64,000 nt of DNA from Octopus sinensis (taxonomy: Eukaryota): contig NC_043025.1 in NCBI RefSeq assembly GCF_006345805.1, positions 1,488,001-1,552,000 on the forward strand. Reading direction: 5' to 3'. Position numbers and translations under genes: made by a program. The notes beneath the pieces are model-generated. The model searched no databases. It was given only the letters and a program-made list of their open reading frames with translations, and had not been told where the DNA came from. Shown piece after piece: positions 1 to 64,000 of this stretch. Position 1 is the first letter of the stretch. Every line of letters starts with the position of its first letter.

Positions 1-345
1 GCGCTGGAGTGGCTGTGTGGTAAGTAGCTTCCTAACCAACCACATGGTTCCGGGTTCAGTCCCACTGCGTGGCATCTTGGGCAAGTGTCTTCTACCATAG
101 CCCCGGGCCGACCAATGCCTTGTGAGTGGATTTGGTAGACGGAAACTGAAAGAAGCCTGACGTATATATGTATATATATGTATGTATGTATGTTTCTGTG
201 TCTGTGTTTGTCCCCCTAGTATTGCTTGACAACCGATGCTGGTGTGTTTACGTCCCCGTCACTTAGCGGTTCGGCAAAAACAGACCGATAGAATAAGTAC
301 TGGGCTTACAAATAATAAATCCCGGGGTCGATTTGGTCGACTAAA
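1..345 (+). mobile_element. Octopus-type tRNA-derived SINE (composite with internal microsatellite)
   Basis: A-box-like tggctgtgtgg, B-box-like ggttcagtccc. Homologous copies at ~5735-5910 (-), 7300-7632 (-), 7998-8185 (-), 19775-19985 (-), 20150-20580 (+), 21030-21320 (+), 21685-21865 (-), 26040-26350 (+) and their mirrors. Confidence 0.8.
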
Positions 346-359
346 CAAATAAAAATTAA

Positions 360-1055
<696 letters not shown>

Positions 1056-1384
1056 ATACAATCCAGGAATTAACAAGTTTAAAATTAATATTTTATATCG
1101 TTTTCTCGTGTTTCCAGGATTTGGTAATGAAATCGAGGATAGAAGAGCAGAAACAAACTTCTAAGTGAAAATTGAAAAAGTGCCTTCAAAAATCGCCTTC
1201 GATAATATTTTACGTCATAAAATAATATTTTCTCCATATATGATATTAAATATAAATGTATAATATTAAATATAAATAAATACTCTTAAATATGAATATA
1301 TAATATTAAATATAAATATTAATATTAAATATAAATATATACTCTTAAGTATGAATATTAAATATGAATATATAATATTCTTTT

Positions 1385-1506
1385 CTCTAGGCACAAGGTC
1401 GGAAATGTTGGGGGTGGGGGCCAGTCGATTAGATTGACCCCAGTACGCAACTGGTACCTAATTCATCCATCCCGAAAGGATGAAAGCAAATTCGACCTCG
1501 ACGGAA
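1385..1506 (+). mobile_element. SINE 3' fragment (related copies 15238-15365 -, 57345-57472 +)
   Basis: ctaggcacaagg...ccagtcgattagat(c/t)gaccccagtacg..ctggtac...aaggatgaaag. Confidence 0.7.
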
Positions 1507-2357
1507 TATAAATATATAATATTAAATATAAATATTCAATATATTTGCTTGTTAAGAAACTATATTTGTACCTTTCGGTTCACCACTAGGCAACCGAGAG
1601 ACTGCATAATCCACAATAATATAATCTTAAATGTTTAGTTTTCTGCTTTTTTTATTACTCTATATCTGTATCCTGTGACCCGTCGTAACATTTCTATTTA
1701 GCCTATTGCTTGAAACACAGGAAAACAGAAAATGTTGTTTTGATTTGAAACTGTGTTGATATTCTTTCTTATTGCCACTTTAATTTTAACAATGTAAACC
1801 TTAAAATTGTTGAATAAAGGATTAAATCTGACTTATTGCTTGCTTTTGTTTTTTTAGATGAAATAATGTAATACTGTAGTCTAAGTTCAAATACGGCCTG
1901 GAGGGGCAGTGATTTCATCTCTTATTTTAAACATGCCACTAAAAAGTTGAAAACCTGCAAGATATATCCAACTGATAAGATTTATAATCGTTTATCTAAT
2001 TAACATTATTAGGTCTTTCAACTCTCGTTGTTCTAGCAATGAATGTTTCACAAACAATTATATTCCATCTGTCTTTACACATTCATGTCTACTTTCACTG
2101 CACAAATGTCACAACAACACGTGACTGCACATGCCAAAATGTCTACATTGAAGGTAGACTAGTTAGGCTGCAATATCTCGGTATCCAACGTATTTTAACA
2201 TCCGAGGATACAAGTCTCCCCACTGAACGAGATGCCTGTTTGTCGTAAGATTAACCCTTGGTTGTTGCTGGTACTCCTTTTCAGATGAGTGCACTGAAAG
2301 TGTCTTTCTCGTGGATACAACGCACCGAACCAATGGCCCATGCACCTTTATATACAT

Positions 2358-3030
2358 ATACTGGGTTAGTAAAAATAGTGCGTAGCGTTTTTAAGTAAAA
2401 TTCATTTACAATAATCAGGTAGCTGTACATACCTTACTCACTACATTTTTCTATTTTCTATTTTACTCCACTACATTTCTCCATCTCTGAGGCAGCTTCA
2501 TGATCCCTTCCTCCCAGAACTTGGTATCCTTCTGGCTGTTGAATCGATGTAAGATTTTATAGAACTGAACTTCTTCCCAGCAAGGATCAGAATAAATGAT
2601 AATCAGAAAGTGCAAGCTCAGGTGAGTATGGTGGGTAGGGTTGGACATTCCATCCAAGCTGTGTCAGTTTCTGCCTGGTCTGCAAAGAAACGTGCGGTCT
2701 AGCATTGTCCGGATGTAAGACGATACCTTTTCGGTTGGACAATTCCGGACGTTTTTCATCAATTGCCTCCTTTTATCAGTCTAATCTGGAACAATAGTAG
2801 TCTGAAAGTAACGTCTGATTTTGTGAACGTAGCTCGTAATATAAAATACCCTTCCAATCTCACCAGATACAGAGCATCACCTTCTTCGGATACAGACTAG
2901 GTTTTGGAAAAATTGAAGGTGGTTCATCTCGTTTTCCCCAGGACGTTTTTCTTTTATGGTATTAAAAATAACCCATTTCTCATCACACGTCAACATTCTT
3001 TTCACAAATGGACCATTTCTTTCTCCTTAG
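2358..3030 (-). mobile_element. Mariner (Tc1/mariner) transposase remnant with one terminal repeat
   Basis: TCDEKWV, YPKKVMLCIW*DWKGILYYEL, HPDNARPH, PPYSPELALSDYHLF, GIMKLPQRWRNVVE. TIR-like tactgggttagtaaaaatagtgcg near 2358. Confidence 0.9.
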
Positions 3031-3906
3031 CAGAGAACTGCAAGTGGAAATGCGCACTTTTAAGTTTGTTTTTTCTGTTAAGTTATGATGCTCTCGTACG
3101 AGCAATAGCGAGGGCCACAAACCTCGCCGAGACGAACGAGGAAATCGTTACTAAATTCAATCTTCTGCTGATCCGGCCGGGTGAGACCGCATACATTCAG
3201 TATGTCCACTAAGTCCAGGCAAATAGGTGGGAATCTCAGGTGGTACAGGAGGTTTGATCCAATCGGAAACTGTTGGATGTCACGACCGGGCAGGATATCT
3301 GAGAAGTGTTACATTTTTAATGCTGCGTATTGTGCCTCCCAATCGAAGCTTCGCCGTAGTCATTTCGAGAATATGCGCTTGGTCCAATGTGAGTGCGTAT
3401 GTCCATCTGTTATGCACCAAGGGAAACCTACTGCTGCCGCATCGACCCTGTACAATGTCTCGAGGCATAAGAGTGAACGAGTCGATCGATGTTTCGATAA
3501 ATGGCCGTAGTAAATCCGATACATTTTACGTGCTACGCATTGTGCCGCCAAATCGAACATACACCATAGCCTCTAAGAATCGATCGATCCCAAGTGTTTG
3601 ATCGTGTTATACGTTAAGTGATTTCTGTTGCTGCAATAGCCGCCTATGCTCTGTCTCGCGACCTCATTGTGTACAAGCCTAAGGATTTGTGTCTTCACCA
3701 CAGACGCCAGATCGAGTACTAGTTTGTGTGTTGTTGTGTCTTTTAAGTAATGAGTATTCCGCCGCTGACTCGAAGTTTTGTCAGAGTGAACGACTCGAGC
3801 GAATCGCCAAATAAAGGCAAGAGTACGTCCGATAGACTCTCAAGTGGTGCTTAGGGCGCCGCCGAATCCAGGCACTGCTTCACATTAAGTCAATTAACGC
3901 TTACTC

Positions 3907-3961
<55 letters not shown>

Positions 3962-4019
3962 ATATGTATGTATGTATATCTATATATATATACATATACA
4001 TACATACATATATATATAC

Positions 4020-4104
<85 letters not shown>

Positions 4105-4522
4105 CCGGAAAGGCTTTTCCTATAGTTTTCAAATGCGTAATACCTCCAAAACTCATTGTGCATAGTGCCCACAAAATCGACTAAAATAGGCTCGGATGGA
4201 GAAGATTGGGAGTGGAGGGGGTGACATTTAATTTCGTTTCTTGTTAAAAAGATTCTCCACATTATTTCCAAGGGCACCGTGAATAAAAAGGACCCTGAAA
4301 AATCCGTCAAAACGAAGAAATTCCAACTTAATGGGCTACCTATCGCTGACGTCCGACAAATTTTCGTTAAATCAGGATTATTTTCCGTGCCTTAAACAAA
4401 AATAGGTCCAAATTTGAGGAGAACTTATAACTGAATCCGAGGACCTTTCATGCAAAGTTTGAAAATGATTCGCTCTTAGGATTTAAATGCATTGGTAACA
4501 AAAGAGAAGCAAATTCACACAC

Positions 4523-4575
<53 letters not shown>

Positions 4576-4761
4576 CTACAAAATTAGAAAATGGAGAAAC
4601 ATACTTAAATCAATAAAACATCAACCATCAGATGATACCCAATCAATACTTTATTACACCATTACATATCAGTAAAGGCATTATACAACATATATAGTAA
4701 ATATAAATAGACAAGGAAATAGAAATATAAAATATAAAATATAATATGTAATTATATCATA

Positions 4762-4871
4762 TCTGACAGCTGTTTCGGCAGTAAGGGCAGTCATACCTCA
4801 TTTAACCTATAAGCCATAAAGGCAGGTATAAATGAGGCATTAACAAGGATGCCCCACGGCCTCTTCAGAGA
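4762..4871 (-). ncRNA. Type I hammerhead ribozyme motif with long stem II
   Basis: TCT-CTGAAGA-GGC..GCC-GAAA-C-AGCT-G-TC^AGA. Confidence 0.68.
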
Positions 4872-6189
4872 ATTTAATTTGTTATAATTGTGAAAAAATT
4901 ATGAAAAAATTATTTTTCCATATACATATAAATATAAAAATATAAAAATGTAAAATATAAAAACTTGAAGAAAATGGAAAAGCATAGATAGAATAATCAA
5001 TATATTTATTATAAAAGTCAATTCATGTTGCGTACGCGCCTTTTGGTTTATTACTTAAATGCATATTTATGCAATTAAATTGCTTTATGAATTTGAGAAA
5101 AGCAAAAGCCTTCATCAGGGACAAAGCTTACTGCTATCAGGGCAAACATTGACTGTTATATTTTCCATCCTAACGGATGGAGAGTTCATTCCAACTGAAT
5201 TGTAGCACGTATGTCTTAGATTCTGTTCTAATAATAGCTAGAGGTTGATGTTGACCTCACTGAACAAGGGGCGGGTATAGTTCAGAAGAACTAGGTTATG
5301 TTACTATTCACCCTTTTTGGTGGTGCTAATCAACTTTTTGCAAGCTAGCCATTATCTTCATCCCTGTTCAGCTCTTTCTAACTGTATTTATAGAAGAAAC
5401 TGTAATTACAAAATCATTACACTTGAAGTTATGGATTGAATACTGATCTATTTAACTGCTACAAAAAAGTGAAACAAAACCCGAAAAAAAACAACTCCCG
5501 CTTTGAAGTGCTCTCTCGAGAAGAGAGTATTCTCTACCAAAGTAAAAAAAAACCCACTAGATATAATACTAAAAGCTTTTAACGAAATTGGGTATGTCTA
5601 TTTACAGCAGTGTAATGGACCCTCATTCTGGCAGATTAACACCTATCTATATGCTCTGTCTACTACTGCAAAGTAGTACATGAATGAGATTCAAAAAGGG
5701 AACAAAACTGAAACAACAATGAAATATAGTCATGAGGGGATATATACATATCCCCTGATGTGCTTCTTTCAGTTTCTATCTACCAAATCCACTTACCAGA
5801 CTTTAGTCGGCCTAAGGTTATAATAGAAAATAGTTGCTCTAGTTGTGATGCAGTTGGATTGAACCTAGAACCATGTGCTTGAGACTGAAGCTCCTTACCA
5901 CACAGCCACGCCTGTTTATAAATTTATTATTTCGTTCATTATTTTTCAACTTTATTTGTTCCAATGAGTGTTCTGCGACCATGCTGGGGCAACGTCTTGA
6001 ACAGTTTTGCTTGAATGTACGTAGCGTGACACTTAATTTATTTTGTAAGTGTTGTACTTATTGGTTCGGTGTCTATTGTCAAACTGCTAGGTCCTGGGAC
6101 GGAAGCAAAACAAGCGCAATGCTCATGTGGCAATCAAGGAAACGGTACAAAGTCACACACGTACAAATACAAATACAAACGCAAACAAA

Positions 6190-6555
6190 CGTACACACAC
6201 ACTCACACACTTTCACTCACACATACACACACACTCACTCTCACACACACACACACACACTCACACACACACACACTCACTCTCACACACACTCACACAC
6301 ACACTCACACACACACACACACATACACACACACACACACACACTCACTCACACACAAGCACACACTTTCACTCATACACACACACACACACACTCACTC
6401 TCACACACACACTCACACACACACACACTCACTCACACACAAGCACATACTTTCACTCATACACACACACACACTCTCACACACACACTCATACACACAC
6501 ACTCACTCTCACACATACACACACACACTCAATCTCACACACACACTCACACATA
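6190..6555. repeat. (CA)n-derived compound microsatellite with a higher-order unit of ~80 bp
   Basis: acacaagcaca(c/t)actttcactcatac recurs near 6353 and 6437. Confidence 0.85.
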
Positions 6556-8394
6556 TGCGACGATCTTCCACATAGTTTCCTTCTACCATTTCCATTTCAG
6601 GGCATTGGGAAATCCGGAGCTATCAAACATCTGAACCACAAAGATCAATCTGCATCTATTTGTTAATTATATAATTGTTATGGAGTTATTAATCTAAATT
6701 ATTAAATAATCTTGGTATACAGGGACAGGTTAAGAAACATCTCCAAGAATAGTTGTCTTGTACCTGAGTTCATATGATGCTAAAAATAACAGTGAGTCGT
6801 TCACAAACTCGTCTTGTATTTCATACCAGATTGAAGGACACTGTAAGAAAAATTCCTGTTTTTTATATTTATTGCCTTTCTTGAATATCGAAACAGAATA
6901 CAGGAACCATCAAATTTACTTTGATTTACATTTTCCAAAGCGAAGGATACTTACGGCATATTTAGAAAAGAAATAGACATAATGGTGGTATGACAAAGCT
7001 AGAAGCAGCAACCAATAGCCTTCATGTCTCTGTAGTTTTTCATATAAAACATTGAAGGACAGTTTACGAAGCATTTATCAAGTATTGTCCATTATATGGT
7101 CTGGGACTATGCTAGAGATAGAAACGAAGCACCGTGATATATTTTTAAATAGAAAAGTGAAAGACATTTTAAGAAACGTCTATGAAAAAATTGCTACCAA
7201 CACATTATTTACATACATATATATGCACACGCACACACACATACACACAGACAGAGATAGACATACAGACAGACAGAGGCACACACACACATCTGTATAG
7301 CCTGGTATTCTTTTACTGATTTCAGTTGTCTGACTGCGGCCATGCTGAGGGGTTTTAATAGAACAAAACCATCCAAGGACAACATTTTATAAACCAATCG
7401 ATCTCTTTTTGCCGCACCGCTAACAAACGGAGACATAAATACATCAACACCGGTTGATTTATACTTATACATACTTCGGGCTTCTTTCAGTTTCCATCTA
7501 CCAAATCCGTTCACAAGGCTTTGGTCGGTCCAACCGTATAGTAAAGGAAACTTTACAATATTACCGTGCAGTCGGATTGAACCCGGAACCATGTGGTTGG
7601 AAAACACACTTCTTTGATCTCACAGCCACACCTGTATACACATTCATTCCATCGTATTAATCTCTCTCTCTCTCTCATCTCTCTCATGCTGTCTCTATCT
7701 CTCTCTTTCTCCCCTCTCTCTCTCCCTCTCTTTCTATCCCACTCTCAGCCCCTCTCGCCTCTCCCCCCTCTCTCTAACCTTGTTGTATATTACAGAATCA
7801 TTCTAGCTTTCGTATTTCCTCTCTACCTCCCACTCTCACTCCATCTTCTCTTTCTTCCTTACTCCCCTTGCCTCTTCATTATATATCACTCTATCGCATC
7901 GCATTTCTTCCTCGCTTTTATAAGGCAAATTACTTAGAGTTACCTCCCTTAACTTCCAAATCTTAATTCGTACTATTTTTTACTTACTTCACTCATTACA
8001 CTGTGGCCATGTTGGGGCACTGCCTTGGAAGAAATTTTAGTCGACCGAATCGACCCCAGTACTTCTTATTTTTTATTTTATTTTTGCTTAGCCTCGTACT
8101 TATTTTATCGGTATCTTCCTCCGATCCACGAAATTGGTAAATACCCCGACACCAGGTTGTCAAGCGGTAGTAGGGGAGAGACACTAATACACACACACAC
8201 ACACACACAATCATACCTCACCCTACGACGTTGGTTGGTTGGTTCGAAAAGCAACTTCAGTTGAAATAACAATTATTTAAATGTATATACAAATAATAAT
8301 TAAAGCCTATGCTACCCGGGCCTTTTTTTTGGGGTTTTGTTAGCCTATGAATGCGCTAAACTGTATGTATATATGTGTGACCTCGTGAGCACCG

Positions 8395-8580
8395 CCAGCA
8401 TTGTTTTTCCTCTGTCTTCCCTTCTCGGGATCTTTCCTTCTCCTTTGTTTCCGACGAAGAGCTCCGCTCGAAACGTTAAACTCTCCTTCTTCCCTTCTTT
8501 CCTGAGCGTCCAATAATACTTTATTTGTTCCACGTCCTCGCGTTGCTGTGTTTTTTTGTGTTTTCTTGTTTGGATTAACG
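8395..8580 (+). mobile_element. Short dispersed repeat with a hammerhead-like core (other copies ~26460-26645 +, 45429-45630 -, 46159-46350 -)
   Basis: Four near-identical ~185 bp copies, each abutting (TA)n; core GTTT-C(C/T)GACGA-A-GAGC-TCC-GCTC-GAAA-CGTT-AAAC. Confidence 0.7.
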
Positions 8581-8600
8581 ATATATATATATATATAAAT

Positions 8601-8858
8601 TAATTGTTATCGCCATATTAATATGTCATTCTTATAGAAATAAGAATAATCGCTGCTGCTGGTCAGCTCCATGAGGCCACCGCCATCACGATAGCTATTG
8701 ATACACGACTGTATCCATTATAACCTTCGAACAAGGTTATAATGGATACAGTCGTGTATCAATAGCTATCGTGATGGCGGTGGCCTCATGGAGCTGACCA
8801 GCAGCAGCGATTATTCTTATTCTATAAGAATGACATATTAATATGGCGATAACAATTA
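8601..8858. repeat. Near-perfect 258-bp palindrome (arms 127/126 bp, loop CGAAC)
   Basis: Arms are reverse complements except a 1-nt indel. Confidence 0.95.
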
Positions 8859-8919
8859 TTTCCAGTAAACGCTTCTGCAATCTCTATTATAGAGACTTAG
8901 TAATTTTAATATTTCTATT

Positions 8920-9020
<101 letters not shown>

Positions 9021-9052
9021 TACATATATATTTATGTATATATATGTATATG

Positions 9053-9103
<51 letters not shown>

Positions 9104-9396
9104 ACATATATATATATAATATATATACATAAATATATATGTATATATATATATATAATATATATATATATAATATAATATATATATATTTAAGTAGGTG
9201 AATGAATTATCCTATGTTTATCGTCAGCATGGAAAATTCGTTTAACCGAAACCTGGGTAGCAAATTCACGTCAGAAACACGGTTGAAGCGACCTGTCCAA
9301 GGGTAGAAACTCCGGGTTCATGTACAGAAATTTGTGTGTTGTATAGGAATAAATGAAAGAATGGAGTCGAACGAAGATGTTAACAAAATTCCTTTA

Positions 9397-9478
9397 CTCT
9401 CGACATATGTTTCGAAGACAGCATGTTTTCATTCCAAAGGAATAATGGGTGCATTATGCAATCTTCTCATCAGGAAAG
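9397..9478 (-). ncRNA. Type I minimal hammerhead ribozyme
   Basis: CTTTC-CTGATGA-GAAGA..TCTTC-GAAA-C-ATAT-G-TC^GAGAG: full core, stems I and II paired, palindromic loop 3. Confidence 0.78.
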
Positions 9479-10140
9479 AAAGGGAGCCTCTCTCGACAAC
9501 AAGACAAACAAAAATTTCGATGATTGCCTACATGGTAAACAAAGCGATGATGAGTGTTTTTTTTAAAAAACCGTTAAAAGCATTGACGTCAAAGATAGAT
9601 AGTAGGAAGAGAAGGGATAAAGGTATAATAGGTAGGGAACAAGTGGAGAGGGAAGGGTACGTTGATTGAAAGAATGTTCGAAGGCTTAGGAAAGAATTTC
9701 TCTATAGAAGTGGGGTGGACGTAAAGCTAATTGTTCAAACCACAGTGACTATCGTTATCATTTACATGAGTAGAAAGTGTGTTTCTGCCTGTGTTTACAT
9801 TTGTATGATTTTTCTATGAGTGTGTTTACTAGGGGAACCTTAGAGAAGCGAATATGGAAGAGTTCAGAATTGCAAATGTTACAAAATCTCCTGCCCTTAT
9901 CAAAAGGAAAGGATACAGTCAGTATGAACCAATCTAACTTGAAAATTATATTGTTGTCTTTAAGACGCCAAACTAATTTACTTAGCCCTGTAGTATGTCG
10001 TTTTTTACTATCCCTAAATGTTGAATAGTGGTTTGAACTTCTCTCGGATAACTGGGAAGTTATTAATTGTACTACAACCGGTACCGATGCCTTCTTCTAT
10101 ATAGGAGCGTCCACTTCCCAGTTATCCAAGAGAATTTCGT

Positions 10141-12487
10141 GTGGCATTTTCCAGGGTGACTCACTATCACCACTCCTCTTTTGTTTAGCCTTAATACCTC
10201 CCACAATATTGCTCAATGACGCACAGCACGGATATAAAATGTTGGATAAAAATATAAACCATCTCATTTACATGGATGATTTAAAGTTCTTTGCAAAAAA
10301 TGACCAACAACCCAAGGGCTTACTAGCGATTGTTAAACAATCCAGTGATGACATCAGAATGCAATTTGGCCTCGATAAATGTGCAAAAGATACTTTTATC
10401 AAAGGAAAAATGACAGAAACATCTGATGTTTACCTCGACCAGTAGAATGTTAGACCCAGTGGAGAGCTACAAGTACCTAGGGGTAATTGAAGGGAACGGA
10501 ATAAGGCATTCAATGATGAAGGAATGGATCAGGGGAGACTGTTATCGCAGAATAAGAGCAATACTCAAGACAAAGCTGAATGCAAGAAACAGGATCGAAG
10601 CGATCAATGCTTTAGCCATACCAGTCGTGACTTACAGTTTCAATATCATTAACTGGTCAATTACTGAAATATGTAATCTTGACAGAAAAATACGAAAACT
10701 GTTGAGAATGCATAGAATACGCCACCCTAAGGCAGATATAGATCGACTTTATCTACCAGGAAAAGAGGGAGGCCGTGGTCTTTTGCAACTGGCAATAACA
10801 ATGAAGGTTGCTACAATTGGCCTAGACACCTACCTGAAAAACTCTGAGGACTGGATGTTAAAATTTGTCTCAAAAAATGTAATCAAGAAAGCATCATACT
10901 CAGTAACAAAACAGGCAAAGGAATATCTAAGTGAATTCCGAATACCACAAAATTCGGAATTAGAGATAGACATACAAGAAACAAGCACAGAAAAAGCTAA
11001 GCGCATGAAATCTTGTGCTAAAACTGTGGCCTTAGATATTCAGAATTATGAATGGCAAGAAAAACCTCTAAATGGCAAATACCCAAAGAGAGTGAATAAT
11101 ACAGATGTTGACAAAGGCCTGAGCCATCAATGGCTAATGGCCTCTGGTTTAAAATCTGAAACAGAAGGGTTTATCATAGCAGCTCAAGATCAATGCCTAC
11201 CTACAAGGAACGACCAGGTCAACATATTAAAGAACGGCAGTAGTCCAACATGTCGTGTATGTCAACAACAAAATGGAACCATTGATCATGTTGTCTCCAA
11301 ATGCAGTCTTCTAGCGCCTACAGAGTATCTCAACAGATACGATAGAGCTGCACAATATATTCACTGGGTAATTTGCAAAAACCTGGATTTGCCCCATGAA
11401 AAAAACTGGAGGGAACACAAACCACCTCAAGTGCTTGAAAATGACTACATCTCACTCCTCTGGAACTTCACCATTCAAACCGACAGAAAGATAGACGCGA
11501 AAAGGCCAGACATGATATTGGAAGACTTCAGACAAAGAACATGTTTCCTTCAATTTTGACGTCTTTTGCAGCTTTCGAACACCACTTCGCCATTCTTTTC
11601 ATATCCTTAAACGTTTGGATAAATAATATAACGCAGCAGAGATAAGGCAGTGTCTTCACACGACCTACTTCGACTACTGCTCACAGAAACTCCAAAACGC
11701 CCTCTGTCGTCGTCAACGATAAACATCCCGACGAGTCCATCTTTTAAACACACAGGGGTGTTAAGGTCTTTCACCACAACAGTTTACTTTTCTTATTTTC
11801 TCTTTTCTCTTTTCCTCTTTCTTTCTTTCCTCCCTTTCACGTGACTTTGTAAATGACTATTCTGCTTTGTTTATCTCAATGATCTACCAATGTATACAGT
11901 GCGTTTCTCTGAGATAAGTGTCAGAAAGACTCTCGAAAAAAGTTAAAAACAGAATTGAAAGATAACATTGAAAACAATAATAATAATAATAATAATATTG
12001 ACCCAACTGAACTACGTGAACTAAATGACTGTCCCAATCGATATAAACGTATCTGTCAAGACCTACCAAAAACTGAGCAAATATAAAGATCTTGAAATAG
12101 AAATCAGCAAAATGGGGAACCTGAAGACTAAAACAATACCTGTTGTCATAGGTGCCCTGGGAATAGTAGCAAAAGGGGCTGATTGCTCCCTATCTTAGAT
12201 ACCATGAAACCCAAAAATGGCAGAAATTCAAAAGATAGTGCTCATGGGAACTGCTCATATCCTACGCAAAATATTTTCTTCGTAATCTCAAGGTTTAAAA
12301 CAAACATAATTTTCGTATGGTTCTTTAGGCATTCACTAGTACAACACTAAGTACAAAACCAAATATATCGCACCCTAGGCATAACACCAATATGAACTTC
12401 CAATTTGTTGTCTCTTGAGGTCTCTGGGTGAGACTTGGAGCCAGCTTGTGCAAATGTAAAGCAAAAGTCAAACATAGAATAATAATA
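10141..12487 (+). mobile_element. R4/Dong-like RLE LINE, 5'-truncated and rearranged; (TAA)n tail
   Basis: GIFQGDSLSP, YMDDLK, CRVC..H..SKC zinc knuckle and KRPD RLE motif (ORF 10426-11559); aataataat tail. Confidence 0.9.
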
Positions 12488-12539
12488 ATTAAATAATGAT
12501 GATAATAATGATGATGTTGATGATGATGATGATGGAATT

Positions 12540-12860
12540 TTCTATCGATCTAGAGAAGAAAAGGTGATATATATGACAGGTTAGCTTGGGAGGTTAAGCA
12601 GATATGGTCAATGAAAATGGTGGTAGTAGTACCAATAATTGTCGGAGCCCTGAGAACAGTGAGTTAAAATGTTGAGAAGTACGTGGAACAAATAGAGGCT
12701 ACAATAAGGGTGGGGCACTTGCAGAAAACAGCACTGCTTGGAATCGCTCGAATATTCCGGAAGGTTCTTGAAAAATAAGAGGTGTTACCTTAGTTCACTA
12801 GTAGTGAACAACTGACACTGTAGTACATCTCTAGCGTTAGAAACAGTGCAAAGGCAATAA
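12540..12860 (+). mobile_element. 3' end of a second RLE LINE family (mirror ~59790-60120, -)
   Basis: LAWEVKQIW..VVPIIVGALRTV..LQKTALLGIARIFRKVLE followed by a (TAA) tail. Confidence 0.75.
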
Positions 12861-12869
12861 TAATAAAAA

Positions 12870-14960
12870 TATTTTAAGAGGACTGACGAGTTTGCACTGA
12901 TTTTTCAACAGGTTTAAATGAATTTTTGTTGCTTTGTAATTATCCGTCACTAAATCCAGAGGAAATTTTCGCAAAGTTGAATGGAGGAAATTTTTTCAAA
13001 GTTGGACTTCTCTGAAGCATATTTGCAGGTACAAGTTGATGAGGAATGTTCAAAATTATTGACAATAAATACCCATAAAGTGTTGTATAAATTTAATTGA
13101 CTTCTTCCGTTTGGTATAAACGTAGCACCAGGCATTTCCCAACACGTTATGGACACAATTGTCGCAGGTTCGGATTTCGATATAGCTTACCTTGACGATA
13201 TACTCATGAAAATGTGAATCTCGGAGTCAGCATACTGGGCATGTTAAAAAGGTCTTCGAAAAGATAAAAGATTATGGGTCTAAGCTCAGCGAGGGAAAGT
13301 GTGAATCATTTATGCCAAGAATATAATATCTGGGGCAGATTATAGATAAAAATAGACGTAGACCAGACTCGTCAAAGGCGAGTGCAATATAAAATATACC
13401 TCATCCGACAAACATTAGAACGTTACAAGCATTGGGGTGGGGCTCACAAATTACCACCAGGTACACATAGCGTATATGCATGATTTGAGAGCACCGCTGA
13501 ATAACTTGTTAAGTAGAACTGGTCGGACAAATGCCAAAATGATTTTAAGCAAGTTAAAAGCATCTTAACGTCAGAATTGTTTTTATCACGTTTTGACCCG
13601 AATTTAGAAATGGTAGTGGCATCAAATGCTAGTAAAATTTGGTATTTGAGCTGTAATTTTACACAAATATGAAGATGGTATCGTGAAAGCTGTGGCTCAT
13701 GCTTTGCGTTCCTTATTTCCGGCTGAGAAAAGTTAGAGTCAAATAGAGAAAGAAACATCAGCCATGAAATTTGCGGTAAAGAAGTTCCATGAATTTATAC
13801 ATGGAAGACGATTCCGTCTGCAGACAGACCACTGCCAATTATTGTCAATCTATGGATCAAAAAAGAGTATTCCCACACATACAGCCCACAGACTGCAGCA
13901 GTGGGGAACGATCCTGCTGAATTCAAGATGGAGTATTTTCCATCTAAAAAATTGGGACATGCAGATGGTTTGTCGAGGTCAAAAGACACACTGATAGCGG
14001 TGTTAAGAGCCGAGAATGAAATAAAACAAAGTATATTTTGTAACGTTGTGCGTGAATTGCCTGTCACATTGAAAGAAATAAGAATTAAAATAGAGACGGA
14101 CAAGTTAATGATGAAAATGACAAAATAGTGAAATCAGAAGAAACAAGAAAAAATGTGGCTGGACGTAACACAGTTTCGAAACTGTATTCGATATGTGATA
14201 AGGTGCTTATGTATTGCACAAAGGGCCGTAATGTCTGTCTGAATACAAAATCAAATGTTAAAGGATTTCCACACTGGATATCCAAGAATTTCTAGGATGA
14301 AAACGCTTATGAGGAGCTATGTTTACGGCCGAAAATGTATCAAGATATTGAGAAGTTGGTAAAATCCTGCAAAGGGTGTGCTCTTGCAGCAAAATCACCA
14401 GCCATATAATTTCAACCTTGGCCCAAGACCGATATTCCATAGACCAGGTTGCACAGATTCCGCAGGACCGTTAAACCGATCATATTATCTAATAGTGGTT
14501 GATAACTTTACAAAATGGTCAGAAATGTTTAAATGTAGAGAAACGACCTCCACGGTAAAGTGGAATTTTTACACGAACGTTTTACTAAGTCAGGTGTTCC
14601 GTATATCCGTCGTCTCCGATAACGGTACAGAATTTACGGCGAATGAATATAAGAATTTTTGCAAGATGTACTCAATTGAACATATGACTATTCCTCCGTA
14701 TCATCCAAGGTCGATCGGACAAGCTGAACGCTTTATGGGAACTTTCGAAAGGGTACTAAAGAAATCCAGAAATGAGTTGGTGGATGATGTAGCATTGACA
14801 CAATTCCTGAGAGTTTGTCGTGTAATATCTTTTCAGGCAAGTAGTCTGCGGAACTGATGTATGTCGATAGAGAGCAATTAAAGGAAGCAATTGGCAAATA
14901 AACAGCACGAATTTGTTCTAGATGGAAAGGACGTTGGATGAAACGTGTGGCTTGAGAAGG
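12870..14960 (+). mobile_element. Ty3/Gypsy pol remnant (RT-RNaseH-integrase), no LTRs seen
   Basis: KVDFSEAYLQVQV, PFGINVAPG, AYLDDIL, AVKKFHEFIHGRRFRLQTDH, VVDNFTKW, SDNGTEF, PPYHPRSIGQAERF. Confidence 0.92.
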
Positions 14961-16617
14961 GGACAACTGTTCGCAGGAAATGAAATACCGGATTGATACG
15001 CATTGTAGTTTTCTTGTTATAGTCCGGCTACTTCTTGATCAGAACTTGTTCAGTAAGTTAGGGAGAAAGAAAGAGACGAGAGGAGTAGCAAGAGAGACGC
15101 GGAATGATAAAGGTAGAAATATGATGAGGGGCAGAGAGAAAAGGAGAAAGAGAAAAAGTCGAATGATAGAGAGAGAGAGGAGAGAGAGAGAGAGAGGAGG
15201 GGGAGAGAATATGATAATACAAAAAGAGTTAAGAAAGAAATTCCGCCGAGCTTGACTTTGCCTTTCATCCTTTCGGAGTCGATAAATTAAGTACCAGTGG
15301 CGTACTGGGGTCGATCTAATCGACTGGCCCCCTTCCCCAAAATTTAGAGCCTTGTGCCTAGGATAGAAAACTATAATATATAGGATGGCGCAAAGAGAGA
15401 GAGAGAGAGGGGGACGGAGACAGACACAGAGAGACAAAAATAGAGAACGTGGGAGAGATAAAAGCAGAATGGTGTATATGCTTTCTGAGAGAGAGAGAGA
15501 GAGAGTATGATTTGAGAAAGAAACCGGATTAGGCGGTGTTATATAATGAGGTAGGAGAAAGAGAAAGAGAGAGAGAGGAGGGTAAGAGTAGGAGAAAGGG
15601 AGAGAGAGGGGACAAAAGGAGATATAGAGGAAGAGAGAGAGAGAGAGACAAAGGAAGAAATACAGCGAGGTGATGCATGCAAAGATTCATAAATACATAC
15701 ATACGCACATATATATATACATATGTAATTATTGGGCTAATGAGTATATGTCAATTAGTGCGTTGATGTGTTGAGTAAAGCACTGGCACAGTTTGGGGCT
15801 ACCTGGTGTCATCCGCACTTGGGGTATATTTCCGTTGGATCTACTTCAGGAATTCCACAGAGTTAGTTAAGATAATAATCGATTAATGAAACAGAAGAAG
15901 GATTTGGTATTAGTTTTTATTTTGTATGATGATTGTTTCCACCCATCCCGCGACTGACCCCTGCGGGTGTGGGATGCTGCGCATCATATTGTGTTACATC
16001 AATTCCCACCAAAAATATTTAGTTCAGGCAATCATGTTATTTGCCCGCTTCATTAGGGAATCCGACTTTGCTACGATTGTCCTTATCCTATTCATAAACA
16101 ATAATTGTAAAGAATTGTAAATGCAGACGTATAAACTATTGGAAAGGAAAGAAAATATACAAGAGAAAGTATTTGGGAAAGAAACAGAGATAGGGTGAGA
16201 CCTGTAAGAGAAGGATTAGACTGCATTAAGTTTAAAGGGAGGGAGGGGTATTATACTTGCTAATAAGGGGTGGTGTGTACACAGGCACAAATACACGCAC
16301 ATAATCCTCACAGAGACGTAGACACCGACGTTCACCCTGACCCACGTAGGTCGTAAACTCTTACAGTCCTACGGTTTATGACAGTAAAGATCTGTCATCA
16401 CGGTTACTTTAAGATCTAGGGAGATGTCGTCTGGGAGACTGTTTGGTGTATGTTTTATGTCTAGAACACTGGGGTGCAGATTCAGCCATCAGGCCACCAG
16501 ACACACCCGTACGTTTACTAGTAAATATATACATATATGTGCACACTTGTAGTGGCGTACGTACACACACACGCACACACACACACACACACACACACGC
16601 AGACACACACGCACGCA

Positions 16618-16651
<34 letters not shown>

Positions 16652-16667
16652 GACACACACGCACGCA

Positions 16668-16706
<39 letters not shown>

Positions 16707-17394
16707 GCCGACGCTGGTGATTACTCTGATCATGGCGGAAAGAAGGTCGAAGTTTCGGGTCGGCTGCAAAGACGGAGACGGATGCGTGTACTTCTCGAAG
16801 AACTATTCCTAGAAGGAGCTTCACCCGAAGGTTGCAGCCGTCTTCTCCGCCGTTTGACTTTGCTCCTTGGCCAATGTATCGAGTTTGTTCCTCCACTCAA
16901 TCGTCACGGTTAACTGCTGCAGACGATGTTGCCTCGGTGGAAGGCGTGGTCGATCGCTTGTGTCGAAGGATAAGACTAAAATCGCTGCCTCGTACGGCAC
17001 AGCCCCTACATCCTATGGCACCGTGTCTCGTAAAGTGGATCGTGTGGCTTCCCAGAGGACACTCAAAAACATTCCTGTGTGTAGTCGCTCTGCTGAGCAG
17101 GACTCTGGACGCCAAATCGAGTCGCCAAATGCATGCGATCGTTTTGCTCATTTCGTCTTCGAAAGAACGGCTAAGTGGCCCTGAATCTGCATTATTTATC
17201 ATCTAAAATCGAAGAGCACGTCAAGAAGCATCTGTAAAGTATTATCCTCTAAGTGGTCTCACAGTATGCTAGAAATAACAGCCAAGTATCTTCAAGTAAA
17301 ATGAAGGACAGTTTTAGTACACTCTCTCCCTCTCTCTCACTTTTTCTCCCTCTCCCTCTTTCTCCTCTCCTCTCTCTCTCCCTCTCTCTCTCAT

Positions 17395-17715
17395 TAGCAA
17401 CCTCATCGTAAGGTCAAGAGTTCGATACATGGTGACGCGTTGTGTCCCTAAGAGAAATCACTTTATTTCACATTGCCCCAGTCCACACAGCTGACAAAAA
17501 TGAATTGTACCTGTAATACAAACGGGGCCAGCGTTGTCAAATTCTGTGTCACGCTGAAAATCCTTGAGAACTACGTTAAGAGTACACGTGTCTGTGGAGT
17601 ACTCAGCCACATGCACGATAATTTCACGAGCAGCAGGTTGTTCTATGGATTGCATCAACTGGAAACCTAGTCGTCGTCACCGACGGAGTACCAGCTACAA
17701 CGACAACAACAAAAA
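17395..17715 (+). mobile_element. SINE-like element (mirror ~54975-55296, -); related body at ~19140-19380 (-)
   Basis: B-box-like gagttcgatac and body tttcacattgccccagtccac(t/a)cagc shared between copies. Confidence 0.6.
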
Positions 17716-17759
17716 TAGTAAATATAAACAATAAATATAAATAGATGTGCGTGTTTGTA

Positions 17760-18224
17760 TGTTTGAGTGTGTGTGTGTGTGTGTGTGTCTATGTATGTAT
17801 GTATGTATGTATGTATGTATGTATGTATGTATGTATGTATGTATGTACGTATGTATGTACGTATGTATGTACGTAGGTAGTACGTATGTACGTGTGTATA
17901 TATGTATGTATGTGTGCCTGTCTCTCTGTATGTATGTATGTATTATGTACGTAGGTAGTACGTACGTACGCATGTATGTATATATGTATGTTTGTTTGTC
18001 TGTATGTACGTATGCATGTATGTACGTATGTACGTATGTATTTTTGTATGTATGTATATGTATGTATGTAAGTATGTATGTATGTATGTATGTATGTATG
18101 TATGCATGTATGTATGTATGTACGTAGGTAGTACGTATGTACGTATGTATGTATATATGTATGTATTATGTATGTATGTATGTATGTATGTACGTACGTA
18201 TATATATATATTTATGTATGTATG

Positions 18225-18250
<26 letters not shown>
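17760..18250. repeat. (TATG)n compound microsatellite (mirror ~54590-54910)
   Basis: Seen directly. Confidence 0.9.
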
Positions 18251-18259
<9 letters not shown>

Positions 18260-18654
18260 GTATGCACACATGCCCACACTTTCACACGTACATACACAAA
18301 AGCATTTGCATTGAAGCGAGCGGAACAATTATTCTGGATAAAGGAAAATATTCTAAGACGATAGGCACCTAGGTTACAAGAACAGACACAGATGGAGACA
18401 CGGATCCACACATATAAAGATGCACATCCATACATACAAACATGGTACATAGTTGCATAACACACACACACACACATACGCGCGCGCATGCATACACAAA
18501 GAGACGGAGGTGCATACATATACAAACACATGCTCACAGACACATACATATATACACATGCATACACACACATATATACATACATACACATGCAAACACA
18601 CACATACAAACACACGTACATGCATACATGTATAGGCACACACCCACACATATT

Positions 18655-18870
18655 TTCAAGCTTCAGCCCAGAGCTGCGGCCATGCTGAGGCACCGCCGTT
18701 TGGCGAAAGAGTACAACAGGGGTCTCCGCCATCCTCTTCCGGAGCCTCGTGGGGCTTTCAGGGGTTTTCGCTCAATAAATACACACAACGCCCGGTCCGG
18801 GAATCGAAACCGTGATCCTCCGACCGCGAGTCCGCTGCCCTAACCACTGGGCCATTGCGCCTCCACATGC
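18655..18870 (-). mobile_element. tRNA-derived SINE, second head type (mirror ~54005-54215, +)
   Basis: tggcccagtggttagggc (A box) ... ggtttcgattccc (B box), followed by a non-tRNA body. Confidence 0.75.
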
Positions 18871-19684
18871 GCACTAACAAACAAAAGGGAACGCAGTCGA
18901 GATTTTACCGGTGAGTCTGTGAAATTATGAAGAAAATGACTCTCCCCAAACACAACGGAATTCTAAGACGAGTTTTGGTGTCAAGGGAAACTACTCTCAT
19001 TGTTATATATTAAGAATTATCTCCCTTGCCTAGGAAAATTTAAGACGTATGGAAGGCTTAAGATGTAGGAATTAACCACTGCAGACAATATCGAACTCCT
19101 GCAGACATGCAGACACGCATATATCGATTTGCATATGTCCAAGCATATATATATCTACATCCTGTGATCGTGATCACGTGACTGACCGGAAAATCGAATG
19201 TTTGTATTCATCGTTCGGCCACAATGTACTTGGCGTCGTTTTGACTTTCCAATGCTGCCACTCCGCCGGATGCGAGAGGGAGCCACCATCTCACCCTCAT
19301 TGGAAGGCTATTCCGTGGCAGGGTGGATATTTTACGGCTGAGTGGACTGGAGCAACGTGAAGTATAGGGCCTTGCTCGTCTATACTTGCATGAGTGCGTG
19401 TGTATATATGTTTGTGTGAGTGTGTGTGTATGTATGTATAAATATACATGTATAAATATACATGTATGTATAAATATACATGTATATATATGTGTATATA
19501 TATATAGGCATATATGTATGTATACATATATGTATATATGTATATATATAGACATATATTTTTAAATGTTTATATTTTTAAATTTTTATATTTTTAAATT
19601 TTTAAATTATGAAACTTAAAATTTTTTTTTAAATAACTAACCAAAAAGTATGAAAAAGTTAAATTAAATATAATAAGTAATGAG

Positions 19685-19745
<61 letters not shown>

Positions 19746-21603
19746 TATATGTATATTCTTTTATTCTTTTACCTGTTTCAGTCATTTGAATGCGGCCATA
19801 CTGGAGTACCGCCTTCAATGGATTTAGTCGAACAAATCATCCCCAAGTGTTATTTTTTAAGCCTGGTAACTTATTCTATAGATTTCTCTATTGATGAAAT
19901 GCTAATATACAGGGATGTAACCGACCCAACAGCGGCTGCCAAGTGGTTGTGGGGCGACAAACAGGGACACAAACGCACACAAGCATATGTATGTGGGTGT
20001 ATGTGAGTGTGTTAAATAATAAGGCACAGAAAGGAATGACACTCCCCAGACATAACAAAATATGCTTCAACACACGAACTCACATAAAGAATCTTGAAAA
20101 CCAAATCTCAAAAGGAAATATATATATATATATCACACATGCATATACATAGGCGCAGGAGTGTGTGGTAAGTAGCTTGCTTCCAACCATATGGTTCCGG
20201 GTTCAGTCCAACTGCGTGGCACCTTGGGCAAGTATCTTCTTGTATAGCCTCGGGCTATTGTAGAAGACCTGGTAGACGGAAAGTGAAAGTGGCCCGTCGT
20301 ATATATATATATATGTATATATATATCTGTGTGTATGTGTGTATGTGTGTGTGCATGTGTGTGTGGGGTATGTGTGTGTGTATGTGTGTGCGCGTGTTTG
20401 TTTACCCGGATATCACTTGACACCGATGCTTGTGTGTTTACATCTCCGTAATAAGCGGTTCGAAAAAAGAGACCGATAAAATAAGTACTAGGCTTACAAA
20501 GAATAAGTTCTGGGGTCGATTTGCTCGACAATAGGCAGTGCTCCAGTATGGTCAGGGTTTAATGACTGAGACAAATAAAACAATAAAAATACGTGTGTGT
20601 GTGTGTGTGTGTGTGGACGACGGGCTTCTCTCAGTTTCCACCTACCAAACCCACTCACAAGGCTTCAGGAGGCTTTGGTTGGGCCGAGGCTATAATATAA
20701 AGCACATGCCTAAGTTTATTTTACTTTTATTTTTTGTGTTTTTGTAATGTATAACTTGTGTATATATGAATTGATTGTCTAAGTATGTATCTGAGAGTCG
20801 GTTGTCACAAAATGACCCTGGTTGAAGGCTATTTATGTGGAAAATATTCCCGGTTCGAGTATATTTCATCATCTGTACCTTACGACCCATTAAGGACTTC
20901 GGATAGTTTAGATTGTTTATGGGTATATGACCCTTTGTTCCATATAGTGGTATAAACCCATAAATAAAAATGGTCATGAGCGCAAAAAGGGTTATAAGCC
21001 CCAAAAATAAAACAAAAGTAAACTTGGTCACGAATCTCCTACCACTATAGCCTCGGGCCGACCAAAGCCTCGTCAGTGGATTTGGTAGATGGAAACTAAA
21101 TGAAGCCTGTCGAATATTGTGGGTGTATGTGTCTCTGTGTGCGCGCGTGCGCATGCATGTGTGTGTGTGTGCAGGCGCGTATCTGCAGGTGTGTGTGTTT
21201 TTGTTTCTGTGTCTGTCTCTCCCCCCCATCACCACCTGACAACCGGTGTTGGTGTTCAGCAAAGTGACTCATGCAATAATTACTAGATTAAAAAAATATC
21301 CTGGGGTTGATTGGTTCGACTAAAAGCTTAAAACTTCTCTGATCGTCACCGAGGTGAGGAAGCCAAAACATATTCGTTTCGAGTCAAAGCCTAAATGTTA
21401 AATTTTAGATTAAACTGCACCTGAAGAAAGCGTCTTTTTTTTCATGATGTAATTGATTTGTTTTCCAATAGAAAAACACATCTGAAACAATTGTAGTGAA
21501 TCTTATCCTATTTATGTTCTTACTTAGTTTATACCGTTGCTGGGAACTTCCTTTCATTGAATCGAGAACTTACGGTCGATCGTGAAATTGAATGCCGGAA
21601 TGC

Positions 21604-21636
<33 letters not shown>

Positions 21637-21924
21637 CGTGTGTGTGTGTGTGCGTGTGTGTGTGGGTGTGTGTGTGTGTGTGTTTGTTTCAGTCATTTGA
21701 CTGCAGCCATGCTGGAGCACCGCCTTTAGTCGAGCAAATTGACCCCAGGACTTATTCTTTGTAAGCCTAGTACTTATTCTATCGGTCTCTTTTGCCGAAC
21801 TGCTAAGATACGGGGACGTAAACACACCAGCATCGGTTGTCAAGCGATGTTGGGGGGACAAACACAGACACACAAACATATACACACACATACATACATA
21901 CATACATGCATACATACATACATA

Positions 21925-22110
21925 CATTATGGCAGCCCCCTCGTTATCGAGTATGGCCATTGCACGAAGCTTAACTGTTACTGGTGTTGTGATCGAGTGT
22001 GACTTTTTAGCCCAGCTAAAGATTTACAATGTCTTGTACAAAATTGGCAGCTAAAACCTTTACTGGTAATAGCTGGCTGTAGTTGTAACTGGGCTTCATG
22101 TACCTTTGCA
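21925..22110 (-). mobile_element. LINE 3' fragment with C2H2-type motif (mirror ~50500-50685, +)
   Basis: FSCQFCTRHCKSLAGLKSHTRSQH, typical of the ORF2 C-terminus of some APE LINEs. Confidence 0.55.
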
Positions 22111-22123
22111 TGACATACATACA

Positions 22124-22156
<33 letters not shown>

Positions 22157-22489
22157 GTATACATATATATGTGTGTGTGTGTGTGTGTGTGAGTGCGTGT
22201 GTGTACATATATACATACGTATACATAAATATATATGCATATATATATATACAAACATACAGATACGTATACATACATATAAATACATATAAATATATGT
22301 ATAGATGCATGCATATACATATGTATGAATATATATACACATATATATACATACATATATATATATATATACATATACATATACACATACATAAATATAT
22401 ATCTACACATAGTGACGTATACGTATGCACGTCGGTACGCGAGCGCACATGTGAGCGTTTGAGGTGCCATGCTTACGTGTTTACTATGA

Positions 22490-24044
22490 ACTTTTAGAAA
22501 ATTTAGAAAATTGGTCAGGTCATTTTAAAAACCTCATTGGGAAGAATGCCAAAATCCCTGATAACCCCACTCTTCCAAGTCTGCCTATATCAGACACGCT
22601 GGACATCAACACCTCCCCTTTTACCATATTTGAACTAACAGCAGCCACCAAGGAACTAAAAGCCTCGAAAGCATTTGGTCCCGACAACATCCCAGCTATG
22701 ATTTGGAAGGATGATAGATTTCACACACTTTGCAACCACCACTTTCCACCTTTGTCGTTCCAAAGATTTGGCACCAATCTCAAATCATCCCAATACCCAA
22801 AAAAGGCGATTTATCCTCGTCATACCACTACAGGGGTATATCTCTAATGTCAATTGCTGCAAAACTGTACACAAACTGATTCTAAATCGTCTTGTACTTT
22901 TTGTTGAACCTTTGCTCCGAAAGAACCAAAATGGATTCAGTCATGGGCGCTCAACGCTGAGCCAGATACTATGCTTACGCAGACTTATTGAAGAATCAAA
23001 AGCATTTAATCGCGATCTTGCAATGGTATTTGTAGACTTTTCTAAAGCGTTCGATTCTGTAGATAGGTACAAGATGTTTGAAATCATTAAGCTCTATAGG
23101 ATACCAGACAAAATCATCTCTGCCATCAAGGTCCTCTACTCAGATACGTCTTCAATCATCTTAACCCCTGACGGAGAAACATCATCTTTCTCAATCAAAG
23201 CCGGAATACTGCAGGGAGACACACTCGCGTGTCAGTTGATACCATCTCTGGCAAGGGCTTTGAAATAAAACCAAGAAGAAGTTCCAGACACCCAGCTGAA
23301 TACTTGACAGACACTGACTTTGCTGATGACATCGCTCTTATCAGTGATTCTCTCTCCAATGCCCAGTCTCTTTTACTATTTCTCGAACAAGCCTCAAATT
23401 GTGTAGGTCTTTACCTCAATGAGGCCACGGCTGAATATATAAACAAGTGCCTGTCCAACAGTGATTGCATCATCCATACTCTCAACAATGCGCCCTTAAA
23501 TATGGTTTCTGATTACAAATATCTTGGGTCATACATATCATCATCTGAAAAAGACTTTCTGACTAGAAAGGGTATGGCCTGGTCAGCCTGTAATGATATG
23601 CATAAGATCTGGTCATAAAATCTAAGTAGAGACTTCAAACTTGAAATCTTCAAAGCCACAGTCGAAGCAATTCTACTATATGGCTCAGAAACCTGGACGT
23701 TATCAAAGATGGAACTTACACTCAAAATCTCTCGTGGAAGCGCCATCCAACCAAAATGCAAATATATGGGAAACTACCACCTGCGTCATCTCTTGTGAAA
23801 GGTAGGAGAGTCCAGTTTGCTGGACATTGTTGTAGAGCTGAAAAGAGGTAATTTCTACTCTTCTCCTCTGGAAGCCATCTACTCGCAATACCAGAGGCCT
23901 CACACTCTCCTACCCTGATGTAATCTCCAGGGATACAGGAATCCAGCAACAGGACCTCCGTAATGCTATGATGGACCGTGAAGTCTGGCGTAGCATGGTA
24001 AATTCCATTGTCTCGACCACGGTTGAACAATGATGATGATGATG
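22490..24044 (+). mobile_element. 5'-truncated RTE-like APE-class LINE with (TGA)n tail (mirror ~48200-49750, -)
   Basis: NQNGF..GRSTLSQILCLRRLIEE, VDFSKAFDS, GILQGDTLA, FADDIAL, YKYLGS, LLYGSETW. Clade assignment is approximate. Confidence 0.88.
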
Positions 24045-24305
24045 AACTTTTAACCTTAATTTATATAAGTAGCGGAATTATAACACAGTAATTTCCCTTT
24101 GAATAATGGTATTTTTTCATAGCGTTTTTCAGATGGCCAGATAACCGAAGAGATGGTGTTGTGGATTTCCACTTCGGCATCCGAAACTCAGAGTTTTATC
24201 TTGGCCATTGAATAATGGTAACATATTAATTTACAGATAAATTTCTTCTATTTGCATAATATTGAGGTCTCTTTCTTTTGTTATCTTACCGTTTTTACCA
24301 ATATA

Positions 24306-24352
<47 letters not shown>

Positions 24353-24354
24353 CA

Positions 24355-25045
24355 ATCCCAGAGCCTAAGTCTGTGAGGGACCTGGGTATCGAGTGATGAT
24401 ACCACTTTCCAAGTGCACATTACCAGGATGGCGACAAAGTGCAGACGACTGGCTGGATGGATCCTAAGAACATTCCGAACCAGAGATAAGGAAACCATGA
24501 TGGTCATCTGGCGGACATTCGTCCTCAGCCGCCTGGATTACTGCTCACAGCTATGGTCACCCACCAGTGTAAAATTAACAGCGGACTTTGAAGCAATCCA
24601 GAGAAGATTCACAAAGAAGATCGTCTCTTTGCAACAGCTCAGCTACTGGGAAAGGTTGAAACAGCTAAGACTCTACTCCCTGGAGAGAAGACGGGAGAGG
24701 TATGCAGTAATATATGTCTGGAAGATCCTGGAAGGAATCGTGCCAAAGTTTGGCATTGTAAGCTACACCAGTGCTAGAACGGGACGACACTGCATAGTGC
24801 CAAAGATCCCAGCAATGCTATCACGCTTCAGGACCAGCTTCTGCAACAGCCTGGGTTTCAAGGGCCCACAGCTTTTTAATATTCTCCCAAAGAGTCTGAG
24901 AAACTTTCACAAAGTAGATGTAGCGGTTTTTAATCAAAGCTGGACATCTTCCTGTCGAGAGTCCCAGATGAACTTACCTCGTGGCAAGAGGTGCAAATGA
25001 GAGTAGCTATATCAAACTCCATTCTTCACCAAGTGCCACATATTA
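24355..25045 (+). mobile_element. CR1/L2-group LINE 3' fragment (mirror ~47170-47860, -)
   Basis: RLDYCSQLWSP, EAIQRRFTK, YWERLKQLRLYSLERRRERY. Confidence 0.88.
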
Positions 25046-25129
25046 GACGAGGTTCTTCGCAATAATAGTGTAGCACAAAACGGCGGTGAATCAGCATGGC
25101 CGCAGCTCTGAGCTGAAGCAAACAAAACA

Positions 25130-25214
<85 letters not shown>

Positions 25215-25308
25215 TGTGTGTGTGTGTGCGTGCGTGTGTATGTATGTATGTATGTATGTGTGTATATATACATCTGCACACATGTACATATATAGAAGTA
25301 TATGTGTA

Positions 25309-25343
<35 letters not shown>

Positions 25344-25351
25344 CACAACAA

Positions 25352-25446
25352 TGAGGGTAAAATTAATTAATTATTAATCAATTTCACCAAGTATTCAATA
25401 CTGAATACTTGTGAAATTGATTAATAATTAATTAATTTTACCCTCA
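25352..25446. repeat. AT-rich ~95-bp hairpin
   Basis: tgagggtaaaattaatt...aattaattttaccctca; 1-nt bulge, 4-nt loop. Confidence 0.9.
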
Positions 25447-25673
25447 ATTGTTGAAATTATATTCATCTCTCTCTGTTTAATGCTGCGGTCTTCACCGATA
25501 AAATAGTGTTTGTCAATTTTAACCCACGCTGGTGGAAAGGGGAGAGCAGAATTTCTTCGCTTGCATATTTGAATTTGATAGCACTTTTAGTTCGAGCAGA
25601 ATTCTAGAGGTGATAAGAAGCCGAAAGGGTATGCTCCCACTTTCAGTGTTCCCAAATCCGATTCAAGGAATTC

Positions 25674-25725
25674 TGAGCTGACGAAAGAAATGTCGATTTG
25701 ACTAATCTAGAAACGTACGTTCTCA
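25674..25725 (+). ncRNA. Hammerhead-like motif in left-arm-only insertion
   Basis: TGAG-CTGACGA-..-GAAA-CGTACG-TT-CTCA; A/A mismatch at the base of stem II. Confidence 0.5.
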
Positions 25726-26702
25726 AATAACCTTTGCATTTGATTTTTTAATGTTTTTTCCCCCATACCTTGTGAGTTGGTTTAGGCAAACACTATCTGA
25801 GAGAGATCTTCTTTAAGTATTAGAAATAGCTGAAGAAATTTCTTTAGCTGCTATTTCTAATGAGTTCGGTATGTGGCAAAGTAATTTATTTTACTAAGCC
25901 CTTATATATAATATATATATATATATAATATATATATATAGATGTACATGTAATATGTACACATATATACACATATATACATGGATACATATATACACCC
26001 ATACACACATACACATACACACACATATATATATAATTATGGTGAAGGTGTGGCTGTGTGGTAACAAACTTGGTTCCAAACATATGGCCCTGGGTTCAGT
26101 CCCACTGTGTGGTGTCTTGGCATGCGTCTTCTGCTATAGCCTCAGACCAACCAAAGCCTTGTCAGTGGATTTTGTAAACAGAAACTGAAAGAAATCAATT
26201 GTTTATACATGTATGTATATATTTAAGTCTATGTGTGAGTATTTGTGTTTCTCCCTCATCACTGCTTCACAACTGGTGTTCGTTTATTTACATCCCCATA
26301 ACTTACTGGTTTTACAAGAAGAAACTGATAGAATAAGTACCAGGCTTATCAAATTTTAAAAAAAACACTAGACTGTGTCTCATATTCTTGTTTACCCACT
26401 CAGTTGTATCTATCAATTTATCTTTTTGTGTGTATATATATATATTTCAAAATGTGACCTCGTGTGTACCGTTGGAGATTTTTTTCCTCTGTCTTCCCTT
26501 CTCGGGATCTTTCCTTCTCCTATGTTTCTGACGAAGAGCTCTGCTCGAAACTTTAAACCCTCCGTCTTCCCTTCTTTCAATAATACTATATTTGTTCCAC
26601 GTCCTCGCGTTGTTGTGTTATTTTGTGTTTTCGTGTTTGGATTAACTATATATATATATATATATAAAGATATACCCATGTATGTATATGTGCATATTCA
26701 TA

Positions 26703-28387
26703 TCTATTATATCAAAGTCAATGTCTTTATGTGCGTTCGTGTGTTACTTATACCTTTGAAAACTGCTGCACCGATCCTAATGGAATTTCGAACAAAAAAT
26801 CCAAGCCTGGGGAGAAGGGTAATGCTGTGTGTTTCATACAATTTGATGGACCAAAATTATTGAATGGATCCTTATGATATTTGAAGCTTAGATTCAATGC
26901 ATAAGGGCAGGTATAATGCAATATGTTTAGTTTGAATTTCAGATGGCTTAAAGGGGGCAGAATCCCCATGAAAATTCATAAATTATCGATGTTCATGAAA
27001 TATCAACCATGGGTAATTGACACACATCAAGAAGTATTCTCAAAGTTTCCACTTCACATGAAGATTCCTAAGACACCCTAATGGGGGCCTTAACTCCCAA
27101 ATTTTAATCATTTCTTTTAGGATCCAAAACTAGGTCAAAAGTACTGAATGAATCTTTATGAAATTTGGAAATTATATTCTATGCATAAAGGCCATAACGC
27201 CCAGGAAAATTCATATATTATTGCTGTTGATGAAATTTTAACCATAGATATTAGACACAAATGAAGTAATGTTTATATAATTTCATCTTCTTACAAGTTA
27301 GAAAGACCCCTTCATGGGGACTTAACACCCACAATTTTGTCATTTTATCCAAGGAAAGACGAATAGTTGTTCTCTTGGAATCTGTGGGGTCATCCGAGCA
27401 TAAAAGATGAGCATTATTTGTAATTCAATGGTACAACAGTGTAAGAGATTGCTTTGACATACACTTAGATTGTGATTTCTGCAATGTGCTGCATAAATTG
27501 TCAAGTAAATGAGAGGCATCTTTGACTCCACTGATTCAGTTGCAAAGTGTTGAGTAAAGTTATTTGGTTGCAGACCGCCTTTCAGTCTTTTTATTATCAC
27601 TGGGTCACACATAGTCCCTAGATGGTAACATTGATTTCAAAGGCTTCCCAGATGAGTGACTGGTTATTCAAAGACATTTATGGTTCGTAAACTTATTCTG
27701 TCCAATTATGTATCATTATAGTGGTCATTTGCAAACTCCAGAGGTGACACTTTCATTTCTCCTTAGCCCTCACACCACACAGTTGTTAATATTTATTTGA
27801 GTTGGGTCACGCCCTTCCAATTGCTATAGATCCGTAATGCATCTTACGGTTGTGCCTGTCACCTGCATGGGGAGGAATACTACATTGGGAGAGGTAACGC
27901 CTAGGGTAGGGTAGCTGACTGCTTATTGTGATCATTCATCTTTTGGTTTCCTGTAGCTTTGCTCTCTTTTTCAAACCCAGTGAACATACATACATTTCCT
28001 ATTTCAAAGGAATTCAAACAATATATATAAGACCCAAGTTAAAAAGATTCTCAACAATTCGACTTCTCTGGTTGACATTAAGATACCCACCCCCAATAGG
28101 GGCCTTAACTCTCACATTTTAGAGCTCCATGACCTACATTTTTCAGGAGCAAAATCCTTTTAACAGGTTCTATAAGACTGGAATTTTGGAATCGGCGCAT
28201 ATAAATCAGTAGTATGGGATACATGTGATTACAATTTTTTTAGGGTGCGTAAAGAGGGAAAGAACCCTCATCTGCAATTTTGATGAAATTCGAAACATAG
28301 ATATTCCAGTTCATTACAGAAAATATACCAGAAAAGTCTAATTCTTCAATTGCATGTAACACGGGCAACGCCGGGTAACTCTGCTAG
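26703..28387 (+). mobile_element. Non-autonomous Helitron-like element
   Basis: A|TC 5' end (atctattat..., followed by gcaccgatcctaatggaattt), 3' GC stem acgggcaacgccgggt then CTAG|T; internal repeated modules; no TSD. Confidence 0.75.
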
Positions 28388-29020
28388 TTAATCCTAAAAT
28401 TAAATTGTAAAATTGAAATAGTTCTTAATTGCATTTTTAGTCCCCTGAATTCTTGTGTAACCACCCCCATTTTGGAAAGCCCTGGCCTAAACCACAATAA
28501 GACAAAGTGAGATAACCCTAGATACATCATATATTATATAGAAATACTATCTCTACATGATATATGAAGAGAAAAGACATCGATATATATATATATACAC
28601 ACATTTATTTATAGCAGACGTTCTACTCTAAGCTAGAAATAAAGGGAGATAATTATGAATATACGCGAGGATATTAAAACTGTTTTTAGAACAATAGAAG
28701 TGTTTAGGGAGGTGCTTAGGCATACAACAATAGCAACAACAACAACAAATGAACAGTTGAAAGTTTATCTTTATTTCAAAAGTTAATCTCTAACAACAGG
28801 GGAGACAAACCAGCAAAGGGATTTCTTTGTGATAGATAGATCTGCTAGAAGTAGTAGCCAAATCGACCACAATTCATACTTATCCCCTTAAAGAAGAATA
28901 CGCTGGACAATGTGTGTGTGGCTCCTGTACATTAAGAATAAAGTTAGGGTGGTCATGGCCGGAATGCATTTGATCATAAATTTCTGACCTGGGACTAAGC
29001 AACAACATTTATGCAGAAAT

Positions 29021-29223
29021 TCACTCTATTTCAATTAGACACATGAGGGCTTCATAGCACTCACATCTCTCAAGTGCTTCTCTGAGTGTTTCCAATGTAC
29101 GTTTCATTGGATCACAACACCTATACCATCTGAGGAGCATCTGAAAGCTCTGTTCTTCTGTGTTGTAGGGATAGTCATACCTGATCATCTCTAGTTCAAC
29201 TTGTCTAACTCCTAATTGCCTTC
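29021..29223 (-). CDS. Terminal coding exon of a death-domain (DD) protein: GRQLGVRQVELEMIRYDYPYNTEEQSFQMLLRWYRCCDPMKRTLETLREALERCECYEALMCLIEIE*
   Basis: Polypyrimidine tract plus ttttgcag acceptor (AG at 29225-29224), phase 1, 203 nt to TGA. Residue pattern LG..LG...I.......EQ...ML..W......T...L..AL matches the death-domain fold. Confidence 0.88.
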
Positions 29224-29419
29224 CTGCAAAAGATACAAAAAGAAGAAATAATTGCAACAACATTAACAATAACACGAAAGATATGAACCGTGGGTTGTAA
29301 TAAATATAACAAAGAAACTAGTAAACAAACATGAATAAGGTAAGACAAAGTTCTCTTTTTCTAAGAATGCTGATTAAAAAATAACAAAGTTGAAATAAGG
29401 TATAAAGATACTCATCATC

Positions 29420-32140
29420 ATTTAGGGCCTACTTTTCATGCCGGCATGGGTCAGACAGTTTAATTGAAACTGGTAAGCCAGAGAGCTGCACCAAGTTCCA
29501 GTCTTATTTGGCATGGTTTTTACAGTTGGATGCCCTTCCTAATGCCAACCACTCCAAAAGTGTAATAAGTACTTTTAATGTGCCACTGGCACAGGTGCCA
29601 GTTATGTGACACAAAGATCGACCACGAATATCATATTACTTGGCTTGAGGGGTCTTCTCAAACATGGCATATCGCCAAAGGTCTCCATCACTTATTATTG
29701 CTGTGATGAGGTGCTTCACCACCTCATGCCATGTCTTCTTGGGTCAGCTCCATCCACAGGTTTCCTCCCCATTTAGAGACAGGCACTTTTTTTACATCGG
29801 CTCCCCTCATCCAAATGCAGCACATGACCATAGCAGTGCATTTGTCTCTCTTGAACACCAGATCTGATGCCTCTCACTCCCAACTTATTTGTACTTGCAT
29901 ACTGACATTGCGCATCCACCAAAACATACTAGATTCATTTCTTTCAAGCCTACACATGTCCTCAGCAGTCACAGCCCATGTTTCACTGCCGTGTAGTATG
30001 GCTGTTTGCACAGAAGCATCATACAGTCTGCTTTTAATTCGGAGGGAGGGACTCTTTGTTACCAACAGAGGTAGGAGCTCTCTGAACTCTACCCAGTCTA
30101 TTCTTATTCTAGCAGCTATATTCTCAGAGCACCCACCTCCACTGCTGACTTGGTCACCCAGATAATGGAAGGTATACACTACTTATAAGTATTTGCCCTG
30201 CCATTTCATGGAATCTATTTTCTGTACATTTCTAGAATTTATTGAATCTGTGCACATTCCACACACAAAATCTATTTTCCCTGTTAACCTTCCTCTGATA
30301 TGGCTGCACCTCTTATGTGTCCATAGCTAACATTGGGTACATCTTAAGGAGTTTATACACCTTTTCTACAGATCTTGCAGGGCCATCAACCTAAAGAGCT
30401 GCATTCCTACTTACTAAGACTTTCATTTTTGCTAGATTAACTCTAAGGCTCCTTGATTCTATACCTTTTTTCCACAACTGAAATTTCTTTAGTTATGGAA
30501 ATGATTTGACTATAAGAAAAAGGTCATCAACATAGAGGAGCTCCTAGGGGAAGCCTTAAATTCCTCTGATATTATCTGGAGGACTATCATGAACAAGTGG
30601 CGGCTGAGGACCAATCCTTGGTGAACCTCTACTTGTTCCCTGAATTCATCACTATACTCGTTTCCAACCCTCACCTTACTGACAGCATCCGTGTACATGG
30701 CTCTCACCAACCACTCCTCTATCCCTGCTTTCCACATTGATCACCAGATAAGGGAGAGGGGAACCCTTTGAAGGTTTTCTCCATCTCAGCAAAAGACAAG
30801 TATAGAGGTTTCTCTTTGGCTATGTATTTCTCTTGCAGTTGCCCTGCCAGAAATATAGTATCAGTGGTGCTTCTCCCTGGCACAAAACCAAACTGCATCT
30901 CATCTAGACTAGCTCTCCTCCTAATTAGTTGAGCTCTGATCCTCTCCATAACTTTCATCACCTGATCCAGCAACTTGATACCTCTGTAATTATTTCTATC
31001 TAAGGCATCACTTTTACCTTTGTAGCAGTTGACTATGGTGCTGCTACACCAGTCATTGGGTATGGCTCCTTCGTGAAGCACCTGATTTACCTATGGGTGA
31101 CTAGATCATAACCCACACCACCAGATATTTTAAGCATCTCAGTGGGGATTCCTGATGAGCCAAGGGCTGTGCTGATCTTCATATCCTCCATGGCTTTAAC
31201 TACCATGTTACTGTCTAATCAAATTGCTGGTTCTCCTGTTGGATCCACATTAAGCAGACACTCCTTCTCCCATTAATTCTCTACATTAAGAAGCCTTTCG
31301 TGGTGGCACTTCCAAGCCTCTTTCTTTGCAGAGTCACTAACTGCAAGAGAATCATCGTCAATGCAAACACACTTCTCTCCAACAACACCACATTTTCCCC
31401 TGGCATACTGTTTTGTAAGACATTGGCAAATGTCTTCCTTTCTACTTCCCTTCTGGCTAAGTATACCTGCTTCTTAGCTTCCCTTCTTGCTGCCTGATAA
31501 AACTCTTTGTTACCACCATCCTTCCAGTACTTCCAAGCCTGTTTCTTTGTTCTAATAACCCTGTCAACTAACTGTACCACCACCATGTCACCCTAGACCT
31601 GGTTTGGACTTTGCATAAACCACTAATTGGTCTGTGACTCGCAGCAAATTGTTTCATAGAAACCTCCAGTTATCCTCTATTTTGCAAGGCTGTAGCCCCT
31701 CCTCCTTCTCATCAAATGCTTTAATTAGAACATCTCTAAATCTCTGGCTATTCAAAGAATCCTTAAGCTTCCATATCCTTCTCTTCCAAACTAGCTTGCT
31801 TCTTGGAATCCTTTGTGCCACTAACTTGAAGTCACTAATGAGTAACCCATGCTGAGGGGTATATTCTCCTCCAGGGAAGGACTTTGCATCTATGAGCAAC
31901 CATGATTACACCTTTCTGTAGTCAATCTTGCTAGCATGGTCACCAGATTTATAGGTTTTCGGGTGACTAGCTGGTTTTCTGAAGTTGGTGTTTCAAATCA
32001 GTAGCTCATCTGTATCACCGAACTCCAACGGCCTTGTTCCCTTCTCATTTTGGGAACCAATCCCATGGCTCCCATGCACCCTGAGGAAGACACCTGCTTG
32101 CTACCCGACAGGTTCATTGAAATCACCAGTTACAAAGGAA
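29420..32140 (-). mobile_element. RTE-clade LINE, decayed, in the last intron of the DD gene (partial mirror 41640-42600, +)
   Basis: QHGLLISDF (endonuclease), NYRGIKLLD, QFGFVPGRSTTDTIF, FHYLGD, ILHGSETWAVT. Confidence 0.88.
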
Positions 32141-33609
32141 AGTAACTGAAAATTATCGAGAAAATTAATGGTAAATAGATAGCAGGAAAAGTGTGTGTGT
32201 GTGTGTGTAGACAAAAGTGTTACTATTTGAGCCACTGTTCTGTTTTCTCTGCTTTCTATTCCTTGGTGGGTACTCAGGTACCTTCAACATGAAGCCCTAT
32301 CTAAAGCAATTATCATTAGACTTGGTGGCTTGATTCTCAACCATGACCAATTAAGGCGCTGTAGATATTATCCAACCACCTAGTTCTCAGTCTAACCCTA
32401 CGTCTCCTGCCACTTGGCTCAACTTGATGAATCTATTTTGCAGTTCTTTCCTGCAACATTCTAATCTGATATCTGTAGAAGCAGAGCTGTGGAGATTTAG
32501 TGGCCCAGCCTGGAGAAACTCCCAGATCTCTGAGCTGTGTGCATCCTTCTGAGTAACATTACTTCAGGGACCCTTTAGAGGATTTCCATTTCAGTTGCTT
32601 GGTATCATCACATGACAATGCCTGAAATAGTGTGATGCCTCTCCTCCTCTAATTAATACTTATAAAATATCAACTTCTAGAAACAGCTACAAAGTGGAGA
32701 TTGAAGTATGAAAGAATACCAGTAATATTAGGTACACCTGGACTAATTAAAATGGAAATGGACAGGACACAAAGTACAAAATATAATACTGTCAGGTACA
32801 CGTAACATACTTCTAGACTCGTAATAAGGATTTCTTTTACTGGACCAATGCCACAATTTAGAGAGAAGTCCGAGGTTTTAGAGTAAAGCTAACAATGAGA
32901 AGAGTTTTAGTTTTGTAGGAAAGAAGACGGGAGTCACCACCATCTACACCAAACACATGCAGACGCTTAGGGCCTGAAGGAATCACTGCATCTACCAACA
33001 TCTCCATCATCTGGGAAGTTACCATATTTGATAAGCAGGAAGGTAGAAGGGGTTAATAGGGATTCTATATGGTGTACTCAATGCACACAATAGGTGATGT
33101 GGGGTCAGAGCTGTAATCCCTACTGACAGATAAAGAATTCTCTTTCTGAATGAAGGGTAGATTGTATGAGGTATATTTCTAAAGTGCAGTGATGCATTGA
33201 ATGTGGAGGATGTATGAAAACTGGCAAGAAATGAGGTGAGAATACTTCACGAGAAGTGTAATGTTAGTATATAGGAATGCTGGAGAAAAGATGAGCTGGA
33301 AGAAAAACTGAGTTTCAGAAGAATCAGAGATTTTGCACAGGAGAGGAAATGATAAAAATATGGGAAGGATGTGGAAAAGGAAGTTTGGACCAAAAATTGA
33401 CAGAAAATGCAAGAGGAAGGACATTAGAGGTTAAACATGAACCAAACCAGGTTTTGGAGGAGGAGTTCACTAACACATTCAAACATAGAAAAATGGGCAT
33501 AAGATGAGGATGATGATAATGGACTATTTTCAAAGAATCGATTTTACCCCAGTATATGACTGGTACATTCTGTGTGATTCTCAAAGGTATAACACGTTGA
33601 CCATGTTAT

Positions 33610-35660
33610 AGATGATGTCTTCTCTCAATTTAGATAAAACATTTCTATCAGCTGACTGAGAGGATATTATGTTGACCCCCTGTGTCAGAGGCCAACAGTT
33701 CAAATCTAGTCCCTAGCAATGCTCTAGGTTCCTGGTAGAAACACCTCACTTTAGTACAGTTTACTTGGATGTAAATAGGTACAGTGGAGAGGTACAAACC
33801 ATTGCTGTAAATAACGGGAACTTTGTATAAGCGATATCTGATGTTGTTACACATTCAGACAAGGTGAAATGGAATGTTGTGATTTTCATGCCTTTCCAAA
33901 TGATATTTCTAATGTAAAGGGGAATGAAAGGAGTTCAAAGGAGAAATGGAATAGCAGTAGACTTAGTGACAATATAAAACAAACCAAAACTTTGTCATTA
34001 ACTCACCTGTCTACCCTTAAACAACATATTTTACTTTTCTCTTCCAAAAGATAATATTAACATTATTTGTGTTTTTTTTGTTTATCCATTATTACCAGCT
34101 CTTTGGATATTTTCTGGAATTTCAGTGATATCGATATGTTTAACTTTTGTTATTATACAGCTAACCTATCAATTAGACATTAGGAATGGAACCTGTTCTC
34201 AGTCATTTTAACAGACAGGTGAAAGTAATATTTATAGAAATCTTTTAGGTATTGTTATTCTATACTCACCCAGTTCCATCCATTTACCTCCTAATTTCTT
34301 AGCCACTCTGTGAAGATGCATCTCCGTCAGCATTACCCTCTCTGAAATAAATATTTCCAAAGTTTATAATTTATAGTAAAATTTCTTTATTTCTATAAAT
34401 AATCTAGGGTTTAACAGGCATTTCTATCAACAATGGTCAACTGGTGACCATTATGGCTTGGTCAATATTTTTATACTTTCTAATATACTAATATTAACTC
34501 TATTGTCTTCTGAATTGTCCATTTTATAAGCCATGCTAACCACGCTGGATATTTTCTGGAATTTCAGGAATATCAATATGTTTAATAGAATTATTATACA
34601 GCTAATCTTTCAATTGGGAATTAGGATGATGTCTTCTCTCAATTTAGATACATCATTTCTAACGACTGACCGAGAGGATATTATGTAGACCCCTGTGTCA
34701 CAGGTCAACAGTTCAAATCTAGCCCCAAGCACTGCTCTACGTTCCTGGTAGAAACATCTCACCTTAGTAAATGTTTAACTAGAGGGTAATCTTGAATTTT
34801 AACTGTCCCAATTCACAGGCCACCACTATGTCCTCTGAATCAGTTGATATTTGTTATGTAGAGAGGAATGAAAGGATTTCAAATGAGAAATGCAATATTG
34901 TGATGTTCATGCCTTTCCAAATGATATTTGCAATGCAAAGGGAAATGAAAGGGTTGTCTGAGGGGGTTTTGTCCTAGGGAGGTTTTGTCTGGGTCCCATA
35001 AATGGTGACTCTTTTACCTAGCCAAGATTTTGACTTTATTACTGTGACTTTTTTCTTGTGATTTCATTACTGGTCACCAGTTTTACAATTCTTTCTGTAT
35101 TCTATAACTGTCACATTTTAGAAACATTTCTCACGGCACCAGCACACTTTCCGTGAGTTTTTTACAAGTCCAGCTAGTATTTTATTATTGTGAGATATTC
35201 CTGTGATCAATGGTCAACTGGTGACCAATGTGTTTTTTGACACTATTTTTATATTTTCTACAGTAGAACCACCACAGAATAGACTAACCTTCCTAAACCT
35301 CTTCTCTCAAGTAAGATATTCTACATAATCCTAACAATATAGCAATTATCTTCTTTATCACTACCAGATGAAAATACTATTCTAGTTTTCTTTTTCTAGT
35401 CTTGTACCTGTACAAAATCAATGACAAGTATTTCTACTCTAACTTCTAGAATTCCGTAACCGACATTCTTCTAATTTGCAGCTTAATTCGAATGTCAATC
35501 AAGTCGGTCCTCCAAAGATCTAGCCACAATATCATGACACACCTCTTGAAATAAGACAAAACATACACCTGATCTCTTTGTTGAAGGTTGCTGCCTGCAA
35601 TCTTTTATTTTAACTGTCCCACATCACAGGTCAAGACTATGTCCTCTGAAGCAAGAAATA
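33610..35660. repeat. Older, diverged relics of the same duplicated intron unit (33611~34625; 34430~35208~38020; 35300-35660~38130-38480)
   Basis: Shared diverged blocks, e.g. gatgatgtcttctctcaatttagata and caatggtcaactggtgacc. Confidence 0.7.
34270..34341 (-). CDS. 72-nt internal exon encoding the DD N-terminal helices: (K)RVMLTEMHLHRVAKKLGGKWMEL(G)
   Basis: Acceptor aaatatttatttcag and donor GTGAGT, phase 1-1. Splices in frame to 29223, giving ...KLGGKWMELG|RQLG..., the canonical DD W..LG..LG motif. Confidence 0.88.
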
Positions 35661-35829
35661 TTTGGATGTCTTTCATCTTCCTTAATGACTCTACCCAGGT
35701 GGAGCAGGGGATGATGACAGGTATCCCAAAAATGCTTCAGTATAATTGCACAAAACTTCATCAACTACACATCCCTCTCCCTACCCGCATTATTGCACTG
35801 AAAATACTTTAAATGCTACACAGGAAGCG

Positions 35830-37130
35830 AGACTCAAACAAACATAAAGACGATCGGGATAGACACCAAGCAGCAATCCCCAGATCTTGTATTTGCCCAC
35901 AAGCTTTGTCTTATCTATTGCTTGTAACCAATCCTCAGTTTGTGCCATCATCTGAATGCCTCTACTCTCACTCAACAACATAGCTTAACATCGTCCTAAA
36001 CATTTTACAGGACAGTCTTTAACATTTGGCATGGATTCTTCTGCAAATTGGAACTTCACTTGCTTCAGGGGATCTTTCATAAATGGCAGACTGAATTATT
36101 TATTTGCTTGAAACCCCTTTACTCACCAAGTACCTAGCCAGTCCACAAGTAATTGCATATCCTTTTCGTCTGTTTTTAGCTTGGTTATGTCATTCGTTAA
36201 GGCCTTCTTATGCGATTGCCATTCGGATCAATCTACTGATCAATGTAACTTATCCATAAAAAGCACAAACTAAATGACGGACATTGTACAACCTACAGTA
36301 ATTCCATTTCCAAGAAAATGCCAGTCTGTTGTGAAGTCTGCTGTTATTAGCCGTGTTATGAAACTGTTGCATTTGACTCCTAATTAGATCTGTCATCTTC
36401 TCCAGTTTATAAAATCGATTACTGCCATCAGCAATTTCTGTTGTAGAGAAACATAAGCAGGAACTGGATAGAGCCATACAACATTCAAATCTCTTTTATT
36501 CTCCATTTTCTCTCCTATGGCATTCCATGTGGAAAATGGATGTTCCATATGCCCAGGAATTTAGAAGATTCTAGTCTTATGCACACTCTCAGTCCCATAG
36601 CAAAATTATTTTATAGGTTTGTAGCTGATCTGATAACAAGTACATCTATGTAAATGTTGCCGTCTACTTTTACAATTGAAATGGGTCTCAACTGGTCGCT
36701 TAGTTCTGCTTTAGCATCCTCTGGTAAGTAAACTCTGCCTGCCTTGCACCAATCATCAACCAGTTCGCCAATAAGCCACAGCTCTCTCACTCTTGGTACA
36801 GCTTATAATTCAATTGAGTACAGTACTTGTACTTGCACTCTAAACTTTTGTCTTCTTCATTAAAATTATACACTTCTGTCTTGCTGAAACCACCAAGCTG
36901 AAATTTCATTGCTGCTCACATTGGCTGCTTCAAACTAGCCATGAGTGGAAACTGTTGACGTCGCTTTCGCTCACTCAAGGTTTCCTGTATATTCCTAGCT
37001 TTGCTGCACTTTAGCTGGCTGATTTTAACATCTGCAAACTGCTTTCAAGATAAGGGCCCTTAATGAGAAACTCTCTAATTTGTTTAACCTCTGAGATCTC
37101 TTTGCATAGGTTAGAGAGGAACAGTTATTC
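35830..37130 (-). mobile_element. Degenerate Hero/NeSL-like RLE non-LTR retrotransposon RT fragment (unit 1)
   Basis: Frameshifted motifs GRVYLPEDAK..DQLRPISIVKVDGNI, DLNVVWL, GITVGCTMSVI, VKCLGR, AIDKTKLVGKYKIW. Confidence 0.75.
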
Positions 37131-37881
37131 TTCTTGAGGACATAACAATGTTTCTAGTGCTTGTAGCAGAATAAAATGTATCAAGAACCCTTTAGAATAT
37201 GGTAGAAATTAGGAATAGCAAAACAGCACGAGTAAGTTAGAACGTTTAAATGAAATGTATTCTCCAAGGAAGGAAGTTGGGCAGTACCTCTGAATAAAAT
37301 CTCACTTGGACATTGACCACCCATCAAAAACATGGCAACATGGAAAGCAGATGATAAATAATGAGCACAATATCAGAGATTGTATTGTGTCTTATACTTG
37401 AACAGAGACAGAGAGTAAGAGACTGCGCTTATCTCAGAAGCAAACCAAACTCTTGCACTTGCATATGAACAATGAATTTAATAATAGATTTACTATCAGT
37501 GCAAAATGATATGGAATTTTATATGGGAACACTTTCAATCTTAAGTCTGCCAGAATATGGCATGAGGCTGAACAACAACAATAAACTATCATAAAAATAT
37601 AAAACAAACAAAAACAATATGCTTAGCTCATTTGTTTACCCCTAAACAACAACATAATTTATTCTCCTATTCCAAAAGGCATTATTAACCATATTGTCTC
37701 TGCTAATCTCAGCGGTTATCCCTGAAAGTTCAGTAACTCTCTTTAATATTATTAATTTAAGGTTAACCTTTCAAGTGGAAATTACAAATGGAACCTGACC
37801 TTACTCAATCTGACAAACCAAGAAACTCAGGTGAAGGCAACATTTACAGAAATCAATAAATTCTTGTTATTTAATACTCAC

Positions 37882-37935
37882 TTCTTGCGCTATGTGCCAC
37901 TTGCTGGTCTTCCTTGTCTTCTACTTTTGGAGTTG
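37882..37935 (-). CDS. 54-nt micro-exon, repeat unit B: (A)TPKVEDKEDQQVAHSAR(K)
   Basis: Acceptor aaatatttatttcag, donor GTGAGT, length divisible by 3, phase 1-1, no stop, in frame with the 72-nt exon. Confidence 0.75.
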
Positions 37936-38659
37936 CTGAAATAAATATTTCTCATTATAGTATAATTTGGTTAATTATCCTAATAATCTATATTCTATTA
38001 TTGTGAAACTTTTCTATCATCAATGTTCCACAAATGACCGCTATGGGTTTGGTCAACATTTTCATACTTGCTACAGTGGTACCAAAACAAACGAAAGTAA
38101 CCTTCCTGAACCTCTTTCTTCTACTAAGACATTCTGCATAATCCTATCTTTGTAGCCATTATCTTATTTAATTATTACCACTTGACAATAATTCTTTTCT
38201 ACTTTTGTCTTTCCTGTCTTATATCTCTGCCAAATCAATGGCATGGCATTCTTCACTCACCTCTCGACTTCACTAACAAGCATCCTTCGTACTTCCTGCT
38301 TTACTGCAATATCAATCAAAATGGTCCTCCAAAGATCTACATACAAAATCACGACACACCCCATCAAGCAGGATGAACATACACCTGCTCTCTTTAATGA
38401 ACTTTGCTAACGGTTATCTTTAATGTCAACTGTTCCACAGAGCAAATCACCGGGATATTCCCTGGATGGAAAAACAGTTGAAGACATTTGGATGTCATTC
38501 ATCTTCCTTAATGACTCTACCCAGGTGGAGCAGGGGATGATGACAGGTATCCCAAAAATGCTTCAGTATAATTGCACAAAACTTCATCAACTACACATCC
38601 CTCTCCCTACCCGCATTATTGCACTGAAAATACTTTAAATGCTACACAGGAAGCGAGAC

Positions 38660-39960
38660 TCAAACAAACATAAAGAAGATCGGGATAGACACCCAGCAGC
38701 AATCCCCAGATCTTGTATTTGCCCACACGCTTTGTCTTATCTATTGCTTGTAACCAATCCTCAGTTTGTGCCATCATCTGAATGCCTCTACTCTCACTCA
38801 ACAACATAGCTTAACATCGTCCGAAACATTTTACAGGACAGTCTTCAACATTTGGCATGGATTCTTCTGCAAATTGGAGCTTCACTTGCTTCAGGGGATC
38901 TTTCATAAATGGTAGACTGAATTATTCATTTGCTTGAAACCCCTTTACTCACCAAGTACCTGGCCAGTCCAGAAGTAATTGCATATCCTTATCGTCTGTT
39001 TTTAGCTTGGTTATGTCATTCGTTAAGGCCTTCTTATGCGATTGCCATTCGGATCAATCTACTGATCAATGAAACTTATCCATAAAAGGCACAAACTAAA
39101 TGACGGACATTGTACAACCTACAGTAATTCCATTTCCAAGAAAATGCCAGTCTGTTGTGAAGTCTGCTGTTATTAGCCGTGTTATGAAACTGTTGCAGTG
39201 ACTCCTAATTAGATCTGTCATCTTCTCCAGTTTATAAAATCGATTACTGCCATCAGCAATTTCTGTTGTAGAGAAACATAAGCAGGAACTGGATAGAGCC
39301 ATACAACATTCAAATCTCTTTTATTCTCCATTTTCCCTCCTATGGCATTCCATATGGAAAAGGGATGTTCCATATGCCCAGGAATTTAGAAGATTCTAGT
39401 CTTATGCACACTTTCAGTCCCATAGCAAAATTATTTTATAGGTTTGTAGCTGATCTGATAACAAGTACATCTATGTAAATGTTGCCGTCTACTTTTACAA
39501 TTGAAATGGGTCTCAACTGGTCGCTTAGTTCTGCTTTAGCATCCTCTGGTAAGTAAACTCTGTCTGCCTTGCACCAGTCATCAACCAGTTCGCCAATAAG
39601 CCACAGCTCTCTCACTCTTGGTACAGCTTATAATTTAATTGAGTACAGTACTTGTACTTGCACTCTAAACTTTTGTCTTCTTCATTAAAATTATACACTT
39701 CTTTCCAGCTGAAACCACCAATTTGAAATTTCATTGCTGCTCAATTGGCTGCTCCAAACTAGCCATGAGTGGAAACGGTTGACGTCGCTTTGGCTCACTC
39801 AAGGTTTCCTGTATATTCCTAGCTTTGCTGCATTTTAGCTGGCTGATTTTAACATCTGCAAACCGCTTTCAAGATAAGGGCCCTTAATGAGAAACTCTCT
39901 AATTTGTTTAACCTCTGAGATCTCTTTGCATAGGTTAGAGAGGAACAGTTATTCTTCTTG
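38660..39960 (-). mobile_element. Degenerate Hero/NeSL-like RT fragment (unit 2, duplicated passively with the array)
   Basis: Paralogue of 35830-37130. Confidence 0.75.
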
Positions 39961-40720
39961 AGGACATAACAATGTTTCTAGTGCTTGTGTCAGAATATAA
40001 TGTATCAAAAACCCTTTAGAATATGGTAGGAATCAGGAATAGAAAACAGCACGAGTAAGTTAGAACGTTTAAATGAAATATAATCTCCAAGGAAGGAAGT
40101 TGGGCAGTACCTCTGAATAAAAACTCACTTGGACAGTGACCACCCATCCAAAACATGGCAACATGGAAAGCAGATGATAAATAATGAGCACAATATCGGA
40201 GATTGTATTGTTTCTTATAGCCAGTATCCACCTTGAACAGAGAGAGAGAGAGAGAAAGAGACTGCGCTTATCTCAGAAGCAAACCAAACTCTTGCACTTG
40301 CATATGAACAATGAATTTAATAATAGATTTACTATCAGTGCAAAATGATATGGAATTTGATATGGGAACACTTTCCATCTTAAGTCTGCCAGAATATGGC
40401 ATGAGGCTGAACAACAACAATAAACTATCAGAAAAATATAAAACAAACAAAACCACTGTGCTTAGCTCATTTGTTTACCCCTAAACAACAACATAATTTA
40501 TTCCCCTATTCCAAAAGACATTATTAACCATATTACCTCTGCTAAACTCAGCGATTATCCCTGAAAGTTCAGTAACTCTCTTTAATATTATTAATTTAAG
40601 GTTAACCATTCAAGTGGAAATTACAAATGGAACCTGACCTTACTCAATCTGACAAACCAAGAAACTCCGGTGAAGGCAACATTTACAGAAAACAATAAAA
40701 TCTTGTTATTTAATACTCAC

Positions 40721-40774
40721 CGATTGCGCTATGTGCCACTTGCTGGTCTTCCTTGTCATCTACTTTTAGAGGTT
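40721..40774 (-). CDS. 54-nt micro-exon, repeat unit A: (x)PLKVDDKEDQQVAHSAI(A)
   Basis: Paralogue of 37882-37935, 2,839 bp away, with the same splice signals, phase 1-1 and an open frame. Confidence 0.72.
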
Positions 40775-41539
40775 CTGAAATAAATATTTCTCATTATAGT
40801 ATAATTTGGTTAATTATCTTAATAATCTATATTCTATTATTGTGAAACTTTTCTTCCATCAATGTTCCACAAATGACCGCTATGGGTTTGGACAACATTT
40901 TCATACTTGCTACAGTGGTACCAAAACAAACGAAAGTAACCTTCCTAAACCTCTTTCTTCTACAAAGACATTCTGCATAATCCTATCTTTGTAGCCATTA
41001 TCTTATTTAATTATTACCACTTGACAATAATTCCTTTCTACTTTTGTCTTTCCTGTCTTATATCTCTGCCAAATCAATGGCATCGCATTCTTCACTCACC
41101 TCTCGACTTCACTAACAAGCATCCTTCTTACTTCCTGCTTTACTGCAATATCAATCAAAATGGTCCTCCAAAGATCTACATACAAAATCCTGACACACCC
41201 CATCAAGCAGGATGAACATACACCTGCTCTCTTTAATGAACTTTGCTAACGGTTATCTTTAATGTCAACTGTTCCACAGAGCAAATCACCGGGATATTCC
41301 CTGAATGGAAAAACAGTTGAAGACATTTGGATGTCATTCATCTTCCTTAATGACTCTACCCGGGTGGAGCAGGGGATGATGACAGGTATCCCAAAAATGC
41401 TTCAGTATAATTGCACAAAACTTCATCAACTACACATCCCTCTCCCTACCCGCATTATTGCACTGAAAATACTTTAAATGCTACACAGGAAGCGAGACTC
41501 AAACAAACATAAAGAAGATCGGGATAGACACCCAGCAGC

Positions 41540-41639
41540 NNNNNNNNNNNNNNNNNNNNNNNNNNNNNNNNNNNNNNNNNNNNNNNNNNNNNNNNNNNNN
41601 NNNNNNNNNNNNNNNNNNNNNNNNNNNNNNNNNNNNNNN
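41540..41639. other. Assembly gap (100 N)
   Basis: Run of Ns. Confidence 0.99.
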
Positions 41640-42796
41640 AAGATCTGTAGAAAAGGTGTAGGTAGAAACTCCTTAAGATGTACCCAATGTTAGCTATGGA
41701 CACATAAGAGGTGCAACAATATCAGAGGAAGGTTAACAGGGAAACTAGATTTTGTGTGTGGAATGTGCACAGATTCAATAAATTCTAGAAATGTACAGAA
41801 AATAGATTCCATGAAATGGCAGGGCAAATACTTATAAGTAGTGTATACCTTCCATTATCTGGGTGACCAAGTCAGCAGTGGAGGTGGGTGCTCTGAGAAT
41901 ATAGCTGCTAGAATAAGAATAGACTGGGTAGAGTTCAGAGAGTTCCTACCTCTGTTGGTAACAAAGAGTCCCTCCCTCCGAATTAAAAGCAGACTGTATG
42001 ATGCTTCTGTGCAAACAGCCATACTACACGGCAGTGAAACATGGGCTGTGACTGCTGAGGACATGTGTAGGCTTGAAAGAAATGAATCTAGTATGTTTTG
42101 GTGGATGCGCAATGTCAGTATGCAAGTACAAATAAGTTGGGAGTGAGAGGCATCAGATCTGGTGTTCAAGAGAGACAAATGCACTGCTATGGTCATGTGC
42201 TGCATTTGGATGAGGGGAGCCGATGTAAAAAAAGTGCCTGTCTCTAAATGGGGAGGAAACCTGTGGATGGAGCTGACCCAAGAAGACATGGCATGAGGTG
42301 GTGAAGCACCTCATCACAGCAATAATAAGTGATGGAGACCTTTGGCGATATGCCATGTTTGAGAAGACCCCTCAAGCCAAGTAATATGATATTCGTGGTC
42401 GATCTTTGTGTCACATAACTGGCACTTGTGCCAGTGGCACATTAAAAGTACTTATTACACTTTTGGAGTGGTTGGCATTAGGAAGGGCATCCAACTGTAA
42501 AAACCATGCCAAATAAGACTGGAACTTGGTGCAACTCTCTGGCTTACCAGTTTCAATTAAACTGTCTGACCCATGCTGGCATGAAAAGTAGGCCCTAAAT
42601 GATGATGAGTATCTTTATACCTTATTTCAACTTTGTTATTTTTTAATCAGCATTCTTAGAAAAAGAGAACTTTGTCTTACCTTATTCATGTTTGTTTACT
42701 AGTTTCTTTGTTATATTTATTACAACCCACGGTTCATATCTTTCGTGTTATTGTTAATGTTGTTGCAATTATTTCTTCTTTTTGTATCTTTTGCAG

Positions 42797-42999
42797 GAAG
42801 GCAATTAGGAGTTAGACAAGTTGAACTAGAGATGATCAGGTATGACTATCCCTACAACACAGTAGAACAGAGCTTTCAGATGCTCCTCAGATGGTATAGG
42901 TGTTGTGATCCAATGGAACGTACATTGGAAACACTCAGAGAAGCACTTGAGAGATGTGAGTGCTATGAAGCCCTCACGTGTCTAATTGAAATAGAGTGA
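42797..42999 (+). CDS. Second copy (paralogue or allele) of the DD terminal exon: GRQLGVRQVELEMIRYDYPYNTVEQSFQMLLRWYRCCDPMERTLETLREALERCECYEALTCLIEIE*
   Basis: Intact ttttgcag acceptor at 42791-42796, open to TGA at 42997-42999, 200/203 identical to 29021-29223. Its upstream exons are not in the window (N gap). Confidence 0.8.
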
Positions 43000-43244
43000 A
43001 TTTCTGCATAAATGTTGTTGCTTAGTCCCAGGTCAGAAATTTATGATCAAATGCATTCCGGCCATGACCACCCTAACTTTATTCTTAATGTACAGGAGCC
43101 ACACACACATTGTCCAGCGTATTCTTCTTTAAGGGGATAAGTATGAATTGTGGTCGATTTGGCTACTACTTCTAGCAGATCTATCTATCACAAAGAAATC
43201 CCTTTGCTGGTTTGTCTCCCCTGTTGTTAGAGATTAACTTTTGA

Positions 43245-43250
43245 AATAAA
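43245..43250 (+). promoter_or_regulatory. Candidate polyadenylation signal AATAAA of the DD gene (mirror at 28770-28775, -)
   Basis: AATAAA about 250 nt after the stop in both copies. The sequence is AT-rich, so a chance match is possible. Confidence 0.3.
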
Positions 43251-43632
43251 GATAAACTTTCAACTGTTCATTTGTTGTTGTTGTTGCTATTGTTGTATGC
43301 CTAAGCACCTCCCTAAACACTTCTATTGTTCTAAAAACAGTTTTAATATCCTCGCGTATATTCATAATTATCTCCCTTTATTTCTAGCTTAGAGTAGAAC
43401 GTCTGCTATAAATAAATGTGTGTATATATATATATATCGATGTCTTTTCTCTTCATATATCATGTAGAGATAGTATTTCTATATAATATATGATGTATCT
43501 AGGGTTATCTCACTTTGTCTTATTGTGGTTTAGGCCAGGGCTTTCCAAAATGGGGGTGGTTACACAAGAATTCAGGGGACTAAAAATGCAATTAAGAACT
43601 ATTTCAATTTTACAATTTAATTTTAGGATTAA

Positions 43633-45319
43633 CTAGCAGAGTTACCCGGCGTTGCCCGTGTTACATGCAATTGAAGAATTAGACTTTTCTGGTATATTTT
43701 CTGTAATGAACTGGAATATCTATGTTTCGAATTTCATCAAAATTGCAGATGAGGGTTCTTTCCCTCTTTACGCACCCTAAAAAAATTGTAATCACATGTA
43801 TCCCATACTACTGATTTATATGCGCCGATTCCAAAATTCCAGTCTTATAGAACCTGTTAAAAGGATTTTGCTCCTGAAAAATGTAGGTCATGGAGCTCTA
43901 AAATGTGAGAGTTAAGGCCCCTATTGGGGGTGGGTATCTTAATGTCAACCAGAGAAGTCGAATTGTTGAGAATCTTTTTAACTTGGGTCTTATATATATT
44001 GTTTGAATTCCTTTGAAATAGGAAATGTATGTATGTTCACTGGGTTTGAAAAAGAGAGCAAAGCTACAGGAAACCAAAAGATGAATGATCACAATAAGCA
44101 GTCAGCTACCCTACCCTAGGCGTTACCTCTCCCAATGTAGTATTCCTCCCCATGCAGGTGACAGGCACAACCGTAAGATGCATTACGGATCTATAGCAAT
44201 TGGAAGGGCGTGACCCAACTCAAATAAATATTAACAACTGTGTGGTGTGAGGGCTAAGGAGAAATGAAAGTGTCACCTCTGGAGTTTGCAAATGACCACT
44301 ATAATGATACATAATTGGACAGAATAAGTTTACGAACCATAAATGTCTTTGAATAACCAGTCACTCATCTGGGAAGCCTTTGAAATCAATGTTACCATCT
44401 AGGGACTATGTGTGACCCAGTGATAATAAAAAGACTGAAAGGCGGTCTGCAACCAAATAACTTTACTCAACACTTTGCAACTGAATCAGTGGAGTCAAAG
44501 ATGCCTCTCATTTACTTGACAATTTATGCAGCACATTGCAGAAATCACAATCTAAGTGTATGTCAAAGCAATCTCTTACACTGTTGTACCATTGAATTAC
44601 AAAAAATGCTCATCTTTTATGCTCGGGTGACCCTACAGCTTCCAAGAGTACAACTGTATTTGTCTTTGCTTAGATAAAATGACAAAATTGTGGGTGTTAA
44701 GTCCCCATGAAGGGGTCTTTCTAACTTGTAAGAAGATGAAATTATATAAACATTACTTCATTTGTGTCTAATATCTATGGTTAAAATTTCATCAACAGCA
44801 AAAATATATGAATTGTCATGGGGGGTTATGGCCCTTATGCATAGAATATAATTTCCAAATTTCATAAAGATTCATTCAGTACTTTTGACCTAGTTTTGGA
44901 TCCTAAAAGATATGACTAAAATTTGGGAGTTAAGGCCCCCATTAGGGTGTCTTAGAATCTTCATGTGAAGTGGAAACTTTGAGAATACTTCTTGATGTGT
45001 GTCAATTACCCATGGTTGAAATTTCATGAACATCGATAATTTATGAATTTTCATGGGGGTTCTGCCCCCTTTAAGCCATCTGAAATTCAAACCAAACATA
45101 TTGCATTATACCCGCCCTTATGCATTGAATCTAAGCTCCAAATATCATAAGGATCCATTCAATAATTTTGGTCCATCAAATTGTATGAAACACACAGCAT
45201 TACCCTTCTCCCCAGGCTTGGATTTTTTGTTCGAAATTCCATTAGGATCGGTGCAGCAGTTTTCAAATGTATAAATACCACACGAACGCACATAAAGACA
45301 TTGACTTTGATATAATAGA
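43633..45319 (-). mobile_element. Non-autonomous Helitron-like element, mirror copy
   Basis: Reverse complement of 26703-28387. Confidence 0.75.
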
Positions 45320-45352
45320 TATGAATATGCACATATACATACATGTGTATAT

Positions 45353-45428
<76 letters not shown>

Positions 45429-45432
<4 letters not shown>

Positions 45433-45638
45433 ATCCAAACAAGAAAACACAAAAAAACACAACAACGCGAGGACGTGCAACAAATATAGTATTATTGGAC
45501 GCTCAGGAAAGAAGGGAAGACGGAAGGTTTAACGTTTCGAGCGGAGCTCTTCGTCGGAAACATAGGAGAAAAAAGATCCCGAGAAGGGAAGACAGAGGAA
45601 AAAAATCGCCAACGGTACACATGAGGTCACATTTTGAA

Positions 45639-45679
<41 letters not shown>

Positions 45680-46365
45680 AAAAGATAAATTGTAGTGTTT
45701 TTTTTTTTAATTTGATAAGCCTGGTATTTATTCTATCAGTTTCTTCTTGTAAAACCAGTAAGTTATGGGGATGTAAATAAACGAAAACCTGTTGTGAAGC
45801 AGTGATGAGGGAGAAACACAAATACTCACACATAGACTTAAATATATACATACATGTATAAACAATTGATTTCTTTCAGTTTCTGTCTACAAAATCCACT
45901 GACAAGGCTTTGGTTGGTCTGAGGCTATAGCAGAAGACGCATGCCAAGACACCACACAGTGGGACTGAACCCAGGGCCATATGTTTGGAACCAAGTTTGT
46001 TACCACACAGCCACACCTTCACCATAAGTATATATATATGTGTGTGTATGTGTATGTGTGTATGGGTGTATATATGTATGCATGTATATATGTGTATATA
46101 TGTGTACATATTACATGTACATCTATATATATATATATAATATATATATATATATATAGTTAATCCAAACAAGAAAACACAAAAAAACACAACAACGCGA
46201 GGACGTGCAACAAATATAGTATTATTGGACGCTCAGAAAGAAGGGAAGACGGAAGGTTTAACGTTTCGAGCGGAGCTCTTCGTCGGAAACATAGGAGAAA
46301 AAAGATCCCGAGAAGGGAAGACAGAGGAAAAAAATCGCCAACGGTACACATGAGGTCACATTTTG

Positions 46366-46406
<41 letters not shown>

Positions 46407-46870
46407 TATACACACACACACACAAAAAGATAAATTGTAGTGTTTTTTTTTTTAATTTGAGAAGCCTGGTATTTATTCTATCAGTTTCTTCTTGTAAAAC
46501 CAGTAAGTTATGGGGATGTAAATAAACGAAAACCTGTTGTGAAGCAGTGATGAGGGAGAAACACAAATACTCACACATAGACTTAAATATATACATACAT
46601 GTATAAACAATTGATTTCTTTCAGTTTCTGTCTACAAAATCCACTGACAAGGCTTTGGTTGGTCTGAGGCTATAGCAGAAGACGCATGCCAAGACACCAC
46701 ACAGTGGGACTGAACCCAGGGCCATATGTTTGGAACCAAGTTTGTTACCACACAGCCACACCTTCACCATAAGTATATAAATATGTGTGTGTATGTGTGT
46801 ATGGGTGTATATATGTATGCATGTATATATGTGTATATATGTGTATATATGTGTACATATTACATGTACA

Positions 46871-46872
<2 letters not shown>
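45429..46872. repeat. Right-arm-specific tandem duplication, period ~730-745 bp
   Basis: 45429 matches 46159, 45981 matches 46726; single copy in the left arm (~25930-26650). Confidence 0.92.
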
Positions 46873-46920
<48 letters not shown>

Positions 46921-47006
46921 TCTATACATATACTTCTATATATGTACATTTGTGCAGATGTATATATACACACATACATACATACATACATACACACGCA
47001 CACACA

Positions 47007-47080
<74 letters not shown>

Positions 47081-47859
47081 TTGTTTTGTTTGCTTCAGCT
47101 CAGAGCTGCGGCCATGCTGATGCACCGCCGTTTTGTGCTACACTGTTATTGCGAAGAACCTCGTCTAATATGTGGCACTTGGTGAAGAATGGAGTTTGAT
47201 ATAGCTACTCTCATTTGCACCTCTTGCCACGAGGTAAGTTCATCTGGGACTCTCGACAGGAAGATGTCCAGCTTTGATTTAAAAACCGCTACATCTACTT
47301 TGTGAAAGTTTCTCAGACTCTTTGGGAGAATATTAAAAAGCTGTGGGCCCTTGAAACCCAGGCTGTTGCAGAAGCTGGTCCTGAAGCGTGATAGCATTGC
47401 TGGGATCTTTGGCACTATGCAGTGTCGTCCCGTTCTAGCACTGGTGTAGCTTACAATGCCAAACTTTGGCACGATTCCTTCCAGGATCTTCCAGACATAT
47501 ATTACTGCATACCTCTCCCGTCTTCTCTCCAGGGAGTAGAGTCTTAGCTGTTTCAACCTTTCCCAGTAGCTGAGCTGTTGCAAAGAGACGATCTTCTTTG
47601 TGAATCTTCTCTGGATTGCTTCAAAGTCCGCTGTTAATTTTACACTGGTGGGTGACCATAGCTGTGAGCAGTAATCCAGGCGGCTGAGGACGAATGTCCG
47701 CCAGAGGACCATCATGGTTTCCTTATCTCTGGTTCGGAATGTTCTTAGGATCCATCCAGCCAGTCGTCTGCACTTTGTCGCCATCCTGGTAATGTGCACT
47801 TGGAAAGCGGTATCATCACTCAATACCCAGGTCCCTCACAGACTTAGGCTCTGGGATTG

Positions 47860-47915
<56 letters not shown>

Positions 47916-49840
47916 TATATATAAAATATAATATATTGGTAAAAACGGTAAGATAACGAAAGAAAGAGACCTCAATATTATGCAAATAGAAGAAATTTAT
48001 CTGTAAATTAATATGTTACCATTATTCAATGGCCAAGATAAAACTCTGAGTTTCGGATGCCGAAGTGGAAATCCACAACACCATCTCTTCGGTTATCTGG
48101 CCATCTGAAAAACGCTATGAAAAAATACCGTTATTCAAAGGGAAATTACTGCGTTATAATTCCGCAACTTATATAAATTAAGGTTAAAAGTTCATCATCA
48201 TCATCATTGTTCAACCGTGGTCGAGACAATGGAATTTACCATGCTACGCCAGACTTCACGGTCCATCATAGCATTACGGAGGTCCTGTTGCTGGATTCCT
48301 GTATCCCTGGAGATTACATCAGGGTAGGAGAGTGTGAGGCCTCTGGTATTGCGAGTAGATGGCTTCCAGAGGAGAAGAGTAGAAATTACCTCTTTTCAGC
48401 TCTACAACAATGTCCAGCAAACTGGACTCTCCTACCTTTCACAAGAGATGACGCAGGTGGTAGTTTCCCATATATTTGCATTTTGGTTGGATGGCACTTC
48501 CACGAGAGATTTTGAGTGTAAGTTCCATCTTTGATAACGTCCAGGTTTCTGAGCCATATAGTAGAATTGCTTCGACTGTGGCTTTGAAGATTTCAAGTTT
48601 GAAGTCTCTACTTAGATTTTATGACCAGATCTTATGCATATCATTACAGGCTGACCAGGCCATACCCTTTCTAGTCAGAAAGTCTTTTTCAGATGATGAT
48701 ATGTATGACCCAAGATATTTGTAATCAGAAACCATATTTAAGGGCGCATTGTTGAGAGTATGGATGATGCAATCACTGTTGGACAGGCACTTGTTTATAT
48801 ATTCAGCCGTGGCCTCATTGAGGTAAAGACCTACACAATTTGAGGCTTGTTCGAGAAATTGTAAAAGAGACTGGGCATTGGAGAGAGAATCACTGATAAG
48901 AGCGATGTCATCAGCAAAGTCAGTGTCTGTCAAGTATTCAGCTGGGTGTCTGGAACTTCTTCTTGGTTTTATTTCAAAGCCCTTGCCAGAGATGGTATCA
49001 ACTGACACAAGAGTGTGTCTCCCTGCAGTATTCCGGCTTTGATTGAGAAAGATGATGTTTCTCAGTCAGGGGTTAAGATGATTGAAGACGTATCTGAGTA
49101 GAGGACCTTGATGGCAGAGATGATTTTGTCTGGTATCCTGTAGAGCTTAAGGATTTCAAACATCTTGTACCTATCTACAGAATCGAACGCTTTAGAAAAG
49201 TCTACAAATACCATTGCAAGATCGCGATTAAATGCTTTTCATTCTTCAATAAGTCTGCGTAGGCATAGTATCTGGCTCAGCCCATGTCTGAATCCATTTT
49301 GGTTCTTTCGGAGCAAAGGTTCAACAAAAGGACAAGACGATTTAGAATCAGTTTGTTGTACAGTTTTGCAGCAATTGACATTAGAGATATACCCCTGTAG
49401 TTGGTGACGAGGGATAAATCGCCTTTTTGGGTATTGGGATGATCTGAGATTGGTGCCAAATCTTTGGATCGACAAAGGTGGAAAGTGTGTGGTTGCAAAG
49501 TGTGTGAAATCTATCATCCTTCCAAATCATAGCTGGGATGTTGTCGGGACCAAATGCTTTCGAGGCTTTTAGTTGCTTGGTGGCTGCTGTTAGTTCAAAT
49601 ATGGTAAAAGGGGAGGTGTTGATGTCCAGCGTGTCTGATATAGGCACACTTGGAAGAGTGGGGTTATCAGGGATTTTGGCATTCTTCCCAAGAAGGTTTT
49701 TAAAATGAGTTGACCAATTTTCTAAATTTTCTAAAAGTTCATAGTAAACACGTAAGCATGGCTACTCAAACGCTCACATGTGCGCTCGCGTACTGACGTG
49801 CATACGTATACGTCACTATGTGTAGATATATATTTATGTA

Positions 49841-49936
<96 letters not shown>

Positions 49937-50092
49937 ATATTATGTGAAATAGAAAGATGAATAATCTTGTAGTAGATTAATCAAAAGTTTAACCGATACC
50001 TTAGTAGCAAAAATCACAGCAGTAAACAGCACGGTTGGAGGTACAACCATCTGGCGTTGCAACCGTGCGTTGGTGCGGATAATTGAAATTAA

Positions 50093-50254
50093 AACATTAT
50101 TGGTGAATTGAAGAAATGGAGCTGAACGCAGATTAAACAGAAATCGTTTTATTTCATTCTACACGTGTGCCTTTCGAAACACGTGTAGAATGAAATAAAA
50201 CGATTTCTGTTCAATCTGCGTTCAGCTCCATTTCTTCAATTCACCAATAATGTT
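50093..50254. repeat. 162-bp hairpin (76-bp arms, loop GCCTTTCGAA)
   Basis: Arms are reverse complements with one mismatch. Confidence 0.93.
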
Positions 50255-50458
50255 ATATATATATATATATATATTTATGTATGTATATATATATGCGTAT
50301 ATATATTCATACATATGTATATGCATGCATCTATACATATATATATATATTTGTATGTATGTATACATATCTGTATGTTTGTATATATATATGCATATAT
50401 ATTTATTTATACGTATGTATATATGTACACGCACACACACACTCACACACATATATAC

Positions 50459-50491
<33 letters not shown>

Positions 50492-50686
50492 TGTATGTCA
50501 TGCAAAGGTACATGAAGCCCAGTTACAACTACAGCCAGCTATTACCAGTAAAGGTTTTAGTTGCCAATTTTGTACAAGACATTGTAGATCTTTAGCTGGG
50601 CTAAGAAGTCACATTCGATCACAGCACCAGTAACAGTTAAGCTTCGTGCAATGGCCATACTCGATAACGAGGGGGCTGCCATAATG

Positions 50687-50720
<34 letters not shown>

Positions 50721-50729
50721 TGTATGTAT

Positions 50730-50760
<31 letters not shown>

Positions 50761-52886
50761 ATGTATGCATGTATGTATGTATGTATGTGTGTGTATATGT
50801 TTGTGTGTCTGTGTTTGTCCCCCCAACATCGCTTGACAACCGATGCTGGTGTGTTTACGTCCCCGTATCATAGCAGTTCGGCAAAAGAGAACGATAGAAT
50901 AAGTACTAGGCTTACAGAGAATAAGTCCTGGAGTCGATTTGCTCGACTAAAGGCAGTGCTCCAGCATGGCTGCAGTCAAATGACTGAAACAAACACACAC
51001 ACACACACACACACACATATATTTATATATATATGCATTCCGGCATTCAATTTCACGATCGACCGTAAGTTCTCGATTCAATGAAAGGAAGTTTCCAGCT
51101 ACGGTATAAACTAATTAAGAACATAAATAGGATAAGATTCACTACAATTGTTTCAGATGTGTTTTTCTATTGGAAAACAAATCAATTACATCATGAAAAA
51201 AAGACGCTTTCTTCAGGTGCAGTTTAATCTAAAAATTAACATTTAGGCTTTGACTCGAAACGAATATGTTTTGGCTTCCTCACCTCGGTGACGATCAGAG
51301 AAGTTTTAAGCTTTTAGTCGAACCAATCAACCCCAGGATATTTTTTTAAGTAATTATTGCATGAGTCACTTTGCTGAACACCAACACCGGTTGTCAGGTG
51401 GTGATGGGGGGGGGAGACAGACACAGAAACAAAAACACACACACCTGCAGATACGCGCCTGCACACCACACACATGCATGCGCACGCGCGCACACAGAGA
51501 CACATACACCCACAATATTCGACAGGCTTCATTTAGTTTCCATCTACCAAATCCACTGACGAGGCTTTGGTCGACCCGAGGCTATAGTGGTAGGAGACTC
51601 GTGACCAAGTTTACTTTTGTTTTTATTTTAGGGGCTTATAACCCTTTTTGCGCTCATGACCATTTTTATTTATGGGTTTATAACACTATATGGAAGAAAG
51701 GGTCATATACCCATAAACAATCTAGACTATCCGAAGTCATTAATGGGTCGTAAGGTACAGATGATGAAATATACTCGAACCGGGAATATTTTCCACATAA
51801 ATAGCCTTCAACCAGGGTCATTTTGTGACAACCGACTCTCAGATACATACTTAGACAATCAATTCATATATACACAAGTTATACATTACAAAAACACAAA
51901 AAAATAAAAATAAAATAAACTTAGGCACGTGCTATATATTATAGCCTCGGCCCAACTAAAGCCTCCTGAAGCCTTGTGAGTGGGTTTGGTAGGCGGAAAC
52001 TGTGAGAAGCCCGTCGTCCACACACACACACATATCTTTTATTGTTTTATTTGTCTCAGTCATTTGAACCTGACCATACTGGAGCACTGCCTTTAGTCGA
52101 GCAAATCGATCCCAGATCTTATTCTTTGTGAGCCTAGTACTTATTGTATCGGTCCCTTTTTTCGAACCGCTTATGTAAACACACAAGCATCGGTTGTCAA
52201 GCAATATCGGGGGAAACAAACACACGCACGCACACACACACACACACACATAACCCCCACACACATGCACACACACACATACACACATACACACAGATAT
52301 ATATACTTATATATATATATACGACGGGCCACTTTCACTTTCCGTCTACCAGGTCTTCTACAATAGCCCGAGGCTATACAAGAAGATACTTGCCCAAGGT
52401 GCCCGCAGTTGGACTGAACCCGGAACCATATGGTTGGAAGCAAGCTACTTACCACACACTCCTGCGCCTATGTATATGCATGTGTGATATATATATATAT
52501 ATATATATATATTTCCTTTTGAGATTTGGTTTTCAAGATTCTTTATGTGAGTTCGTGTGTTGAAGCATATTTTGTTATGTCTGGGGAGTGTCATTCCTTT
52601 CTGTGCCTTATTATTTAACACACTCACATACACCCACATACATATGCTTGTGTGCGTTTGTGTCCCTGTTTGTCGCCCCACAACCACTTGGCAGCCGCTG
52701 TTGGGTCGGTTACATCCCTGTATATTAGCATTTCATCAATAGAGAAATCTATAGAATATGTTACTTGGCTTAAAAAATAACACTTGGGGATGATTTGTTC
52801 GACTTAATCCATTGAAGGCGGTACTCCAGTATGGCCGCAGTCAAATGACTGAAACAGGTAAAAGAATAAAAGAATATATACATACG

Positions 52887-52921
<35 letters not shown>

Positions 52922-52929
52922 TAATATTA

Positions 52930-52962
<33 letters not shown>

Positions 52963-53243
52963 ATAATATAAATATATATATAATATATATTATATATATA
53001 TGTATATTATATTACTTATTATATTTAATTCAACTTTTTCATACTTTTTCGTTAGTTATTTTAAAAAAATTTTAAGTTTAACAATTTAAAAATTTTTAAA
53101 TATAAAAATTTAAAATTGTAATTTATATTTAAAATTTTATATTTTATTATATATTATATATATATTATTATATTTATTTTTCATATTTTGGTTTATGTCT
53201 ATCTCTGTTTCAGTTGCCTAATAGTCGTTTTATCTCTAATATA

Positions 53244-53301
<58 letters not shown>

Positions 53302-53350
53302 CATACATATATGTATCTATATATGTATGCATGTGTGTATGTATAGATAT

Positions 53351-53419
<69 letters not shown>

Positions 53420-54894
53420 TATTTATACATACATACATACATACATACAAACACTCACACAAACATATATACACACGCACTCATGCAAATATAGACGAGC
53501 AAGGCCCTATACTTCACGTTGCTCCAGTCCACTCAGCCGTAAAATATCCACCCTGTCACGGAATAGCCTTCCAATGAGGGTGAGATGGTGGCTCCCTCTC
53601 GCATCCGGCGGAGTGGCAGCATTGGAAAGTCAAAACGACGCCAAGTACATTGTGGCCGAACGATGAATACAAACATTCGATTATCCGGTCAGTCACGTGA
53701 TCACGATCACAGGATGTAGATATATATATGCTTGGACATATGCAAATCGATATATGCGTGTCTGCATGTCTGCAGGAGTTCGATATTGTCTGCAGTGGTT
53801 AATTCCTACATCTTAAGCCTTCCATACGTCATAAATTTTCCTCGGCAAGGGAGATAATTCTTAATATATAACAATGAGAGTAGTTTCCCTTGACACCAAA
53901 ACTCGTCTTAGAATTCCGTTGTGTCTGGGGAGAGTCATTTTCTTCATAATTTCACAGACTCACCGGTAAAATCTCGACTGCGTTCCCTTTTGTTTGTTAG
54001 TGCGCATGTGGAGGCGCAATGGCCCAGTGGTTATGGCAGCGGACTCGCGGTCGGAGGATCGCGGTTTCGATTCCCGGACCGGGCGTTGTGTGTATTTATT
54101 GAGCGAAAACCCCTGAAAGCCCCACGAGGCTCCGGAAGAGGATGATGGAGACCCCTGTTGTACTCTTTCGCCAAACGGCGGTGCATCAGCATTAACTTGT
54201 CCGTCTCTGGGCTGAAGCTTGAAAATATGTGTAGGTGTGTGCCTATACATGTATGCATGTACGTGTGTTTGTATGTGTGTGTATGTATATATGTATGTGT
54301 CTGTGAGCATATTTGTATATGTATGCACCTCCGTCTCTTTGTGTATGCATGCGCGCGCGTATGTGTGTGTGGTGTGTGTGTGTGTGTGTTATGCAACTAT
54401 GGACCATGTTTGTATGTATGGATGTGCATCTTTATATGTGTGGATCCGTGTCTCCATCTGTGTCCGTTCTTGTAACCTAGGTGCCTATCGTCTTAGAATA
54501 TTTTCTTTTATCCAGAATAATTGTTCCGCTGGCTTCAATGCAAATGTATTTTGTGTATGTACGTGTGAAAGTGTGGGCATGTGTGCATACACATACATAC
54601 ATACACACACACATACGTACAGACATACATACATACATACATACATACATACATACATACATGCGTACGTACTACCTAACTACATACACACATACATACA
54701 TATATACATACATACATACATAGATACATATATATATATACATACATTCAAACATTCACACATACATCACATACATACATACATACATACATACATACAT
54801 ACATACATACATACATACATACATACATTCGCATTTACAGTGACAGACATCTGCCGTTGATCGTCTACCGACTTCCTAGCACACACACACACAC

Positions 54895-54933
<39 letters not shown>

Positions 54934-57173
54934 AACACGCACATATATTTATATTTATTATTTATATTTACTATTTTTGTTGTTGTCGTTGTAGCTGGTA
55001 CTCCGTCGGTGACGACGACTAGGTTTCCAGTTGATGCAATCCACAGAACAGCCTGTTGCTCGTGAAATTATCGTGCAAGTGGCTGAGTACTCCACAGACA
55101 CGTGTACTCTTAACGTAGTTCTCAAGAATTTTCAGCGTGACACAGAATTTGACAACGCTGGCCCCGTTTGTATTACAGGTACAATTCCTTTTTGTCAGCT
55201 GAGTGGACTGGGGCAATGTGAAATAAAGTGATTTCTCTTAGGGACACAACGCGTCACCATGTATCGAACTCTTGACCTTACGATGAGGTTGCTAATGAGA
55301 GAGAGAGAGAAAGAGAGAGAGAAGATGAGAAAGAGGAGAAAGAGTGAGAGAGAGGGAGAGAGTTACTAAAACTATCCTTCATTTTACTTGAAGATACTTG
55401 TCTGTTATTTCTAGCATACTGTGAGACCACTTAGAGGATAATACTTTACAGATGCTTCTTGACGTGCTCTTCGATTTTAGATGATAAATAATGCAGATTC
55501 AGGGCCACTTAGCCGTTCTTTCGAAGACCAAATGAGCAAAACGATCGCATGCATTTGGCGACTCGATTTGGCGTCCAGAGTCCTGCTCAGCAGAGCGACT
55601 ACACACAGGAATGTTTTTGAGTGTCGTCTGGGAAGCCACACGATCCACTTTACGAGACACGGTTCCACAGGATGTAGGGGCTATGCCGTACGAGGCAGCG
55701 ATTTTAGTCTTATCCTTCGACACAAGCGATCGACCACGCCTTCCACCGAGGCAACATCGTCTGCAGCAGTTAACCGTGACGATTGAGTGGAGGAACAAAC
55801 TCGATACATTGGCCAAGGAGCAAAGTCAAACGGCGGAGAAGACGGCTGCAACCTTCGGGTGAAGCTCCTTCTAAGAATAGTTCTTCGAGAAGTACACGCA
55901 TCCGTCTCCGTCTTTGCAGCCGACCCGAAACTTCGACCTTCTTTCCGCCATGATCAGAGTAATCACCAGCGTCGGCTTGTGTGTGTGTGTGTGTGTGTGT
56001 GTGTTGTGTGTGTGTGTGTATGTGTGTGTACGTGCGTGCGTGTGCGTGTGTGTGTGTGTGTATGTATGTGTGTGTCTGCGTGTGTGTGTGTGTGCGTGCG
56101 TGTGTGTGTACGTACGCCACTACAAGTGTGCACATATATGTATATATTTACTAGTAAACGTACGGGTGTGTCTGGTCGCCTGATGGCTGAATCTGCACCC
56201 CAGCGTGCTAGACATAAAACATACGCCAAACAGTCTCTCAAACGACATCTCCCTAGATCTTAAAGTAACCGTGATGACAGATCTTTACTGTCATAAACCG
56301 TAGGACTGTAAGAGTTTACGGCCTACGTGGATCAGGGTGAACGTGGGTGTCTACGTCTTTGTGAGGATTGTGTGCGTGTATTTGTGCCTGTGTACACACC
56401 ACCCCCTATTAGCATGTAATACCCCTCCCTCCCTTTAAACTTACTGTCTAATCCTTCTCTTACCTCCCTTTCTACTTCCTTGGCTCTCCCCTATCTCCTA
56501 TCTCTGTTTCTTTACAAATACTTTCTCTTGTATATTTTCTTTCCTTTCCAATAGTTTATACGTCTGCATTTACAATTCTTTACAATTATTGTTTATGAAT
56601 AGGATAAGGACAATCGTAGCAAAGTCGGATTCCCTAATGAAGCGGGCAAATAACATGATTGCTTGAACTAAATATTTTTGGTGAGAATTGATGTAACACA
56701 ATATGATGCGCAGCATCCCACACCCGCAGGGGTCAGTCGCGGGATGGGTGGAAACAATCATCATACAAAATAAAAACTAATACCAAATCCTTCTTCTGTT
56801 TCATTAATCGATTATTATCTCAACTAACTCTGTGGAATTCCTGAAGTAGATCCAACGGAAATATACCCCAAGTGCGGATGACACCAGGTAGCCCCAAACT
56901 GTGCCAGTGCTTTACTCAACACATCAACGCACTAATTGACATATACTCATTAGTACAATAATTACATATGTATATATATATGTGCGTATGTATGTATTTA
57001 TGAATCTATGCATGCATCACCTCGCTGCATTTCTTCCTTTGTCTCTCTCTCTATCTCCATTTGTCCCCTTATCTCTCCCTTTCTCCTACTCTTTCCCTCC
57101 TCTCTCTCTTTTTCTCTTTCTCCTACCTCATTATATAACACCGCCTAATCCGGTTTCTTTCTCAAATCATACT

Positions 57174-57207
<34 letters not shown>

Positions 57208-57281
57208 AGAAAGCATATACACCATTCTGCTTTTATCTCTCCCACGTTCTCTATTTTTGTCTCTCTGTGTCTGTCTCCGTC

Positions 57282-57320
<39 letters not shown>

Positions 57321-57779
57321 GCCATCCTATATATTATAGTTTTCTATCCTAGGCACAAGGCCCAAAATTTTGGGGAAGGGGGCCAGTCGATTAGATCGAC
57401 CCCAGTACGCCACTGGTACTTAATTTATCGATTCCGAAAGGATGAAAGGAAAAGTCAACTCGGCGGAATTTCTTTCTTAACTCTTTTTGTATTATCATAT
57501 TCTCTCCCCCTCCCCTCTCTCTCTCCCCCTCCCCTCTCTCTCTCCCCCTCCCCTCTCTCTCTCCCCCTCCTCTCTCTCTCCCCCTCCTCTCTCTCTCTCT
57601 CTATCATTCGACTTTTTCTCTTTCTCCTTTTCTCTCTGCCCCTCATCATATGTCTACCTTTATCATTCCGCGTCTCTCTTGCTACTCCTCTCGTCGCTTT
57701 CTTTCTCCCTAACTTACTGAACAAGTTCTGATCAAGAAGTAGCCGGACTATAACAAGAAAACTACAATGCGTACCAATC

Positions 57780-59790
57780 CGGTATTTCATTTCCTGCGAA
57801 GAGTTGTCCCCTTCTCAAGCCACACGTTTCATCCAACGTCCTTTCTATCTAGAACAAATTCGTGCTGTTTATTTGCCAATTGCTTCCTTTAATTGCTCTC
57901 TATCGACATACATAAGTTCCGCAGACTACTTGCCTGGAAATATATTACACGACAAACTGTCAGGAATTGTGTCAATGCTACATCATCCACCAACTCATTT
58001 CTGGATTTCTTTAGTACCCTTTCGAAAGTTCCCATAAAGCGTTCAGCTTGTCCGATCGACCTTGGATGATACGGAGGAATAGTCATATGTTCAATTGAGT
58101 ACATCTTGCAAAAATTCTTATATTCATTCACCGTAAATTCTGTACCGTTATCGGAGACGACGGATATACGGAACACCTGACTTAGCAAAACGTTCGTGTA
58201 AAAATTCCACTTTACCGTGGAGGTCGTTTCTCTACATTTAAACATTTCTGACCATTTTGTAAAGTTATCAACCACTATTAGATAATATGATCGGTTTAAC
58301 GGTCCTGCGGAATCTGTGCAACCTGGTCCATGGAATATCGGTCTTGGGCCAAGGTTGAAATTATATGTCTGGTGATTTCGCTGCAAGAGCAAACCCTTTG
58401 CAGGATTTTACCAACTTCTCAATATCTAGATACATTTTCGGCCGTAAACATAGCTCCTCATAAGCGTTTTCATCCTAGAAATTCTTAGATATCCAGTGTG
58501 GAAATCCTTTAACATTTGATTTTGTATTCAGACAGACATTACGGCCCTTTGTGCAATACATAAGCACCTTATCACACATCGAATACAGTTTCGAATCTGT
58601 GTTACGTCCAGCCACATTTTTTCTTGTTTCTTCTGATTTCACTATTTTGTCATTTTCACCATTAACTTGTCCGTCTCTATTTTAATTCTTATTTCTTTCA
58701 ATGTGACAGGCAATTCACGCACAACCTTACAAAATATACTTTGTTTTATTTCATTCTCGGCTCTTAACACCGCTATCAATGTGTCTTCTGACCTCGACAA
58801 ACCATCTGCATGTCCCAATTTTTTAGATGGAAAATACTCCATCTTGAAGTCATAATTCAGTAGGATCATTCCCCGCTGCAGCAGTCTGTTGGCTGTATGT
58901 GTGGGAATACACTTTTTTGACCCATAGATTGACAATAATTGGCAGTGGTCTGTCTGCAGACGGAATCGTCTTCCATGTATAAATTCATGGAACTTCTTTA
59001 CTGCAAATTTCATGGCTGATGTTTCTTTCTCTATTTGACTCTAACTTTTCTCAGCCGGAAATAAGGAACGCAAAGCACGAGCTACACCTTTCACGATACC
59101 ATCTTCATATTTGTGTAAAATTACAGCTCAAATACCAAATTTTACTAGCATTTGATGCCACTACCATTTCTAAATTCGGGTCAAAATGTGATAAAGACAA
59201 TTCTGACGTTAAGATGCTTTTAACTTGCTTAAAATCTTTTTGACATTTGTCCGACCAGTTCCACTTAAGTTAATCAGCGGTGCTCTCAAATCATGCATAT
59301 ACGCTATATGTACCGGGTAGTAATTTGCGAGCCCCACCCCAATGCTTGTAACGTTTTAATGTTTCTCGGGTGAGGCATATTCTATATTGCACTCGCCTTT
59401 CACGAGTCTGGTCTACGTCTATTTTTATCTAATATCTGCCCCAGATATTATATTCTTGGCATAAATGATTCACATTTTCATGAGTATATCGTCAAGGTAA
59501 TCTATATCGAAATCCGAACCTGCGAGAATTGTGTCCATAACGTGTTGGAAAATGCCTGGTGCTACGTTTATACCAAACGGAAGAAGTCAATTAAATTTAT
59601 ACAACACTTTATGGGTATTTATTGTCAATAATTTTGAACATTCCTCATCAACTTGTACCTGCAAATATGCTTCAGAGAAGTCCAACTTTGCGAAGATTTC
59701 CTCTGGATTTAGCGACGGATAATTACATGGCAACAAAAATTCGTTTAAACCTGTTGAAAAATCAGTGCAAACTCGTCAGTCCTTTTAAAA
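57780..59790 (-). mobile_element. Ty3/Gypsy pol remnant, mirror copy
   Basis: Reverse complement of 12870-14960 with an 87-bp deletion. Confidence 0.92.
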
Positions 59791-60164
59791 TATTTTTATT
59801 ATTATTGCCTTTGCACTGTTTCTAACGCTGGAGATGTACTACAGTGTCAGCTGTTAACTAGTGAACTAAGGTAACACACCTTATTTTTCTCAAGAACCTT
59901 CCGGAATATTCGAGCGATTCCAAGCAGTGCTGTTTTCTTCTGCAAGTGCCCCACCCTTATTGTAGCCTCTATTTGTTCCACGTACTTCTCAACATTTTAA
60001 CTCACTGTTCTCAGGGCTCCGACAATTATTGGTACTACTACCACCATTTTCATTGACCATATCTGCTTAACCTCCCAAGCTAACCTGTCATATATATCAC
60101 CTTTTCTTCTCTAGATCGATAGAAAAGTCCATCATCATCATTATTATCATCATTATTTTTATTA

Positions 60165-63100
60165 TTATTCTATGTTTGACTTTTGCTTTACATTTACACA
60201 AGCTGGCTCCAAGACTCACCCAGAGACCTCAAGAGACAAAAAGTTGGAAGTTCATGTTGGTGTTATGCCTAGGGTGCCATATATTTGGTTTTGTACTTAG
60301 TGTTGTACTAGTGAATGCCTAAAGAAATATACGAAAATTTTGTTTGTTTTAAAACTTGAGATTACATAGAAAATATTTTATGTAAGATATGAGCAGTTCC
60401 CATGAGCACTATCTTTTGAATTTCTGCCATTTTGGGGTTTTGTGGTATCTGAGAGAGGGAGCAATCATCCCCTTTTGCTATCATTCCCAGGGAACCTATG
60501 ACAACAGATATTGTTTTAGTCTTCAGGTTCCACATTTTGCTGATTTCTATTTCAAGATCTTTATATTTGCTCAGTTTCTGGTAGGTCTTGACAGATACGT
60601 TTATATCGATTGGCACAGTCATATCAATGAGGAGGCATGTTCTTTGTCTGAAGTCTTCCAATATGATGTCTGGCCTATTCGCATCTGTCTTTCTGTCAGT
60701 TTGAATGGTGAAGTTCCAGAGGAGTGAGATGTCATTTTCAAGCACTGGAGGTGGTTTGTGTTCCCACCAGTATTTTTTCATGGGGCAAATCCAGGTTTTT
60801 GCAAATTACCCAGTGAATATATTGTGCAGCTCTATCATACCTGTTGAGTTACTCTGTAGGCGCAAGAAGACTGCACTTGGAGACGACATGATCAATGGTT
60901 CCATTTTGTTGTTGACATACACGACATGTTGGGCTACTGCCGTTCTTTAATATGTTGGCCTGATAGTTCCTTGTAGGTAGTCATTGATCTTGAGCTGCTA
61001 TAATAAACCCTTCTGTTTCAGATTTTAAGCCAGAGGCCATTAGCCATTGATGGGTCAGGGCTTTGTCAACATCTGCATTATTCACTCTCTTTGGGTATTT
61101 GCCATAGAGAGGCTTTTCTTGCTATTTATCATTCTGAATATCTAAGACATCAGTTTTAGCACAGGTTTTCATGCGCTTAGCTTTTTCTGTGCTTGTTTCT
61201 TGTATGTCTATCTCTAATTCCGAAATGTGTTGTATTCGGAATTCACCTAGATATACCTTTGCCTGTTTTGTTACTGAGTTTGATGCTTTCTTGTTTTCAT
61301 TTTTGAGACAAGTTTTAACATCCAGTCCTCAGAGTTTTTCAGGTAGGTGTCTAGGCCAATTGTAGCAATCTTCATTGTTATTGCCAGTTGTAAAAGTCCA
61401 CGGCCTCCCTCTTTTCTTGGCAGATAAAGTCGTTCTGTATCTGCCTTAGGGTGGTGCATTCTATGCATTGTCAACAGTTTTCGTATTTTTCTCTCAAGAT
61501 TACATAATTCAGTAATTGACCAGTTAACAATATTGAAACTGTAAGTCACGACTGGTATGGCTAAAGCATTGATCGCTTCGATCCTGTTTCTTGCATTCAG
61601 CTCTGTCTTGAGTATTGCACTTACTCTGCGATAACAGTCTCTCCTGATCCTTTCCTTCATCACTGAATGCCTTATGTCATCCACTTTAATTAACCCTAGT
61701 TACTTGTAGCTCTCCGCTGGGTCTAAATATTTTATGACATTCTGCTGGTCGAGGTAAACGTTAGATGTTTCTGTCATTTTTCTGTTGATATAAGTAGCTT
61801 TTGCACATTTATCGAGGCCAAATTGCATTCTGATGTCATCGCTGAATTGGTTAACAATTGGTATTAAGCCCTTGAGTTGTTAGCCATTTTTTGCAAAGAA
61901 CTTTAAATCATCCATGTAAATGAGATGATTTATATTTTTATCCACCATTTTATATCCGTGCTGTGCGTCTTTGAGCAATTTTGAGAGAAGTATTAAGGCT
62001 AAACAAAAGAGGAGTGGTGATAGTGAGTCGCCCTGGAAAATGCCACCTGAAATTTTTACATCACCAGCATTTAGAGATTCATCGTTACTGTTCAAAGTTA
62101 GTGGTTCTCCATGATCTCATACTTACGGACAAAAGGTTTCGCAGAGTAGGCGCTATTTTGTACATTTCAAGGCATTTCTTTATCCAACTATGTGGTAGGC
62201 TATCAAAAACCTTTTTATAGTCTATCCAGGCTATTGATAAGTTTTTGTGTCGTTTGTGACAATCTTCTAATATCATCTTATTGATGAGTAGCTGATCTTT
62301 ACAACCATAGGATCCACGTTTACATCCTTTCTGTTCATTAGGGAATATGCTGCTGTCTATTACAAAACTATAGGTATATTCCGCCAGGACAGATGTTAGC
62401 GTTTTATACATAGTTGTTAAGCAGGTTATGGGTCTATAGTTTTTTGGTTCCTTTGTTTCTTCACTTTTTGGAAGCAGGAATGTTAACCCATTAACTAGCC
62501 AAGCAGGCATCCGACTACAGTGTTGCAAAACATCATTGTAAAGTTCTGTTAGCAGTTCATGGCTCTCTGGGAAAAGATTCAACCAGAAGTTAGAAATTTT
62601 ATCCTTTCCTGGAGACTTTCATTTGCTTGACCTCCTGAGAGCAGATCTTACATCTTCTACCTTGACACCCTCCCACTTTTGCTCCTCTAAGGAGTACAAG
62701 TCCGTAGCTATTCTATCAATCCAATGGGCCTTTTCGTTGTGTGTTTTTTCTTCTGCCCAAATTTTATTCCAAAAACCGTGTACTTCGTCTTTTGATGGTA
62801 CAGACTTTACAGTAACTGGTGTTTTCCCTATCTTCTTGTAAACATTTTTGGGGTTAATTTTGAACATGTTGTCCTTGACGAATCTAACACGCTTTTCATA
62901 CCTCGCTATGCGGGAAGCTCTAGCAGATACCTTTTGCTTGATGGTTTCTATGGTGGCATCAATATCAAGTATAGTTTTCATATATTTTTTCTTTAATTTT
63001 GGGGTTTTGTAGGTTTGGTAGTCTTGTCCACCTTAAGGTTTTTCAAACATTCAATGTCAGACCTAAGTAGTTTAATTTGAAGTTGGATACGCCCTTGCCA

Positions 63101-63384
63101 AGAAGGCTTTTTGTGGGAATGTTGCCGTTTTCTAATCTTTTCACGACATAGGATCGTTGAGATTTTCGCGGATGAATAGTACAGGTTGTTGAGATCTGTG
63201 ATCTCAACATCATTAGCTGAAATTATATCCTTAAGTGCAAGGCGGATTTTACCAATTATGTTCATGTTTTGGTTAGAGTTGCGGATTCTTGGGGGTGTAT
63301 CGCGTTCATCTATATTGGTTTCTTTAAGTTTCAGTCATTCAATCATGATTTGATTCTTTAGTTCACGTAGTTCAGTTGTGTCAA

Positions 63385-63433
<49 letters not shown>

Positions 63434-63914
63434 TTATATTATTATTATTATTCTTCTTCTTATTATTATTATTACTGTTGTTTTCAATGTTATCTTTCAA
63501 TTCTGTTTTAATTTTTTTTCGAGAGTCTTTCTGACACTTATCTCAGAGAAACGCACTGTATACATTGGTAGATCATTGACATAAACAAACCAGAATAGTC
63601 ATTTACAAAGTCACGTGAAAGGGAAGAAAGAAAGAAAGAGGAAAAGAGAAAAGAGAAAATAAGAAAAGTAAACTGTTGTGGTGAAAGACCTTAACACCCC
63701 TGTGTGTTTAAAAGATGGATTCGTCGGGATGTTTATCGTTGATGACGACAGAGGGCGTTTTGGAGTTTCTGTGAGCAGTAGTAGAAGTTGGTTGTCTGAA
63801 GACACTGCCTTACCTCTGCTGCGTTATATCATTTATCCAAACGTTTAAGGATATGAAAAAAATGGCGACGTGGTATTCGAAGTTTGCAAAGGACGTCAAA
63901 ATTGAAGGAAACAT
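60165..63914 (-). mobile_element. R4/Dong-like RLE LINE, longer decayed copy
   Basis: EQKGCKRGSYGCKDQL, WIDYKKVFDSLPH, QGDSLSP, YMDD, RPDIILED..IDMTVP, VVIGSLG; many stops and frameshifts. Confidence 0.92.
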
Positions 63915-64000
63915 ATTGCTCTTTTGTGCATGAGTATCGACCTGAAACAGGTAAGAAAAAAGAAAAACAAATGTCAAGACCCACTCTACGCTATGGATGC

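What the first reader, a model, noticed from the sequence alone, without database searches (positions are those of the whole stretch)
29021..40774. Hidden death-domain gene built from a tandem array of 54-nt micro-exons
Seen: four minus-strand exons with canonical AG/GT sites, all phase 1, splice into one open frame: xPLKVDDKEDQQVAHSAI-ATPKVEDKEDQQVAHSAR-KRVMLTEMHLHRVAKKLGGKWMELG-RQLGVRQVELEMIRYDYPYNTEEQSFQMLLRWYRCCDPMKRTLETLREALERCECYEALMCLIEIE*. Only the last exon appears in the ORF track. Established: C-terminal death domains (FADD/CRADD/PIDD/ankyrin-type fold) mediate apoptotic and innate-immune adaptor assembly. Inference: this is an immune or apoptosis adaptor whose linker is made of 18-aa repeats, each encoded by one symmetric exon in a 2.84-kb genomic repeat. 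Linker length could therefore vary by unequal crossover and by frame-preserving exon skipping. I cannot assign an orthologue.
Basis: partly seen in the sequence, partly recalled or inferred. Interest (0 to 1): 0.85.

Follow-up and report, generated by a model that had tools for sequence, protein, structure and literature searches.

The report
Octopus RING–death-domain ligase, micro-exon linker
The four exons are real, but they are the tail of an octopus "MIB2-like" ubiquitin-ligase gene (ankyrin repeats, RING finger, death domain) that a scaffolding break cut in two; its short repeat exons are a trait of a large, already annotated octopus gene family.

Summary
Observation confirmed. Exons 40721-40774, 37882-37935, 34270-34341 and 29021-29223 (minus strand) have AG/GT sites and phase 1.

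It is not a small stand-alone adaptor. The window's contig ends at 41539 inside the 2.8-kb repeat. Unplaced contig C8315 starts at the very next base of the repeat register. C8315 carries a third 54-nt exon, a RING exon and ankyrin exons, giving one 332-aa open frame. RefSeq already models that 5' half as XP_036354722.1, "MIB2-like, partial" (Octopus sinensis).

The genome holds at least 126 such death-domain exons. Paralogues have 0-7 repeats of 17-18 aa, one exon each. One paralogue has 21 RefSeq isoforms that differ only in which cassette exons are included.

New here:
- The repeat exons are duplicates of the exon for death-domain helix 1.
- Their intron flanks (about 75% identical between paralogues) are more conserved than the exons (52%).
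- AlphaFold models the linker of a paralogue as disordered.

This is a new member of a known kind, of moderate interest.

The parts
29021..29223 (-). Terminal coding exon: most of the death domain plus the TGA stop (29021-29023).
   Evidence: AG acceptor and open frame. Pfam Death. Best genomic match of the DD query. Closest solved relative is the RIPK1 death domain, E=3e-8.
29224..34269 (-). Last intron (5,046 nt). It holds decayed reverse-transcriptase fragments.
   Evidence: RVT_1 fragment at 30722-31087. Intron sequence 33000-33600 is 66-82% identical to introns of paralogue loci.
34270..34341 (-). 72-nt phase-1 exon: first exon of the death domain (helix 1 and the start of helix 2).
   Evidence: AG/GT sites. 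tblastn to family proteins. The corresponding exon of a paralogue forms the first DD helix in the AlphaFold model.
37882..37935 (-). 54-nt cassette exon A (ATPKVEDKEDQQVAHSAR).
   Evidence: AG/GT, phase 1-1. Found by the family splice-flank pattern.
40721..40774 (-). 54-nt cassette exon B (xPLKVDDKEDQQVAHSAI).
   Evidence: AG/GT, phase 1-1.
35174..41539 (.). Tandem repeat: unit A 35174-37987, unit B 37988-40826, and the first 713 bp of unit C (40827-41539). Unit C continues at base 1 of unplaced contig C8315.
   Evidence: Self-BLAST gives 92.9% over 3.5 kb. C8315 1-2638 is 96.5-96.7% identical to both units. The virtual junction aligns without gaps.
37827..37995 (-). Exon A with its conserved intron flanks, about 60 nt upstream and 55 nt downstream. 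Equivalent flanks lie at 40666-40834 (exon B) and 34215-34401 (72-nt exon).
   Evidence: Alignments A2 and A3. Flank statistics.
41540..41639 (.). 100-N scaffold join that cuts the gene inside repeat unit C.
42797..42999 (+). Second copy of the terminal death-domain exon, in the inverted arm. It has an AG acceptor and an open frame, and differs at 3 nucleotides, all nonsynonymous.
10133..30376 (.). Arm 1 of a 20-kb inverted duplication. It contains the terminal exon.
41640..62054 (.). Arm 2 of the inverted duplication. It starts at the first base after the N run. Substitutions against arm 1 run from 0.9% (inner 3.7 kb) to 7% (outer end).

Best explanation
The finding is the 3' third of one Octopus sinensis gene. 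The gene belongs to an Octopus family that RefSeq names 'E3 ubiquitin-protein ligase MIB2-like/MIB1-like'. The family architecture is ankyrin repeats, one C3HC4-type RING finger, a linker of 17-18-aa repeats, and a C-terminal death domain (DD).

In this gene the linker is encoded by three 54-nt phase-1 cassette exons. Two are in the window and the third is on unplaced contig C8315. Each sits at the head of a ~2.8-kb tandem unit. These exons are paralogues of the 72-nt exon that encodes DD helix 1, and arose by tandem duplication of that exon together with its intron flanks.

The gene looks truncated only because the original contig was cut at window base 41539. Its continuation (C8315) was left unplaced, and a related stretch of DNA was joined on in inverted orientation.

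Likely mechanism (inferred): the DD docks the protein onto death-domain assemblies, and its closest solved relative is the RIPK1 DD. The RING ubiquitylates components there, and the ankyrin repeats add substrate contacts. The disordered repeat linker sets the reach between RING and DD. That length changes over evolutionary time by unequal crossover, and in the transcript by frame-preserving inclusion or skipping of cassette exons under control of the conserved intron flanks.

Shown here: exon structure, domain identities, continuity with C8315, family membership, isoforms of a paralogue, and flank conservation. Inferred: ligase activity, an immune or apoptotic role, and alternative splicing in this particular gene.
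For: - Exons and frame. Pfam Death 48.5 bits.
- The genome is 2.72 Gb in 13,516 contigs and has at least 126 DD-exon matches, most sharing the same intron position.
- Family proteins show ANK + RING + N repeats + DD.
- In an O. vulgaris paralogue each repeat is one 51-nt exon with the same TATTTCAG|...|GTGAGTA flanks.
- C8315 carries exons for ANK, a mid region, the RING and a third 54-nt exon. All have AG/GT and fitting phases, and with the window exons they give a 332-aa open frame.
- The composite scores Death 46.5 bits, zf-C3HC4_3 33.6 bits (cut-off 27), and Ank.
- RefSeq XP_036354722.1 on C8315 equals these exons at 100%, including the RING-to-54-nt junction.
- Window 41440-41539 joined to C8315 1-100 aligns gap-free to unit B (197/200) and unit A (196/200).
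- 21 isoforms of a paralogue (421-484 aa) differ only in four cassette exons and a 5-aa alternative acceptor.
- The 72-nt and 54-nt units share flanks. The downstream local score is 48 against a shuffle maximum of 28 (z=13.8). The upstream score is 39 against 36 (z=4.9). The exons differ by one 18-nt indel.
- Between paralogues, identity is 52% for exons and 74-75% for flanks (83% in the last 30 nt before the exon). It is 39% further than 55 nt downstream of the exon.
- Within a locus, micro-exon identity averages 78%; between loci it averages 56%.
- AlphaFold with a 20-sequence alignment of a paralogue gives ANK and DD mostly pLDDT 84-97 and six DD helices. The linker has pLDDT 27-54 and no helices.
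- The DD is closest to RIPK1, CRADD, ankyrin-3 and TRADD among solved structures.
Against: - No transcript data could be consulted, so none of the window's junctions is directly observed.
- The closest O. vulgaris model (CAI9744532.1) splices the RING exon straight to a terminal DD exon. It has no repeats and no DD exon 1.
- In the scaffold as deposited, the other copy of the 5' half (C29:1426887-1433089, + strand) converges on the window's exons rather than being collinear with them.
- The RING has Asp where the family has the His zinc ligand (PCGDKVIC).
- I could not read C29:1441001-1488000, so the contig layout to the left of the window is incomplete.
- Function rests on domain homology only.
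Confidence: 0.85

Rival explanations
1. The window holds an orphan, non-functional 3' fragment. A real inverted segmental duplication copied the gene's tail, and the exons stay open only because the duplication is young.
For: In the deposited scaffold no 5' exons lie upstream on the minus strand. A 20-kb inverted duplicate starts right after the gap. The region is rich in decayed retroelements. Arm divergence (0.9-7%) exceeds that of the C8315/C29 pair (0.4%), which argues for a true duplication.
Against: C8315 continues the window's contig at the exact base of the repeat register and carries the missing RING and ANK exons in frame. All nine exons are open with canonical splice sites. RefSeq models the 5' half.
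Confidence: 0.07
2. The gene is as described, but in this copy the 54-nt exons are never, or almost never, included. The mature mRNA joins the RING exon to the death-domain exons directly.
For: Every exon here is phase 1-1, so skipping keeps the frame. The closest O. vulgaris model lacks the repeats. Isoform X22 of a paralogue has no repeat.
Against: The RefSeq model on C8315 includes the first 54-nt exon. The three exons keep open frames, strong splice sites and conserved flanks. The O. vulgaris model spans 126 kb, and by my count from the, 70 sequences its DD exon is only about 70% identical, so it may be chimeric.
Confidence: 0.08
3. One reading: a small stand-alone death-domain adaptor (FADD/CRADD-like) made only of a repeat linker and a death domain.
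For: Some database proteins of the family are short, at 95-154 aa.
Against: The first 54-nt exon starts in phase 1 with no ATG or first exon in the window. The RING exon ends in phase 1 and is joined to a 54-nt exon in RefSeq. No CARD or DED domain was found.
Confidence: 0.03

Closest known systems
Octopus sinensis RefSeq 'E3 ubiquitin-protein ligase MIB2-like' genes, e.g. XP_036355683.1 and isoforms X1-X22; XP_036354722.1 (partial) is this gene's own 5' half
   Same: ANK + zf-C3HC4_3 RING + 17/18-aa repeats, one phase-1 micro-exon each, + a DD split at the same intron. The splice flanks match. Family members also lie on C29, the window's own chromosome-scale scaffold.
   Different: This copy has 54-nt rather than 51-nt repeat exons. 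Its repeats lack cysteines. The repeat period is 2.8 kb, against 166 bp in one O. vulgaris paralogue. The RING has Asp at the His ligand. The 3' half appears in no protein of 69-581 aa in the searched collection.
Vertebrate Mind bomb 2 (MIB2)
   Same: An ankyrin-repeat block followed by a C3HC4_3 RING. MIB2 binds oligomeric RIPK1 and ubiquitylates it, including lysines in its death domain (PMC5912950). The octopus proteins may reach such assemblies through a RIPK1-like DD of their own.
   Different: Pfam reported no Mib/Herc2 or ZZ (MZM) domain in the family proteins scanned. The REP region of MIB2 has no dedicated Pfam test here. There is one RING, and a DD that MIB proteins lack. The RefSeq name reflects ANK+RING similarity, not orthology.
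Death domains of RIPK1, CRADD/RAIDD, ankyrin-3, TRADD and PIDD
   Same: Full-length sequence match: RIPK1 6ac5 at E=3e-8 over residues 4-89 of 91. The paralogue model has six helices.
   Different: No kinase, CARD, ZU5/UPA or LRR partner domain. The identity is low, and orthology to any of these is not implied.
Titin PEVK exons, schistosome micro-exon genes (MEGs), and the 54-bp exons of fibrillar collagen
   Same: Tandemly duplicated short symmetric exons, each encoding one peptide repeat, where differential inclusion changes protein length. MEGs have exons of 3-81 bp (bioRxiv 10.1101/2023.06.21.545858). PEVK exon duplication and differential splicing are described in PMC6469411. The collagen comparison is from general knowledge.
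   Different: Here there are only 0-7 exons. They form a disordered tether between two signalling domains of a cytosolic E3 ligase. They derive from an exon of the adjacent folded domain. There is no sequence relationship to these other genes.

Membership tests
Death domain superfamily (Pfam PF00531) | Sequence scores above the curated Pfam gathering threshold over the whole domain. | tested here: met
   48.5 bits against 22.6, profile positions 2-82 of 86. The 332-aa composite scores 46.5 bits.
Death domain superfamily (Pfam PF00531) | Six-helix bundle fold. | tested here: inconclusive
   Six helices at block-mean pLDDT 84-94 in the AlphaFold model of paralogue XP_036355683.1. The window's own spliced protein could not be submitted for folding.
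Death domain superfamily (Pfam PF00531) | Homotypic DD-DD oligomerisation. | not testable with these tools
   Needs binding assays.
Octopus ANK-RING-repeat-DD ('MIB2-like') family | Ankyrin repeats N-terminal to the RING. | tested here: met
   C8315 exons at 38348-38312 and 28871-28662. Pfam Ank_2, Ank_4 and Ank hit the composite. The rest of the N-terminus was not read.
Octopus ANK-RING-repeat-DD ('MIB2-like') family | A single zf-C3HC4_3 RING immediately before the repeats. | tested here: met
   33.6 bits against a cut-off of 27. Zinc ligand 4 is Asp instead of His, which is shared with the closest O. vulgaris protein.
Octopus ANK-RING-repeat-DD ('MIB2-like') family | Linker of 17-18-aa repeats, each on its own phase-1 exon with the TTTCAG|...|GTGAGTA flanks. 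| tested here: met
Octopus ANK-RING-repeat-DD ('MIB2-like') family | DD split by a phase-1 intron after helix 1 at the family position. | tested here: met
   Most genomic DD-exon matches start at query residue 24-25. tblastn exon boundaries agree.
True Mind bomb (MIB1/MIB2) orthologues | N-terminal Mib/Herc2-ZZ-Mib/Herc2 (MZM) module and REP repeats. | tested here: not met
   Pfam reported no Mib/Herc2 or ZZ domain in the family proteins scanned, which include members starting with Met: P0017, P0018 and P0053. REP repeats were not specifically tested. The domain map of MIB2 is in PMC5912950.
True Mind bomb (MIB1/MIB2) orthologues | Two or three C-terminal RING fingers and no death domain. | tested here: not met
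   One RING followed by a DD.
   None of these domains appears in Pfam scans of the composite or of family members.
Schistosome-type micro-exon genes (MEG) | Most of the coding sequence is built of micro-exons, and the product is secreted. | tested here: not met
   Only 3 of at least 9 coding exons are micro-exons. The product has cytosolic signalling domains. It works like an MEG in one respect only: symmetric cassette exons.

The most novel reading that the evidence does not exclude
The Octopus-specific ANK-RING-DD family may use its cassette micro-exons as a regulated generator of combinatorial diversity in immune or cell-death signalling. The exons are copies of the DD helix-1 exon, and they are framed by intron elements more conserved than the exons themselves. 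Each gene would produce up to 2^n linker isoforms across dozens of rapidly duplicating paralogues. This would be a cephalopod counterpart of Dscam or MEG-type splicing diversity, applied to an intracellular E3 ligase.
Probability: 0.2. Interest if true: 0.65.

Novelty: new member of a known kind. Interest (0 to 1): 0.4.

Why it matters
For annotation, the result shows that a scaffolding cut inside a tandem repeat split a gene. One half became a 'partial' RefSeq protein on an unplaced contig. The other half has no protein model in the size range searched. It also shows how to rejoin the two halves.

For biology, it points to a large Octopus-restricted family (at least 126 DD exons) that fuses a MIB-like ANK-RING ligase module to a RIPK1-like death domain. 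The two are joined by a disordered tether whose length is set by duplicable, skippable micro-exons.

I found no paper describing this family. The intron flanks are conserved more strongly than the exons, and one paralogue has 21 annotated isoforms. Together these make regulated linker-length splicing a directly testable idea in cephalopod innate immunity.

Tried and rejected
- Word-indexed homologue search with the 126-aa spliced peptide found nothing. The length filter and word index hide the longer relatives. The exhaustive HMMER search and a 332-aa composite query solved this.
- RNA structure as the reason for flank conservation: RNAalifold on 12 exon units gave -1.22 kcal/mol and one weak, mostly G-U helix. 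Rejected.
- Single-sequence AlphaFold of a paralogue gave pLDDT 41 and was unusable. It was repeated with a 20-sequence alignment.
- A recent transposon insertion as the origin of the 2.8-kb unit: the unit interior is shared at 66-71% with paralogue loci, so it is old family intron sequence. Rejected.
- Tandem units as assembly stutter: the aligned parts of the C8315 unit differ from units A and B by about 3%, and units A and B are 92.9% identical to each other, so they are distinct copies. Rejected.
- Fetching the O. vulgaris locus to count units failed because the gene range is 126 kb.
Only 1426887-1441000 was read.
- Four literature searches found no description of the family.
Full report
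**1. Checking the observation**

Each is preceded by AG, and the first three are followed by GT.

The 34-nt core of the 54-nt exon occurs twice without mismatch; 100 shuffles gave none. Pfam Death (PF00531) matches residues 43-122 at E=9.8e-13, 48.5 bits against a cut-off of 22.6. That match runs across the junction between the 72-nt exon and the terminal exon.

Two details need correcting. Only two 54-nt exons are in the window. The tandem units are 2,814 and 2,839 bp long (35174-37987 and 37988-40826). A third unit is cut after 713 bp by a 100-N run at 41540-41639.

**2. Context in the window**

A self-comparison shows a 20-kb inverted duplication. Arm 1 is 10133-30376 and includes the terminal exon. 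Arm 2 is 62054-41640 and begins at the first base after the N run. Substitution divergence is 0.9% in the inner 3.7 kb and 1.5-7% further out.

A second intact copy of the terminal exon therefore lies on the plus strand at 42797-42999. It differs at three nucleotides, all nonsynonymous. On the minus strand, nothing upstream of 40774 in the window can supply a 5' end.

**3. Which genome and which family**

The window is C29:1488001-1552000 of a 2.72-Gb assembly in 13,516 contigs.

The death-domain (DD) query finds at least 126 places in this genome, and most begin at the same intron position. An exhaustive HMMER search with the terminal exon found 51 representatives. Every close hit whose source I looked up is from an Octopus species.

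The sequences and Pfam scans give one architecture: ankyrin repeats, one zf-C3HC4_3 RING, then 0-7 repeats of 17-18 aa, then a C-terminal DD. Examples of the repeats are VCPKSEDKAVQAVVESV and ECPRCREKTVKTVAESF. RefSeq names these proteins 'E3 ubiquitin-protein ligase MIB2-like', 'MIB1-like' or 'ankyrin-3-like'.

In an O. vulgaris paralogue every repeat is its own 51-nt exon with the flanks TATTTCAG|...|GTGAGTA. There the array period is only 166 bp.

**4. The missing half of the gene**

A search with the 54-nt exon and its flanks found a third close copy on the unplaced 40,968-bp contig C8315. C8315 bases 1-2638 are 96.5-96.7% identical to the window's repeat units.

Further along its minus strand, C8315 carries these exons:
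- the third 54-nt exon at 2072-2019;
- a RING exon at 8313-8171;
- a mid-region exon at 12238-12066;
- ankyrin exons at 28871-28662 and 38348-38312.

All have AG/GT sites and compatible phases. Joined to the window's four exons, they give one 332-aa open frame. That composite scores Death 46.5 bits, zf-C3HC4_3 33.6 bits (cut-off 27), and Ank.

RefSeq XP_036354722.1 ('MIB2-like, partial', 252 aa, on C8315) is 100% identical to these five C8315 exons. This includes the splice from the RING exon into the 54-nt exon. After that the model runs into unrelated sequence, because the contig ends.

The decisive point is the register of the repeat. The window's contig ends at unit offset 713, and C8315 starts at offset 714. 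A virtual junction of window 41440-41539 plus C8315 1-100 aligns without any gap to unit B (197/200) and unit A (196/200). C8315 is therefore the cut-off continuation of the window's contig.

The array consists of exactly three full units (three 54-nt exons) plus the tail of a fourth unit. Unique intron sequence then leads up to the RING exon.

**5. State of the assembly**

A second, 99.3-99.5% identical copy of the C8315 sequence lies on C29 at 1426887-1433089 on the plus strand. It ends at another 100-N run, at 1433090-1433189. The sequence just beyond that gap is unrelated.

So each gene half is present twice:
- the 5' half as C8315 and as the C29 plus-strand copy;
- the 3' end as arm 1 (minus strand) and arm 2 (plus strand).

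The simplest reading, which is inference, is two haplotypes or two very young copies. One would be C8315 plus the window's contig. The other would be the C29 5' half plus arm 2. The window's contig would then have been inserted between the parts of the second copy in reverse orientation.

I could not read C29:1441001-1488000. I therefore cannot exclude a real inverted duplication. The closest O. vulgaris model spans 126 kb and jumps from the RING exon to a terminal DD exon. That structure is what a gene finder would produce on such an arrangement.

No protein of 69-581 aa in the searched collection contains the window's exons. 'Hidden' is therefore true for the 3' half only.

**6. Origin and behaviour of the micro-exons**

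The 72-nt exon (DD helix 1) and the 54-nt exons are paralogous units. Their intron flanks align: the downstream local score is 48 against a shuffle maximum of 28 (z=13.8), and the upstream score is 39 against 36 (z=4.9). The exons themselves differ by one 18-nt indel at the 3' end.

A simple pattern, T[TC]TCAG-(3n)-GT[GA]AGTA open in phase 1, finds only these exons in the window. In C8315, three paralogue loci and the other loci scanned it likewise picks out the repeat exons and DD exon 1, plus two longer linker exons of 66 and 72 nt.

Nucleotide identity between paralogues is as follows:

| Region | Identity |
|---|---|
| Exons | 52% |
| 60 nt upstream | 75% |
| Last 30 nt upstream | 83% |
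| 55 nt downstream | 74% |
| Further than 55 nt downstream | 39% |

The flanks are thus under stronger constraint than the coding part. This is the usual signature of regulated cassette exons. An RNA-structure explanation found no support.

Within a locus the micro-exons are 78% identical on average (81-94% in this gene). Between loci they are 56% identical.

Exon skipping is documented in the RefSeq annotation of a paralogue. Twenty-one RefSeq isoforms (421-484 aa) are identical except for every combination of four cassette exons (17, 12, 17 and 17 aa) and a 5-aa alternative acceptor of DD exon 1.

**7. How it probably works**

Among solved structures the DD is closest to RIPK1 (E=3e-8, full length), then CRADD, ankyrin-3, TRADD and PIDD. 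AlphaFold with a 20-sequence alignment of a paralogue gives confident ankyrin and DD modules, with six DD helices at block-mean pLDDT 84-94. The RING is of moderate confidence. The repeat linker is a coil with pLDDT 27-54.

I infer a RING E3 ligase that is recruited by its DD to death-domain assemblies. A disordered tether sets how far the RING can reach, and its length is adjustable in evolution and by splicing. Mammalian MIB2 binds and ubiquitylates oligomeric RIPK1, including lysines in its DD (PMC5912950). The octopus proteins may achieve the same targeting by carrying a DD of their own.

The RING of this copy has Asp in place of the His zinc ligand. The closest O. vulgaris protein shares this, so activity needs testing.

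**8. Comparison with what is known, and novelty**

This is a member of the annotated Octopus 'MIB2-like' family (all four tested features met). It is not a true Mind bomb orthologue: Pfam found no Mib/Herc2 or ZZ module, there is one RING, and a DD is present. It is not a FADD, CRADD, PIDD or ankyrin-type adaptor, because no DED, CARD or ZU5 domain was found.

In design the linker resembles titin PEVK exons, schistosome micro-exon genes and the 54-bp exons of collagen. There is no sequence relationship (the collagen comparison is from general knowledge).

I found no paper on this family. The gene itself is an ordinary new member of a known kind. The family-level features are the part worth following up: a helix-1-derived cassette array, flanks more conserved than exons, combinatorial isoforms, and restriction to Octopus in these searches.

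Noticed in passing
window 10133-30376 and 41640-62054: A 20-kb inverted duplication whose second arm starts at the first base after the N run. Substitution divergence rises from 0.9% at the inner end to 7% at the outer end. Homology continues beyond the window: C29:1560097-1561575 matches window 7668-6193.
   Followed up: partly
window 42797-42999 (+): The second copy of the terminal death-domain exon is intact. It differs from the first at 3 nucleotides, all nonsynonymous (E>V, K>E, M>T), while 30 nt of flank on each side are identical. At two of these sites copy 2 carries the residue seen in the O. vulgaris relative.
   Followed up: partly
C8315 8313-8171 (RING exon of the same gene; not in the window): The fourth zinc ligand of the RING is Asp (PCGDKVIC) where paralogues have His (PCxH). 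The closest O. vulgaris protein has the same change, so it is not a private defect.
   Followed up: partly
window 45355-46908 versus 25903-26712: A ~730-745-bp segment is tandemly duplicated in arm 2 but single in arm 1. It is flanked by TA/CA microsatellites.
   Followed up: no
window 14366-14854(+), 22705-23265(+), 30722-31087(-), 58645-59037(-), 62088-62615(-): Decayed retroelement fragments (integrase core, RVT_1, RT RNase H) are scattered through both arms and through the last intron of the gene. All are broken into short frames.
   Followed up: partly
loci L025/L026 (C12769:40001-60000) and L027/L028 (C29:254001-274000): The unplaced contig C12769 and C29:254-274 kb carry nearly the same paralogue with identical micro-exon peptides. 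This looks like another retained duplicate or haplotig in this assembly.
   Followed up: no
O. vulgaris CAI9744532.1 (P0053), GCA_951406725.2: The closest O. vulgaris model spans 126 kb, skips the repeat exons and DD exon 1, and is only about 70% identical in the DD exon against 88% upstream (the 70% is my count from the, 70 sequences). It may be a chimeric model, or may reflect the same inverted arrangement.
   Followed up: partly
C29:1600094-1699482 (outside the window): Several further RING and DD exons of the family lie 50-150 kb to the right of the window on both strands. The window therefore sits in a cluster of paralogues.
   Followed up: no
window 774-1168, 5849-6666, 17695-18372 and mirrored sites: Long TA, CA and related microsatellite tracts produce spurious long open frames in all six frames.
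   Followed up: no
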